From the NCBI GenBank assembly GCA_046290465.1, contig JBKAGP010000001.1, forward strand, positions 1,984,001 through 2,048,000: a stretch of DNA of 64,000 nt, given 5' to 3'. The notes under the pieces were generated by a model. The model worked only from the letters and a program-made list of their open reading frames with translations, searched no databases and had not been told where the DNA came from. This document shows positions 1 through 64,000 of this stretch, one piece after another (position 1 is the stretch's first letter; the number at the start of each line of letters is the position of its first letter). This DNA comes from Planctomycetota bacterium (GTDB lineage: Bacteria > Planctomycetota > UBA1135 > UBA2386). The translations under genes and the position numbers were made by a program.

Positions 1-225
1 GAAGACCTCGAGCTCGCCCTTCTTGACCGACGACTTCTTGGCCTTCGGCTTCTGCCCGGCCTTGGCCAGCAGCCCGCCGAGACCGGCCGACTTGCTGACG
101 TCGAGAGGAGTCAGGTTGCGGCGCCGGACCTCGGCGATCGCCTCCTGCTGCGAACCCGCCGACACGGTGCCCTTGACCACCTTGCCGGTCTCGTCCCGAG
201 CCTCGTACTTGAACTTGGTTGCCAT
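1..225 (-). CDS. pilC: Type IV pilus / T2SS inner-membrane platform protein PilC/GspF, N-terminus (runs off window)
   Basis: Manually translated from ATG at 225: MATKFKYEARDETGKVVKGTVSAGSQQEAIAEVRRRNLTPLDV...KKGELEVF, a typical PilC N-terminus (F.Y.A.D..GK...G.V.A); directly downstream of pilB. Confidence 0.85.
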   Translation of the reverse strand, partial: MATKFKYEARDETGKVVKGTVSAGSQQEAIAEVRRRNLTPLDVSKSAGLGGLLAKAGQKPKAKKSSVKKGELEVF

Positions 226-277
226 CGTCTGCCGTCCCCGTATTCCGTTCCCTTGATTCCCCTGACGACGTCGCGGA

Positions 278-1993
278 CTAGTCCGCCATCGTCCTCGCCT
301 CGACTTCCTGCAGGCTGGTCTTGCCGCGCGAGGCGTTGAGCAGCGCGCAGCGGCGCAGCGTCAACATGCCCTCGTCGAGCGCCTTCTTCTTGACGTCCGC
401 GATGTTGGCGCGGTCGACGACCATGCGGCGGACCTCGTCCGACATCCGCATCGTCTCGAGCAGCGCGAAGCGGCCCTTGTAGCCACCGGCGCAACGCGGG
501 CAGCCGACCGGCTCGAAGAACTCCATGTTGATGTCCGGGTTCTCGAAGTCGGCCTCGTGGAAGCCGAGTTCGATCAGCGCCTTCTTCGGCACGTCGACCT
601 TCTTCTTGCAGTTCGGACAGAGCTTCTTGCCCAGACGCTGGGCACAGATCAGCAGCGCCGCGCTCGACACCATGAACGGGTCGACGCCCATGTCGATCAT
701 GCGGGTGATCGTCGACGGCGCGTCGTTGGTGTGCAGCGTGCTGAGCACCAGGTGGCCCGTGAGCGCCGCCTTGATCGCGATCTCGAGCGTCTCCTGGTCG
801 CGGATCTCGCCGAGCAGCACCACGTCCGGGTCCTGACGCAGGATCGAGCGCAGCGCACCGCCGAACGTCAGGCCGGCCTTCGGGTTGACCGGCACCTGGT
901 TGATGCCCTCGAGCTGGTATTCGACCGGGTCCTCGACCGTCACCAGGTTGATGTCCGGCGACGCGATGTGGCGCACCGCCGAGTACAGCGTGGTCGACTT
1001 ACCAGAACCCGTAGGACCGGTGACCAGGATCATCCCGTAGGGCTGTGCACAGGCCCACAGGTAGTCCTCCATGCAGCGCTGCTCGAAGCCGAGCGATTGG
1101 ATGTCGAGCGCCAGGTTGGACGAGTCGAGGATCCGGAAGACGGTCTTCTCGCCCCAGACGACCGGCAGGATCGAGACGCGGAAGTCGACCGCCTTGCGGC
1201 CGATCTTCATCTGGAACTTGCCGTCCTGCGGACGCCGCTTCTCGGCGATGTCCAGCTTGGACATGATCTTGATGCGCGAGGTGATGTTCGCCTGCATCCG
1301 CTTGGGCAGCGTCATCGCCTCCTGCATGGTGCCGTCCTTGCGATAACGGACGATCGTCTTCTTCTCGAACGGCTCGATGTGGATGTCGGAGACGCCCTGG
1401 TTGCAGGCGTCGAGGATCATCTTGTTGACGAGCTTGACGACCGGCGAGTCCTCGTCGCTGATCGCGCTGAGGTCGGTGCCGTCGTCCTCGATGTCGTCTT
1501 CCTTGAGCGTGACGTCGCTCTCGTCGAACGAATCGAGGATGCCGTCGACGGACTCGGTCTCCTGCTGGTAGCTCTTGCCGCGGGTGCGCTCGATCTCCTC
1601 CTCGGTCGAGACGACCAGGCGCAGCTGACAACCGGTGACGATCCGGATGTCGTCGAGCTTCAGCACGTCGAACGGGTTGGCGACCGCGATCGTGATGATC
1701 GAGCCGATCTTGTCGACCGGGAACACGCCGTAGTCACGCGCGACGTCCTCGGGCACCGACTCGAGCACCTCCTTGTTGAGGGTCAGCTTCGACAGGTCGA
1801 TCGGCGGGATGTTGGCCGACTTGGCGATCAGCGCGACCAGCTCCTGCTCGGTCGCGACGCCGTTCTTGACCAACACCTCGGTGAACGGGCGCTTCGTCGA
1901 CTGCGCCTCGGCGAGCAACGTGTCGCCAGCGCCCTCTTCGAGCTTGCCCGCCTTCTCGAGGATGGCGCGGAGCTTCTTGCCGAACTGCGACAT
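278..1993 (-). CDS. pilB: Type IV pilus assembly ATPase PilB (GspE/PulE family)
   Basis: 571 aa; SDIHIEP, RRPQDG, Walker A GPTGSGKSTT, TVEDPVEY, LRQDPDVVLLGEIRD, TGHLVLSTLHTN, CPNC/CPRC Zn motif. Confidence 0.95.
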   Translation of the reverse strand: MSQFGKKLRAILEKAGKLEEGAGDTLLAEAQSTKRPFTEVLVKNGVATEQELVALIAKSANIPPIDLSKLTLNKEVLESVPEDVARDYGVFPVDKIGSIITIAVANPFDVLKLDDIRIVTGCQLRLVVSTEEEIERTRGKSYQQETESVDGILDSFDESDVTLKEDDIEDDGTDLSAISDEDSPVVKLVNKMILDACNQGVSDIHIEPFEKKTIVRYRKDGTMQEAMTLPKRMQANITSRIKIMSKLDIAEKRRPQDGKFQMKIGRKAVDFRVSILPVVWGEKTVFRILDSSNLALDIQSLGFEQRCMEDYLWACAQPYGMILVTGPTGSGKSTTLYSAVRHIASPDINLVTVEDPVEYQLEGINQVPVNPKAGLTFGGALRSILRQDPDVVLLGEIRDQETLEIAIKAALTGHLVLSTLHTNDAPSTITRMIDMGVDPFMVSSAALLICAQRLGKKLCPNCKKKVDVPKKALIELGFHEADFENPDINMEFFEPVGCPRCAGGYKGRFALLETMRMSDEVRRMVVDRANIADVKKKALDEGMLTLRRCALLNASRGKTSLQEVEARTMAD

Positions 1994-1996
1994 GGC

Positions 1997-3121
1997 TTAG
2001 CGCTGCCGCCTCCCGTAGCCGCCGCTGGCACCGCCGCCGCCAGCGCCGCCGCCGACGCCGTGGCGTTCCATCAGCCGCTGGAAGTCGGCCTCGTCGCCGG
2101 TGTGCTCGAGCGCGTCCTCGTAGCTGACCGTGCCGTTCTTGTAGAGCTCGAACAGCGACTGGTTCATCGTGCGCATGCCGACCTGCGCGCCGGTCTGGAT
2201 GATCGACATGATCTGGTGCGACTTGTTGTCGCGGATCAGCGCGCGGATCGCCGGGTTGGCGACCATCACCTCGGCGGCCAGCGCGCGGCCCTTGCCGTGC
2301 TGCCGCGGCACCAGCTGCTGGCAGACGATCGCCTGCAGCGTGAACGACAGCATCGTGCGGATCTGCTGCTGCTGGTGCGCCGGGAACACGTCGACGATGC
2401 GGTTGACGGTCTGCGCGACGTCGGACGTGTGCAGCGTCGCGAACGTCAGGTGGCCGGTCTCGGCGAGCGTCAGCGCCGCCTCGATCGTCTCGAGGTCGCG
2501 CATCTCGCCGACCAGCACGACGTCGGGGTCCTGACGCAGCACCGACTTCAGCGCCTTGCCGAACGCGTGCGTGTCGCCGCCGACCTCACGCTGGTTGATC
2601 AGGCAGCCCTTGTTGCGGTGCGAGAACTCGATCGGGTCCTCGATCGTGACGATGTGGCCCTGCGTGTGCTCGTTGATGTAGTTGACCATCGAGGCCAACG
2701 TCGTCGACTTGCCGGAGCCGGTGGAGCCGGTGCACAGCACCAGGCCGCGCGGCAGGTTGCAGATCCACTCGCAGACCTTGCGCGGCAGGCCGATCGTCTC
2801 GAAGTCGAAGACCTCGAACGGGATCACCCGCAGCACCGCCGCGACCGTGCCGCGCTGGATGAACGCGTTGGTCCGGAAGCGGCCGAGGTTGGCGACGCCG
2901 AACGAGAAGTCGAGCTCGAGGTTCTTCTCGAACTTGGCGACCTGGTCGGCGCCGAGCACGGAGTAGACCAGCTTCTTGGTCGCCTCGGGCATCAGTGCCT
3001 CGTACTCCGTGTCGACGAGCTTGCCGTCGACGCGGATTCGCGGCGGAGAACCCACCGAGATGTGAAGGTCGGAACCACCGCGCTGAACCATCAGGTTCAG
3101 CAGTTCTTCCATCGAGACCAT
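1997..3121 (-). CDS. pilT: Type IV pilus retraction ATPase PilT
   Basis: 374 aa; GSDLHI, GSTGSGKSTT, TIEDPIEF, LRQDPD, AETGHL, AIRALIRD (AIRNLIRE-type motif). Confidence 0.95.
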   Translation of the reverse strand: MVSMEELLNLMVQRGGSDLHISVGSPPRIRVDGKLVDTEYEALMPEATKKLVYSVLGADQVAKFEKNLELDFSFGVANLGRFRTNAFIQRGTVAAVLRVIPFEVFDFETIGLPRKVCEWICNLPRGLVLCTGSTGSGKSTTLASMVNYINEHTQGHIVTIEDPIEFSHRNKGCLINQREVGGDTHAFGKALKSVLRQDPDVVLVGEMRDLETIEAALTLAETGHLTFATLHTSDVAQTVNRIVDVFPAHQQQQIRTMLSFTLQAIVCQQLVPRQHGKGRALAAEVMVANPAIRALIRDNKSHQIMSIIQTGAQVGMRTMNQSLFELYKNGTVSYEDALEHTGDEADFQRLMERHGVGGGAGGGGASGGYGRRQR

Positions 3122-3325
3122 GCTGTCGCGCTCCTGTGCAGACCCGCCGACACGGCAGGTCGGTCTCGTCTATCGGCGCACAGGTGGGCGCGCATTGAGG
3201 GTCCCGTGGCCCCCTGTCGAAAACCCCTGCCGGCGGCCCCGAGCCGGCGGCCCCGCCGCCTCTGCCGGCCGCCGCACGGGCCTTGCGCGGACGGCAAGGC
3301 GGTCTCGTCGCGGGACGCGCGCCGC

Positions 3326-5341
3326 TCAGCTGGCGGCGGCGCCGTGGCGTTTCACGACATCGGCCTGCACGTTCGGCGGCACCGGCTCGTAGTGCGCGAA
3401 CCGCATCGAGAACGAGCCCTCACCGGCCGTGATCGAACGCAGCTGGGTGGAGTAGTCCAGCATGGTCGCCAACGGACACTGGGCCTGGATCGTCTGGATG
3501 CCGTTCTCGACCTCCATCCCGGACAATCGACCCCGGTGGCTCGACAGGCTGCCGGCGACGTCGCCGGTGAAGCGATCCGGCACGCGGATCACCACGTCCA
3601 TGATCGGCTCGAGCAACAGCCCGCGCCCCTTCTCGAACGCGTCGACACACGCCCTCTCCGCGGCCAGCTGGAAGCTGATCGCGTCGCTGTCGACATCGTG
3701 GTACTTGCCGTCGTGCAGCTCGACGCCGACGTCGACGACCGGGAACCCGGCGAGCGGCCCCTTGGCCAGGAACCGGCGCGCGCCCTTCTCGACCTCGGGG
3801 ATGAACGCGCGCGGCACCGAACCGCCGACCACCGAGTCACGGAACTCGAAGCCGGCGCCGTGTTCTCGCGGGTGCATGCGCAGGTGCACCTCGGCGAACT
3901 GGCCGCGACCGCCCGACTGCTTCTTGTGGCGGTGGTGGCCAGCCGACGGCACCGTCACGGTCTCGCGATACGGGATCGTCGGCGGCCCCTGCTCGACGTC
4001 GACGCCGTGCCGACGGTGCAGCCGCTGGAACGTGATCTCGAGGTGAATCGGGCTCATCCCGGTCACCAGCAGTTCGCCGGTCTCGGGGTCGCGCGAGTGC
4101 GTCAGCGTCGCGTCCTCGGCGGCGAGCTTCTCGAGCGCGTGGCCGATCTTCTGTTCGTCCCCGCGCGCCTTCGGCCAGATGTGGCGCGAGTAGGTCGGCT
4201 CGGGGAACGCCGGCCGCGGGAACTCGAGCAGCGCCCCCTCGGCGGTCAGCGTGTCGCCGAGCCCGAAATCCTCGATCTTGCTGATCGCGAACAGGTCGCC
4301 GGCGACGACCCGATCGGTCTCCTTGGTCTCCGTGCCGTGCACGCTGTGCAGGTGGCCGATCTTGTGGCTCTTGCCGGTGTGCGTGTCGACCAGCGTCTCG
4401 TCCTTCTGCAGCGCGCCCCGGTAGGCCCGCAAGAACGTCAGGCGGCCGACGTAGGGATCGGAGACGACCTTCCAGACCTTGGCCGCGAACGGCCCCTGGT
4501 CCGGCTCGACCAGCTGCCCGAACACGTCGGTGCCCGGCTTGGCGGCGCCGCGCGCGCCGAAGCAGACCGGCGACGGGAAGTGCAGCTCCATGAACTCGAC
4601 CAACCGCTCCATGCCGAGCCCGCGGTTGGGGCAGACCGCGAACACCGGCACCAGCTTGCCGGCGGCGATCGCGCGACGCAGGTTGTCCTCGAACTCCTGC
4701 TGCGACAGGTGCCCTTCTTCGAGGTAGTGCTCCATCAGCGTGTCGTCGACCTCGGCTTCGTCCTCCTCGATCATCTCGTGGTACTTCGCCGACAACGGCC
4801 CTTCGTCGTGGGTTACGTCGTGCACCGCCGTGAACGAACCGCCCGAGCCGTCGGGGTAGGTCACCGGCACGACCGCATGCCCGAACGCCTCGCGCAGCTC
4901 GGCGACCGTGCGTTCGAAGTCGGTGTTGTCCTGGTCGAGGTGCGTCACGACGATCGCGCGGCCGACGCCGGCGCGGGTCGCGGCGTCCCACAGCTGCCGC
5001 GCGTGGAACGTCAGCGGGCTCGATGCGTTGATCGTCAGCACCGCCGTCTCGACCACGTCGATCGCCGCGATCGCCTCGGCGAGGAAGTCCGGGTGCCCGG
5101 GCGTGTCGAAGACGTTGAGGTCGACCTTGCCCGCCGGGATCCGGAAGACGTGCGACTGCAGCGTCTGGTGGCGCTCCTTCTCCTCCGGCTCGGTGTCGCT
5201 GATCGACGTTCCCTGGCGGGTGTCGCCGAGCCGCGTGGTCAGCTTGAGGTGGTGCGCGATCGCGTCGACCAGGGCCGTCTTGCCAGCGTGTCCGTGGCCA
5301 ACCACAGCCAGGTTGCGAATGTCATCCGAGGCTCTTGCCAT
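3326..5341 (-). CDS. Elongation factor G paralogue (EF-G2-like translational GTPase)
   Basis: 671 aa from ATG 5341 (MARASDDIRNLAVVGHGHAGKT); DTPGHPDF, domain IV HKKQSGGRGQFA, DGKYHDVDS, LLEPIM; G2 and G4 motifs diverge from canonical FusA. Confidence 0.9.
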   Translation of the reverse strand: MARASDDIRNLAVVGHGHAGKTALVDAIAHHLKLTTRLGDTRQGTSISDTEPEEKERHQTLQSHVFRIPAGKVDLNVFDTPGHPDFLAEAIAAIDVVETAVLTINASSPLTFHARQLWDAATRAGVGRAIVVTHLDQDNTDFERTVAELREAFGHAVVPVTYPDGSGGSFTAVHDVTHDEGPLSAKYHEMIEEDEAEVDDTLMEHYLEEGHLSQQEFEDNLRRAIAAGKLVPVFAVCPNRGLGMERLVEFMELHFPSPVCFGARGAAKPGTDVFGQLVEPDQGPFAAKVWKVVSDPYVGRLTFLRAYRGALQKDETLVDTHTGKSHKIGHLHSVHGTETKETDRVVAGDLFAISKIEDFGLGDTLTAEGALLEFPRPAFPEPTYSRHIWPKARGDEQKIGHALEKLAAEDATLTHSRDPETGELLVTGMSPIHLEITFQRLHRRHGVDVEQGPPTIPYRETVTVPSAGHHRHKKQSGGRGQFAEVHLRMHPREHGAGFEFRDSVVGGSVPRAFIPEVEKGARRFLAKGPLAGFPVVDVGVELHDGKYHDVDSDAISFQLAAERACVDAFEKGRGLLLEPIMDVVIRVPDRFTGDVAGSLSSHRGRLSGMEVENGIQTIQAQCPLATMLDYSTQLRSITAGEGSFSMRFAHYEPVPPNVQADVVKRHGAAAS

Positions 5342-5997
5342 GTCAGGTACTCCGTGAGGTTGCGCGCCTCGGACCGCAACCAAGAGAGGCTAGGGAGCGG
5401 GCCAGGGGCGCCGAGAACGGCTGCCCCGACACCGCGGGGAACCTGCACGGAGAGGGCCGACCGGAGAACCGCGGCACCAGGGAACCCCCGCTTATATCCC
5501 TTTCCCGCCTCCTGCGCCGGCCGCCCCGGTCCCCACAACTGCCGGGCCAAACGAGCCACGACGCCACCGATTGTGGACAAACCACAACCGCACCTTCCCA
5601 TCCCCCGCCGCCACGGCACCTTCAGCCGTTCTGGCCCAGCCCCCTGCACCACCCCCCGAGCGACCCCGGAAGGCCCCCGGTACACAACCATCACGCACAC
5701 TGCCTCACGCGCACCGCAGCCCCACAGGGAGCGAGGCACACCGAGCAGAGCACAGCGGGCCGAGCACAACGGGCCATGCACGACGCGCAACCATCCCGCC
5801 AACGTAGCCGCCTACCCGCAGGGCGCCGCAGGCGTGCGCTGGCAAGGAGGACCAGCAAGGCGAGCGGAGGCGGGGCCACGCCCCGCTGAGCATCGCCGCC
5901 GCGCCGCCGGCCCTCGGGGCCGGCCGCCGCGCAGCAGCGGTCCGACGCCGTCCCGCGCGCGCCTGCGGCGTCCCCCCGCCCGTCGAAGCGTGCGCTC

Positions 5998-6642
5998 CTA
6001 CAGGGTGTCGCCGACGACGATCTCAACCCGCCGGTTCGAGGCCTTGTTGCCCCGGTTGAGCGGATCGAACTGGCCGTAGCCGACGATGACGATGGCCGAC
6101 TCGGGCACGCCCTGCTGGATCAGGTAGCGCGCGACGGCGTCGGCGCGCTTGGCCGACAGGTCGCGGTTGCTCGAGTACTTGTCCTTGGTCTTGCTGATCG
6201 GGTCGGTGTCGGTGTGGCCCTCGACGAAGAACCGGCGACCCGAGAACTTCGAGCGCAGCGCCGACGCGACGTTGCGCAGCACCTGGTGGGCCGAGCTCTT
6301 CAACGCGACGCTGCCCGAGTCGAACGTGACCCGGTTGTTGACGCCGATGCTGATGCGACCGCGGCGGTAGCTGACGTCGGCGTCGGTGCCGAGGTCGTTC
6401 TGCAGTTCGTTCAGCAGGCTGTTCGGTTCGCGGCGCGGCGCGGCGGCCTCGACCGGCGCCGGGCGCGAGGAGAGGCGGTTCTGCAACTCCTCGTTCTCGC
6501 CACGGAGGCGGGCGATGTCGCCGTTGAGCGCGCGGATGCGGTCGTCGCGATCGCGCAACATGTCTTGGTAGCGCGTGGTGCAGCTCGTGGCCAGCGACGT
6601 GGCGATGAGCGAGAGAATGAGGAATGCCTTACGGAACTTCAT
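5998..6642 (-). CDS. OmpA/MotB-family peptidoglycan-binding lipoprotein with coiled coil
   Basis: Lipobox LATSC; heptad coiled coil; C-terminal VEGHTD, NRDLSAKRADAV, GYGQFDP, NRRVEI. Confidence 0.88.
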   Translation of the reverse strand: MKFRKAFLILSLIATSLATSCTTRYQDMLRDRDDRIRALNGDIARLRGENEELQNRLSSRPAPVEAAAPRREPNSLLNELQNDLGTDADVSYRRGRISIGVNNRVTFDSGSVALKSSAHQVLRNVASALRSKFSGRRFFVEGHTDTDPISKTKDKYSSNRDLSAKRADAVARYLIQQGVPESAIVIVGYGQFDPLNRGNKASNRRVEIVVGDTL

Positions 6643-6705
6643 GGTGCCTCCCTGTCGAGAACGACGGTGAAAGAACGGATGGCTGCGAGTTGGTGAGGGT
6701 TGCCG

Positions 6706-7665
6706 TCAACGCCGGGCGCGACGCAGCAACCAGAGCATCAGGAACATGGCGCCGACGGCGATCGTCAGCACCAGATACATCGAGGAGGGGTTCTGCCGCT
6801 GCCACTCGGGCCAGTCGACGAACAGCAGCTGCAACAGCCACTCGCCGCCGAACATCGCGACCAGCGCCCCCATGGCGAGATACGGACCGAACGGGATGCG
6901 CGCGAGCAGGCCGCCGCGAAGCGCCAGCACCACGCCGACGACCGCGCCGAACACGCAGCCGAGGAACAGGGTCAGCAGCGCCGCCTTCCAACCGAGGAAC
7001 GCGCCGATCATGCCCATCAGCTTGACGTCGCCGAAGCCCATCGCCTCCTTCTTGAAGACGGCAGAGCCCAGCGCGCGCACGCCCCAGGTGACGCCTCCGC
7101 CGACCACCAGGCCGAGCACGCTCGCCAGCAGCGAACGCAGTTCTGGCGACAGGCTCGCATCGTCGGAGATCATCCCGGCGAGCCCCGGATAGAAGCCCGC
7201 GATCACGCCGACCGCCATGCCCGGCTTGGTCAGCACATCGGGCAGCAGCTGCGTGTCGAAGTCGATGAACGTCAGCGCGATCAGCATCGACACGAACGTC
7301 AGGTGGAAGCCCAGCGCCGTCGCCGCGGCCGCGTCGACGCTGCCGTCGGGCGCGAAGACCGGCCCGAACGGCGGCCACATCGCCAGCACGAACCAGAACG
7401 CGGCGGTCAGCAGTTCGATCGCCGGGTAGCGGAACGAGATGCGCGTGCCACAGCAACGCGCCTTGCCGCGCAGCATCAGCCAGCCGAGCACCGGCACGTT
7501 GTCGTGCCACTGGATCGGGGTGCCGCAGCCAGGGCAGTACGAACGCCCCATCACCGAGCGCTTGCTCGGATCCTCCTGCGGCAGTCGCCAGATGACGACG
7601 TTCAGGAACGAACCGATGCACGCTCCGAACAGAGCTGCTCCCGTTGCGAACACCGTCGAGTCCAT
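6706..7665 (-). CDS. pilD: Prepilin peptidase (A24 family)
   Basis: GSFLNVVIWRLP, RSYCPGC, DNVPVLGWLMLRGKARCC, YPAIEL, FIDFD, AMGFGDVKLM, IPFGPYL. Confidence 0.95.
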   Translation of the reverse strand: MDSTVFATGAALFGACIGSFLNVVIWRLPQEDPSKRSVMGRSYCPGCGTPIQWHDNVPVLGWLMLRGKARCCGTRISFRYPAIELLTAAFWFVLAMWPPFGPVFAPDGSVDAAAATALGFHLTFVSMLIALTFIDFDTQLLPDVLTKPGMAVGVIAGFYPGLAGMISDDASLSPELRSLLASVLGLVVGGGVTWGVRALGSAVFKKEAMGFGDVKLMGMIGAFLGWKAALLTLFLGCVFGAVVGVVLALRGGLLARIPFGPYLAMGALVAMFGGEWLLQLLFVDWPEWQRQNPSSMYLVLTIAVGAMFLMLWLLRRARR

Positions 7666-7866
7666 CGACAGACTTGCGAATGTCGCGCATGCGCGACCCC
7701 TCGTGTGACCGTTGCCGGATGCGGGTTGCGGCCCCTACGACCGCCAGGACGCGCTGACCCACGTCCTGTCTGACCGCCCGCTGGCTGCACGCACCATACG
7801 GTCCCGCCGAACCTGATTCCAGCACGCGTTGCCGCGGTTCCGCGGTCGATTCGTTCAGCCCGGTTG

Positions 7867-7934
7867 GCCCAGCTCAGTAAGCCCAGCTCAGTAAGCCCAG
7901 CCCAGTAAGCCCAGCCCAGTAAGCCCAGCCCAGT
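7867..7934. repeat. 14-bp tandem repeat GCCCAGC(T/C)CAGTAA, about 4.9 copies
   Basis: Units at 7867, 7881, 7895, 7909 and a partial one at 7923; no spacers; just downstream of the stop codon at 7953. Confidence 0.95.
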
Positions 7935-7952
7935 CGGACCGACCCAGTCGGC

Positions 7953-9836
7953 TCAGCGCTGCTCGACGAGGCGCAGCCGCTCGATCGACGGCAGCGGCTC
8001 GCCGCTGTGCACCGTCGCGCGCAGGCGCAGCCGCACGAACGCGCCGGCGCCGGCGACCACGACGTCGCGGTCGCGCGCCGCCTGCCAGCGCCCCATCCGG
8101 CCGGCGCTGGTGTCCGGGCTCTCGCCGCGGATCGGATCGGCCGGGGTGGACTGCCATTCGACCGACAGGCCGCGGCCGAGGCCACCGAGGTGCAGCGTGC
8201 CGCTGTCGCGGTGGTCGGGCAGCTGCCGCCACGGCAGCAGGCCGACCACGTCGAACGCGCTGCCCGACGCGAGCCCGGGCGTGAAGGTCGCGGGGTAGAC
8301 GCGCGACTGGCCGCGGGCGCCGTCGATGCGCGAGCCTGGCTCGCCGGAGCGGGCCTCGACCACCAGCATGGTCTGGAACGGCAGCGTGCCGCGCAGCCGC
8401 AGGTTGGCGGCGCTGGCGAGCAGCAGCGAGGTCTCGGAACCGGTGATCTCGACGTCGGCGGCGATCGTGCCGAGCACCTGCACGTCGCCGGCGGCGACGA
8501 TGCTGACCGGTGCGAGGTCGACCAGGTCGGCCACCGGCTGCGAGCCGAAGCGGCCGGTCGGCAGCGCCACGGTCGGCGCCAGCAGACGCACTTCGCCGGC
8601 GATGCGCACCCCGCCGGTGGCGCACAGGTGCACCGGCTCGCCCTGCGCGTCGATCGTGACGGTCACGCCTTCGGGCACGTCGATCTGCGAGAACGCGAAC
8701 AGCGGGCCGTTGCTGACCTGCAGCTGGCCGTCGCCGCAGTCGAACGGCTCGCCCGGGCGCAGCGTCAGGTCGCGCTGCGGGCGGAACACGCCGAGCGCGC
8801 CGTTGCCGGCCTCGACCCGGACGCGCGGGCGGATGGTCGTGCCGACGACCTCGAAGCCCGGGGCCAGCCCCGCCTCGTCGGCGAAGCCCTCGTCGGCGCC
8901 GGGCCACTCGCAGATCGGCAGGCTGCGCCCCTCGACGACGCTCCAGTAGCTGGCGGTCGCCGGCAGCGGCCGCTGGCCGCCGTAGTCCGTGATCGAACTG
9001 CCGGCGCGCACCGCGACGCTGATCCAGTCGCCTTCGGCGAGCGCGCGCGTGGTGCCGTCGGCGAGGCGCGGCAGCGCGCCGAGGTCGAGCTCGACGGTCG
9101 AGCCCGGGTGGTCGTCGATCGGCGAGGTCAGCACCCGCACGCTGCGCGGCTCGATCTCGGCCGCGGCACCGAGCACCTGGACCTGGAACGCATCGACGTC
9201 GACGGTGCTCGGCAGCAGCGGCTGGGTGAAGTGCAGCAGCAGCCGGGGATCGTCGGCCGCGACATCGAGCGGCACCTCCGAGCGGCGCACGACGAACGGC
9301 AGTTCGCTCGCGGTCGGACGCAGGATCGACGGCAGACCGGCGGGAGCCTGGTGGCGGTCGGCGACGAACACGTCGAACGTCACGGCGGCGTCGAGCCAGC
9401 GGCCGTCCGCGGCGCGGATCGAGTCGGGCCGCGGCTGGCCGGCCAGCTGCAGGCGGTAGCGCGCGCCCGGGCGGAACGAACCGTCCGTCAGGTCGGCGCC
9501 GAGCGGCGGGTCCGGTTGGAACGAGACCCAGTTGCTGCCGACCTCGAGCGTTCCGGGGACGTTGTGGCCCTGTTCGTCGAGCAGCGTCACCGAGTCCTCG
9601 GTGACCGTCATCTTGCGCAGGTCGCCCGAGAAGTAGACCGTCAGCGCGTCGTTGAGCAGCACCGGCTGCTGCGGATCCCCCAGCGCCGGCGAGGTGCGAT
9701 CGACGACCAGCGGCCGGCCTTCGTCGGCCTGCTGCCAGCATCCGCCGAGTGGCGCCGCGGCGAGCAGCGCCACGGCGGCCAGCGGCAGCGCCGGCTCGGC
9801 GCGGCGGCCGGTCGGATTCGGTCGATGGGATCGCAT
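7953..9836 (-). CDS. Large lipoprotein B' (627 aa), Ig-like (SbsA/Big_5-like) domains; paralogue of 14181-17630
   Basis: Likely start MRSHRP at 9836; lipobox PLGGC; TSP...LNDALTVYFS, FRPGARYRLQLAG and LHFTQPLLPST match the neighbouring protein B. Confidence 0.8.
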   Translation of the reverse strand: MRSHRPNPTGRRAEPALPLAAVALLAAAPLGGCWQQADEGRPLVVDRTSPALGDPQQPVLLNDALTVYFSGDLRKMTVTEDSVTLLDEQGHNVPGTLEVGSNWVSFQPDPPLGADLTDGSFRPGARYRLQLAGQPRPDSIRAADGRWLDAAVTFDVFVADRHQAPAGLPSILRPTASELPFVVRRSEVPLDVAADDPRLLLHFTQPLLPSTVDVDAFQVQVLGAAAEIEPRSVRVLTSPIDDHPGSTVELDLGALPRLADGTTRALAEGDWISVAVRAGSSITDYGGQRPLPATASYWSVVEGRSLPICEWPGADEGFADEAGLAPGFEVVGTTIRPRVRVEAGNGALGVFRPQRDLTLRPGEPFDCGDGQLQVSNGPLFAFSQIDVPEGVTVTIDAQGEPVHLCATGGVRIAGEVRLLAPTVALPTGRFGSQPVADLVDLAPVSIVAAGDVQVLGTIAADVEITGSETSLLLASAANLRLRGTLPFQTMLVVEARSGEPGSRIDGARGQSRVYPATFTPGLASGSAFDVVGLLPWRQLPDHRDSGTLHLGGLGRGLSVEWQSTPADPIRGESPDTSAGRMGRWQAARDRDVVVAGAGAFVRLRLRATVHSGEPLPSIERLRLVEQR

Positions 9837-9917
9837 GATTCGCGCCAAGGATATCGGAGGAGGGCCCGGTTGACCCGAAGGCAACCCGCGAAACGAGCGC
9901 TTGCGACGAATGCTCCA

Positions 9918-9960
9918 CAAACGCCGACGGGCCGCCCAGTTGGACGGCCCGTCTGCGGCG
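9918..9960 (-). terminator. Putative intrinsic terminator / stem-loop between lipoprotein A' and B'
   Basis: GACGGGCCG (9926-9934) pairs with CGGCCCGTC (9945-9953); followed on the minus strand by a weak TTTGT tract. Confidence 0.45.
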
Positions 9961-10056
9961 CCGGATGGCGCATCCTCCTGACGAACCGCGCGGCGGGATG
10001 GCGCGCGCGCGGTCGCAGTATGTTCAGGCGCCGGAAACGGCCTGACCGAACCGGCC

Positions 10057-13000
10057 TTACTGGCCGGGCGTCAGGCGGTAGACGACGCTCATGCTGCGCA
10101 GCGACGGCGACAGCGCCGGCGACACGTCGACGTTGTTGCTCATGACGAGGCGCAGGTTCAGGAAGCGCGGCAGCAGGCCGGTCGCCGGGTCGCGGATGTC
10201 GCTGACCTGGTCTTCCGTCACGTAGGCCGTCATGCCGTCGGCGGCGATGCGCGGGGCGGCGTTGAAGTTCGGCGTCGAGTAGCGGTAGGCCTCACACGCG
10301 TAGTTCACGTTCAGCAGGTTGCCGCGCGTGATCGTGTCGTCCGGGTTGGCGCCGAAGCTCGGGTTGTAGAGCACGTTGTTGTTGTCGAACGTCTCGCAAC
10401 CACGCATCTCGACGACCACGCCGGTGCCGGCCGGCTGCTGGGTCTGCGGCGGGTCCAGCTGGACCAGCACGTCCGACATGCGCAGGTTCGGGTTGACCGA
10501 CAGCCAGTCCGGGTAGCCCGGCAGCGCCTGCACCTGCTGGTTCTGGTCGACCAGTTCGGCGCGCTGCGGCTGCAGCGTGTCGAAGAAGCCGAACGTCACC
10601 GTCGAGACGCGACGCACGAAGTCGGCGCGGGCCCAGTAGAGCATGCCGTCGCCCGGGGGCGCCTGGAACAGCGCGGTGACCGCGTTGCCCAGCGCCGGGT
10701 CCTTGACGATGTTCTGGGCGTTGGCCTGCAGCGCGTTGGCCGGGTCCACCAGGATCTCGGCGCCGGTGATCAGGTCGAAGCCACCCGAGGCGTGCACGCG
10801 GACGCGCGGCCACGGCGGGAAACCACCGCCACAGCCACTGCCGAACGTGTCGTAGTAGCCACCGATCGAGTTGTTGACGCTCGGCGGGCCGAGCATCGCG
10901 ACCTGGAAGCCGTTGGTGGCCGAAGCGACGCCGTTCGCCGGGTCCTCCGGGAAGACCTTCATGTCGACCAGCAGCGGCAGCGCGATCGGGTCGTGGTCAC
11001 GCTGCAGGAAGCCGACGAAGTCCTCGTTGTCCATCACCCAGGTGCCCGAACCGCCCTGGAGGAACTCCGGGTCGGGACGGCTGGTGATCCACGGCGAGTC
11101 GATGTGCGCCGTGACGTCGTTGTTCGGGACGTTGGCGTTCGGGTTCTGCGCGCCACCGAGGCCGATGACGTTGCCGCTGGCGTCGACCGTGACCAGGCGC
11201 GAGTCACGCCAGGTGTAGGTCTGGTCGAAGCGCGGGAACGGCACGTAAGCGACGCCGAACTCGTCGCGGCGGACGTCGTTCGGGTTGATCGTGTAGATGC
11301 GGTCCTCGAAGACCGGCGTCATCTGGCTGCCGTCCAGCACGTTGTCGGCGAAGACGTTCGACAGGCCCGAGTTCATCGAGGCGCAGTCGAGCACACACCA
11401 CGACTCCGGCGTCGCGTCGACGACCAGCACCCAGCGCTCGTCCGCACGGGTGCGGGCGTGGCCGAGCGACATCGTGAAGCGATCGAACTCGTCGTAGAGC
11501 ACGGTCTCGTCGTTGAAGGGGCTCCAGTAGAGCTGCTCGATGTCGAGGCCGAAGTCCGACGGCTGCGTGTAGCCGAGCGAGAAGTCGTCCTCGATGTAGC
11601 GCATCTGCATGCGCGAGCCCTGCGGCTTCATCGGCTCGATGACGCGGCCCGACGGCTGCGGCAGCTGCTGGTAGTACTCGTAGACCTGCGGCACGGCCGG
11701 CGGGTTGACCTGGTCGCTCATCCGCGGCTCCCAGTAGAGCAGGCCCGGGTGCGGAGCACCCTGGGTGTCGACCGGGACCACGCCCGGCGCGCCGAGGCGC
11801 GGCAGGATCAGCTGGTTCTGGGTCGCTTCCGTGCCGGGGTAGTTGAACGGGTTGTTCGGCTCGGCCGGCGGCGGATCGCTGTTGTCGGGCTGACCCGAGT
11901 CCCAGCACTCACCGCGGTTGATGCGGCTGATGGCGGCCAGGTTGTTGTTGTTGGCCGAGCGGCGGAAGCGCACACCCGTCGCGCCGGTGAGGCGACCGTT
12001 CTCCAGGCGGAACTGGCCGAACAGGTCGACCGAGCCCGGCTGGGTGCCGTCCTCGTCCTCCGACGTGAACATGTAGGTGTGCCAACCGATCAGGTTCGAA
12101 TTGGCGGACGGATCGAGCTGGAAGTCGACCGACCAGGCCTCCTGCGGGTTCGAGATGTCGTCGAAGATCTCGAGGGTGTTGCCGGCGAGGTCGGTGATGC
12201 CCGCGTTGCCGAGACGGATGTGGGCGCTGTAGACCTCGGCCAAGCCCGCCTGGTGGGCGAAGCCCAGCTGCGGCTGCAGGCGCAGGACCGTGCCGTCGCC
12301 GTCGAGGTCCGTCAGGCGCGACGGCACGACGTGCATCGTGGCGCGCTTCGGATCGGTCATCTGCGAGCCGAACGACTGGTTCGGCTGGTCCGGCTTGGTC
12401 AGCAGCAGGTTGTCCGTGACGTCGACCTGGTCGAGGTCCATCGGCTTGTTGAACTCGAACGCGATCGACGCGTCCGGGTCGATGTCGACGCCCGGCTGGC
12501 CCGGGGCCGGCTCGATGCGCACGAACAGGTTGCGCCAGGCGCGGTCGGTCAGGGCTCCGCCGCCGACGGCGAACGGCACCTCTTCGACGTACGACGCACG
12601 CAGCGTGCAGTCCTCACCGGCCGGCGTGGTGTTGGCCTTGAACGAGACCCGGTTGCCCTCCGAGTCCCGAACCGGGCTGATGGTCGCGACGCGCAGGTTG
12701 ACGACCGGGACGGTCTCGCCCTGGCCCGAGTCGCCCGACGGCGCGTTCGGCGCCTTGCCGAGGCTCGGGTCGCCGGCCTGTGCGGTGATCGACAGGTTCT
12801 CGAGGACCTCGGCGCGGACCGTGACGGTCTCGAACAGGCCCGTCGACAGCTGCACGATGACTTCCTGCGAGATCAGGTCGCCGGCCTCGAGCGGGCGCTG
12901 CACCGGGACGGTGAGCGGGCCGAGCGGCAGGCCGGTGCTGTCCAGCGGACCGTCGACGAACGGGTAACGGGCGCGGATCGGAACGAAGTTCAGGCGCTTG

Positions 13001-14007
13001 TTGACCGTGAGCACGTTGTTGGCGGCGTCGACGCTGACGATGCCCATCGGCAGCGAACCGACCAGCTTCGGCGCCTCCGGCTCCAGCAGGCGGCCGGCTT
13101 CGCCGTCCTGCAGGTTGCCCGAACGGAAGTCGCGGATGACCGACTGGCGGCCGGCGCTGTCCACGCCGTTGAGCTCGGTGACGCCATCGCGATCGATGTA
13201 GAACGACGACAGCACCTGCCCGCGGCTCGGGATCGCGACGCGGATGTTCGCGGTCACGTTGTCGGCCGAGGTCGGCATGCCCGCCGACGTGATGCCGCCG
13301 CCGGCCTCACCACCGAGGATGGTCGTGTCCAGCACCAGCGAGTTGGTGCCGACGACCATGCGGTACGGCAGGATGCGGAACGCGTCGACCGGCTCGACGA
13401 AGTTCGGGTCGCCCTTGAACTCGAGCAGCTGCACCGCCGACGGGTTGGCCGCGAAGAAGTCGGCCGAGGCGCTGAGCGGGCCCGTGAAGGTCAGCTTGAT
13501 CGCCGCGTTGCGCGGCACGATCGGGATCGGGCGCGTCTGCGTGTTCTGGCCGCGGTACGAGTCCGGCAGCGGCACCAGGCCGGTCTGCGCGTTGCTCAGG
13601 GCCTGGTTGAAGTTCTGCTGCTCCGGGCCGGCGCGGTCGTCCCACAGGATCACCAGCTGCTCGTGGCCGACGTCCTTGTCGAACGGCAGGAACTCGTAGT
13701 TGGCGGTCGCCACCGCGTTGCCCGCGGCGTCGAAGATCGACTGCGACTCGATGCCGGGGTTGACCACGACATCCTGCGCGATCAGCTCCAGCTGACGGTT
13801 GCTGCGCAGGCGGCGGTCGCCGACGCTCGGGTCGATCCGGCGGAACGCGTATACGTCGACGAGTCGACCGATCTCGACCCTCGCCAGCGACGGGTTGTTG
13901 CCGTCCTGGCCGACCTGGCCAACCGTCGAGCTCCCGTCACATGCCCACAGGGCGGTGAGGGCGACGGCCAGTGGCCACGCTCGGAACCGGTTCTTCGCTT
14001 GCATCAT
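10057..14007 (-). CDS. Large lipoprotein A' (1316 aa), Ig-like domain; paralogue of 17950-21894
   Basis: Start MMQAKNRF with upstream GAAGG; lipobox LWAC; Big_5-like FEFNKPMD...LRLQP...GITDLAGN; collinear motifs shared with protein A. Confidence 0.85.
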   Translation of the reverse strand: MMQAKNRFRAWPLAVALTALWACDGSSTVGQVGQDGNNPSLARVEIGRLVDVYAFRRIDPSVGDRRLRSNRQLELIAQDVVVNPGIESQSIFDAAGNAVATANYEFLPFDKDVGHEQLVILWDDRAGPEQQNFNQALSNAQTGLVPLPDSYRGQNTQTRPIPIVPRNAAIKLTFTGPLSASADFFAANPSAVQLLEFKGDPNFVEPVDAFRILPYRMVVGTNSLVLDTTILGGEAGGGITSAGMPTSADNVTANIRVAIPSRGQVLSSFYIDRDGVTELNGVDSAGRQSVIRDFRSGNLQDGEAGRLLEPEAPKLVGSLPMGIVSVDAANNVLTVNKRLNFVPIRARYPFVDGPLDSTGLPLGPLTVPVQRPLEAGDLISQEVIVQLSTGLFETVTVRAEVLENLSITAQAGDPSLGKAPNAPSGDSGQGETVPVVNLRVATISPVRDSEGNRVSFKANTTPAGEDCTLRASYVEEVPFAVGGGALTDRAWRNLFVRIEPAPGQPGVDIDPDASIAFEFNKPMDLDQVDVTDNLLLTKPDQPNQSFGSQMTDPKRATMHVVPSRLTDLDGDGTVLRLQPQLGFAHQAGLAEVYSAHIRLGNAGITDLAGNTLEIFDDISNPQEAWSVDFQLDPSANSNLIGWHTYMFTSEDEDGTQPGSVDLFGQFRLENGRLTGATGVRFRRSANNNNLAAISRINRGECWDSGQPDNSDPPPAEPNNPFNYPGTEATQNQLILPRLGAPGVVPVDTQGAPHPGLLYWEPRMSDQVNPPAVPQVYEYYQQLPQPSGRVIEPMKPQGSRMQMRYIEDDFSLGYTQPSDFGLDIEQLYWSPFNDETVLYDEFDRFTMSLGHARTRADERWVLVVDATPESWCVLDCASMNSGLSNVFADNVLDGSQMTPVFEDRIYTINPNDVRRDEFGVAYVPFPRFDQTYTWRDSRLVTVDASGNVIGLGGAQNPNANVPNNDVTAHIDSPWITSRPDPEFLQGGSGTWVMDNEDFVGFLQRDHDPIALPLLVDMKVFPEDPANGVASATNGFQVAMLGPPSVNNSIGGYYDTFGSGCGGGFPPWPRVRVHASGGFDLITGAEILVDPANALQANAQNIVKDPALGNAVTALFQAPPGDGMLYWARADFVRRVSTVTFGFFDTLQPQRAELVDQNQQVQALPGYPDWLSVNPNLRMSDVLVQLDPPQTQQPAGTGVVVEMRGCETFDNNNVLYNPSFGANPDDTITRGNLLNVNYACEAYRYSTPNFNAAPRIAADGMTAYVTEDQVSDIRDPATGLLPRFLNLRLVMSNNVDVSPALSPSLRSMSVVYRLTPGQ

Positions 14008-14180
14008 GTCAGTGCCTTCGTTGTGGGGGCCGGCGGGCAAGGGCCGGCGGTTTGTCTGCGAGCCATATTGCAGCCTCGCAGGCAGGTATCGGAATCTGGA
14101 GGGATTGTGCGTGTAGCGTTCGGGAAGGTCCGTTGCCATCGGCCTGGGCGGCCGCGGCTCAGGACCTCCCCATCAGGGGA

Positions 14181-17100
14181 CTAGAACCGGAACGGCAGGC
14201 GGAGGAAGTGCAGTTCCGGACGCGGGGTCTCGGGGTTGAGGCCCGGCGGCGAATCGGCGGCGACCGCTCGGAACGCCGTGTCGAACGTCAGGTCCCACTG
14301 CACGAAGCTGGCGCCGAGCTGGCGAACCTGCTCCTGCACGGCCGGGTCCGTCAGGTCGTAGAGGAACGTGCCCTCCTGCGCCGGCAGGCGCTGCGCCGAC
14401 GGGTCGGCCGGGTTCTGGTGGAACGCGAAGCCGAAGCGGATGTTCGAGACCGGCACGCGGTTCGACGCGCTGCCGGCGTAGGTCGGGCCGAGGCCTTCGC
14501 TGCCGTTGGTCACGATCGAGAAGAACTTGGCGATGACGCGGACCTGCGTGGCCGCGACCTCGAGCGCACCCGACTCGGGCGACAGCACCAGTTCGTTCTG
14601 CGTGTGCGCCAGGATCCGGTAGCTGCCGAGCACCTCGTTGCTCGACGCGAGCAGCTGCGCCTCGTACTGGACGTAGCGGTCGTCGGTCTGCCCCATCGCC
14701 GCCGAGGCCAGCGTGACCCGGTAGGCCGGGCGGCCCAGGTAGGTCGAGTTGGCGTTGCGGTTCAGGATGCCGACCGGAGCGACGACCTCGGGGTTGACGA
14801 CGCGCGCCTGGCCCTGCACGACCTCGAACTTGGCGTAGCCGAGTGAGACGCTCGACGCGTTGTCCTCGACGCCGAGCCACTCGTACTTCGGACCGGCCTG
14901 CGCGCCCGCCTGCTCGACGATGCCGCGCGGCAGGTTGTCGTCGGCGATCAGCGCGCGGCGCGCGGTGGCGCCGGTGTCGATCCACTTCGAGCGCAGGCGC
15001 GAGGTGTTGGCGAACGGCGACGGCAGCAGCACCGGCGCCGGCCGGATCTCGCCCTCGTCCTCGTTGAGCGGGTTGACCGGCTGGCCCTGGTCGTCGACGC
15101 CGATGCCGAACGAGTTCGGGAAGCCCTGCCAGCGCAGCAGGTCGATCTTGCTCTGGCCGAGCGCCTCGATGCCGCCGGTGAAGACGCGGATGTTGTCGTC
15201 GAGCACCGTGTTGGTGTTGTCGACGCTGTTGTCCCCCGGCGGCACCATCAGCTGCACGATGCCCATGCCGCCGAAGCCGCCGAGCGGCGCGTCGTCGTAG
15301 GTCTCGACCCAGCTGTTGATGGCGATGTCGGGGTTGTAGGTGATCGCGGTGCCGCTCGCCGGGTACTTGCCCGTCACGACCGGCGGCTGGGCGCCGGTGA
15401 CGCACACGCCACCGTCGGCCGAGATCGCGAAGTCGTAGTCGTTGTCCTCGTACGAGTAGTTCAGGCCGTTGCCCGAGCTGGCGTTGATCACGATGCCCTT
15501 GGCCGACATCAGGATGACCATGCCGCCGGCACCACCGCCGCCACCGCCACCGCGGGTCGACGACGAGGACGGCTCACCACCGCCACCGCTGCCGCCGTCG
15601 GCGGTGATGCGACCACCTTCGTTGATAATGATCTCCTCGAGCGCCTTGACGATCAGCACGCCGCCGCCGCCACCGCCGCCGCCGCCGGAGCTGTCGTTCT
15701 CGAAGTTCGGGTCGGTGACGCCGCAGTCCGAGTTGTACGACAGGTCGCCGCCGCCGCCGCCACCGCCGCCGCCGATCGGGACCGACAGCTCACCGGTGAT
15801 GCGGAGGTTGGTATCGTAGCGAACACCGACGCCCCAGAAGTTGTTGTCGTTGCGGGCATCGACGAACACCGTCGGACCCGGGACCGCGCCCTCGAGGCTG
15901 CGGGTCGGGCGACCGGTGTCGCCTTCGCAGCCCTGGCCGCCGACGCCCGTCTGCTGCTGGAACACCGGGAACGGGTTGACCGGGGCCGGGTTGCCGGTGC
16001 CGATCGGGACCGTGCCCGCCGGCTGGATCTGCTGCTTGAAGCCCGGGTCCCCCTGGGTCGCGAGCGAGCCGCCACCGCCACCAGCGCCGCGGCCACAGCC
16101 AGCGGTGCACGACAGCGCGCCGCCGCGGCCACCCTGGCCGGCGGCCTGCAGCGGGCCGTTGCCGGTCTCACCGGCGAGGTCGCGCTCGGTCGCGCTCGGC
16201 GAGCCGGCGCCGCCGTCACCGCCGCCACACACGCCCGCGCCGCCGCTCTTGGCGACGTTGGCGTTGCCCGACGTGTTGACGCGCTGGCCGTCGCCACCGC
16301 GGACCGACAGCGTGCCCGAGACCTCGAAGGTCTCCGACACCAGCCAGACCATCGGGTTGGTGCCCTGGCCCTGGACCGTGCGGCCGGCCGGGATGTTGAC
16401 GCTGCGGAAGTTGAAGACGCCGCCCGAGACGTTGAACGGCGAGCCGTTCTTGGGCTGGACCAGCGTGAAGTCCGTGTTGAGCACGGTCATCGGCGCGGTC
16501 GGCTCGAACTCGGCTCCGGTGACGTTGCCTTCGAAGTCGAAGCCCGCCTTCAGGAAGCCGGGGCCGACTTCGCCGACCGGCTCCGAGAACGCGGCGGTCA
16601 TGTCGACGTTGGAGGTCGCCAGGAAGTCGTCGACCAGGCCGTCGAACTGCTGCTCGTAGGCGCGGCGCGTCTTGAAGGTCGCGAAGATCCGCTCGTAGGC
16701 GACGTTGGCGACGTTCGACTCACCGGAGATGTCCTCGAGGGTGCGCTCGACGACGACGCGGATGGTCGCGTTGTTCGGCAGCACACCGAGCGGACGCATG
16801 ACCAGCGTGGCGCCGTCCGAGGCGTTCGTCTCGAGCTCGACGTCGGCCGGGATCCAGACGTTGTCGCCGAACTCCGGGTCGTCGTACTCGAGGAACACCC
16901 GGCCGCGGCTGTTGCTGTTGCGCGTCAGCGGGTCGGTCTGGATCGCGGTCGGCACGTTGGTGCTCGACGGGTTGAGCGGCTGGTCGAAGCGCAGACGCAG
17001 CTCGACCGGGGCCGCGCCCAGCTTGTTCAGCACGACGCCGGTGGTGTCCGGCGTCGGGGTGACCTCGAACGCCGTCCGCCTCGGCCCGCCCGGCGCCGTG

Positions 17101-17630
17101 TTGCGGAACAGCGCCGACGGCGTCGTGCCGTCGGCCGTCTTGAAGCGGAACGTGCGCGGCAGCGCCAGCGCCTTGCCGCCGACGTCCCGCAGCACCGTGC
17201 CGTTGTTGCGGTTGCCCCCCACCAGCTGCACCTCGTAGGTGCGGCCCGGGCGGAAGCCGCCGTTGGTGTAGAGGTTGTTGGTCGGCAGCACCGGCACGAA
17301 GCGCAGACGACGGCCCGCTTCCGTGTCACCCGGACTGGTGCCCAGCTCGAAGCGACCGGCGACCGGTTCGGCGACCGGCTGCCCGATCTGGTCGAAGACC
17401 TGGAACGTGAAGGTCGACAGGTTGACCGAGTCGAGGTTCACGCGGTTGCTGAAGTCGATCCGGATCGGGTCGTTCAGGAACAGTTGGCCGTTGTCACTCG
17501 GCTCGGTGCTGAGGACGACGAAGTCGCCTCCGGTCTTGACGCCCCCGGTCGAGCCACCGCCGCCGCCACAGGAGGCGAGAGCAGCCAGAACGGCCAGGGA
17601 GAACAGTCGGGTGGTGGACACTCGAGTCAT
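14181..17630 (-). CDS. Large lipoprotein B (1149 aa), two Ig-like domains plus glycine-rich region
   Basis: Start MTRVSTT; lipobox LASC followed by a Gly linker; STEPSDN...LNDPIRIDFS, FRPGRTYEVQL, LRFDQPLNP...LEDISG; poly-Gly tracts. Confidence 0.85.
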   Translation of the reverse strand: MTRVSTTRLFSLAVLAALASCGGGGGSTGGVKTGGDFVVLSTEPSDNGQLFLNDPIRIDFSNRVNLDSVNLSTFTFQVFDQIGQPVAEPVAGRFELGTSPGDTEAGRRLRFVPVLPTNNLYTNGGFRPGRTYEVQLVGGNRNNGTVLRDVGGKALALPRTFRFKTADGTTPSALFRNTAPGGPRRTAFEVTPTPDTTGVVLNKLGAAPVELRLRFDQPLNPSSTNVPTAIQTDPLTRNSNSRGRVFLEYDDPEFGDNVWIPADVELETNASDGATLVMRPLGVLPNNATIRVVVERTLEDISGESNVANVAYERIFATFKTRRAYEQQFDGLVDDFLATSNVDMTAAFSEPVGEVGPGFLKAGFDFEGNVTGAEFEPTAPMTVLNTDFTLVQPKNGSPFNVSGGVFNFRSVNIPAGRTVQGQGTNPMVWLVSETFEVSGTLSVRGGDGQRVNTSGNANVAKSGGAGVCGGGDGGAGSPSATERDLAGETGNGPLQAAGQGGRGGALSCTAGCGRGAGGGGGSLATQGDPGFKQQIQPAGTVPIGTGNPAPVNPFPVFQQQTGVGGQGCEGDTGRPTRSLEGAVPGPTVFVDARNDNNFWGVGVRYDTNLRITGELSVPIGGGGGGGGGDLSYNSDCGVTDPNFENDSSGGGGGGGGGVLIVKALEEIIINEGGRITADGGSGGGGEPSSSSTRGGGGGGGAGGMVILMSAKGIVINASSGNGLNYSYEDNDYDFAISADGGVCVTGAQPPVVTGKYPASGTAITYNPDIAINSWVETYDDAPLGGFGGMGIVQLMVPPGDNSVDNTNTVLDDNIRVFTGGIEALGQSKIDLLRWQGFPNSFGIGVDDQGQPVNPLNEDEGEIRPAPVLLPSPFANTSRLRSKWIDTGATARRALIADDNLPRGIVEQAGAQAGPKYEWLGVEDNASSVSLGYAKFEVVQGQARVVNPEVVAPVGILNRNANSTYLGRPAYRVTLASAAMGQTDDRYVQYEAQLLASSNEVLGSYRILAHTQNELVLSPESGALEVAATQVRVIAKFFSIVTNGSEGLGPTYAGSASNRVPVSNIRFGFAFHQNPADPSAQRLPAQEGTFLYDLTDPAVQEQVRQLGASFVQWDLTFDTAFRAVAADSPPGLNPETPRPELHFLRLPFRF

Positions 17631-17949
17631 GGCGCTATTGCGAGCTGGACCGACCCATGTCGGTCCTGCCGTGAAATCTAGGGCGGGAGAGGGTTTCCAA
17701 GGGCGAAGCCAACCCGAGTCTACCCCACGCAAAGCACATACGGCGCACGGACGTCCGGCCGGAGAGCCGCTCGTTGCGTTGCATCGTTGCCATGGGGAGG
17801 TGCTCGCGTCGCAGCGCGAGAGCGCGACGCAAAAGGGGACTCGGGGGGAGAAGGCTCGGCCCTCGGGGAGGGGCCATCAGGGGAATGGGAAGGTCAGGAG
17901 TTGCGGCCGATCGCGCGCTGGGGAGAACGCGCGACCGGGGTCGCGCCCC

Positions 17950-20900
17950 CTACTGCTGCTGCCAGCGGTAGGAGAGCGCGAAGGTCTCGATCGTCGGCGA
18001 GACCGGCGGGTTGGCTTCGGCGTTGTTGGCCGCGATGAAGCGCCAGTTGACGAAGCGGATGTCGCGCGGGTTGAACGTCTCGTTCGGGCCCGCGAAGTCC
18101 AGCGTGTAGGCCGGATCCATCAGCGTGTTCGGGTCCTCGACGTAGGTCGTGACCGTGCGGTTGTAGAGGTAGGTCCACCAGTTCCGCGCCTGGGACGAAC
18201 CCGGGATCGGACGGTTGTCCCACTTGCGCATGTGTGCGTCGCCGGCCTTGAACGGGTCGAGCGGGAAGTTGTCGTTGGTCGGCCGCAGCTGGGCGCGGTC
18301 GTTCGCCGAGAACTCGTTGTTGGTGAACAGCGACGACGAGTTGGCGATCCAGGCGTTGTAGTAGAACGGGATCGTGTCGACGGCGCTGGCGCCGCGGAAC
18401 TGCGGCACGATCGACGTGCCCGACGGCAGCAGCGACAGCGGCGGGTCGAACTCGTAGGCGAACGACGGCAGCACGCCCTGCGGCGCGGCCGGCTGGCCGT
18501 TGACCAGGTAGAACGGACCGAGGCGCGGGTCCTCGAAACCTTCCGGCACCCGGTGCGGGTTGTAGAGGTCGATGAAGCCGTTGGTGATGACGGTCTGGCG
18601 CTTCGCGCAGTCCATCATGATCCAGTAGAACGTGTTGTCGCCACCACCGGCCGGCGTCACGCCGCCGGTCGGGGTGAAGCCACCCGAGGCGGTGTTCCAC
18701 TGGCTGTCGCCGGGGCCGCGGCAGATCGGCGGCGAACCGTTCGGCAGCGCGGCGCGGCCGGCGCTGACGACGCGGAAGTTCGGCTTCGGGTCGGACTGGA
18801 CCGTCACCGCGGTCTGCCAACCGTTGGTGCCGAGCGCGATGTAGCCACCACCCGCCGGGAGCTCCGACGAGTCGCAGTAGGTCCAGAAGTCGGCCAGCAG
18901 CGGCAGCGCGATGTTGCCCATCAGGCCGCCGGTGTAGTCGTCGACGTTGGCCGGCGTCGCCAGCGAGTGGCTGCGGGCGTCGTTCCAGTAGCTGTTGACG
19001 AAGCGCACGGCGCCGGGGGCACCGTCGTCGTCGATCCAGCGGCTGCCCTGACCCATGCTGAACGGCGACAGGATGTAGGGCGCGTAGTCGGCGCCGTTGA
19101 TGTCCGAGCCGTCGTTCGGCGAGTCGGCCGAACGGCCGCCCTGCTCGATGACCGTCTCGTCGCGGTAGACGAAGTAGGGCTCCTGGAAGGTCGGCAGCGG
19201 CAGGAAGCGGTTGACCTGGTTGACCTCGAGCACGACCTGCGACGGATCGATCACCATGTTGGTGTCGACGTAGGCCGCGTTGCGGGGCGCCTGGCTCTCG
19301 ATCGTGTTGCCGTTGCCGCTCGGGACGCCGTTCCAGGCGAAGTTGCGCTCGAACGACGTGCGCAGACCCGACTGGGTGAACGACGGCAGCGAGCTGAAGT
19401 CCCCGACACACGGGATCGGGCGGTACTCCGAGTGGCCGAGCCACATCGACACGCGGTCGAACTCGTCGAACGTCAGGTTGGTGCCCGTGTAGGGCGCCCA
19501 GTACATCTGCTCGATGTCGAGGTTGAAGTCGAACGGGTCGGTGCGCGACAGGCTCAGGTCGATCTCGCGCCAGACGGTCTGCAGGCGGCAGCCGTACGGG
19601 TTCAGCGGGTTCTGGATGCCGGCAGGCACCAGGTTGTTCGCCGAGTTCGAGCCGACCTGCGTCTCGTTGGTGAAGAACTGCGGGCACCAGCCGAGCGGGT
19701 TCTGCGGCGCCGGCGTGGCCGGCTGCTGCTGGATCGGCGACTGGTTGAGGTTGTCGGCGACCACGCGCACGCGGGTCGTCGGGCGCGCCTGCAGCTTGTT
19801 GTCGAGGTAGAGGAACGCGCCGAACATGTCCTCGAGCGGGTAGGCCTTGGCGATCTGCGCCTGGCCTTCCCCCTGCACCTCTTCGGGCAGGAAGTAGCTC
19901 GGCCGGGCGTCCTCGTCGCGCGACGCGAAGCGGCGCACGATGTTGATCGACAGGTTGTCGGCGAACACCGGCTCGGCGCCGTTCATGCGGGTGTCGACCG
20001 TGAACGGGATCACCACGCTGTTGCTGCGATCGGCGGTCGTGCCCTGCAGGTCGAGCGGGTTGCCCGCCAGGTCCTTGATGCCACCGTCGTCCGAGTCGGA
20101 GATCAGGTGCAGGAAGTAGCGGTAGTCGGCGCCCGACGGCGGGTTCCGCATCGTGTCGTCGAGGTAGAAGCCGGTCGACGGCTGCAGGCGCAGCGACGTC
20201 TGCGAACCGTCCTCGTCGAACACGCGCGACGTGATCAGGTAGGGCGTGCGGTACTTCGCCAGGTCGAACGTGGCCGGGTTCATGCCCGTGCCGGTGACGC
20301 CGCCGTTGTTCCACGGCCGGCTGGCGATGAACTCCTCGATGCTGTCCTCGGTCGAGAGGTCGCGCATCGCGAAGAAGAACGTGTCGGCCCACTTGACCGT
20401 CTCGAGGTCGATCGGCTTCGTGAAGCGCACGACCGCGCCGGCGAACGGCGACACGAACTCGTTCTGCTGCGGGCGGTAGCCGTTCAGCTCGAGCGGCGCC
20501 GGCGTGAACTGCAGGAAGTTGCGCGGATCGTCGCGGCCCTCGGCGGCGCCGGCGGTGAACTCGGCGACGACGACCGAACGCGGCGCGTTGAGCACCAGCC
20601 ACGGCTCCCGTTCGGAGAGCGACGACGGGTAGCCCGGCAGGTTGCGCGGGTCGATGGTCTCGAGGTTCTCGATGCGCCGGATGCGCACGCGCACGTGCTG
20701 CACGGCCGGGTTGTCGCGGTCGTCCTCCGGGTCGACGACGACCTCGGCGCTGCCGAACGGCACGCCCGACGAGTCGTTGACGAAGCGGATCACGTCGCCG
20801 CGGTCGATCTCGTGGCTGAGGCCGTTCTTGTAGACCGTGACCTCCTGCGTGAACTGGTTGATGCTCTCGACGCGCTCGAGATACATCGGGATCTCACCGA

Positions 20901-21894
20901 TGACGCGCAGCGGCAGCGGATCGCGCACGAAGCCCCGCGCGATGTCGGCCGAGTCGTCGTTCTGGTTGCCCGAACGGAAGTCGCGCACGATCGAGTTGCG
21001 CTGGCTGTTGTTCAGGCCGGACAGGCCGCCGCTGGTCTGCAGGCGCAGGCCCGGAATCGCCAGCGGGCCCTCGAGGGCCAGCGCGACGCGGATGTTGGCG
21101 CCGAACTGGTCCGGCGAGGCCGGCAGGCCGGCCGCGTTGTTGGCGGTCTGGTACTGCAGGCCCTCGGTGCCAAGCAGCACCGGGTCGAGCACCAGCTGCG
21201 ACTCACCCACCACGATTCGGACCGGCATCGGCACGAAGCCGTTCGGCTGCGTCGGGTCGTCGACGATGCGCAGCAGCTGCACCGCCTCGGTGTTGCGCAG
21301 TTCGTTGACCTGGCCGTTGGCGTCGCGGCCGACGAAGAAGCTGTCGTCGATGCCGAGCTTGGCCGAGAAGCGCAGGCGGATGCCGGCGTTGCGCGGCACG
21401 ACCGAGAACGGCACGCCGTTGCTCTGCTGGCCGAACAGCATCGGCGAGACCGTGCGCAGCTGGTCGTCGAGCGCCTCGAAGGCGGTCGCGAACTCGGTGC
21501 CGGTCACGTCGCGCGGGATGAACAGTCGCGCCTGCAGCGTGTCCGGGTCGGTGCCGATGAAGTCGTAGGTGATCTCGCTGTCGGACAGGTTCGAGTTGGT
21601 CCCGCGCTGATCCTGGATGTTGCCGCCGATGACCACGTCCTTGCGATACAGCGTGATCGTCGAACCCTGCGGCGTGATCTGCAGGCCGTAGACGTCGACC
21701 AGGCGGCCGTATTCGACTGCGACCAGTTCGGGCTGCACGGTCGCGCCGGGGGTCGTGTTGGCGACACCGCCGCCGCCACTGCCGCTACATCCGCCGAGGG
21801 AGAGCGCGCCGAGCGCGAACGCGCCGGCCAGCAGGAGCTGGGAGCCGAGGGAGCGACCGGGGGCGCCGGTCGGCGTGCAATTGTCTGCCATCAT
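17950..21894 (-). CDS. Large lipoprotein A (about 1314 aa), Ig-like domain
   Basis: Lipobox LGGC then SGSGGGG; VRFTKPID...LRLQP...GIKDLAGN; start uncertain (21894, 21891 or 21924). Confidence 0.85.
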   Translation of the reverse strand: MMADNCTPTGAPGRSLGSQLLLAGAFALGALSLGGCSGSGGGGVANTTPGATVQPELVAVEYGRLVDVYGLQITPQGSTITLYRKDVVIGGNIQDQRGTNSNLSDSEITYDFIGTDPDTLQARLFIPRDVTGTEFATAFEALDDQLRTVSPMLFGQQSNGVPFSVVPRNAGIRLRFSAKLGIDDSFFVGRDANGQVNELRNTEAVQLLRIVDDPTQPNGFVPMPVRIVVGESQLVLDPVLLGTEGLQYQTANNAAGLPASPDQFGANIRVALALEGPLAIPGLRLQTSGGLSGLNNSQRNSIVRDFRSGNQNDDSADIARGFVRDPLPLRVIGEIPMYLERVESINQFTQEVTVYKNGLSHEIDRGDVIRFVNDSSGVPFGSAEVVVDPEDDRDNPAVQHVRVRIRRIENLETIDPRNLPGYPSSLSEREPWLVLNAPRSVVVAEFTAGAAEGRDDPRNFLQFTPAPLELNGYRPQQNEFVSPFAGAVVRFTKPIDLETVKWADTFFFAMRDLSTEDSIEEFIASRPWNNGGVTGTGMNPATFDLAKYRTPYLITSRVFDEDGSQTSLRLQPSTGFYLDDTMRNPPSGADYRYFLHLISDSDDGGIKDLAGNPLDLQGTTADRSNSVVIPFTVDTRMNGAEPVFADNLSINIVRRFASRDEDARPSYFLPEEVQGEGQAQIAKAYPLEDMFGAFLYLDNKLQARPTTRVRVVADNLNQSPIQQQPATPAPQNPLGWCPQFFTNETQVGSNSANNLVPAGIQNPLNPYGCRLQTVWREIDLSLSRTDPFDFNLDIEQMYWAPYTGTNLTFDEFDRVSMWLGHSEYRPIPCVGDFSSLPSFTQSGLRTSFERNFAWNGVPSGNGNTIESQAPRNAAYVDTNMVIDPSQVVLEVNQVNRFLPLPTFQEPYFVYRDETVIEQGGRSADSPNDGSDINGADYAPYILSPFSMGQGSRWIDDDGAPGAVRFVNSYWNDARSHSLATPANVDDYTGGLMGNIALPLLADFWTYCDSSELPAGGGYIALGTNGWQTAVTVQSDPKPNFRVVSAGRAALPNGSPPICRGPGDSQWNTASGGFTPTGGVTPAGGGDNTFYWIMMDCAKRQTVITNGFIDLYNPHRVPEGFEDPRLGPFYLVNGQPAAPQGVLPSFAYEFDPPLSLLPSGTSIVPQFRGASAVDTIPFYYNAWIANSSSLFTNNEFSANDRAQLRPTNDNFPLDPFKAGDAHMRKWDNRPIPGSSQARNWWTYLYNRTVTTYVEDPNTLMDPAYTLDFAGPNETFNPRDIRFVNWRFIAANNAEANPPVSPTIETFALSYRWQQQ

Positions 21895-22264
21895 GGGAAG
21901 CAAAGATGGGGAATGAGGCGACATGGAATGGGGTTGGCCCACCGCTGGATCCGTGCGGCGGCCGTTGCTGGACGAGTCTCGTGCGGGCCCGTGCACGCGC
22001 CACGCTAAGTGACGCAGAGAGGGACCCTAAAGATGCTACATCGGGCGTCGCGGGGTGCCGGGGTAAGCTCCGCGCGCCGCCGATGTCTCGGGAGGGGCAC
22101 AACAAACATCATGCCGTCACCGGCGCCGGCTGCAAGCATCCCCAACCATCGCATTTTCAGGACCTTGCATGATCACCCCCCGACCGGGTGGCGGCCCCGG
22201 GCGAGCGCCCGGACGCACCTTCGGGTGCGATTCCGCTCGGCGGATTGCGCAACGGCCGCTGCGG

Positions 22265-23629
22265 TCAACCGTTCGGGAACGCGAAGCCGGCCGCCAGCGC
22301 CTGGTCCTCGGTCTCGAAGTAGACCCGATCGCCGGCCTCGATCGCGGCGACCGCGGCGTCGCCGTGCGGGTGCAGCGCGCGGCTCGACAGCGCGCCGACG
22401 AAGCGGGCCTCGACCTCGCGTTCGCAGTAGGCGCACGCGAGCACTACCGGCGAGGTGTCGGGGCGCACCCGGAAGTCGCGCTCGAGGTAGCGCACGCCCT
22501 CGTTGTTGGTGATGCAGCGCTCGTTGCGGCAGCGCGGGCCGACGCCGCCGGCGCCGGTGTCGCCGGGCGCGACCGACAGCATCTCCGGCGGCGCGGCGCG
22601 CAGCTGGATCTTGCCGAGCTGGTAGGCCATCAGCGCCATCCGCATCGGCACGCCGAGCTCCGCCTGGCGGAAGTAGACCGAGCGCGGGTCGTCGTCGAGT
22701 TCGTAGCTGATCTCGTCGACCCGCGGCAGCGGGTGCATGACGCGCGCGTCCTTGGTGGCGGCGGCGCCCATCGTCGAGCGCGTCAGCCGCGGGTAGTCCT
22801 TGGTGTCCTCGCCGTCGTGCCGCTCGCGCTGCGCGCGGGTCATGTAGATCGCGTCGATGCGCGACACCTCGACGTTGCCGAGGTTGGTGAACAGCGCCAG
22901 CTGGTGCGGCTTGCTCGCGGTCAGGTAGGCCGCGGCGTTGCTGCTGCCGGCGAGGCCGGGCAGGTCGCCGACCGACGCGGTCGCGGCCTGCACCCCGTAG
23001 TCACGACGCAGCCGCTGCAGCACGTAGTCCGGCAGTTCGAAGCCCGGGTAGGGCATCGTCACGATGTTGGCGCCGAACCGCGCCAGCGCGTAGCAGAACG
23101 AGTGGATCGTGCGCGAGTAGCGCAGGTCGCCGCAGAGCACCACCTCGAGGCCCTCGAGGCGGCCCTTCTCCTTCCACAGCGTGTAGAGGTCGCAGAGGGT
23201 CTGCGTCGGGTGCTCGTGCGCGCCGTCGCCGCCGTTGACGACCGGCACGGTGGCGTAGCGTGCGGCGACCCGGGCGGCGCCGTCCTCGGGGTGGCGCACG
23301 ACCAGGATGTCGGCGTAGCTGCCGCCGACGACCCGCACGGTGTCGGCGAGCGACTCGCCCTTGGCACGGCTGGTGCTCTCGCCGTCGGCCGCGGTGATCA
23401 CGCCGCCGCCGAGTCGCAGCATCGCCGACTCGAAGCTCAGGCGCGTGCGCGTCGACGGCTCGAAGAACAGCGTCGCCATGATCGCGCCGCGACACAGGTC
23501 CGACCAGGCGTGCAGGTTGGCCCGGAATTCGTCGGCGTGGTGGAAGAGTTCGAGGATCTCGGCGGTGCTCAGGTCCTCGATGGAAACCAGGTCACGCTTG
23601 ACGTGTTCGGCCATCGACCCCGACATCAT
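22265..23629 (-). CDS. pyrB: Aspartate carbamoyltransferase catalytic chain fused to a PyrI-like Zn domain and an Ada-metal-binding-like tail
   Basis: FFEPSTRTRLSF, KGESLADT, HPTQTL, GDLRYSRT, MHPLPR; C-terminal CRNERCITN...CAYCE. ATG at 23629 overlaps the upstream stop (ATGA); alternative start 23614. Confidence 0.93.
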   Translation of the reverse strand: MMSGSMAEHVKRDLVSIEDLSTAEILELFHHADEFRANLHAWSDLCRGAIMATLFFEPSTRTRLSFESAMLRLGGGVITAADGESTSRAKGESLADTVRVVGGSYADILVVRHPEDGAARVAARYATVPVVNGGDGAHEHPTQTLCDLYTLWKEKGRLEGLEVVLCGDLRYSRTIHSFCYALARFGANIVTMPYPGFELPDYVLQRLRRDYGVQAATASVGDLPGLAGSSNAAAYLTASKPHQLALFTNLGNVEVSRIDAIYMTRAQRERHDGEDTKDYPRLTRSTMGAAATKDARVMHPLPRVDEISYELDDDPRSVYFRQAELGVPMRMALMAYQLGKIQLRAAPPEMLSVAPGDTGAGGVGPRCRNERCITNNEGVRYLERDFRVRPDTSPVVLACAYCEREVEARFVGALSSRALHPHGDAAVAAIEAGDRVYFETEDQALAAGFAFPNG

Positions 23630-24660
23630 GCCGGCGGAGGCGCCGCGGGTCCATCGACATCGATCGCGTTCAGCCGCCGCAGCTGCGCCTCGTCGAGCGC
23701 GCAGAAGCCCCCCACCGGCGCTGCCGCCGGCAACCCGCGCACGGCGGCGAGCAGCCGGCCGAGCTCGTCGCGCACCTGCTGCGGCGACTGCCGTTCGGCC
23801 GAGAACGACGCGTCGCAACGCAGCTCGTCGGGCCACGGCGCCGGCGCCAGATCGTCCTTGCTGCGCACCAGCAGCGCGCAGCGCGCGAACAGTTCGCGGT
23901 CGTCCGGGTGCGGACCGACGCCGCCGTCGACCACGGCGACCAGCAGCGCGCCGTTCCGCTGCGCCCGGCCCAGCTCGATCGCGGCCGCGTCGAGCGCGGT
24001 CGGTGCGGCTCCTTCGCCGGCGGTGTCGATCAGTTCGTACGGGTAGCCGGCCAGGGTCGTGGTCTCGGCGATCGGGTCGCGGGTCAGCCCCGGCGTGTCG
24101 CCGGTCAGCGCGCGCTCGCGGAACAGCAGCAGGTTGAACAGCGTCGACTTGCCGGCGTTCTGGCGGCCGACCAGCGCGACCCGCTGCGGGACCGCCAGCG
24201 CCAGCGCCAGCGCGCTGCGGGCGCGCGCGGCGTCGACCGCGGCGCGGCGAGCGGCCGGTGGCATCGCAGCGAGCGCGGCCAGCTCGGCGTCGAAGTCGTA
24301 GCCGCGCTGCTCGACGGCGAGGTCGAACTGCTGGTCCGACAGCGCCTCGCGCAGCAGCCGTTCGGCGGGGGTGGCGGCCGGCGCCACCTCGAGGTCGAAG
24401 CGCGCGGCGATCTGGTCGAGCACCGCGGGCGAACCGTGCGTGTGCAGTTCGAGCGCGCCGTCGGCGCGCGCGACGACCAGCACGTCGTCGACGTCGCGGC
24501 CGTCGATGCGCAGCGCCGCCCGCTGCGGCGGCCGTCCGGGCGAAGGCGCGCACGGGCGGCCGTCGGCGAGCTGCAGGCAGGCGAGCACGTCGGCGCGTTC
24601 GCCCGGTTCGACGCGCAGCACCGCGACGCCGGCCAGCCCGGGTGGCGTCAGCAACTTCAT
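23626..24660 (-). CDS. Short MnmE/TrmE-like GTPase (344 aa)
   Basis: N-terminal LTPPGLAGVAVLRV and ELHTHGSP (TrmE_N-like); G1 GRQNAGKS, G2 PGLTRD, G3 DTAG, G4 SKDD; ATGA overlap with coaX stop. Confidence 0.8.
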   Translation of the reverse strand: MKLLTPPGLAGVAVLRVEPGERADVLACLQLADGRPCAPSPGRPPQRAALRIDGRDVDDVLVVARADGALELHTHGSPAVLDQIAARFDLEVAPAATPAERLLREALSDQQFDLAVEQRGYDFDAELAALAAMPPAARRAAVDAARARSALALALAVPQRVALVGRQNAGKSTLFNLLLFRERALTGDTPGLTRDPIAETTTLAGYPYELIDTAGEGAAPTALDAAAIELGRAQRNGALLVAVVDGGVGPHPDDRELFARCALLVRSKDDLAPAPWPDELRCDASFSAERQSPQQVRDELGRLLAAVRGLPAAAPVGGFCALDEAQLRRLNAIDVDGPAAPPPA

Positions 24661-25376
24661 CGCGGCACCGCCGCCAGCGCGCGCAGGCCGTCGTGCAGCA
24701 GGTCGGGACGGTGCTCGGCCCGCATCGGCGTGCGCGCGAGCAGCCGCTGCGCGTTGCCGCCGGTCACCACCAGCGCGGCGTCGGGCGCGCCGACGCGCGC
24801 TTCTGCGACCAGCCGTTCGACCAGACCGGCCCAGCCGAGCAGCACCCCGGCATCGACGCAGCCCTGCGTGCTCGGAGCTGGGAACGCCACGGTGGCATCG
24901 AGGTCGGCGGGCGGCAACGCCGGCGCGGTCGCCCGCATGCCGGCGACGAACGCGGACAGCCCGGGCGCAATCGCGCCGCCGCGGAACGCGCCCGACGCAT
25001 CGACGACGTTGACCGTCGTCGCGGTCCCGCAGTCGACCGTGATCGCCGCGCCGAACCGCTGATGGGCAGCGAACGCGCCGAGCCACCGGTCGGCGCCGAG
25101 AGTGTCGACGGTGTCGTAGGCGAGCGACAGCGGACACGGCAGGTCCGTGCCGGCGACCTCGACCGCGATCCCGAGCCGCTGCAGCGCCGCGCGCAGCGCG
25201 GCCAGCGCAGCCGGCACGACGCTGACCGCGATGGCACGCGGACGTCGGCCCGCGACGAACGCGTCGAGCGTCGCGAAGTCGGGCGCGGGGCTCGCGGTCT
25301 GCCAGACCGCGCCGTCGTCGTCGCGGCAGCGGATCGTGCTGTTGCCGCAGTCGATCGTCAGCAGCGCGCGCGCCAC
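24657..25376 (-). CDS. coaX: Type III pantothenate kinase
   Basis: GTG start at 25376; IDCGNS, LGADRW, VDCGTATT, GGAIAPG, VVTGGNA. Confidence 0.92.
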   Translation of the reverse strand: MARALLTIDCGNSTIRCRDDDGAVWQTASPAPDFATLDAFVAGRRPRAIAVSVVPAALAALRAALQRLGIAVEVAGTDLPCPLSLAYDTVDTLGADRWLGAFAAHQRFGAAITVDCGTATTVNVVDASGAFRGGAIAPGLSAFVAGMRATAPALPPADLDATVAFPAPSTQGCVDAGVLLGWAGLVERLVAEARVGAPDAALVVTGGNAQRLLARTPMRAEHRPDLLHDGLRALAAVPR

Positions 25377-25390
25377 CCGATCCGCCGCGG

Positions 25391-26701
25391 CTACTTCTTG
25401 TCGGGCGCCTGGTAGACGCGCTCGACGACTTGGCCGTTCGAAAGCCACTTGGTCGAGAAGGTGCGCACGCCGCGCTGGTAGTCCTTCTTGACCATGTTGG
25501 TGGCCTGCGCCTTCGACGAGATCTTGCGGTTGTTGACCTCGAGCAGCACGTCGCCGGTCTGGATGCCGTAGGACTGCGCGAGCTTCGGCTCGACGCTGCG
25601 CACCGACACCCCGCGCAGGTTGGACGTCTTGCTGACGTAGGTGTCGACGTAGACGTTGTTGAAGAAGTCGCCCGAGTCGCGGAACCGCTTCTCGTCCTTG
25701 CGGCCGATGTGGAACTGGTTGCCGAAGCGCGTGGTCTCCTCGACCTCGCGCCACGGGTTGCTCGCCGACGCCGCACTGTCGCTGCGCGCGGTGCGCTCGC
25801 CTTCGCGTCCCTGCAGCTTGCGCAGCGCCAGCAGCACCTCCTGCGGGATGTCGGCGGTCGTCTTCAGCAGCTCCTCTTCCTTGGGCTCCTCGCCGGCCTC
25901 GCCCTCGCCCTTTGGCTGCGCGCGCACGAAGAACGCCGACTGCGCGTCGGAGGCGACCCGGACCAGCTTGATGTGGCCATAGTTGTCCCAGAGCTGCGCG
26001 GCGCGGCGCGGGTTGCCGCCGTCATCGACCCAGATCTTCTGCAGGATCTCGCGACCGGTCAGCGTCGACGTCGTCGGCATCGTGGTCGGCTGCGCGCCGC
26101 GCGGGTTGCCGCGGTTGCCGCGGTTGCCGCGGTTGCCGCGGGTGTTGCGGTTGATGCTGCCGCGCGTGGTGCGCGCCGTCGAAGGCGCTGCCGCGAGATC
26201 CCGCGGGCCGCCCGTCGGCTGCGCGCCCGACGGCGGCGTGTTCTCCTTGATCCACCACTCGGGCGGCTCGACGTTGGCCGTCGGCTTGTAGCGGATGATC
26301 ACGTGGGTGTCGCCGCCCTTGCCGCCGTCCTTGCCGTCGTAGACCAGCGAGACCAGCTCGAAGATGTCCTCGAGCGGCGTCATGTCGACCTTGGGCTTCT
26401 CCGCCTCCTGCTTGGCCGCGATCTCGGCCGCGGTCGGCTGCTTGGGCGGCAGCTTGCCGATCAGGTTGACCTGCTTGAGCTGCTCCCACCAGGCCGGCGC
26501 GTTGAAGTTGATGTCGCTGGACTGCTGGCCCGAGCCCTTGCCCTTGGCCAACAGCTCGATCGCCTTGTCGCGCCCGTCGCGGGATGCCTGCTCGCGCGTC
26601 TTGACGTCCCAGAGCGGCAGCGAGTTGTAGACCGTCCATCCCGCCCAACCGAACAGGCCGAGCGCCGTGACGTACAGAAGGAACGGAAGTGGCAGTCTCA
26701 T
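25391..26701 (-). CDS. Bitopic membrane protein with C-terminal PDZ-like domain (GspC-like architecture)
   Basis: N-terminal TM helix, central low-complexity NRG repeat, C-terminal GVSVRSV...YGIQTGDVLLEVNNRKI. Confidence 0.65.
   Translation of the reverse strand: MRLPLPFLLYVTALGLFGWAGWTVYNSLPLWDVKTREQASRDGRDKAIELLAKGKGSGQQSSDINFNAPAWWEQLKQVNLIGKLPPKQPTAAEIAAKQEAEKPKVDMTPLEDIFELVSLVYDGKDGGKGGDTHVIIRYKPTANVEPPEWWIKENTPPSGAQPTGGPRDLAAAPSTARTTRGSINRNTRGNRGNRGNRGNPRGAQPTTMPTTSTLTGREILQKIWVDDGGNPRRAAQLWDNYGHIKLVRVASDAQSAFFVRAQPKGEGEAGEEPKEEELLKTTADIPQEVLLALRKLQGREGERTARSDSAASASNPWREVEETTRFGNQFHIGRKDEKRFRDSGDFFNNVYVDTYVSKTSNLRGVSVRSVEPKLAQSYGIQTGDVLLEVNNRKISSKAQATNMVKKDYQRGVRTFSTKWLSNGQVVERVYQAPDKK
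26104..26139. repeat. 9-bp in-frame repeat (GGTTGCCGC)x4 encoding RGN repeats
   Basis: Seen directly; protein reads TRGNRGNRGNRGNPRG. Confidence 0.9.
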
Positions 26702-26923
26702 CGGCGGTTGCTGATCCTAGCGGAATCCGGGACGCCCGGGAACGTCGGCGGGGACGGAATGCGACCTGCTTCGGACGGAGTCGAGGGACCAGGTATTCCC
26801 GCGCGGGCCGGGTTTCGGTCACCGGGACAGCCGCAGGGTGCCTTCGACGAACGCGATACAAAACCCAGAACGCCTCGCGCGAGGCGAGGCGTCCGGAGAG
26901 TCTCAGAGGCGTGCTGCCTTACG

Positions 26924-26987
26924 AGGCACAGTGCCTATCAGGCACAGTGCTTATCAGGCACTGTGCTTATCAGGCACTGTGCTTACC
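26924..26987. repeat. 16-bp tandem repeat AGGCAC(A/T)GTGC(C/T)TA(T/C)C x4, each unit internally palindromic
   Basis: Units at 26924, 26940, 26956, 26972; the last overlaps the rpsG stop codon. Confidence 0.95.
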
Positions 26988-27456
26988 AAGCAAAGTGGCT
27001 GTAAGCGCTGTTCGCCTCGGCCATCTTGTGCACGTTCTCCTTCTTGGTGACCGCGGCGCCCTGGTTGTTGTAGGCGTCGAACAGTTCCTCGGCGAGGCAC
27101 TTGGCCATCGGCTTGCCGCGCTTGCTGCGGGCGGCGTCGACCATCCAGCGGATGGCGAGGCTCTGCTGACGGCGCTTGTTGACTTCGCGCGGGACCTGGT
27201 AGGTCGCACCACCGACGCGCTTCGAACGGACCTCGACGCGCGGCTTGATGTTCTCGATCGCCTTGGTGAAGACCTCGACCGGCTCGGCTCCTTCGACCTT
27301 GGCACAGACGATGTCGACCGCGTCGTAGAACAGCGTCTGCGCGGTGGTCTTCTTCCCGTCGAGCATGATCTTGTTGATGATCTTGCTGGCGAGCTTGTTG
27401 TTGTAGCGAGGATCGCCCTTCAGGTAGACCTCGGTGGACTTGTAGGAACGCGGCAT
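26983..27456 (-). CDS. rpsG: 30S ribosomal protein S7
   Basis: MPR..., DGKK, EVRSKRVGGATYQVP, HKMAEAN.AYSHF.W. Confidence 0.98.
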   Translation of the reverse strand: MPRSYKSTEVYLKGDPRYNNKLASKIINKIMLDGKKTTAQTLFYDAVDIVCAKVEGAEPVEVFTKAIENIKPRVEVRSKRVGGATYQVPREVNKRRQQSLAIRWMVDAARSKRGKPMAKCLAEELFDAYNNQGAAVTKKENVHKMAEANSAYSHFAW

Positions 27457-27487
27457 TTCGGTTCTCGAGTTGGTCGGTTAGGCGGGC

Positions 27488-27865
27488 TTACTTGCTCTTC
27501 GGACGCTTGGCGCCGTACTTGCTGCGACCACGGCGGCGCGATTCGACGCCGGACGCGTCGAGGCAGCCACGCAGGACGTGGTAGCGAACACCCGGGAGGT
27601 CACGGACGCGGCCACCGCGGATCAGCACGATCGAGTGCTCCTGCAGGTTGTGGCCCTCACCCCCGATGTAGACCGTCGTCTCCTTGCCGTTGCTGAGGCG
27701 CACGCGGGCGATCTTGCGAAGCGCCGAGTTCGGCTTCTTCGGCGTCATCGTCTTCACCTGGAGACAGACGCCGCGCTTGTGCGGGCAGCGGTCGAGGATC
27801 GGCGACTTGCTCTTCTCCTTGATGACCTTGCGGCCCTTGCGGATGAGTTGGTTGATCGTGGGCAT
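27488..27865 (-). CDS. rpsL: 30S ribosomal protein S12
   Basis: [34 protein letters not shown]. Confidence 0.99.
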
Positions 27866-28054
27866 TACAGTGGGATCGACAGTCCGTTGGCGGGTGCGCC
27901 GAAGGAGGGCGGACCCGGTGTCGACCGGCGGACCGGTCGGGAATGAGGGCGGGACAAGATACGGAAAGAGGTGGCGAAAGCAAGTCCGCCGAGGGCCCCG
28001 AACGCAGAACGCGTCGGGCCCCCATCGGGGCGCCGGGCACGGCCCGGCACCGTT

Positions 28055-32386
<4,332 letters not shown>

Positions 32387-32488
32387 CGTGCGCCTTGTGG
32401 GTGCTAGGTGCTCACGGCGTCGTCACGTCGCGAGCGGGGTTTCGGAGAAGGTTGTGTTCGGTTCGGATGCTGTCAGGAACGCGCCGGG

Positions 32489-36199
<3,711 letters not shown>

Positions 36200-36742
36200 G
36201 CGGTTCCACCTGACGGTCCCCGGCGAGGGACCAGAGTTCCCCGGTCGCGATCCCGGCTTCGCGCGGTCAGGGGCGACGCGCAGCCAGGAACCAATCGGGG
36301 ACGAGTTTGAAGTGACCTGAACGAAGCAACCAACGACGAACCTGGCGAACCGGTCTCCGGGTTCCGTCCTGCGTCGCTGTCGAGCGACACGTCGGGAATC
36401 CCGGCCTGCGGCGACCGGACCGCCTGCACGAAGCGCGCGTCAGATCCCTGTTCGTTCACGCGGCATGCCGACGAAGCAGCCCACCGAGACCAACCCCCAC
36501 TCGGGGTGATCCAGGCGGGCCCTGCAGACGTCGAGACGCGTGACCGAAGGGACGCTGCCGTGCAGCCGCGTGCAAAAAGTGATCCAACCAGCGGGTCAAA
36601 GCGTAGACGCCCCGGCCACCGCGCCGCAACCGAAAAGTGCGGACGAGGTTCGGGGCGTACCAGCGTTCGGCTCGAGGATCACGCGGCCAGCCGGCTTGCG
36701 CCAGCGGGCCACGTCGATCTCTGGACCACTCCAAGAAGGGCA

Positions 36743-37153
36743 CTAGGAAAGCTCGACCGTAGCGCCGGCTTCCTCGAGCTTCTTCTTGATCTCTTCGGCC
36801 TCGTCCTTCGCCGCGCCTTCCTTGACCGGCTTCGGAGCTTCGTCGACGAGCGCCTTGGCCTCCTTGAGGCCGAGGCCGGTGATCTCACGCACCGCCTTGA
36901 TGACGTTGATCTTCGAGCCGCCGGCGTCCTTGAGGACGACGTTGAACTCGGTCTTCTCTTCGGCGCCACCGCCTTCACCGCCACCACCACCACCGCCAGC
37001 GGCGGCGACGGCGACCGGAGCGGCAGCCGAGACACCCCAGCGATCTTCCATCGCCTTCACGAGCTGGGCGGCCTGGCCCAGGCTCAGGGCGTCAATCTTG
37101 CTGAAGATGTCCTCGAGATCGGCGTCGAGGGTCACGGTTTCATTGTCCGACAT
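36743..37153 (-). CDS. rplL: 50S ribosomal protein L7/L12
   Basis: GVSAAAPVA hinge, [20 protein letters not shown]. Confidence 0.98.
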
Positions 37154-37222
37154 CGGAATAACCTTTGGGGATCTAAGTGCAGGGAGGAGTGGGTAAGGGG
37201 ATCGGGGTAGACGGAGGGCGGA

Positions 37223-37744
37223 TTACTCGCCCTTGTCGACCTTGGCTTGGATGCAGCGGGCCAGACCACCGGCCACTGCGTGGAGGACGCCGGCCATCGA
37301 ACGGGCCGGGCCGCTGATCGCCGTGACGATCTTGGTGTTGATGGTGTCGCGGTCCGGCAGGTCGGCCAGGGCGCTGGCCTGCTCACCGACGTAGGTCTCG
37401 CCTTCGACGATGCCGCCCTTGATGGCGATCGGCATCTCCTTGTTGGCCTTGATGAGGTCGCGGACCATCTTGGCGGCCGCGATCGCACCTTCCTTCTCGG
37501 CGACGGCGATGCCGGTGCGGCCCTTCATGGCCTCCGACATGTCGAGGCCCATCTTGGCGAACGCCTTGGTGGCCAGACGGCTGCGGACGACGCGATACTT
37601 CACGCCGGCTTCGCGGAGCTTGCCGCGCAGCGCGATGTCCTGGTCCGGTTGGACGGCGCCGACTTCGAGTACGACGCACGAGCCCATGTTCTGGAACTCC
37701 TGTTCCAGCTCATCGAGCATGATCTTGTTGACTAGGCTGGGCAT
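37223..37744 (-). CDS. rplJ: 50S ribosomal protein L10
   Basis: 173 aa between rplA and rplL; LR.KLREAGV.YRVV, IKGGIVEG, LADLP. Confidence 0.93.
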   Translation of the reverse strand: MPSLVNKIMLDELEQEFQNMGSCVVLEVGAVQPDQDIALRGKLREAGVKYRVVRSRLATKAFAKMGLDMSEAMKGRTGIAVAEKEGAIAAAKMVRDLIKANKEMPIAIKGGIVEGETYVGEQASALADLPDRDTINTKIVTAISGPARSMAGVLHAVAGGLARCIQAKVDKGE

Positions 37745-37776
37745 TCGATTGCTCCTCTAGTTGGCTCGACCGCGGG

Positions 37777-38463
37777 TTAGTCGACGGCGAGCGCGACGCC
37801 CGGCCCCATCGTGGTGGAAACGACGACCTTCTTGATGAACTCGCCCTTGGCCTGCGCGGGACGCAGGGTGCGAAGGTGTTCGACGAAGGCGGTGAGGTTC
37901 TCGGCGAGGTCGCCCTCGGCGAACGACTTCTTGCCGATGGCGACGTGCACGTTGGCGCCGGAGTCGGTGCGGAACTCGATCTTGCCCGCCTTGAACTCCT
38001 GGACCGCCTGGGCGACGTTCGGCGTCACGGTGCCGGCCTTCGGCGAAGGCATCTTGCCCTGCGGGCCGAGCACCTTACCGAGCTTGCCGACGAACCGCAT
38101 CATGTCCGGGGACGCGATGGTCATGTCGAAGTCGGTGAAGCCCTTCTCGATCTTCTCGGCCAGGTCGGCGGCGCCGACGTAGTCCGCACCGGCGGCCTCG
38201 GCTTCCTTTGCCTTCTCGCCGTCGGCGAACACGGCGATCTTGATCGTCTTGCCGGTGCCCTTCGGCAGGCTGACCGAACCGCGGACCAGCTGGTCCGTCT
38301 TCTTCGGGTCGATGCCGATGCGGATGGCTACGTCGACGCTCTCGTCGAACTTCGGGCCGTTCAGCGACTTGATCAGGGCGATGCCTTCTTCGACCGGGTA
38401 GCGCTTCCCGCTCTCGAGCTTGGTCGCGCTCTCCTGGTAACGGCGGCTGCGGTGGCGAGCCAT
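37777..38463 (-). CDS. rplA: 50S ribosomal protein L1
   Basis: [41 protein letters not shown]. Confidence 0.98.
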
Positions 38464-38548
38464 GTGTGTTCCTGTTCTTGAGTGGCCTTGGCCGGCGACG
38501 CGAGGCAGATCTGCGTCAGCGGACCGTGTGTGTCAGTGGAGCCGCGAG

Positions 38549-38974
38549 CTAGTCGGCGACCTGGATTCCGCAGGCACGAGCCGTGCCTTCGACCATGCGC
38601 ATCGCGCCCTCGATGTCGACCGCGTTGAGATCCTTCATCTTCATCTCGGCGATCTCCTTGACCTGGTCGCGGGTCACCTTGCCGGCGACCTCACTGCCAG
38701 GGTTGTTCGCGCCCGAATCCAGCTTGGCGGCTTTCTTCAGGAGGACCGCCGCCGGCGGCGATTTGAACTCGAGCGAGAAGCTGCGGTCCTTGTAGACCGA
38801 GATCACGACCGGGATGATCAGGCCCTGCTGCGCACGGGTCTCGTCGTTGAACTGCTTGACGAACTGACCGATGTTGACGCCGTGCTGACCCAGGGCGGGG
38901 CCGACCGGCGGCGCAGGCGTAGCCTGTCCAGCCGGGCACTGCAGCTTGATCTGAGCGGTGACTTCTTTGGCCAT
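38549..38974 (-). CDS. rplK: 50S ribosomal protein L11
   Basis: Start MAKEVT at 38974; [24 protein letters not shown]. Confidence 0.98.
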
Positions 38975-39166
38975 TCTTTGATCTCCCGCGGTCCTGACGG
39001 ACGTGTCTGGCACGCCCTCCCGCTGGTAGAGAGTCCCGCTGCTGGCGCCGACCTGGCGCTCCGGGCCGCGGGGAACCCGGATTCCGGCGACCGTTTGGCG
39101 GCAGCCGGAGCCTGATTCGGGACAGGGCCCGATTCAGGGGGCGAAGATTCAAGCAGATCGCTCGGG

Positions 39167-39697
39167 CTAAATCAACTCCACTTCCCAATATCCGAGCGAC
39201 ATCGGGGTCGGACGCCCGAAGAAGTTCACCGAGACGTCGAGCATGCCCTTGTCCGAGTGCACCTCTTCGACGACCGCATCGGTGTTCTCGAACGCGCCGG
39301 TCTTGATCTTGACGCGATCGCCCTTCTTGAACTGGACCGCGACCTTCGGTTGCTCCTGGCTCGCGTTCATCGTGCCGAGCACCTTCTCGACGTCGTCCGG
39401 GTTGGCCGGCGTCGGGGTGGCCTGGCCGCCGACGAAGTCGCCGAAGCCGGGGGTCTCGCGCAGCACGAACCAGACGTCGTCGCTGAGCTCCATCTCGACC
39501 ATCAGGTAGCCGGGGTAGAGCTTCTTGCGCTTGACGACCTTCTTGCCGCCACGGTGATCCTGGATGGTCTCGGTCGGCACGACGATCTGAGGAACCTGCT
39601 CCTCGATGCCGGCCTGCTTGAGGCGGCGGATCATCGCCTGGCGGATCGTGTCCTCACGACCGACCTGGACCCGGAGGAAGTACCACTCGAGAGCCAT
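39167..39697 (-). CDS. nusG: Transcription termination/antitermination factor NusG
   Basis: WY, KLYPGYLMVEM, TPG, KOW domain FKKGDRVKIKTGAF, FFGRPTP. Confidence 0.97.
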   Translation of the reverse strand: MALEWYFLRVQVGREDTIRQAMIRRLKQAGIEEQVPQIVVPTETIQDHRGGKKVVKRKKLYPGYLMVEMELSDDVWFVLRETPGFGDFVGGQATPTPANPDDVEKVLGTMNASQEQPKVAVQFKKGDRVKIKTGAFENTDAVVEEVHSDKGMLDVSVNFFGRPTPMSLGYWEVELI

Positions 39698-40134
39698 CAG
39701 GCCCCTCCACCGCCGAGCAGCATCTGCATCACCGACGCCAGCCCCAGGTCACAGGCGAACAGGTAGACGAACAGCACCGCGACCATGACCGCGACCGCCA
39801 TCGTGCCCTGCCAGGTCTCGCCCCAGCTCGGCCACGTGACCTTCTGCATCTCGCCCTCGGTCTCGATCAGCGCATCGGCGATGCGCGGACGGTTGAGGAT
39901 CTGGCGCAGCGCGAAGCCGACGACCAGCCAGACCGCCAGCGCGACGCACGTCGAGGCCTTCAGCGTTCCCAGCAGCGGGAACGGGTCGACGAACGTGGGG
40001 TTGGAGTCCCCCATCCAGAAGTTCAGGTTGTCGGCGAGGCCTCCGCCGTGGAAGCAGCCGTAGCCGACCAGCAGGAAGAGCGCCCAGAAGGCGAACATCC
40101 GGGCGTAACGGCCGTCGTCTTTGCGATAGCTCAC
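39697..40134 (-). CDS. secE: Preprotein translocase subunit SecE (3-TM type)
   Basis: LIETEGEMQKVTWPS motif; located between tRNA-Trp and nusG. Confidence 0.93.
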   Translation of the reverse strand: MSYRKDDGRYARMFAFWALFLLVGYGCFHGGGLADNLNFWMGDSNPTFVDPFPLLGTLKASTCVALAVWLVVGFALRQILNRPRIADALIETEGEMQKVTWPSWGETWQGTMAVAVMVAVLFVYLFACDLGLASVMQMLLGGGGA

Positions 40135-40382
40135 GGGTCTTGTATTCCTAGCTGCCCGCGGCGCACGGGATCGGACCGCGCAGGCGCTGCAGACAAACCA
40201 AACTCAGAACTGCGATGCTCTCCCCTCCGACGGAACGTCGGATCGAAGGAGAGCTGGAAAACCGTAGCGGCCGCGGCGCCCGAAGCAAACAGCCTCGCCC
40301 CGAAGGTGCGAGAGGTCGTTCGCGGAACACCACGGCCGGCGAAGGAGACGCCCGGCGATCGGCAACGCCGACCGTCAGGAAG

Positions 40383-40458
40383 TGGCAGGGCAACTAGGAC
40401 TCGAACCCAGAACCTGTTGATTTGGAATCAACTGCACTACCAATTGTGCTATTGCCCT
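40383..40458 (-). tRNA. tRNA-Trp (CCA)
   Basis: AGGGCAA acceptor; anticodon arm GTTGA-TTCCAAA-TCAAC; GGTTCGAG; encoded CCA end; 76 nt. Confidence 0.97.
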
Positions 40459-40470
40459 CTGCCTGGCGAA

Positions 40471-40492
40471 CGAGGTGGGCAGGCCCACCTCG
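40471..40492. other. Stem-loop between tuf and tRNA-Trp (processing or pause site?)
   Basis: CGAGGTGGGC-AG-GCCCACCTCG perfect inverted repeat; no strong U-tract. Confidence 0.45.
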
Positions 40493-40567
40493 CGCGCGTC
40501 GTTGTCTCGTCCGGGCGACGTCGACGACACGAGCGTCATCGACACCGACCGGCGCAGATCTTCGATG

Positions 40568-41770
<1,203 letters not shown>

Positions 41771-41839
41771 GGGTCTGGACTCGGTTTTGAAATCGAACGA
41801 TTGGAGCCAGCGCTACCGAGCCTGGACTCCTGCTTGAGA

Positions 41840-41914
41840 TGGAGCTGCTAGTGGGACTTGAACCCACGACCTCCTCCTTACCAAGGAGGTGCTCTACCAC
41901 TGAGCTGTAGCAGC
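41840..41914 (-). tRNA. tRNA-Thr (GGT)
   Basis: Anticodon arm CCTCC-TTGGTAA-GGAGG; GGTTCAAG; CCA end. Confidence 0.97.
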
Positions 41915-41973
41915 ATGCGGAAGGAAAGAACGTCTGCCGGGGACGCCCGCCGTACGTGTGGAGCACGCCGGAT

Positions 41974-42047
41974 TGGAGCGGGTGAAGGGAATCGAACCCT
42001 CACAACCAGATTGGAAGTCTGGGACTCTACCGTTGAGCTACACCCGC
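41974..42047 (-). tRNA. tRNA-Gly (TCC)
   Basis: GCGGGTG acceptor; CCAGA-CTTCCAA-TCTGG; CCA end; 74 nt. Confidence 0.97.
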
Positions 42048-42180
42048 AGAGACGGGCGACCACGCACACCGGCAACCGGACGACCGGACCACGAGGGCCC
42101 GACCACTCGGCGCGCCGAGGAGCGAGATCCGACTTGTCATTCGCGTGATCGGGCTCCCTGCCTCGTTAGGCAGGAAGTGC

Positions 42181-42265
42181 TGGTGGGCGAAGCAGGATTC
42201 GAACCTGCGAAGGCAGAGCCATCAGATTTACAGTCTGACCCAGTTGGCCGCTTTGGTATTCGCCC
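42181..42265 (-). tRNA. tRNA-Tyr (GTA)
   Basis: TCAGA-CTGTAAA-TCTGA; long variable arm; CCA end; 85 nt. Confidence 0.97.
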
Positions 42266-42332
42266 GGGCTGTCGCTCACGCGCCTCTCCCCCACAACGCT
42301 CTGACGAGCCCTCCTGGCGAGCCCGGCGAATC

Positions 42333-42408
42333 TGGAGCTAGCGACGGGACTTGAACCCGTAACCTCCAGATTACAAATCAGGTGCTCTACCAGTTGAGCT
42401 ACGCTAGC
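42333..42408 (-). tRNA. tRNA-Thr (TGT)
   Basis: GCTAGCG acceptor; CCTGA-TTTGTAA-TCTGG (one U-U mismatch in the anticodon stem); CCA end. Confidence 0.95.
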
Positions 42409-42435
42409 AGGTAGCTGCGGCGGAAAGGACGGAGG

Positions 42436-42463
42436 ACGATACCGACGCCCCAGGGCAGTTCAA
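42436..42463 (-). promoter_or_regulatory. Putative sigma70 promoter of the tRNA-tuf operon
   Basis: Minus strand TTGAAC-16 bp-TATCGT, GC-rich discriminator, A-tract upstream; 27 bp before tRNA-Thr. Confidence 0.6.
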
Positions 42464-42531
42464 GCGTGGCAGGGCGCATTTTTTGCGCCGCGACAAGCAG
42501 TTTCGTCGACGCGAGGCGCCGGCGTGCACGG

Positions 42532-43092
42532 CTACAGCTCGCAGGCGCGCCCGTTCGAGGCATCGCCCGAACCGCCCGAATCCCCGTCTGCATGGCCTCG
42601 GTCCAGATGGCCGCCATCGGCAGGCCCACTACGGGCAGGCCCACTGCCAGGCCTACTGCCGGCAGGCCCCGCCTGCGTCCGGCCCGCTCCGTCCGCGGCG
42701 GCACCGCTGCCATCGCCGCCGGCCGCCTGGCGGCCCGCTGCCGCCAGGCGCCGGACGTTGGCGGCGAACGCGAGCAGATCGAACGGCTTGCGCAGGACCT
42801 CGCGCACGAACGGCATCGTGCGCAGTTGCGCCTCGATCCGCTGGTCGAGGTAGCCGGAGATCACGATGACCTGGGGCGGCGCCGCGAGGTCGCGCAGCGA
42901 CTCGAGCACCTCGAGGCCGGAGGCGCCGGGCATGTCGAGGTCGCAGACCAGCACGCGCAGGCCGGGTTCGCGCGCCTGCCGGCGGGCGTCGTCGCCGTCG
43001 TAGGCGTGGCTCGCGCGCAGACCGGACTGCAGCAGGACCTCCGTCAGGAGGCCGCTGACAGCCCGGTCGTTGTCTGCGATCAACACCGACAT
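42532..43092 (-). CDS. Single-domain response regulator (receiver) with low-complexity tail
   Basis: MSVLIADND, CDLDMPGASGLE, VISGY, RKPF; Gly/Ala/Ser tail partly from 12-15 bp repeats at about 42620-42673. Confidence 0.88.
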   Translation of the reverse strand: MSVLIADNDRAVSGLLTEVLLQSGLRASHAYDGDDARRQAREPGLRVLVCDLDMPGASGLEVLESLRDLAAPPQVIVISGYLDQRIEAQLRTMPFVREVLRKPFDLLAFAANVRRLAAAGRQAAGGDGSGAAADGAGRTQAGPAGSRPGSGPARSGPADGGHLDRGHADGDSGGSGDASNGRACEL

Positions 43093-43166
43093 GCCGAGCA
43101 GAGTAACGCGGCGAACCGCCTTCCGAAAATCGAATCCTGGTCCCAGCGGCGTCCCGTCCGACACGG

Positions 43167-45233
43167 TCAACCGTGCGGGTCGATCGGCTGCAGCCAGGAG
43201 ACGTCCTCGAACGGCACGTCCATCTTGACCTTGCCGTAGTCGACCACGACCTGCTCGCGCACCTTGTCGACCTTGCGCACCGAGCAGAGCCGCCCCCACC
43301 GGGGCAGGAATACCTGGTCGCCCTTCTTCAGCCGGTGGCAGAACGCCATCCGGCGCCGGTGCAGCGCGGCGTTCTTCAGCAGCCCGTCGGCGACCTTCTT
43401 GAGCCCGCGGGCCCGCTCGCCGTGCTGGCCGGGCGCCTGGGTCAGCCTGGTCAGGTCGTCGATGATCGCGGCGTGCGCCTTGCGCAGCTCGGCCTCGACG
43501 ACGCCGTCGGCCTCCTCCTGCAGCCAGTTCTCCTTCTTCTGCGCCTCGGCGAGCTTCGACTCGAGCTCGCTCTCGCGCTTCTCGACCACGCGCGAACGGT
43601 CGGCCGTGCGCTGGCGGTCCTGTTCGGCGTCGCGACGCGCGACCTGCACCCGCTGGATCAGGTTGTCGAGCGTCTGGTCCCGCTTGCCGAGCAGCTGCCG
43701 GGCGCGGTCGACGATCGCCGTCGGCATGCCGACCCGCGCCGAGATGTCGAGCGCGTGGCTGTTGCCCGGAATGCCGAGGTCGAGCCGGTAGAGCGGCCGC
43801 AGCGTGTCGCCGTCGAAGGCCATCGAGCCGTTCTCGGCACCGGGATGCTGGTAGGCGAAGTCCTTGAGGCGACCGAGGTGGGTCGTGACCACCGCGAACA
43901 CGCGCGCCTCGACCAGCGCTTCGAGCACCGCGTAGCCGAGCACCGCGCCCTCCTCGGGGTCGGTGCCGGCGCCGAGCTCGTCGAGCAGCACCAGCGCGTC
44001 CGGAGCGGCGTGCTGCACGCAGCGCGCGATCCGCTGCACGTGCGAACTGAACGTCGACAGGTTCTGCGCGATCGCCTGCTCGTCGCCGATGTCGGCCTGC
44101 ACCGCCGTCAAGAACGGCACCTGCGCGCCTTCGTCGGCGGGCACCGGCACGCCGCTGATCGCCATCAGCGACAACAGGCCGATGGTCTTGAGCACGACCG
44201 TCTTGCCGCCGGTGTTCGGGCCGGTCACGACCAGCAGGTGGTGCGGATCGCCGAGCGCGATGTCGAGCGGCACGATGTCCTCCTTGGGCTGCGTCTGCAG
44301 CAGCAGCGGGTGGCGGGCGCCGCGCAGCCGCAGCGAGCCGTTCGGCACCACCTCGGGGACCACGTAGCCGTCCTCGATGCACAGCTGCGCGCAGGCCTGC
44401 AGCAGGTCGGCGGCAGCGACGAACTCGACGCCGGCGGTGACCTCTGGGCCGTAGCGACGCAGGCCGCGGGCGGCGTCGGCCAGCACGACGTTGATCTCGC
44501 GGTGCTCGGCCGCCTGCGCATCGGACAGCCGGTTGGCCACCTCGACCACCGCTTCCGGCTCGACGAACAGCGTCGCGCCCGACGTGCTGCGGTCGTGCAG
44601 CACCCCGCGCACGCGCTGGCGGTAGTCGGCCTTGACCTGCAGCACCGGCCGACCATTGCGCCACGACGGCTCGGGCGCCTGCAGGCAGCGGCGCACGTCG
44701 GCGCTCGCCAGCACGCCGGACATCGCGGCCTCGACGGCGCGCTTGTGCCGTTCGATCTCCCGGCGCAGTTCACGCAGCTTCGCCGAGGCCGAGTCCAGCA
44801 CCTCGCCGCGGTCGTCGACGATCTGCTCCAGCTCCTGGACCAGGTCCTCGAGGTCCGGCGCCGGCCGCGCGAACCGGGCCAGCGGGTCGGGCGAGGCCAG
44901 GCACCAGCGGCGGCAGCGTTCGGCCGTTCGCAGCACGCGCTTCAGGTCGGCCGCGTCGCGGGCCTGGAACGAATGCTCACCGGCGAAGAACCGGTCGAGC
45001 CACGAACGCACCTCGACCGAGCCGCTCAGCGGCAGCGGCGCGCCGCCGTCCATCTTGGCCGCCAGCGCCGAGACCGCGGCCAGCCGGTCGGTCGCCTCGG
45101 CCGCGGTCGCGGCGGGCTCGAGGCCGTCGACCGCGGTGCGGCCGAGCGGCGTGATCAGCTTGCCGGTGAGCAGCGCGCGCACCGCCTGGAACTCCAGGGC
45201 GGTGGTGTCGAAGGACTCCTTGGGCTCGGACAT
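43167..45233 (-). CDS. mutS2: MutS2-family protein lacking the C-terminal Smr domain
   Basis: LEF, HDRSTSGATLFVEP, ARHPLL, TGPNTGGKT, DIGDEQ...LSTFSSH, LLDELGAGTDPEEG, GIPGNSHA; ends after a KOW-like domain. Confidence 0.92.
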   Translation of the reverse strand: MSEPKESFDTTALEFQAVRALLTGKLITPLGRTAVDGLEPAATAAEATDRLAAVSALAAKMDGGAPLPLSGSVEVRSWLDRFFAGEHSFQARDAADLKRVLRTAERCRRWCLASPDPLARFARPAPDLEDLVQELEQIVDDRGEVLDSASAKLRELRREIERHKRAVEAAMSGVLASADVRRCLQAPEPSWRNGRPVLQVKADYRQRVRGVLHDRSTSGATLFVEPEAVVEVANRLSDAQAAEHREINVVLADAARGLRRYGPEVTAGVEFVAAADLLQACAQLCIEDGYVVPEVVPNGSLRLRGARHPLLLQTQPKEDIVPLDIALGDPHHLLVVTGPNTGGKTVVLKTIGLLSLMAISGVPVPADEGAQVPFLTAVQADIGDEQAIAQNLSTFSSHVQRIARCVQHAAPDALVLLDELGAGTDPEEGAVLGYAVLEALVEARVFAVVTTHLGRLKDFAYQHPGAENGSMAFDGDTLRPLYRLDLGIPGNSHALDISARVGMPTAIVDRARQLLGKRDQTLDNLIQRVQVARRDAEQDRQRTADRSRVVEKRESELESKLAEAQKKENWLQEEADGVVEAELRKAHAAIIDDLTRLTQAPGQHGERARGLKKVADGLLKNAALHRRRMAFCHRLKKGDQVFLPRWGRLCSVRKVDKVREQVVVDYGKVKMDVPFEDVSWLQPIDPHG

Positions 45234-45283
45234 CGGGCAGAACATGTTGCCGCCTCGCGCCGACTTGTAAACTCGCTGCCCGA

Positions 45284-46450
45284 ATGAACAGCGACCGCAA
45301 GACCGGTTTCGGCACCAAGGCGATCCACGCCGGCCAATCCCCCGACCCCAGCACCGGCGCCATCATGACGCCGGTCTACATGACCAGCACCTACGTGCAG
45401 GAGGAGCCGGCGGTCACCAAGGGCTACGACTACAGCCGTTCGGGCAACCCGACGCGCACCGCGCTCGAGGGCAACCTCGCCGGCCTCGAGGGCGGCAAGC
45501 ACGGCCTCGGCTTCGCGTCCGGGATGGCGGCGATCACCTGCGTGATGAACCTGCTGAAGTCCGGCGACCACGTGATCGCCGGCAACGACCTCTACGGCGG
45601 CACCTACCGGCTGCTGCGCACGGTCTACGAGAAGTTCGGCGTCGAGACGACCCTGGTCGACATGACTGACCTGTCGCAGCTCGAGGCCGCGTTCCGCCCC
45701 AACACGGCGCTGGTCATGCTCGAGACGCCGACCAACCCGCTGCTGCGCTGCTGCGACCTCGAGGCGATCGCGGCGATCGCGCGACAGAAGGGCGCGCTGA
45801 CGATGGCCGACAACACGTTCGCGACGCCGTACCTGCAGCAGCCGCTGGCGCTGGGCTGCGACATCGTGATCCACTCGACGACGAAGTACCTCGGCGGCCA
45901 CAGCGACGTCGTCGGCGGCGCGTCGATCTGCAACGACGACGAACTGCAGCAGCGGCTGCAGCACTTCCAGAACAGCTGCGGCGGCACGCCCGGCCCGATG
46001 GACTCGTTCCTGACGCTGCGCGGCACCAAGACGCTGCACGTGCGCATGGACCGCCACTGCGACAACGCCGAGCGCGTCGCCGACTACCTCGCCGGCCACG
46101 ACAAGGTCGCGCGCGTGCACTACCCCGGCATGTCCGAGCACCCGCAGCACGCGATCGCGGCCAAGCAGATGAAGCGCTTCGGCGGCATGGTCTCGGTCGA
46201 GCTGAAGGCGAGCCTCGAGCAGGCGCGCAAGATGATGAGCTCGTTCGAGGTGTTCTCGCTGGCCGAGAGCCTCGGCGGCGTCGAGAGCCTGGTGGACCAC
46301 CCGGCGTCGATGACGCACGCGTCGATCCCGGCGGAGGAGCGGCGAGCCGCCGGCTTGGAGGACGGCCTGATCCGGCTGTCCGTCGGCATCGAGGATGGCG
46401 ACGATCTGATCGCCGATCTCGAGCAGGCGATCGCGCGCGCGATCGCGTGA
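45284..46450 (+). CDS. metB: Cystathionine gamma-synthase / gamma-lyase (PLP-dependent trans-sulfuration enzyme)
   Basis: YSRSGNPTR, FASGMAA, DLYGGT, ETPTNP, DNTF, HSTTKYLGGHSD, AESLGGVESL; exact reaction specificity not resolvable by eye. Confidence 0.88.
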   Translation: MNSDRKTGFGTKAIHAGQSPDPSTGAIMTPVYMTSTYVQEEPAVTKGYDYSRSGNPTRTALEGNLAGLEGGKHGLGFASGMAAITCVMNLLKSGDHVIAGNDLYGGTYRLLRTVYEKFGVETTLVDMTDLSQLEAAFRPNTALVMLETPTNPLLRCCDLEAIAAIARQKGALTMADNTFATPYLQQPLALGCDIVIHSTTKYLGGHSDVVGGASICNDDELQQRLQHFQNSCGGTPGPMDSFLTLRGTKTLHVRMDRHCDNAERVADYLAGHDKVARVHYPGMSEHPQHAIAAKQMKRFGGMVSVELKASLEQARKMMSSFEVFSLAESLGGVESLVDHPASMTHASIPAEERRAAGLEDGLIRLSVGIEDGDDLIADLEQAIARAIA

Positions 46451-46555
46451 AGCAGGGAACGACCGTGACGCCGAGGCGCGAACCTACCCAGGATGGTTCG
46501 CGCGGCCACGGTCCGTACCGTCGGATCCAGGGGGCGAGCCCTGGCGCCGCGGTCG

Positions 46556-46954
46556 CTACGCGTGGCCCTGTGCTTCGTTGTTGTTGGGGTTGGGGTTGCC
46601 GGGCGGCGGCGACGTCGCGGCGCGCGGCTGCGGCGCATCGTCGTCGTCCATCGAGATGTCGCCGCAGTCTTCGCCCGACACCTTCTTGCGCATCAGGCGG
46701 CCGACCTTGAACTTCACGATTCGCTTGGCCGGGACCGGCACCTTCTCGAGCGTGCGCGGGTTCTGCGCGAGCCGGGCCGCGCGTTCGCGCGACTCGAAGA
46801 CGCCGAACTCGCGGAACTCCAAACGGTTGCCTTCTGCGAGTTCGTCGATGATGGCGTTGAGGAAGGATTGGATGACATCCTTCGCAACGACCTTGGTCAC
46901 CCCGGTCTGTTCCGCGATCCGGTGCACCAGCTCTTTCTTGGTGACGGTCTTCAC
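46556..46954 (-). CDS. HU/IHF-family DNA-binding protein
   Basis: GTG start with GGAGG RBS; TKKEL, EFREFGVFE, RLAQNPRT, VKFKVG; acidic/Pro-Asn tail. Confidence 0.93.
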   Translation of the reverse strand: MKTVTKKELVHRIAEQTGVTKVVAKDVIQSFLNAIIDELAEGNRLEFREFGVFESRERAARLAQNPRTLEKVPVPAKRIVKFKVGRLMRKKVSGEDCGDISMDDDDAPQPRAATSPPPGNPNPNNNEAQGHA

Positions 46955-47041
46955 CTTTGCCTCCTGGGTAGTAGGACGCGCGACCGCCGCGGTCGCGCGC
47001 GCGTGCATCAAGTCACGACGAAATATACTGTTGCGAACACG

Positions 47042-47779
47042 GTGTCAGCAAGAGTCCCCGATCATCCCAGGCTGACGTTCGCATCAGCGAATTGGTCGCA
47101 GGTGGCCCGGGAGTTACCCTCCCCGGCGGACCTATCCGCCCGTGGCACCGGAGCATGCGTCACCGATCACCGCAGTTCGTGGGTGCGGGAGGTGGCGGCG
47201 GGGCGCACTCGGTTGTTCGTAAAAACATACGATTACCCGGGTTGGCGAGACCGAACCGGCAACTGGGGTAAGTGGACGGCGCCCTGGCGTCGATCGCGAG
47301 CCGCGCGCGAATGCGCCGCCTTCCGGTGGCTCGCTCGGCACGGTTTCCCGACGCCAGGAGAATACGCCTGCTTCGAGTGGCGCACGCTCGGCTTCGTCCG
47401 CCGGGCGTCGCTGGTGACGACGGCGGTGGCCGGAACGCCGGCCGACCGCTGGCTCGCTGCCGCCGACGAGCCGGAGCGGCGGCGACTCGCTGCGCGCATC
47501 GGACGATTTGTCCGCGACCTGCACGAGCGCGGCTTCCGCGACCGCAACCTCGACCTGCGCAACCTGATCGTCGACGGCGACCGGATCACCAAGATCGACT
47601 CGCCGCGCCACCGCGTCGTCGCCGTCGGCAACCCGGACGACGCGCGTGCCGAGGCCGACTGGCAGCGGCTGCTGCCGCAGTTCGACGCGGACCTGCGCGC
47701 GCTGGTGCGGCCGCCGGCCCGAAGAGACGAACGTGCGGACGAGGCCGGGGGCGAAGGGGCCGTCGACCGCGAGGACTAG
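47042..47779 (+). CDS. Lipopolysaccharide kinase-like protein (Kdo/WaaP/InaA family)
   Basis: LFVKTY, SRAARE, GFPTP, LVT, DLHERGFRDRNLDLRNLIV, KIDSPR; start approximate. Confidence 0.7.
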   Translation: MSARVPDHPRLTFASANWSQVARELPSPADLSARGTGACVTDHRSSWVREVAAGRTRLFVKTYDYPGWRDRTGNWGKWTAPWRRSRAARECAAFRWLARHGFPTPGEYACFEWRTLGFVRRASLVTTAVAGTPADRWLAAADEPERRRLAARIGRFVRDLHERGFRDRNLDLRNLIVDGDRITKIDSPRHRVVAVGNPDDARAEADWQRLLPQFDADLRALVRPPARRDERADEAGGEGAVDRED

Positions 47780-48867
47780 TCCTCGGGCCAGCGCAGGTCG
47801 TCGATCGTCGGCGCGCGTTCGGGACCGGCGCCGAGCAGGTCGGCGATGCGGCCCAGCCGATACGGCACCGCCCACGTCCGTTCGAACTGCTCGTGGCCGT
47901 CGCTCGGTTCGGTCGTCGCCAAGAACATCCGGAACGCCGCGCGCGCCCGCGGCCAGTAGCGGCGCTTGTCCTCGTCGGTCTTCGGCACGATCTCGTAGTA
48001 GAGCAGGCCGATGTTCAGCGCCGCGCGCGCCGTCTGCGGCGCGTCGACCAGCACGCCGATGTACTCCTCGACCGCCGAGCGCGGCACCCCGCGCCGCCAG
48101 ATCGCCGCGGCGAGGTCCATGCGCAGCGCGATCGACCGGTCGCCGTTGGACTGCAGGCGCTTGATCCAGTCCATCGCCTCGTCGACGCGGCCGAGCTTGT
48201 AGAGCAGCAGCGTCACGAACTCACGCGCGGCCTCGGTGTCGGCCGGACGCGCCCGCAGGTAGGTCCGGTAGTCGATCGCCGACTCCTCGTTGCGACCGAG
48301 TTCGGCCAGCACCTGCGCCCGCTCCAACCGCGCCTCGGCCAGCTCCGCGTCGCGCCCCACCGCCCGTTCGAAGTCACCGAGCGCCTCGGACAACCGACCC
48401 TGGCCACGGTTGACGCGACCGAGCGACAGGTGCGCCCACGCAAACCCCGGGTGCCCCGACAGGATCTTCTGCAGGTCGTTGGCCTGCGCATAGGCGGTCT
48501 CGGCGAGCCGCGCGCGCAGGTAGGCCGGCACCGGCGAACGGCGGTCCTCGGCCTTGCTGTAGAACGCGACCATGCGCTGTTCGACGTCGCCACCGGCCCG
48601 CCGCGCCGCGTCCTGGTAGGCGAGGTGCGCGCGCACCAGGTCCGGACAGCGTGCCGCGACCCGCTCGAGCAGCGGCAGCGCCCGCTGGTCGTCGCCCTTC
48701 TGCAGCGCCGTCCGCGCGTCCTGCCACGCCGCCAGGCTCTCGGGGTCGTCGCAGCCGTCGACCGGCACGCCGGTTCCCGAACCGCCGGAACCGCCGCCGA
48801 ACAGCTCACAGCCGGCCGCCACGACGGCGACCGAGCACACCAGCAGCACGCGCGTGATCGCCCGCAT
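47776..48867 (-). CDS. TPR-repeat lipoprotein
   Basis: Lipobox AAGC; helical repeats such as AWAHLSLGRV...ALGDFERAV, ARAALNIGLLYY. Confidence 0.82.
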   Translation of the reverse strand: MRAITRVLLVCSVAVVAAGCELFGGGSGGSGTGVPVDGCDDPESLAAWQDARTALQKGDDQRALPLLERVAARCPDLVRAHLAYQDAARRAGGDVEQRMVAFYSKAEDRRSPVPAYLRARLAETAYAQANDLQKILSGHPGFAWAHLSLGRVNRGQGRLSEALGDFERAVGRDAELAEARLERAQVLAELGRNEESAIDYRTYLRARPADTEAAREFVTLLLYKLGRVDEAMDWIKRLQSNGDRSIALRMDLAAAIWRRGVPRSAVEEYIGVLVDAPQTARAALNIGLLYYEIVPKTDEDKRRYWPRARAAFRMFLATTEPSDGHEQFERTWAVPYRLGRIADLLGAGPERAPTIDDLRWPED

Positions 48868-48869
48868 CC

Positions 48870-49406
48870 CTACTTCATCACCCCGTCGACGATCGAGAAC
48901 GAGCGCACGTCGCGCGGCTTGGCGCCGGCCTCCTGCACCATCAGGATCGGCCCCTTCGCCTCCGCCGACAGCGCCATCTCGCCGCGCTCGCGCACCCGCA
49001 GCGTGAACTGGTTCATCACCTTGAAGGTCGTGCGCGGCCCCGGCTTCCTGGCCACCTCGGTCGGATCGGCCGGCTCGCCGATCGTCACCGTGAACCAGCC
49101 GTCGCTGGTGCCGGTCAGGTTGGTCCAGACCTTCTCGACCTGCGCCGTCTTCTCGACGCGCTCGAACCGATGCCGCTTCGGATCGACGCCCGGATTGCTG
49201 ACGTGCCGGTGGAAGTTCGGCGTCACCTCGACGATCAGCTCGTTGCACGCCACGGTCCGTTCCTGCAGGTACGGCATCAGCAGCTGGCGCTCGGCGAGCT
49301 GCGCCTTCTCGTCCGAGACCGGCGTCGACGCGCACCCGGCGAACAGCAACATGGCGACGGCCGGAACGGCGATGCGGCCGGGCCGCGCGGTGGTCTGCAT
49401 GGTCAT
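48870..49406 (-). CDS. Hypothetical lipoprotein (178 aa)
   Basis: GGAGG RBS, lipobox FAGC, coding-like codon use, stop 2 bp before the TPR gene start. Confidence 0.75.
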   Translation of the reverse strand: MTMQTTARPGRIAVPAVAMLLFAGCASTPVSDEKAQLAERQLLMPYLQERTVACNELIVEVTPNFHRHVSNPGVDPKRHRFERVEKTAQVEKVWTNLTGTSDGWFTVTIGEPADPTEVARKPGPRTTFKVMNQFTLRVRERGEMALSAEAKGPILMVQEAGAKPRDVRSFSIVDGVMK

Positions 49407-49507
49407 CTGGCTCCCTCCGGTGGCGCGGGCCTGCGCGAGCACCGCGCCGGCCGACCACCGCCCCCGTTGTAGCGCCGCCCTGTGCCGAACGCGACCAGCA
49501 GGTCCGC

Positions 49508-51637
49508 TCAGAGCATGGCGCGCACGTCGACGGCGACGCTGCCATGCTCGTAGGCGAACACCGGGTTGATCTCCAGTTCGACGATCTCCGAGTTGCTGCG
49601 GGCGCACTCGGCGAGGCCCATGACCGCGTCGACGAGCCCCTCGAGGTCGACCGGGCGGCTGCCCCGGTGGCCGGTGAGCAGCTGCGCCGTCTTGATCTCG
49701 GACAGCATCGCGCGAACGTCCTCGCGCGTGACCGGGAGCAGCCGCATCGCGACGTCCTTGAGCACCTCGACCGCGACGCCCCCCATGCCGACCACCAGCA
49801 CGCCGCCGTACTGCGGATCGCGCTTGTAGCCGATCAGCAGTTCGGCGACCGGCTTGGGCAGCATCGGCAGCACCAGCACGCCGCGGATCTCCGGCTTCTG
49901 GCCGCGCGTCGCGCAGTAGGCGCGCACGCTCGTCTCGATCTCCTCGTAGACCTGCCGCGCCTCGCTGGTCTTGACGCCGAGACGCACGCCGCCGGCATCG
50001 GTCTTGTGCGACACCGACGCGGCGACGACCTTGAGGACCGCGGTGCCGCCGCACTCGGCGACCGCCTCCTCGACCTGCTCGGGCGTCTCGCAGACGGTGC
50101 CGGGCACGACCCGCACGCCGTAGCCTGCCACCAGCTCGCGCGCCTCGGTCTCGAGCAGCACCTTGCGCTCCTCGTCGCGAACGGCGCTGAGGCCCGCCCA
50201 CTTGCTGCTCGGCTTCGGCGGCGTGCCGCGGCGCTGGCTGAGGCGGCGACCGCGATGGAAGCACGCGGCGGCGCAGCGGCACGCGACCTCGAGCGAACGG
50301 ACCACCGGCACCCCGGCCTGGCGCAGCACGTCCAGCGGTTCGCTCGGCGCGTCCGCGTACAAGCTGTGCACGACCAGCGCCCGGTTGTGCTTGCGGCCGC
50401 ACTCGACCAGGGCCTGCGCCGCGGCGACCTCGCGGGCCAGCAGCTCGGCGGCGAACCGCCGGTGGTAGCCGCCGAACAGGCCGACGATCAGCACGGTGCC
50501 GACGTGGTCGTCCTCCATGATCGCCTCGACGCAGCGCGCGAACGCCATCGGATCGGCGTCGGCGCGGCCGGCGAGGTCCAGCGGGTTGCCGACCTCGCCG
50601 CCGACCTCGGCGCGCAGCGTCGCGACCGTCGGCGACGCGAGCTCGACCAGGTCGACCTGCAGGTTGTGCAGCGCGTCGGCGGCGAGCGTGCCGTGGCCAC
50701 CGCCGTCGGTGATCACCGCGAGGCCGCGGTAGCCGCCGCGGGTCGGCTGCGAGGCCAGCGTCTCGGCGACGTGGAACAGCTCGTCCGAGCGCCGCACGTG
50801 CTCGACGCCGGCGCTGCGCAGGCCGGCGCGGAACACCGGGTAGCTGCCCGCCAGCGCGCCGGTGTGCGAACGCGCGGCCGCCTTGCCGCGCACCGTGGCC
50901 CCGCCCTTCAGCAGGATCACCGGCTTCTTCATCGCGACCTCCTGCGCCACCTCGAGGAAGCGGCGGCCGGCGCGGAAGCCCTCGACGTACATCGCGATCG
51001 CGGTCGTGTTCGGTTCGTCGGCGAGGTAGCTCAGGTACTCGTCGAAGCGCAGGTCGGTCTCGTTGCCGACCCCGATCACCACCGAGAAGCCGACCCGCGA
51101 GCGCCGCATCGACTCGATCATGAACTGCAGCGAGACGTTTCCCGACTGCGACAGCAGCGCGATCCGACCGGCCGGAACGTCCGGCACGCCGATCAGGTTG
51201 AGGCCGAGGTGCGGGTTGAGGATGCCCGACGTGTTGGGGCCGACGATGCGCACGCCGGTGTCCGCCACCGCCTGGCGCAGCTGGTCCTCGAGCGCCAGGC
51301 CTTCGGGACCGCTCTCGCCGAAGCCGAGCGCCAGCACCACCGCCCCGGCGATGCCGCGCGCGCCGCACTCGCGGACCACGGCCGGCACCGACGCGGCCGG
51401 CGTGCACACCAGCGCCAGGTCGACGTCGCCCTCGATCTCGTCGAGCGAACGGACCATCGTCATCCCCAGGACCTCCCCGCCCTTGGGGTTCAAGGCGTGG
51501 ATGCGCCCCTTGTACGACGCCTGCTTGAGCGCCGCGATCGCCTGGTAGCCACGCTTCTCGGGGTTGGCAGAGGCGCCGACGACGACGACGCTCTGCGGGC
51601 TGAAGATCCGCGACAGCGCGGAGTCGGCATCACTCAT
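49508..51637 (-). CDS. ADP-forming acyl-CoA synthetase (acetate-CoA ligase family, alpha-beta fusion)
   Basis: PQSVVVVGAS, IVGPN, SQSG, GNE, phospho-His ARSHTGALAG, NPLDL, ATP-grasp HKTDAGGV, ELEINP; no GNAT domain. Confidence 0.92.
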   Translation of the reverse strand: MSDADSALSRIFSPQSVVVVGASANPEKRGYQAIAALKQASYKGRIHALNPKGGEVLGMTMVRSLDEIEGDVDLALVCTPAASVPAVVRECGARGIAGAVVLALGFGESGPEGLALEDQLRQAVADTGVRIVGPNTSGILNPHLGLNLIGVPDVPAGRIALLSQSGNVSLQFMIESMRRSRVGFSVVIGVGNETDLRFDEYLSYLADEPNTTAIAMYVEGFRAGRRFLEVAQEVAMKKPVILLKGGATVRGKAAARSHTGALAGSYPVFRAGLRSAGVEHVRRSDELFHVAETLASQPTRGGYRGLAVITDGGGHGTLAADALHNLQVDLVELASPTVATLRAEVGGEVGNPLDLAGRADADPMAFARCVEAIMEDDHVGTVLIVGLFGGYHRRFAAELLAREVAAAQALVECGRKHNRALVVHSLYADAPSEPLDVLRQAGVPVVRSLEVACRCAAACFHRGRRLSQRRGTPPKPSSKWAGLSAVRDEERKVLLETEARELVAGYGVRVVPGTVCETPEQVEEAVAECGGTAVLKVVAASVSHKTDAGGVRLGVKTSEARQVYEEIETSVRAYCATRGQKPEIRGVLVLPMLPKPVAELLIGYKRDPQYGGVLVVGMGGVAVEVLKDVAMRLLPVTREDVRAMLSEIKTAQLLTGHRGSRPVDLEGLVDAVMGLAECARSNSEIVELEINPVFAYEHGSVAVDVRAML

Positions 51638-52417
51638 TCATTCACCTCGGAAGACGGGCGCCCGCTTCTCGCGGAACGCGGCGAGACCTTCGTGCCAGTC
51701 GGCGCTGCCGATGCAGGACGCCAGCGCGTCGCGTTCGGCCCGCAGCAGCTCGGCGGTGCGCAGGTCGCGCGCCTGCCGCAGCAGCTGCTTGGCGAACGCG
51801 ATCGAGCGCGGCGCCTTCGCGGCCAGCTCGTCGGCCAGCGCCTCGGCGCGGCCGCCGACCTCGTCGGCCGGCGCGGCTTCGTTGCAGACGCCCCACGACG
51901 CGGCATCGGCGCCGCGGAAGAAGCGGCCGAGCAGCAGCAGTTCGCGGGCCCGCGTCATGCCGACGCGCTCGACCAGCGTGAAGGTCGTGCCACCGCCGAC
52001 GAACGTGCCGAGCACGAACTCGGGAAAGCGCAGCTTGGCCTCGTCGGCGACCACCGACAGGTCGCACGCCAGCGCCAGCTCGAGGCCCGCCCCGATCGCG
52101 TGGCCGTGCACCGCGGCGACGACCGGCTTGGGGCAGTCCATGATCGCGGCGGCGGCATCCTGGCCGTACTGCGCGTAGCGGCGCTTCTCCTCCTCGCTGC
52201 GCTCGGTGACGCCGTGGTCCTTCAGGTCGGCGCCGACGCAGAACGCGCGGCCGGCCCCGCGCAGCAGCACGACCCGGACCGAGGCGTCGGCCGCGGCGTC
52301 GGCGAGCGCGCGCACGAGCCCTTCGTAGAGCTCCTCGGTGACCGCGTTGAGGCGGTCGGGCCGGTTCATCGTCAACTCGCACCGGTCGCCATGTCTGGCG
52401 ACGAGGAGGTCTGGCAT
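51638..52417 (-). CDS. Enoyl-CoA hydratase/isomerase
   Basis: MNRPDRLNA, AFCVGADL, PKPVVAAVHGHAIGAGLELALACD, FPE, AFREKRAP.F. Confidence 0.93.
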   Translation of the reverse strand: MPDLLVARHGDRCELTMNRPDRLNAVTEELYEGLVRALADAAADASVRVVLLRGAGRAFCVGADLKDHGVTERSEEEKRRYAQYGQDAAAAIMDCPKPVVAAVHGHAIGAGLELALACDLSVVADEAKLRFPEFVLGTFVGGGTTFTLVERVGMTRARELLLLGRFFRGADAASWGVCNEAAPADEVGGRAEALADELAAKAPRSIAFAKQLLRQARDLRTAELLRAERDALASCIGSADWHEGLAAFREKRAPVFRGE

Positions 52418-52577
52418 GCACGGAATCGTTCCGGGTGCGACGCGCGGCGGCAACGTTCGTATCGCCACGACGCCAACTTTTGCGACACGCGCCTCGCCTC
52501 TGTGCGCTGGTCGCGGGCCGTCGACGATTCTCCGCGTGCGGAGCCGCACCTTCTCTGGCATCCTCCCATCCCACTGC

Positions 52578-54011
52578 ATGGCGCGCACGAGCCGGAACCT
52601 GACCGCAGCCCTGCTGCTCCTGCTGAGCGCGGGCTGCTCGATGATGCCGCGCGAACTCAACCTGACCCCGGTCTGGTTCCACCGCCTCGACGCCGAGGGC
52701 AACCTGCTCGAATGGGACGCCGCCTGGCCGATCCTGCACTACGAGCGCACGCCCGAGGGCGGTGACGACTTCCGGGTGCGGCCGCTGTATCGCCGCGTCA
52801 CCCACCCGGTCGAGGAACTGCCGCAGGACTCGTCGGTCGACCACCAGTTCGTCTGGCCGTTCGGCCGCGTGCAGAGCTACCCCGACCAGACCCACGCCCG
52901 GCTGTTCCCGCTGTTCTCGTGGCGCACGGCCTACGACGAGGAGGGCCGCGCCGACACCGACTGGTATGCGCTGTTCCCGCTGCTGTGGGGCGGCAGCGGC
53001 GGCGGCGGCGAGGACTACTTCGCGTTCTTCCCGTTCTACGCCGACATCCCCGAGTTCCTCAGCTACCGGCGCTTCCGCACGGTGCTGTTCCCGCTGTGGG
53101 TCGGCCTCGAAAAGCGGGACCACCACCACCAGCTCGTGCTGTGGCCGCTGATCGGCTGGAGCGACTGCGAGGGCGGCCACAGCTGGTTCCGGATCCTGCC
53201 GTTCTACGGCCACGACATCGAGCGCGGCCGCCACGAACGTCGCTTCGCGCTGTGGCCGTTCGTGTCGTGGGGCCAGGAGAACCAGGACGCGCGCTCGGGC
53301 CCGGTCGACACGTTCTTCCTGTTCCCGTTCTTCGGCTGGCGCAGCGGCCCCGAGGTCACCGGCTGGACGGCGCTGTGGCCGTTCTTCAGCGCCACCAGCC
53401 TGCGCGACGACTTCTTCGTGCTGAACCTGTTCTGGCCGTTCTACCGCTACTACTGGAACCGCCTCGAGGACAACGTCACGACCTGGTGGATCTGGCCGTT
53501 CTTCAGCCGGACCGTCAGCGACGACCAGCGCGGCTGGACGGCGCTGTGGCCGCTGCTGTGGTGGCGCGAGTTCGACAACCCCGAAGGCCAGAGCCGCTAC
53601 CAGCACGTCGTGCCGTTCTACACGCGCGTCGCCGAGGACTACGAGGACGGCCGTTCGCGCCGCTACCTGCGCTTCTGGCCGCTCGCGCACCACGACTACC
53701 AGTACGACGCCGACGGGGCCCCGACCCGCGGCGAGTGGAGCGTGCTGTCGCCGCTCTGGGGGCGTGAGACGCTGACCAACGGCTTGCAGGAGGCCTACGG
53801 GCCGTTCTGGGAGCTGGCCCGCGGCGTCACCCGCAGCAAGGACGACCACGCCGTCGACGTGCTCGGCCGCGTCTACACGCATCGCACCCGCGCAGACGGC
53901 ACCACGGCCAGCGTGCCGCTGCTGTTCAACTACGAAGAAGACGAGGCTGGCGCGCGCACGCTGCGGCTGTTCCAGTTCCTGCCGATCCCGCTCGGGGGAG
54001 GCGACGAATGA
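52578..54011 (+). CDS. Aromatic-rich repeat lipoprotein (about 18-20 x [LFI][WF]P[FL][FY] motifs), first gene of the MCE operon
   Basis: Start MARTSRNL, lipobox SAGC; recurring LWPF/LFPL/FWPF motifs every 17-25 aa; stop overlaps mlaE ATG (ATGA). Confidence 0.8.
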   Translation: MARTSRNLTAALLLLLSAGCSMMPRELNLTPVWFHRLDAEGNLLEWDAAWPILHYERTPEGGDDFRVRPLYRRVTHPVEELPQDSSVDHQFVWPFGRVQSYPDQTHARLFPLFSWRTAYDEEGRADTDWYALFPLLWGGSGGGGEDYFAFFPFYADIPEFLSYRRFRTVLFPLWVGLEKRDHHHQLVLWPLIGWSDCEGGHSWFRILPFYGHDIERGRHERRFALWPFVSWGQENQDARSGPVDTFFLFPFFGWRSGPEVTGWTALWPFFSATSLRDDFFVLNLFWPFYRYYWNRLEDNVTTWWIWPFFSRTVSDDQRGWTALWPLLWWREFDNPEGQSRYQHVVPFYTRVAEDYEDGRSRRYLRFWPLAHHDYQYDADGAPTRGEWSVLSPLWGRETLTNGLQEAYGPFWELARGVTRSKDDHAVDVLGRVYTHRTRADGTTASVPLLFNYEEDEAGARTLRLFQFLPIPLGGGDE

Positions 54012-54802
54012 ACCCGCTGGCCGCGACCACACGACTGCTCTCGGAGCGCACCGAAGGTGCCGGCTACGTCGTCAACCTGCTGCTGCGCACGTTCCTGGCG
54101 CTGCCGCGCGTGCACCGGCGGCTGCGCTTCCTGCTCGACAACGCCTTCAACGCGGGCGTGCGGGCGCTGCCGGTGACGGTGATCGTCGCGGCGTTCGCCG
54201 GCGCGATCCTGGCGATGCAGACCGGCATCGAACTGCGTCGCTTCGGCGACACCGCGGTGCTCGGCACGATCACGGCGCTGTCGATGTGCCGCGAGATGGG
54301 ACCGTTCATCACCGGCGTGATCCTCGCCGCGACGGTCGGCTCGGCGATCGCCGCCGAACTCGGCACGATGAAGGTCTCGGACGAGATCGACGCGCTCGAG
54401 GTGATGTCGATCGACCCGGTCGACTACCTGGTGTTGCCGCGCGTATTGGCGATGGCCGTGATGTGCCCGACGCTGACCGTGCTGTCCAACCTGATCGGCA
54501 TCTACGGCGGCAGCGTCATCGCCGAGCAGAACCTCGGCGTCACCCCCGACCTCTACTGGATCAGCGCGGTCGAGGCGCTGACCTCGTCGGGAACGATCCT
54601 GCCCAAGGAGGTCTACGTCGGCCTGCTGAAGTCGTTCGTGTTCGGCGTGACGATCGCGACGGTCAGCTGCGCTGCCGGCCTCAAGGCGCGCGGCGGCGCG
54701 CTCGGCGTCGGCCTCGCCGTGCAGACCGCCGTGCGCAACTCGGTGATCCTGATCATCGTGCTCGGCTTCGTCGTCACCTGGTTCTTCTACTTCCTGGCCT
54801 GA
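54008..54802 (+). CDS. mlaE: MlaE-family ABC transporter permease
   Basis: REMGPFITG, GSAIAAELGTMKVSDEIDALEVM.IDP..YLVLPR, GGALGVG. Confidence 0.95.
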   Translation: MNPLAATTRLLSERTEGAGYVVNLLLRTFLALPRVHRRLRFLLDNAFNAGVRALPVTVIVAAFAGAILAMQTGIELRRFGDTAVLGTITALSMCREMGPFITGVILAATVGSAIAAELGTMKVSDEIDALEVMSIDPVDYLVLPRVLAMAVMCPTLTVLSNLIGIYGGSVIAEQNLGVTPDLYWISAVEALTSSGTILPKEVYVGLLKSFVFGVTIATVSCAAGLKARGGALGVGLAVQTAVRNSVILIIVLGFVVTWFFYFLA

Positions 54803-54815
54803 CCGTCCCGCCCCG

Positions 54816-55544
54816 ATGATCGAACTCGAGAACGTGCACAAGCGCCTCGGCGAACGGGACATCCTCAAGGGCCTGACGCTGCAGATCCCCAAAGGCGTCA
54901 ACTTCGTGCTGATGGGCCCGTCGGGCACCGGCAAGTCGGTCACGCTCAAGCACGTGATCGGCATCTTCAAGCCGGACCAGGGCAGCGTGCTGGTCGACGG
55001 CCAGGACGTGCCGGCGATGGACAACAAGCAGCTGATGGCGCTGCGCAAGCGCATGGGCTACCTGTTCCAGAACGGTGCGCTGATCAACTGGCTGAGCGTC
55101 GAGGACAACGTCGCGCTGCCGCTCCGGGAACACAGCCGCCTGCCGAAGGCCGAGCTGCAGGACCGCGTGCACGAGGTGCTCAAGCTGGTCGGCATGGACC
55201 ACGCCGCCAGGCAAGGCCCGCCGGACATCTCCGGCGGCATGAAGCTGCGCGCCGGCCTCGCGCGCGCGCTCGTGACCAACCCCGAGTACGTGCTCTACGA
55301 CGAGCCCAACGCCGGCCTCGACCCGATCATCAGCCAGCAGATCCACGAACTGATCGCCGAGGTCCGCGACCGCCTGTCGGTCACCGGTCTGATCGTCACG
55401 CACTCGCGCGCCTGCGCGACCCAGTGCGGCGACCGCATCGGCATCCTCGAGGACGGCAAGATCGGCATCGAGGGCAGCGTCGACGAGATCGTCGCGAGCG
55501 ACCACCCGCTGGCGCGCGCCTTCATGGGCGAAGGCTCGGACTGA
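54816..55544 (+). CDS. mlaF: MlaF-family ABC transporter ATPase
   Basis: GPSGTGKS, YLFQNGAL, ISGGMK, LYDEPNAGLDP, IVTH. Confidence 0.93.
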   Translation: MIELENVHKRLGERDILKGLTLQIPKGVNFVLMGPSGTGKSVTLKHVIGIFKPDQGSVLVDGQDVPAMDNKQLMALRKRMGYLFQNGALINWLSVEDNVALPLREHSRLPKAELQDRVHEVLKLVGMDHAARQGPPDISGGMKLRAGLARALVTNPEYVLYDEPNAGLDPIISQQIHELIAEVRDRLSVTGLIVTHSRACATQCGDRIGILEDGKIGIEGSVDEIVASDHPLARAFMGEGSD

Positions 55545-55577
55545 CCCAAGGCACCCACCGGCACCAAGGAACGGACC

Positions 55578-56825
55578 ATGGACCGCATCAAACGCGACAC
55601 GCTGCTCGGCGTCGTATTCTTCGGCACGCTCGGCTTCCTGCTGTGGGCGACGGTCAACCTGACGGACCTGTCGCTCAACCAGGAGCTGGTCGTCTACTTC
55701 CCGCAGGCGGGCAGCGTCGACGTCGGCACCAACGTGATGGTGCTCGGCAAGAAGGTCGGCAAGGTCGGCGCGATCGACATCGACTACGCGCGCGAGGACA
55801 CGCCGGTGCGGATGGCGCTGCTGCTGCGCGAGGAGATCCCGCTGAAGGACGGCCACCTGATCGAGGTGCGCGACGCCGGCGTGCTCGGCGGCAAGCAGGT
55901 CTACATCGACCCCGGCAAGGGGGCGCGTTCGCCGGCCGAAGCCGAGCTGCTCGGCCAGGTCGCCGGCAGCGCCTTCGACAAGCTCGGCGACATCGCCGAC
56001 GGCAAGGGCGCGGTCGGTGAGCAGCTCGAACTGTCGCTGAAGGAGATCGGCGACTTCTTCCGCAACATGAACGACGAGGAGACCTCGATCGGGCGTCTGG
56101 TCAAGCGCCGCGAGCTCTACGACTCGGTGCTCAACGCGTCCGAGAACCTCAACCGCATCCTCGAGGCGGTCGTCAACGCCGAGGGCGCGGTCGGTGCGCT
56201 GATCATGAACAAGCAGACCGCCGACGACACCACGGCGCTGCTGGCCAACCTGCGCACGGTCAGCGACCGCCTGCTGACGACCGACGGCCCGCTCGGCGTG
56301 CTGCTCAACGACCAGGAGACCGCGCGCGACGTGCAGGGCATCCTCGACAACCTCGACCAGCTGGTCGCCGACGCCAAGATGGGCAAGGGCATCCTCGGCC
56401 GCATCCTGCAGGACCAGGAGCTCGCCGACGAGTTCGGCAGCGTGGTGCACAACCTCGACGACCTGCTGGCCAAGGCCAACGACCCCGACGCCGGCGCGCT
56501 CGGCGCGCTCACCAGCGACCCGCAGACCGCCGCCGACCTGAAGGCCACGATCGCGAACCTGCGCATGGTCAGCGACCAGCTCACCCAGCAGAAGGGCCTG
56601 ATCGGCGCGCTGATCAACGACGAGGACCTGACCATCCGCTTCCGACGGATCCTCAACCAGGTCTCGCGGGCGATCGAGGACGCGCGCGAAGCGGCGCCGA
56701 TCAGCAACTTCGTGCAGGTGCTGCTGGGCACGTTCTCGCGCCGCCGCAACCCTCTGCAGAAGAACGCCTTGCCGCCGCCTGACCGCGGTCCGCACACACG
56801 ATCTTCACGGCAAGTTTATCTGTGA
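55578..56825 (+). CDS. mlaD: MlaD/MCE-family protein with long repetitive helical region
   Basis: N-terminal TM, MCE domain (VMVLGKKVGKV...GVLGGKQVYIDPG), then six G.[LIV]G.[LI] repeats; true stop may be at 56736-56738. Confidence 0.88.
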   Translation: MDRIKRDTLLGVVFFGTLGFLLWATVNLTDLSLNQELVVYFPQAGSVDVGTNVMVLGKKVGKVGAIDIDYAREDTPVRMALLLREEIPLKDGHLIEVRDAGVLGGKQVYIDPGKGARSPAEAELLGQVAGSAFDKLGDIADGKGAVGEQLELSLKEIGDFFRNMNDEETSIGRLVKRRELYDSVLNASENLNRILEAVVNAEGAVGALIMNKQTADDTTALLANLRTVSDRLLTTDGPLGVLLNDQETARDVQGILDNLDQLVADAKMGKGILGRILQDQELADEFGSVVHNLDDLLAKANDPDAGALGALTSDPQTAADLKATIANLRMVSDQLTQQKGLIGALINDEDLTIRFRRILNQVSRAIEDAREAAPISNFVQVLLGTFSRRRNPLQKNALPPPDRGPHTRSSRQVYL

Positions 56826-56830
56826 CTTTC

Positions 56831-56848
56831 GGTTCGTTAGTACGAACC
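56831..56848. terminator. Stem-loop downstream of the MCE operon
   Basis: GGTTCGT-TAGT-ACGAACC in a locally AT-richer stretch; no clear U-tract on the + strand. Confidence 0.3.
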
Positions 56849-57316
56849 CGAACCGCATTCGCGGAATAGCATGCGAGGACTCTGCTTCCGCCCTCGGAGC
56901 AGGTCGGCACCGGGCGTCGTACGCCCGCTGGTGCCGGCTCGTCCTCGGTATCGCGCTCAAGCTGGCCAGGGGGGTCAGCGCGATACGAACCTTCATGCGA
57001 CGGCCTTGCCCACGTCTGGTGACGGCGGCCCGATCGCGCCTGCGGTGCTGCCGCGGCACGATCCGGGAGGCGACCAGACCCTGCGAGGCCCACGCCCCCT
57101 TCCAGCTGCCGACGACGACTGGATCCGGGATGTGCGCCGGCACCGCGCGAGCGGCACGGGACAACGCGACGCGCGTGCTCCGGGCCTTCGCCCTGCAGCG
57201 CATCGCTGACCGACGACACGGCTCGCTGCCCGTTCCCCTGCGGGAACGCGACGGCCGGGTCCGACGGCAGCCGGCGGCCATCCCGATCCCGCCCGACGAG
57301 CAGCGCATCCAGAGAG

Positions 57317-59833
57317 GTGCCCGCCTTGAACGCTCGATTCGCGAGTGGTCTCACCAGGCTCTGCCTATGTAGCCTGATCCCGACCTTCTCCATCTCCGCC
57401 CAGAACGCCGGCGACTGGCTCCCCGGCGACGGCATCCCCGGACTCGACGGGGACGTCCTGACCCTCGAGCAGTGGGATCCGGACGGGCCGGGCCCCAAGA
57501 CCCCGCTGGTGGTGATCGGCGGCTACTTCTCGATCGCGGGCGACACGCTCGCGAACAACATCGCCAGCTGGAACCCCACGACCGGTGCCTGGGCCCCCCT
57601 CGCGGACGGCCTGCACGGCGTGGTCCGCGACCTCGCCGTCCTGCCGAGCGGCGACCTGGTCGCCGCCGGCGACTTCCAGATCGCCGGCCAGGTCGTCGCG
57701 CGCGGCGTCGCGCGCTGGGACGGCCAGAGCTGGAGCGCGGTCGGCGCCGGCTTCTACGGCAGCGTGCGCGCGCTGACGATCGACCCGTTCGGCAACCTGA
57801 TCGCCGGTGGCGTGTTCCTGACCGCCGCGGCACCGCAGGCCTCGAACGTCGCGCTGTGGGCCGGCGGACTGTGGCTGCCGATGGGCCAGGGCATCAACGC
57901 GCAGGTCAACGCGCTGGTCACCGCCCCCAACGGCGACGTGTTCGCCGGTGGCGGCTTCACCAGCGCCGACGGGCAGCCGGCCAGCCGCGTGGCCCGCTGG
58001 AACGGCGGCGCGTGGAACGCGCTCGGCAGCGGCGTCGACGACGCGGTCCAGACCCTGAGCCACGACGCCAACGGCGACCTGGTCGTCGGTGGCCGTTTCG
58101 GCCTCGCCGGCGGCCTCGCCAGCAACGGCATCGCGCGCTGGAACGGCACCGCCTGGTCGTCGTTCGGCACCGGCTTCGACAACCTGGTCGCGTCGACGAC
58201 GATGCTGCCCTCGGGCGAGCTGATCGCGGGCGGCACGTTCACGCAGGCCGGCAACCTGCAGACGATGCGGGTCGCCCGCTGGGACGGCTGGGGCTGGAAC
58301 GCGATAGCCGGCGGCACCAACGACGGGGTCATCGCGCTGCTGACGCTTCCCAACGGCGACGTGCTGGCGGCCGGCTCGTTCCGGATCATCGGCGGCGTCG
58401 CCGCCGACCGCATCGCGCGCTGGGACGGCACCGCCTGGTGGCCGCTCGGTGCCGGCATGAACGACGACGTGTTCGCGCTCTGCCCGACGCGGCAGTTCGG
58501 CGTCGTCGCCGCCGGCATGTTCACCACCGCGAGCGGCGCGCCGTGCCAGCGGATCGCGCGGCGCGACAACGGCCTCTGGCAGCAGCTCGGCCAGGGCCTC
58601 GACGGCCCGGTGCATGCGCTGGCGGAGGACCACGACGGCGAGTTGCTCGCCGGCGGACTGTTCACGCGGTCAGGCATCGCGGCGATGGCCAACCTCGCCC
58701 GCTGGGACGGCGTCGGCTGGAGTCCGGTCGGCGGCGGTGTGTCCGGCGCCGTGCACGCCGTGCTGCCGCGACGGGACGGCGACCTGGTGGTCGGCGGCGC
58801 GTTCGCGCAGGCCGGCGGCACACCGGCGCCGCGGATCGCGACGTTCGACGGCACGCAGTGGCACGCGCTCGGCAAGGGACTGTCCGACGTCGTGCTGTGC
58901 CTGGCCGAGCTGCCCAACGGCGACCTGGTCGCGGGCGGCTCGTTCACCCACTCCAACGGCCAGCCGCTGCTGCGCATCGCGCGCTGGGACGGCAACAACT
59001 GGCACCCGCTCGGCAACGGCACCAACGGCCCGGTGACCGCGCTCGCGGTCACGCCCGAAGGCCTGCTGATCGCCGGGGGCCAGTTCTCGGCGGCCGGCGG
59101 CCAGCTCTGCAGCCGCATCGCCGCATGGAACGGCAGCCACTGGGCGCCGCTCGGCGACGGCCTCAACGCCGAGGTCTCGGACCTCGAGATCCTGCCCAAC
59201 GGTGACCTGCTCGCGGGCGGCCAGTTCAGCTACTCCGGCACGACCCAGGCCCGCTTCTTGGCCCGCTGGCACGACGGCAGCTGGAGCGAGTTCGGCGGCG
59301 GCGTGCTCGGCCGCGTCTACGCGGTCGCCCAGCCGCAAGCCGGCACCGTCGTCGCCGGCGGCTCGTTCCAGATCGCCGGAGGGACGGTCAGCCCGCACTG
59401 CGCAATCTACCAGGGCAACCAGCTGGCCGCCGCGGCGACCTACGGCCCGGGTTGTACCAGCACGGTCGGCACCCGTCCGCAGCTCGCCGCGCAGCTGCCG
59501 TGGGCCGGCGGGCTATGGCGCGCGAGCGCTGCGCCGTTCCCGCCCGGCAGCTTCGTGTTCGGCGTCTACGGCCTGCAGCCGCAGGCAGTGTCGCTGCCCT
59601 CGCTGTTCGGCCCGCTGCCGTCGAACTGCGCGCTGCTGGTCGCCAACGAAGTGGTCTGGCCGGCCCGGCGCCGCGGCGCGACCGCGTTCTCGCTCTGGCG
59701 GATCCCCGAGGCCCCAGAGATCCTCAGCCGCGACTTCTACCACCAGATGGTCTCGTTCGAAGTCGACCCCTCCGGCAACCTCCTCGACATCAAGGCCACC
59801 GACGCCATGAAGTTCACCGCCGGCATCTTCTGA
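57317..59833 (+). CDS. Secreted beta-propeller repeat protein with C-terminal YGxGC domain
   Basis: Signal peptide ending SISA-Q; 13 full repeats of about 48 aa (G.V.AL...P.GDL.AGG.F..AGG....IARWDG..W) plus a partial one. Confidence 0.85.
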   Translation: MPALNARFASGLTRLCLCSLIPTFSISAQNAGDWLPGDGIPGLDGDVLTLEQWDPDGPGPKTPLVVIGGYFSIAGDTLANNIASWNPTTGAWAPLADGLHGVVRDLAVLPSGDLVAAGDFQIAGQVVARGVARWDGQSWSAVGAGFYGSVRALTIDPFGNLIAGGVFLTAAAPQASNVALWAGGLWLPMGQGINAQVNALVTAPNGDVFAGGGFTSADGQPASRVARWNGGAWNALGSGVDDAVQTLSHDANGDLVVGGRFGLAGGLASNGIARWNGTAWSSFGTGFDNLVASTTMLPSGELIAGGTFTQAGNLQTMRVARWDGWGWNAIAGGTNDGVIALLTLPNGDVLAAGSFRIIGGVAADRIARWDGTAWWPLGAGMNDDVFALCPTRQFGVVAAGMFTTASGAPCQRIARRDNGLWQQLGQGLDGPVHALAEDHDGELLAGGLFTRSGIAAMANLARWDGVGWSPVGGGVSGAVHAVLPRRDGDLVVGGAFAQAGGTPAPRIATFDGTQWHALGKGLSDVVLCLAELPNGDLVAGGSFTHSNGQPLLRIARWDGNNWHPLGNGTNGPVTALAVTPEGLLIAGGQFSAAGGQLCSRIAAWNGSHWAPLGDGLNAEVSDLEILPNGDLLAGGQFSYSGTTQARFLARWHDGSWSEFGGGVLGRVYAVAQPQAGTVVAGGSFQIAGGTVSPHCAIYQGNQLAAAATYGPGCTSTVGTRPQLAAQLPWAGGLWRASAAPFPPGSFVFGVYGLQPQAVSLPSLFGPLPSNCALLVANEVVWPARRRGATAFSLWRIPEAPEILSRDFYHQMVSFEVDPSGNLLDIKATDAMKFTAGIF

Positions 59834-59886
59834 TCCGCACGTCCGGTTCCGGGAGCAGACCCTGCGAACCGGCCGCATCGCGCCGC

Positions 59887-59914
59887 TCGGTCGGTCGGTC
59901 GGTCGGTCGTTCGG
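59887..59914. repeat. Tetranucleotide microsatellite (TCGG)5-TCGT-TCGG
   Basis: Seen directly; 1 bp from the M14 peptidase stop codon. Confidence 0.9.
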
Positions 59915-59915
59915 C

Positions 59916-62255
59916 TCAATGGCCGACGGTGCCGACGCCGCCGTTGGAGAACGCGAACCCGAAGCCGTTGGCCGCAGGATCGAGCACCGCGAACTGCTCG
60001 TAGAACGCCACGTCGAGCAGCGCCGGGTCGTTGGGCACCGCGATCGGCACCGCCGCCTCGCCGCTGGCGTCGGTCCAGGTCGGCAACGTCAGGTCCGCCG
60101 CGACCAGCAGGTCGCAGCCCGGCGCACCGACCCCGTGAAGCGAGAGCGGCAGCGCCAGTCCCTGCCAGATCGCATCGCTGCTGCCGAACACCAACACCGC
60201 CGGCGCGTTGGCGACGGCCTCGCGCAGGACCACGTCGAACGTCCCGCCGATCGCCGGCACGCCGTCGCTGCCGAGCACCGGCACCGCGCCCGGCCCGCCC
60301 GTTCCGTGGCAGAGCACCTGGTAGCACGGATGGTCGACGATGCCCGACTGCTGCCAGTCCAAAAACTGCGGCGGCCGCCGCCAGAACCCGACCCCGACGT
60401 CCCCCGCCGTCAGCGTCGGCGTCAGGATCACACCGGTCTGCGAGCCGACGAAGAACACGTCGCCCGGCTGCACCGCCACCGGCACGTTGAGCGTCACGTC
60501 GTAGAAGCCCGGCTGCAAACCGACCGTCATCGTGCCGGTCGCGACCGGCAGATCCTCCGGCTCCCCCTGCGCATCGGCCAGGAACAACCCGGCGTCGACC
60601 GTCTCGACCGCCCCCGACCCCGACTGCGTGAACAGCCGGAAGCCGGTCACCGTCATCGCCGCCGCCGCATCGACCCGGAACACGTATTCGTTCTGCGACT
60701 GATGGCCGAGCAGCGCACCGCCTGCGGCGTTCGACGCGCCGCACGACAGCGGCAGCGGCGCCGTCCCCGGGCACCCCACACCGAACGTGCCGTGCGTCGC
60801 GGCACTGCCCTCGAGCAGCACGACGTCCTGGTGGAGCGTCTGGCCCGCCTGGAGCGACACCTGCACCGTCTGCGGCAGGTGGCCATCCGCGGTGAACGTC
60901 ACGTCGAACGTCCCGGGCCCACCCCACAAGTGGTAGCGCCCGAAGCGACCGCCGGACATCACCGTCTGCCCGTCCGAGAACTCGTGCCCCGCCACCGTGA
61001 TCGACGCGCGCAGCGGCGCGCCGCCGTTGCTCGACGTCACGTGCCCGGTCATCGGCACCGGCGTGGTCAGGTGTTCGACGACGCCCGGCCAGGTGTCGAG
61101 CAACTCCTGCGCCGTCTGCGCGAACGGATCCTGGCAGGTCGCGAACTCGACCAGGAAGCTCATCGTGCCCTTGGTCGAGAAGTGCCACTCCATCAGCGTG
61201 CCGCAGCAGCACGTGCCGACCGGCGGGTAGCCCATCGCGTTGGCGATGGCGGCGTGGATCGGATCCATCGTCGACCGCACCATCGCCGGGATCGCGCCCT
61301 CGACCAGGTTGTTGTAGGGATGCCGCACGTCCGGCCCCTGGCAGTGGAAGTCGAGCAACCGCTCGAACCCCTCGACCTCGGCGAACATCAGCAGCGCCTG
61401 GATCTCCGGCTCCGACGCCGGCCCGGTGCCGTGGTAGGTGCCGCTCGACGTGTTGCCGCTGCTCCCGCACTGGCTCCAGAAGAACGGGTAGTTGCGGTTC
61501 ATGTCGACGCCGATCGAACCGTCCCCGTTGTCGCGCCGGTTCTTGCGCCACAGGTTGTTGGCGTTCCACGTGTACTCGAGCCCGTCCGGATTGAGGTTGG
61601 GCAGGATCCAGATCTGGTTGTCGTCGACCAGCTGCGTCAGCTGCGGATCGCTGCCGTAGCGCGACAGCAGTTGCCCGGCCGCGTAGAGCGGCACCTCGAT
61701 CACGGCGAGTTCGTTGGCGTGCGTGTTGGCCGACAGCACCAGGTTGGGCTTGTCCTGGTCCTGATCCGGCGCGTTCGAGATCCGCAGCGCGTAGATCCGG
61801 AAGCCGTCGTGCGTCAGCGGCGCGCCGTAGCGCGACTGCAGGTCATAGAGCTTGCACAGCGACGGATACTGCTGCTCGAGCGCCTGCAGGTCGGCCACCA
61901 CCTCGGCACGCGTGTGGTAGCCCGGCCAGTTGACGAACTGCGAGGCACCGTTCGCCTGCGCCGCGATCTGGTGGTACGGCCGCGACTTCTCGAGCACCAG
62001 GAACAGCGTGCCCGGCGGCAGCGCCGCGCGCAGCCCGCGCAGCTCTTCGCGACCGACGATCGCGGTCGCGGTGTACCAACCGTCCCGCTGGTGCACCTGC
62101 ACGTGGTCGCCGATCACGCCGCGATCGGCGAGCGCCTGCTGCAGGCCGGCACCGCCGGTGATCTGCACCCGCAGCGACTCGCCGACCGACGCGGACTGCT
62201 GGGCGCACAGGGACAGCGCGAGGATCGCACCGACGAGCAACGAGCGAAGCGGCAT
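59916..62255 (-). CDS. Secreted M14 zinc carboxypeptidase, multidomain
   Basis: Signal peptide; HANE, PNLNPDG, WRKNRR, GVDMNRNY, SEPE, DFH; carboxypeptidase regulatory-like domain (TFTADGHLP); C-terminal GAPGC domain. Confidence 0.9.
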   Translation of the reverse strand: MPLRSLLVGAILALSLCAQQSASVGESLRVQITGGAGLQQALADRGVIGDHVQVHQRDGWYTATAIVGREELRGLRAALPPGTLFLVLEKSRPYHQIAAQANGASQFVNWPGYHTRAEVVADLQALEQQYPSLCKLYDLQSRYGAPLTHDGFRIYALRISNAPDQDQDKPNLVLSANTHANELAVIEVPLYAAGQLLSRYGSDPQLTQLVDDNQIWILPNLNPDGLEYTWNANNLWRKNRRDNGDGSIGVDMNRNYPFFWSQCGSSGNTSSGTYHGTGPASEPEIQALLMFAEVEGFERLLDFHCQGPDVRHPYNNLVEGAIPAMVRSTMDPIHAAIANAMGYPPVGTCCCGTLMEWHFSTKGTMSFLVEFATCQDPFAQTAQELLDTWPGVVEHLTTPVPMTGHVTSSNGGAPLRASITVAGHEFSDGQTVMSGGRFGRYHLWGGPGTFDVTFTADGHLPQTVQVSLQAGQTLHQDVVLLEGSAATHGTFGVGCPGTAPLPLSCGASNAAGGALLGHQSQNEYVFRVDAAAAMTVTGFRLFTQSGSGAVETVDAGLFLADAQGEPEDLPVATGTMTVGLQPGFYDVTLNVPVAVQPGDVFFVGSQTGVILTPTLTAGDVGVGFWRRPPQFLDWQQSGIVDHPCYQVLCHGTGGPGAVPVLGSDGVPAIGGTFDVVLREAVANAPAVLVFGSSDAIWQGLALPLSLHGVGAPGCDLLVAADLTLPTWTDASGEAAVPIAVPNDPALLDVAFYEQFAVLDPAANGFGFAFSNGGVGTVGH

Positions 62256-62267
62256 GGGCCGCCCACT

Positions 62268-62723
62268 CTACCCCTCGGTGGCCCCGCCGGCCTCCCGAGG
62301 TCTGCGGCTGTCGGCATCGAGGAAGCGCACGCGCAGTTCGGTCGTCGGCACCCAGCAGGTTTCCTGCTTGCCGAACCAGCGGTAGCGGTTGCGCGCGATC
62401 CAGTCGTAGACGAGGTCGCGCAGCGGATACGGGATCAGCCAGAAGATCGACAGCAGCGGCCACAGCCCGCCGAGCCGCCGCGCAATCGCCAGCGCCGCGG
62501 CGGAGCGGGTGCGCACCCGACCGTCCGCCACCAGCACGATGCTGTCCGGCAGCTCCCCGGTGACGCCGGCGGCCACCAGCGCCGACCTCGCCGCATCGGA
62601 CTGCAGCGCCGCAAACCGGAACTTCGCCTGCGGATCGCGCTTGATGACGAACTGCACCGAGCCATTGCACAGGTTGCAGTCGCCGTCGAACAGGATCAGG
62701 GGTTGCTCTCGGTCGGCGTTCAC
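62268..62723 (-). CDS. DCC-family thiol-disulfide oxidoreductase (YuxK-like)
   Basis: ILFDGDCNLCNGSVQF, FAALQS, LRD.VYDWIARNRYRWFGK; GTG start at 62723. Confidence 0.93.
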   Translation of the reverse strand: MNADREQPLILFDGDCNLCNGSVQFVIKRDPQAKFRFAALQSDAARSALVAAGVTGELPDSIVLVADGRVRTRSAAALAIARRLGGLWPLLSIFWLIPYPLRDLVYDWIARNRYRWFGKQETCWVPTTELRVRFLDADSRRPREAGGATEG

Positions 62724-62799
62724 GGGGCTCGATGGTAAGGGACACTCCCGCGACAGCGGTAGGGAGCTTGTCCGAGGCGGATCGGCGTAGTCTCTAGGC

Positions 62800-64000
62800 A
62801 TGCGCCGCATCCGCCGACTCGTCGCGCTCACCCTCTTCTGCGCCACGGCCGCCGCCCAGGCAAGCGGGACCGACACCCCCGCGAGCAAGGCCCCCGCGAC
62901 CAAGACTCCCGCAGCCAACACCCCCGCCGGCAACACCCCCGCCGGCATCGACCCCGCCGGCATTCGCGGCACGCTGATCCTCGGCGGCGGCGGTGGCCTG
63001 CCCGACCAGATCTACCAGCGCTTCGTCGAGCTCGCCGGCGGCGCGCAGGGGCACATCGTGCTGGTGCCGACCGCAAGCAGCCGCGCCGACACCGAGGCCG
63101 GCCGCACCCGCACGCTCGAACGCTGGCAGCAGGCCCACCCCGGCATCTCGTTCTCGCTGCTGCACACGCGCGATCGCAGCGAGGCCGACCGCGAGGACTT
63201 CTGCGCACCGCTAAAGGCGGCGACGGCGATCTGGTTCGGCGGCGGTTCGCAGCAGAAGATCGCCGACGCCTACCTCGGCACCCGCTTCGAGACCGAGGTG
63301 CACGCGCTGCTGGCGCGCGGCGGGGTCGTCGGCGGCAGCTCGGCCGGCACCGCGATCCAGACACGCACGATGATCGCCGGCGGCATGGACCCGCCGCGCC
63401 TGAGCCAGGGCCTCGACCTGGTGCCGATGGCGATCGCCGACCAGCACTTCCTGAAGCGCAAGCGCCTGCCTCGCCTGATCCGCGCGCTGCAGCTGCGCCC
63501 CGGCCACTTCGGCCTCGGCATCGACGAAGGCACCGCGGTCGTGATCCGCGGCCGCGACGTGCGCGTGCTCGGCCGCAGCGAGGCGCTGTTCGTGCTGGCC
63601 GCGAGCGAAGGCAAGGAGCAGCGCACCGTGCGCCTGAAGGCCGGCGAACGCACCGACCTGGTCACCTGGCAGCGCGCCGCGCGCCAGCGCGCCACCGGCC
63701 CGTGGCCGCCCGAGCAGCTGCCGAAGCCGATCGTCGCCAACGGCACGGTGATGCTCGGCGGTGGCGGCCGCCTGCCACGCTCGGTGTTCGAACGCTTCGT
63801 CGCGCTCGCCGGCGGCAAGCAGGCGCGCATCGTCGTCGCCCCCACCGCGACGCCGCGTCGCGACGGCGAACGCGAGGACCGCATGGCGGCGCTGATGAAG
63901 CGCATCGGCGTCGCCGACGTCTACGTGCTGCAGCCGCGCCACCCGAGCGAGGTCCGCCAGGTCCACGTCGACAAGCTCGACCGCGCCACCGGCGTCTGGT
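62800..64000 (+). CDS. Secreted cyanophycinase-like S51 peptidase with tandem domains (partial, runs off window)
   Basis: Manually translated: MRRIRRLVALTLFCATAAA-Q...GTLILGGGG, VLVPTAS, IWFGGGSQ, GGSSAG, DQHFLKR.R, GIDEGTA; second domain GTVMLGGGG...VAPTA...ATGVW. Confidence 0.9.
   Translation, partial: MRRIRRLVALTLFCATAAAQASGTDTPASKAPATKTPAANTPAGNTPAGIDPAGIRGTLILGGGGGLPDQIYQRFVELAGGAQGHIVLVPTASSRADTEAGRTRTLERWQQAHPGISFSLLHTRDRSEADREDFCAPLKAATAIWFGGGSQQKIADAYLGTRFETEVHALLARGGVVGGSSAGTAIQTRTMIAGGMDPPRLSQGLDLVPMAIADQHFLKRKRLPRLIRALQLRPGHFGLGIDEGTAVVIRGRDVRVLGRSEALFVLAASEGKEQRTVRLKAGERTDLVTWQRAARQRATGPWPPEQLPKPIVANGTVMLGGGGRLPRSVFERFVALAGGKQARIVVAPTATPRRDGEREDRMAALMKRIGVADVYVLQPRHPSEVRQVHVDKLDRATGVW

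Follow-up and report, generated by a model that had tools for sequence, protein, structure and literature searches.

A conserved cassette of related lipoprotein genes beside type II secretion/type IV pilus genes in Planctomycetota, and its possible role at the cell surface

The DNA analysed, hereafter the window, is a stretch of 64,000 nt from the Planctomycetota bacterium GCA_046290465.1 (GTDB lineage Bacteria; Planctomycetota; UBA1135; UBA2386), covering positions 1,984,001 to 2,048,000 of the forward strand of contig JBKAGP010000001.1. Its minus strand carries four co-oriented lipoprotein genes—designated A, B, A′, and B′—each with a lipobox, as a first-pass annotation of the sequence had proposed. 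Gene A (17950..21894), recognised by its open reading frame and lipobox (LGGC), encodes 1314 aa; B (14181..17630; LASC), recognised through Pfam and its own model, encodes 1149 aa; A′ (10057..14007; LWAC), a paralogue of A, encodes 1316 aa; and B′ (7953..9836; LGGC) encodes 627 aa resembling a reduced B without the glycine-rich inserts. The description of all four as giant proteins holds for A, B, and A′ but not for B′. The proteins are acidic and poor in lysine (0.2%–1.5%), and GC3 of the genes is 0.93–0.95. Long frames on the plus strand were rejected as genes, being shadow ORFs antisense to the real ones. A promoter scan at the cassette found none (0.5 expected), and there is no terminator on its coding strand. 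The genome also contains an LspA gene and, elsewhere, solo paralogues of A (A3) and of B (B3 and B4).

The neighbours, all on the minus strand, include pilD (6706..7665), a prepilin peptidase gene with Pfam A24_N_bact and Peptidase_A24 matches, followed by a gene for an OmpA/MotB-domain lipoprotein (5998..6642), from its domain match a putative peptidoglycan anchor. A housekeeping EF-G2-like GTPase gene (3326..5383) sits between the latter and pilT (1997..3121; TIGR01420, above cut-off); pilB follows (278..1993; TIGR02538 at 660.6 bits, slightly below the 675.65 cut-off), with pilC and a pilin gene after it, beyond the window edge. On the other side of the cassette lie pyrB with a fused PyrI C-terminal domain (22265..23500), a short MnmE-like GTPase gene below family cut-offs (23626..24657), and coaX, encoding a type III pantothenate kinase (24657..25400), the starts of all three being approximate. 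These separate A from a gene for a membrane protein with a C-terminal PDZ domain (25391..26701), whose gspC-like label comes from gene layout, the PDZ matches being weak and below cut-off and no GspC model matching. The neighbourhood of PilD, OmpA, PilTBC, and GspC-like genes described earlier is thus confirmed for pilD, the OmpA-domain lipoprotein, pilT, pilB, and the gspC-like gene, but with housekeeping genes intervening. A prophage origin of the cassette was considered and rejected, its neighbours being pilus and housekeeping genes. A PilY1 search of this genome gave no match, and neither did its controls.

A and A′ are collinear paralogues, as claimed, aligning along their full length by BLASTP (25% identity, E 5e-62) with all ten motifs listed for them visible. 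Kinship between B and B′ is likewise borne out: BLASTP aligns the N-terminal 210 columns only (30%, E 1e-9), and profile comparison extends over 355 columns, reaching into the solenoid (probability 99.7). The further proposal of an ancient duplication of an A+B pair is contradicted by the trees, in which A and A′ form sister clades that, among the families sampled, occur only in f1 and f7, and B′ is a separate clade reaching other orders; A(n)-B-B′ is the arrangement in most lineages. Because the A/A′ split is found in just two families and the B/B′ split is far earlier, A-B-A′-B′ is no duplicated pair, and that history was rejected.

Profile comparison makes A homologous to B, and sequence and models together place A, B, A′, and B′ in one superfamily comprising a lipid anchor, two Big_5 Ig domains, and a passenger-carrying split jelly roll. 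The common plan runs from a lipoprotein signal through a flexible tether and a two-Ig stalk of equal length to a jelly-roll head closed by the chain's last strand. The AlphaFold model of B (pLDDT 89.9, pTM 0.81) predicts Ig1, Ig2, a split jelly roll with an inserted β-solenoid carrying glycine-rich inserts, and a small barrel; the solenoid with its glycine-rich segments occupies approximately 15018..16541 on the minus strand (model range 344–851, glycine runs). The architecture of A is taken from the model of a shorter orthologue (genome G037; 39% BLAST identity to A; pLDDT 91.6), which predicts an elaborated Ig1, an Ig2 with a small β-barrel inserted, and a split jelly roll nesting a second, lectin-like jelly roll. 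This A passenger, of Cwp84 lectin-like or Bxb1 tail-tip-like fold, lies at approximately 18601..19779 on the minus strand, its model range of 617–961 having been transferred via conserved alignment columns, and is the best-conserved part of the family. The passengers are predicted to differ: a lectin-like jelly roll in A, a glycine-rich β-solenoid in B, and a reduced form of the latter in B′.

SbsA/Big_5-like Ig motifs had been ascribed to all four proteins. Against Pfam Big_5 (PF13205; cut-off 23.6 bits), B (34.2 bits) and B′ (25.2 bits) bear this out, but A′ (17.4 bits) falls below the cut-off and A has no match; five of six short A-types score above it. All 18 B′ rows and all 11 diverse B rows have the lipobox cysteine, as do at least 90% of a set of 120 B rows; some A-types are without a lipobox. 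Asp at position +2 of A′ was rejected as a sorting signal (8 of 14 lipobox-bearing A′ homologues found have it).

Fold comparison relates the parts of these proteins to several known structures, but the head Z-scores (6.5–9) lie where, according to the fold tool, the likeness may be one of overall arrangement only, and a fold by itself does not reveal a ligand. Ig1 of B matches SbsC (4uj6; Z 10.0, rmsd 3.3, 100 aligned), and two Ig domains of the Big_5/SbsC/CopC-like fold form the cassette stalk. S-layer proteins of the SbsC type self-assemble into a paracrystalline lattice, rank with the most abundant proteins of the cell, and have an N-terminal wall-binding region that is either an SLH domain or a helical bundle. 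The cassette proteins, in contrast, have only two Ig domains, a lipid anchor in place of the wall-binding region, and large non-Ig heads, so that the match is at domain level only; no SLH domain was matched, and the models begin with a tether and β-sandwich. The B head matches a CBM16 domain (2zew; Z 7.2, rmsd 4.4, 124 aligned) and the A head the lectin-like domain of Cwp84 (4ci7; Z 6.7, rmsd 3.5, 147 aligned). The B solenoid resembles that of DUF3494 ice-binding proteins (7bwx; Z 9.1, rmsd 2.8, 121 aligned) and, weakly, the Thermus tip pilin ComZ (6qvi; Z 6.8, rmsd 3.4, 137 aligned); unlike these, B combines its solenoid with a lipobox, an Ig stalk, a jelly roll, and glycine-rich inserts, and it lacks a pilin domain.

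Phage adsorption proteins provide a further likeness. An A-type head matches the Bxb1 tail tip (9d93; Z 7.4, rmsd 3.8, 162 aligned), and the nested A head aligns with chain 9eui_Q of the phi812 baseplate, numbered to 1152 (Z 8.1, rmsd 11.4, 257 aligned); from its chain length and described domains, this chain is probably the tripod protein. The tripod protein of phage 812, gp119, is described as having a CBM16-like base that its C-terminus completes and into which a Cwp84-like lectin domain is inserted. The A head may share this base and insert with gp119 and with the HFTV1 and Bxb1 adsorption proteins, aligning over 257–268 residues (Z 7.4–8.1) at 7%–9% identity and rmsd 11–19 Å. Matches in a viral structure library reach TM ≤0.13 over the query, PHROGs hold no family for A, A′, or B′ and one weak unnamed match for B, and phage tblastn with the cassette proteins found no match.

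That A might be a surface enzyme of an unrecognised type, with B as its substrate-binding partner, is very improbable. The A passenger does carry conserved His, Asp, Glu, and Arg residues—H724, D692, R818, D819, and R908 are invariant among 45 diverse A rows—and it matches esterase N-terminal domains (7tog; Z 7.5, rmsd 3.3, 154 aligned), but these are themselves non-catalytic, the matched domains are β-sandwiches, and Pfam, NCBIfam, and PHROGs give no catalytic family, in keeping with the earlier remark that no enzymatic motif is recognisable.

The evidence supports the view that the cassette proteins form a conserved group of envelope lipoproteins not described before, retained beside pilD and other type IV filament genes. 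As the first-pass annotation had it, no characterised family accounts for them: fold searches listed no full-length match, the databases give the family no name, and no description was found in literature searches. Sequence searches of solved structures gave no match for A, B, or a short-A profile, the B profile finding only weak glycine-rich matches (e.g., Obg, E 0.02), and an atlas search returned nothing usable for A and only hypothetical Big_5 clusters for B. A named-genome scan and a cluster look-up found no cultured carrier: the former gave four loci, all in MAGs and one a weak Ig-only match, and in the latter, 10 of 10 clusters were unnamed or hypothetical.

All 27 genomes sampled from the order have A-type genes, which also occur in other orders; matches to them are found in 130 of 401 genomes. 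PilT is found in 393 of the 401; pili, thus, do not need the cassette. At that frequency, PilT is uninformative as a phyletic partner. The conserved unit is A(1–4 copies)-B-B′-pilD. Rather than being scattered without pairing, A is followed by B in all 8 genomes from the order's other families and, among 22 genomes from other orders, in 12; in the other 10 of these 22, some of whose contigs end early, A-types have no B within 20 kb. B′ adjoins pilD in 14 of 15 f1/f7 genomes (the remaining contig ends) and in all 8 genomes from other families; of the 22 genomes from other orders, 8 have pilD immediately after the cassette. Several relatives have the cassette between pilM-pilO-secretin-pilT2-gspC-like and pilD-ompA-pilT-pilB-pilC-pilin. 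The gspC-like gene is kept upstream in relatives, and the pilM-pilO-secretin block, whose secretin has a GspD-like N0 domain, is directly upstream in five of six extended loci. Copy number and order of the cassette vary (A-A-A-A-B-B′ and A-B-B-A′-B′), and solo copies of A and of B, together with loci that have A alone, show that the genes are sometimes inherited separately.

The linkage of cassette and pilus genes may be inertia, since the block retains rne, rplU, rpmA, obg, coaX, pyrB, and EF-G2 just as faithfully. This observation favours an unlikely but possible alternative: that the proteins are independent surface adhesins or lectins using another export route, their pilus neighbourhood being inherited gene order. 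The solo paralogues A3, B3, and B4 are consistent with it, as are families f9 and f68, which keep A-B-B′-pilD where pilT-pilB-pilC no longer follow (best PilB matches 37%–46%). However, f68 has lost pyrB from the locus with A-B-(B′)-pilD intact in 6 of 6 genomes, and f9 and f68 still hold 4–7 secretins each.

The explanation tentatively preferred, from analogy, is that A, B, A′, and B′ may be lipoproteins that bind glycans at the cell surface and owe their export or display to the type II secretion (T2SS)/type IV pilus machine encoded alongside, working in the manner of SslE and InvL. The proteins would be lipidated first and then fold in the periplasm; a hybrid machine comprising the GspD-type secretin, the PDZ-bearing GspC-like protein, PilM/N/O, PilB/C/T, and PilD would move them to the cell surface or hold them there. 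Once there, the lectin-like A head and solenoid B head may attach to the glycans of particles, algae, or other cells; A, B, and A′ would be the abundant members, and B′ would serve in a minor role as adaptor or anchor. In E. coli, passages of PMC3707838 give the SslE cluster order as yghJ(sslE)-pppA-yghG-gspC; there, as here, the gene for a very large lipoprotein stands directly before the prepilin peptidase gene and near gspC. InvL of Acinetobacter baumannii is a lipid-anchored adhesin whose surface exposure needs the T2SS, according to PMC9245377; the cassette proteins are also predicted to be lipid-anchored and, from gene linkage, are putative surface adhesins. The systems differ in that they have no common sequence family with the cassette, in which 3–6 paralogues on one chassis are kept across many orders, and in that the machine adjoining the cassette also has PilM/O and PilT, export here being proposed from linkage. 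The M60-like zinc metalloprotease, a feature of SslE/AcfD, had no Pfam or NCBIfam match at E ≤ 0.1 in the four.

It is quite doubtful that the proteins are instead structural parts of the machine, whether as a collar or cap around the secretin or as an adhesin complex at the pilus tip, with a pilotin-like B′. The position of the cassette mid-way within a complete type IV filament gene set would suit such a role, as would the weak solenoid match to ComZ, and the short B′ recalls a small accessory lipoprotein beside the peptidase, as YghG reportedly is in E. coli (its role being taken from a reference title). Yet none of the four has a prepilin signal, their N-termini being lipoboxes; PF05567 (the PilY1 propeller) and pilin N-terminal domains have no match in them at E ≤ 0.1; in most of the phylum, pili are present but no cassette is detectable; and the cassette is kept after pilT-pilB-pilC leave the locus.

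Abundance bears on the preferred explanation and on another reading as well. Codon bias lies at the 90–96th percentile for A, B, and A′ and at the 56th for B′, and contigs of run X1—only guessed to be RNA, giving no strand or level, and from runs chosen using part of the cassette—cover all 18 bins over A-B-A′ but 1 of 12 outside; together these suggest that A, B, and A′ are abundant and B′ scarce. Raw-read RNA runs X15 and X17 gave 1 and 0 reads, too few for a test. Such proportions would fit a hetero-oligomeric surface coat, lattice, or fibre, an idea put forward in the first-pass annotation, with A-types (1–4 interchangeable paralogues) as the bulk, B as a second subunit, and B′ as a minor anchor or terminator, a possibility that is on balance unlikely. 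The A-B-B′ order fixed across several orders, the common chassis with equal stalk lengths, and strong conservation point the same way: conservation of A, B, and A′ is close to that of PilD and EF-G2, is higher than is usual for diversifying adhesins, and in this respect tells against the preferred explanation. B′, the fastest evolving member, is kept even when cut to Ig1-Ig2 (232–273 aa, in five genomes), which implies that the stalk binds something; A-types without a lipobox would require a partner for attachment; and 9eui_Q, with which the nested A head aligns, is probably the trimeric tripod protein. A complex prediction for the A stalk (mature 18–602) and B stalk (14–303) scored 0.00 against a mark of 0.32 and counts neither way. 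Bacteroidetes type V pili (Fim/Mfa) likewise come from operons for paralogous lipoproteins, of which some are bulk and others minor components, and their pilins have a two-domain transthyretin-like fold and polymerise by proteolytic release and donor-strand exchange. The cassette proteins differ in being much larger and in their Big_5 stalk, jelly-roll head, and type IV filament gene linkage; the fold searches, run on whole chains and dominated by other domains, listed no type V pilin or propeller. Solo copies, A-only loci, and variable copy number and gene order speak against a lattice, and passages of 10.1101/817700 describe cultured cells of the 'Saltatorellus' clade, which may or may not carry the cassette, with a fragile outer membrane and without mention there of an S-layer.

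In its broadest form, which is speculative and improbable as a whole, the cassette would encode an ancestral, lineage-defining lipid-anchored coat or fibre of deep-branching Planctomycetota, built on one Ig-Ig-jelly-roll chassis with swappable phage-adsorption-related heads and assembled at, or exported via, the T2SS/type IV pilus hybrid machine. If true, this structure would add a new class to the known bacterial surface appendages; should strains of the 'Saltatorellus' clade carry the cassette, it would be a candidate explanation for their surface motility and sticky aggregates. The models describe, at the level of structure, what is predicted to be an envelope family that is large, conserved, and apparently expressed at a high level, from a branch of Planctomycetota that is mostly uncultured and has a poorly understood cell surface; gene order ties this family to a T2SS/type IV pilus locus lacking a known substrate or adhesin in the literature searched. 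A chassis with a swappable insert, moreover, makes specific tests possible.

The four co-oriented minus-strand genes A, B, A′ and B′, described in the first-pass annotation as encoding lipoproteins of 1314, 1149, 1316 and 627 aa with lipoboxes and common motifs, are all borne out in the sequence, and the collinearity claimed for A and A′ holds end to end (25% identity, E 5e-62). The likeness of B and B′ stands for the N-terminal part (BLASTP, E 1e-9) and in a profile comparison over 355 columns (probability 99.7); the remainder has no BLASTP match. A direct comparison of A with B gives no match (best E 1.5). Across Pfam, NCBIfam and PHROGs, Big_5 is the sole family matched by the cassette proteins, and no known catalytic family was matched, in agreement with the claim that they carry no recognisable enzyme motif. 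Homologues number 323 for A and 301 for B; the best 120 of each are unnamed, hypothetical or 'Ig-like domain-containing', and the labelled entries among them come mostly from Planctomycetota. In families f30 and f61, A- and B-types (loci L077:7188-11192 and L087:5281-11288) begin with an ordinary signal peptide, with no lipobox seen.

Short A-types of 650–890 aa occur in distant orders. Compared as a profile, they align with long A across 597 columns (probability 100) and with B across 308 (probability 99.7, E 2.6e-25), the latter stretch running from the lipobox up to where the jelly roll begins. Since short A-types match both long A and B, and B′ matches B, the common unit is a lipid anchor, two Ig domains and a jelly roll carrying an exchangeable insert. 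In families f9, f68 and f103, only the Ig pair is left of B′.

The architecture of A was read from an orthologue of 1127 residues in the relative G037, as a stand-in for A itself (pLDDT 91.6, pTM 0.87). This model comprises an elaborated Ig (residues 19–280), a second Ig (293–563) with an inserted barrel (302–406), and a split jelly roll (578–1125) with a nested jelly roll (617–961) that matches a Cwp84 lectin-like domain (Z 6.7) and the Bxb1 tail tip (Z 7.4). Foldseek ranks a baseplate chain of phage 812 first (E 1.6e-7, yet TM 0.10); on realignment this chain covers 257 residues spanning both jelly rolls (Z 8.1, rmsd 11.4). The chain is probably the tripod protein, to which PMC13433997 ascribes base and fin domains that resemble CBM16/61 and a leg that resembles Cwp84. 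In the model of B (pLDDT 89.9, pTM 0.81), Ig1 (16–149) matches CopC, SbsC and Ldt Ig domains (Z 10–11, rmsd 2–3, ~100 aligned), the second Ig extends to ~301, and residues near 305 join the C-terminus in a jelly roll matching CBM16 (Z 7.2). A beta-solenoid is inserted in B at 344–851 (DUF3494 Z 9.1, ComZ Z 6.8), and residues 930–1015 form a small barrel. The glycine runs of B fall within the solenoid range and may form a polyglycine II bundle. Fold-match scores are modest for all heads (the jelly rolls with their inserts) of A and B.

An ancient duplication of an A+B pair had been proposed, and tree ages conflict with it. In a FastTree phylogeny built on 891 columns from 42 A-types, with f3 left out and f1 represented by six loci sets and the window's genome, A and A′ are sister clades confined to f1 and f7 (support 1.0), and multiple A copies in other families group mostly by genome or family. 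The B tree, with 50 rows and 236 columns, covers the Ig1-Ig2 region (seven rows without a found lipobox trimmed from the ORF start). Here 19 B′ rows from nine families, three of them outside the order of the window's genome, form one clade (0.904) separate from 19 B rows (0.961), with two B rows from distant orders unplaced. Judged from these trees, the B/B′ divergence is far older than that of A and A′; hence, the alternating A-B-A′-B′ is not a duplicated pair.

Gene order in the 15 genomes of f1 and f7 fits A-B-A′-B′-pilD-ompA up to contig limits, with local extras (A-A-B-A′ in G019, A-B-B-A′-B′ in G037) and B′ adjacent to pilD in 14. Eight genomes were taken from four further families of the order, and all have pyrB, then one to four A, B, B′ and pilD, G241 showing the variant A-B-A-B′. 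Among 22 genomes of other orders, chosen for their best A matches and inspected over the fetched stretches, a B-type follows A in 12 and pilD follows the cassette in eight; A occurs without B in the other stretches (10/22), at least three of which end at a contig edge. Intergenic tandem repeats lie between B′ and pilD (14 bp x 5.6, window 7856–7934) and before the gspC-like gene (16 bp x 4.6, 26924–26997).

When six loci were followed further upstream, five had pilM-pilN-pilO-secretin-rne, then rplU-rpmA-obg-pilT2, next to the block from the gspC-like gene to A; the sixth, that of G322, showed none of it. Pfam supports PilM, PilO and the secretin, whose N0 domain is GspD-like, the pilN label being positional. 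The window's own genome has this pilM-to-pilT2 block, which precedes the gspC-like gene in other families, elsewhere (G000:C1:6104550-6112519), and there an EF-G-like gene and rpsJ come after it; at window 26701–26983, rpsL-rpsG runs into the gspC-like gene (labels by eye). This is apparently a rearrangement. The cassette is thus surrounded by a complete type IV filament gene set; however, rne, rplU, rpmA, obg, coaX, pyrB and EF-G2 belong to the same conserved block, which weakens a functional reading of the pilus linkage. Seven secretin genes in the genome exceed the Pfam cut-off, and two of these, near 1.70 Mb, form a divergent pair, present too in all five of the other genomes checked. The window also encodes an aspartate carbamoyltransferase with a fused PyrI metal-binding domain (22265–23500), conserved in relatives, a short MnmE-like GTPase between coaX and pyrB (23626–24657) scoring well under the family cut-off, and a 692-aa protein (43167–45245) whose only match is MutS domain V.

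A search of 40 relatives found A in 39. With a profile built from 45 diverse A-types and about two candidates scored per genome, all 27 genomes sampled from the order gave near full-length matches, and 102 of 373 genomes from other orders gave partial ones. Many weak hits span no more than an Ig domain; at this depth, whole families had no match (f13, 0/24; f11, 0/6). A shorter A orthologue as query retrieved 434 representatives at E <= 0.001. The window's genome also holds, in unrelated neighbourhoods, a solo A paralogue (58%; G000:C1:4565006-4569139) and two solo B paralogues (54%, G000:C1:1763608-1767114; 53%, G000:C1:2521255-2524740). Outside the window, 13–23 kb past pilC, three further B-type glycine-rich lipoproteins with Cys-rich N-termini (C1–C3; G000:C1:1960310-1970017) form a separate clade with genes downstream of the locus in f9.

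Codon-bias percentiles, against six ribosomal and EF-Tu genes, are 90 for A, 94 for B, 96 for A′ and 56 for B′ (rpoB 89, rpoC 96, pilin 98). In sequencing run X1, taken as RNA by guess only and with depth from contigs, depth exceeds 0.5 in 18/18 bins over A-B-A′ vs 1/12 outside and 1/6 GC-matched, three covered bins falling outside the stretch by which the run was picked. For run X2, a seawater metatranscriptome by its record, 14/18 bins vs 4/12 have depth. These data suggest that the transcript over A-B-A′ may be the more abundant one. In a comparison over 12 relatives, conservation of A, B and A′ is close to that of PilD and EF-G2; PyrB and PilT/B/C are better conserved, B′ and the gspC-like gene less well. 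CoaX is the only neighbouring housekeeping enzyme than which they evolve more slowly.

The closest working models are SslE and InvL (PMC9245377). For SslE, PMC3707838 gives the cluster order yghJ-pppA-yghG-gspC in a reference title and reports a requirement for PppA in secretion. The cassette proteins were also tried as members of the SslE family, PilY1/ComZ or phage modules, and for SbsC-type anchoring, and fitted none of these. A literature search, with subscription journals outside its coverage, found no paper on the family; 'lipoprotein' and 'S-layer' are absent from the main text searched of 10.1101/817700 and 10.64898/2026.10.26.761892, as are 'lipoprotein' and 'Ig-like' from that of PMC11032199. 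The cultured strains of 10.1101/817700 are reported to have PilB and PilT, and pili are proposed there to serve in locomotion or aggregates.

The cassette proteins would lie at the cell surface, exported or displayed by the neighbouring secretion/pilus machine; their heads may bind glycans, and B′ may be a minor adaptor. The four proteins belong to a genuine envelope superfamily that is old, widespread and built of known folds in an undescribed arrangement. The likeliest role of its members is as surface adhesins linked to a type II secretion/type IV pilus locus; a bolder possibility is a new surface structure.
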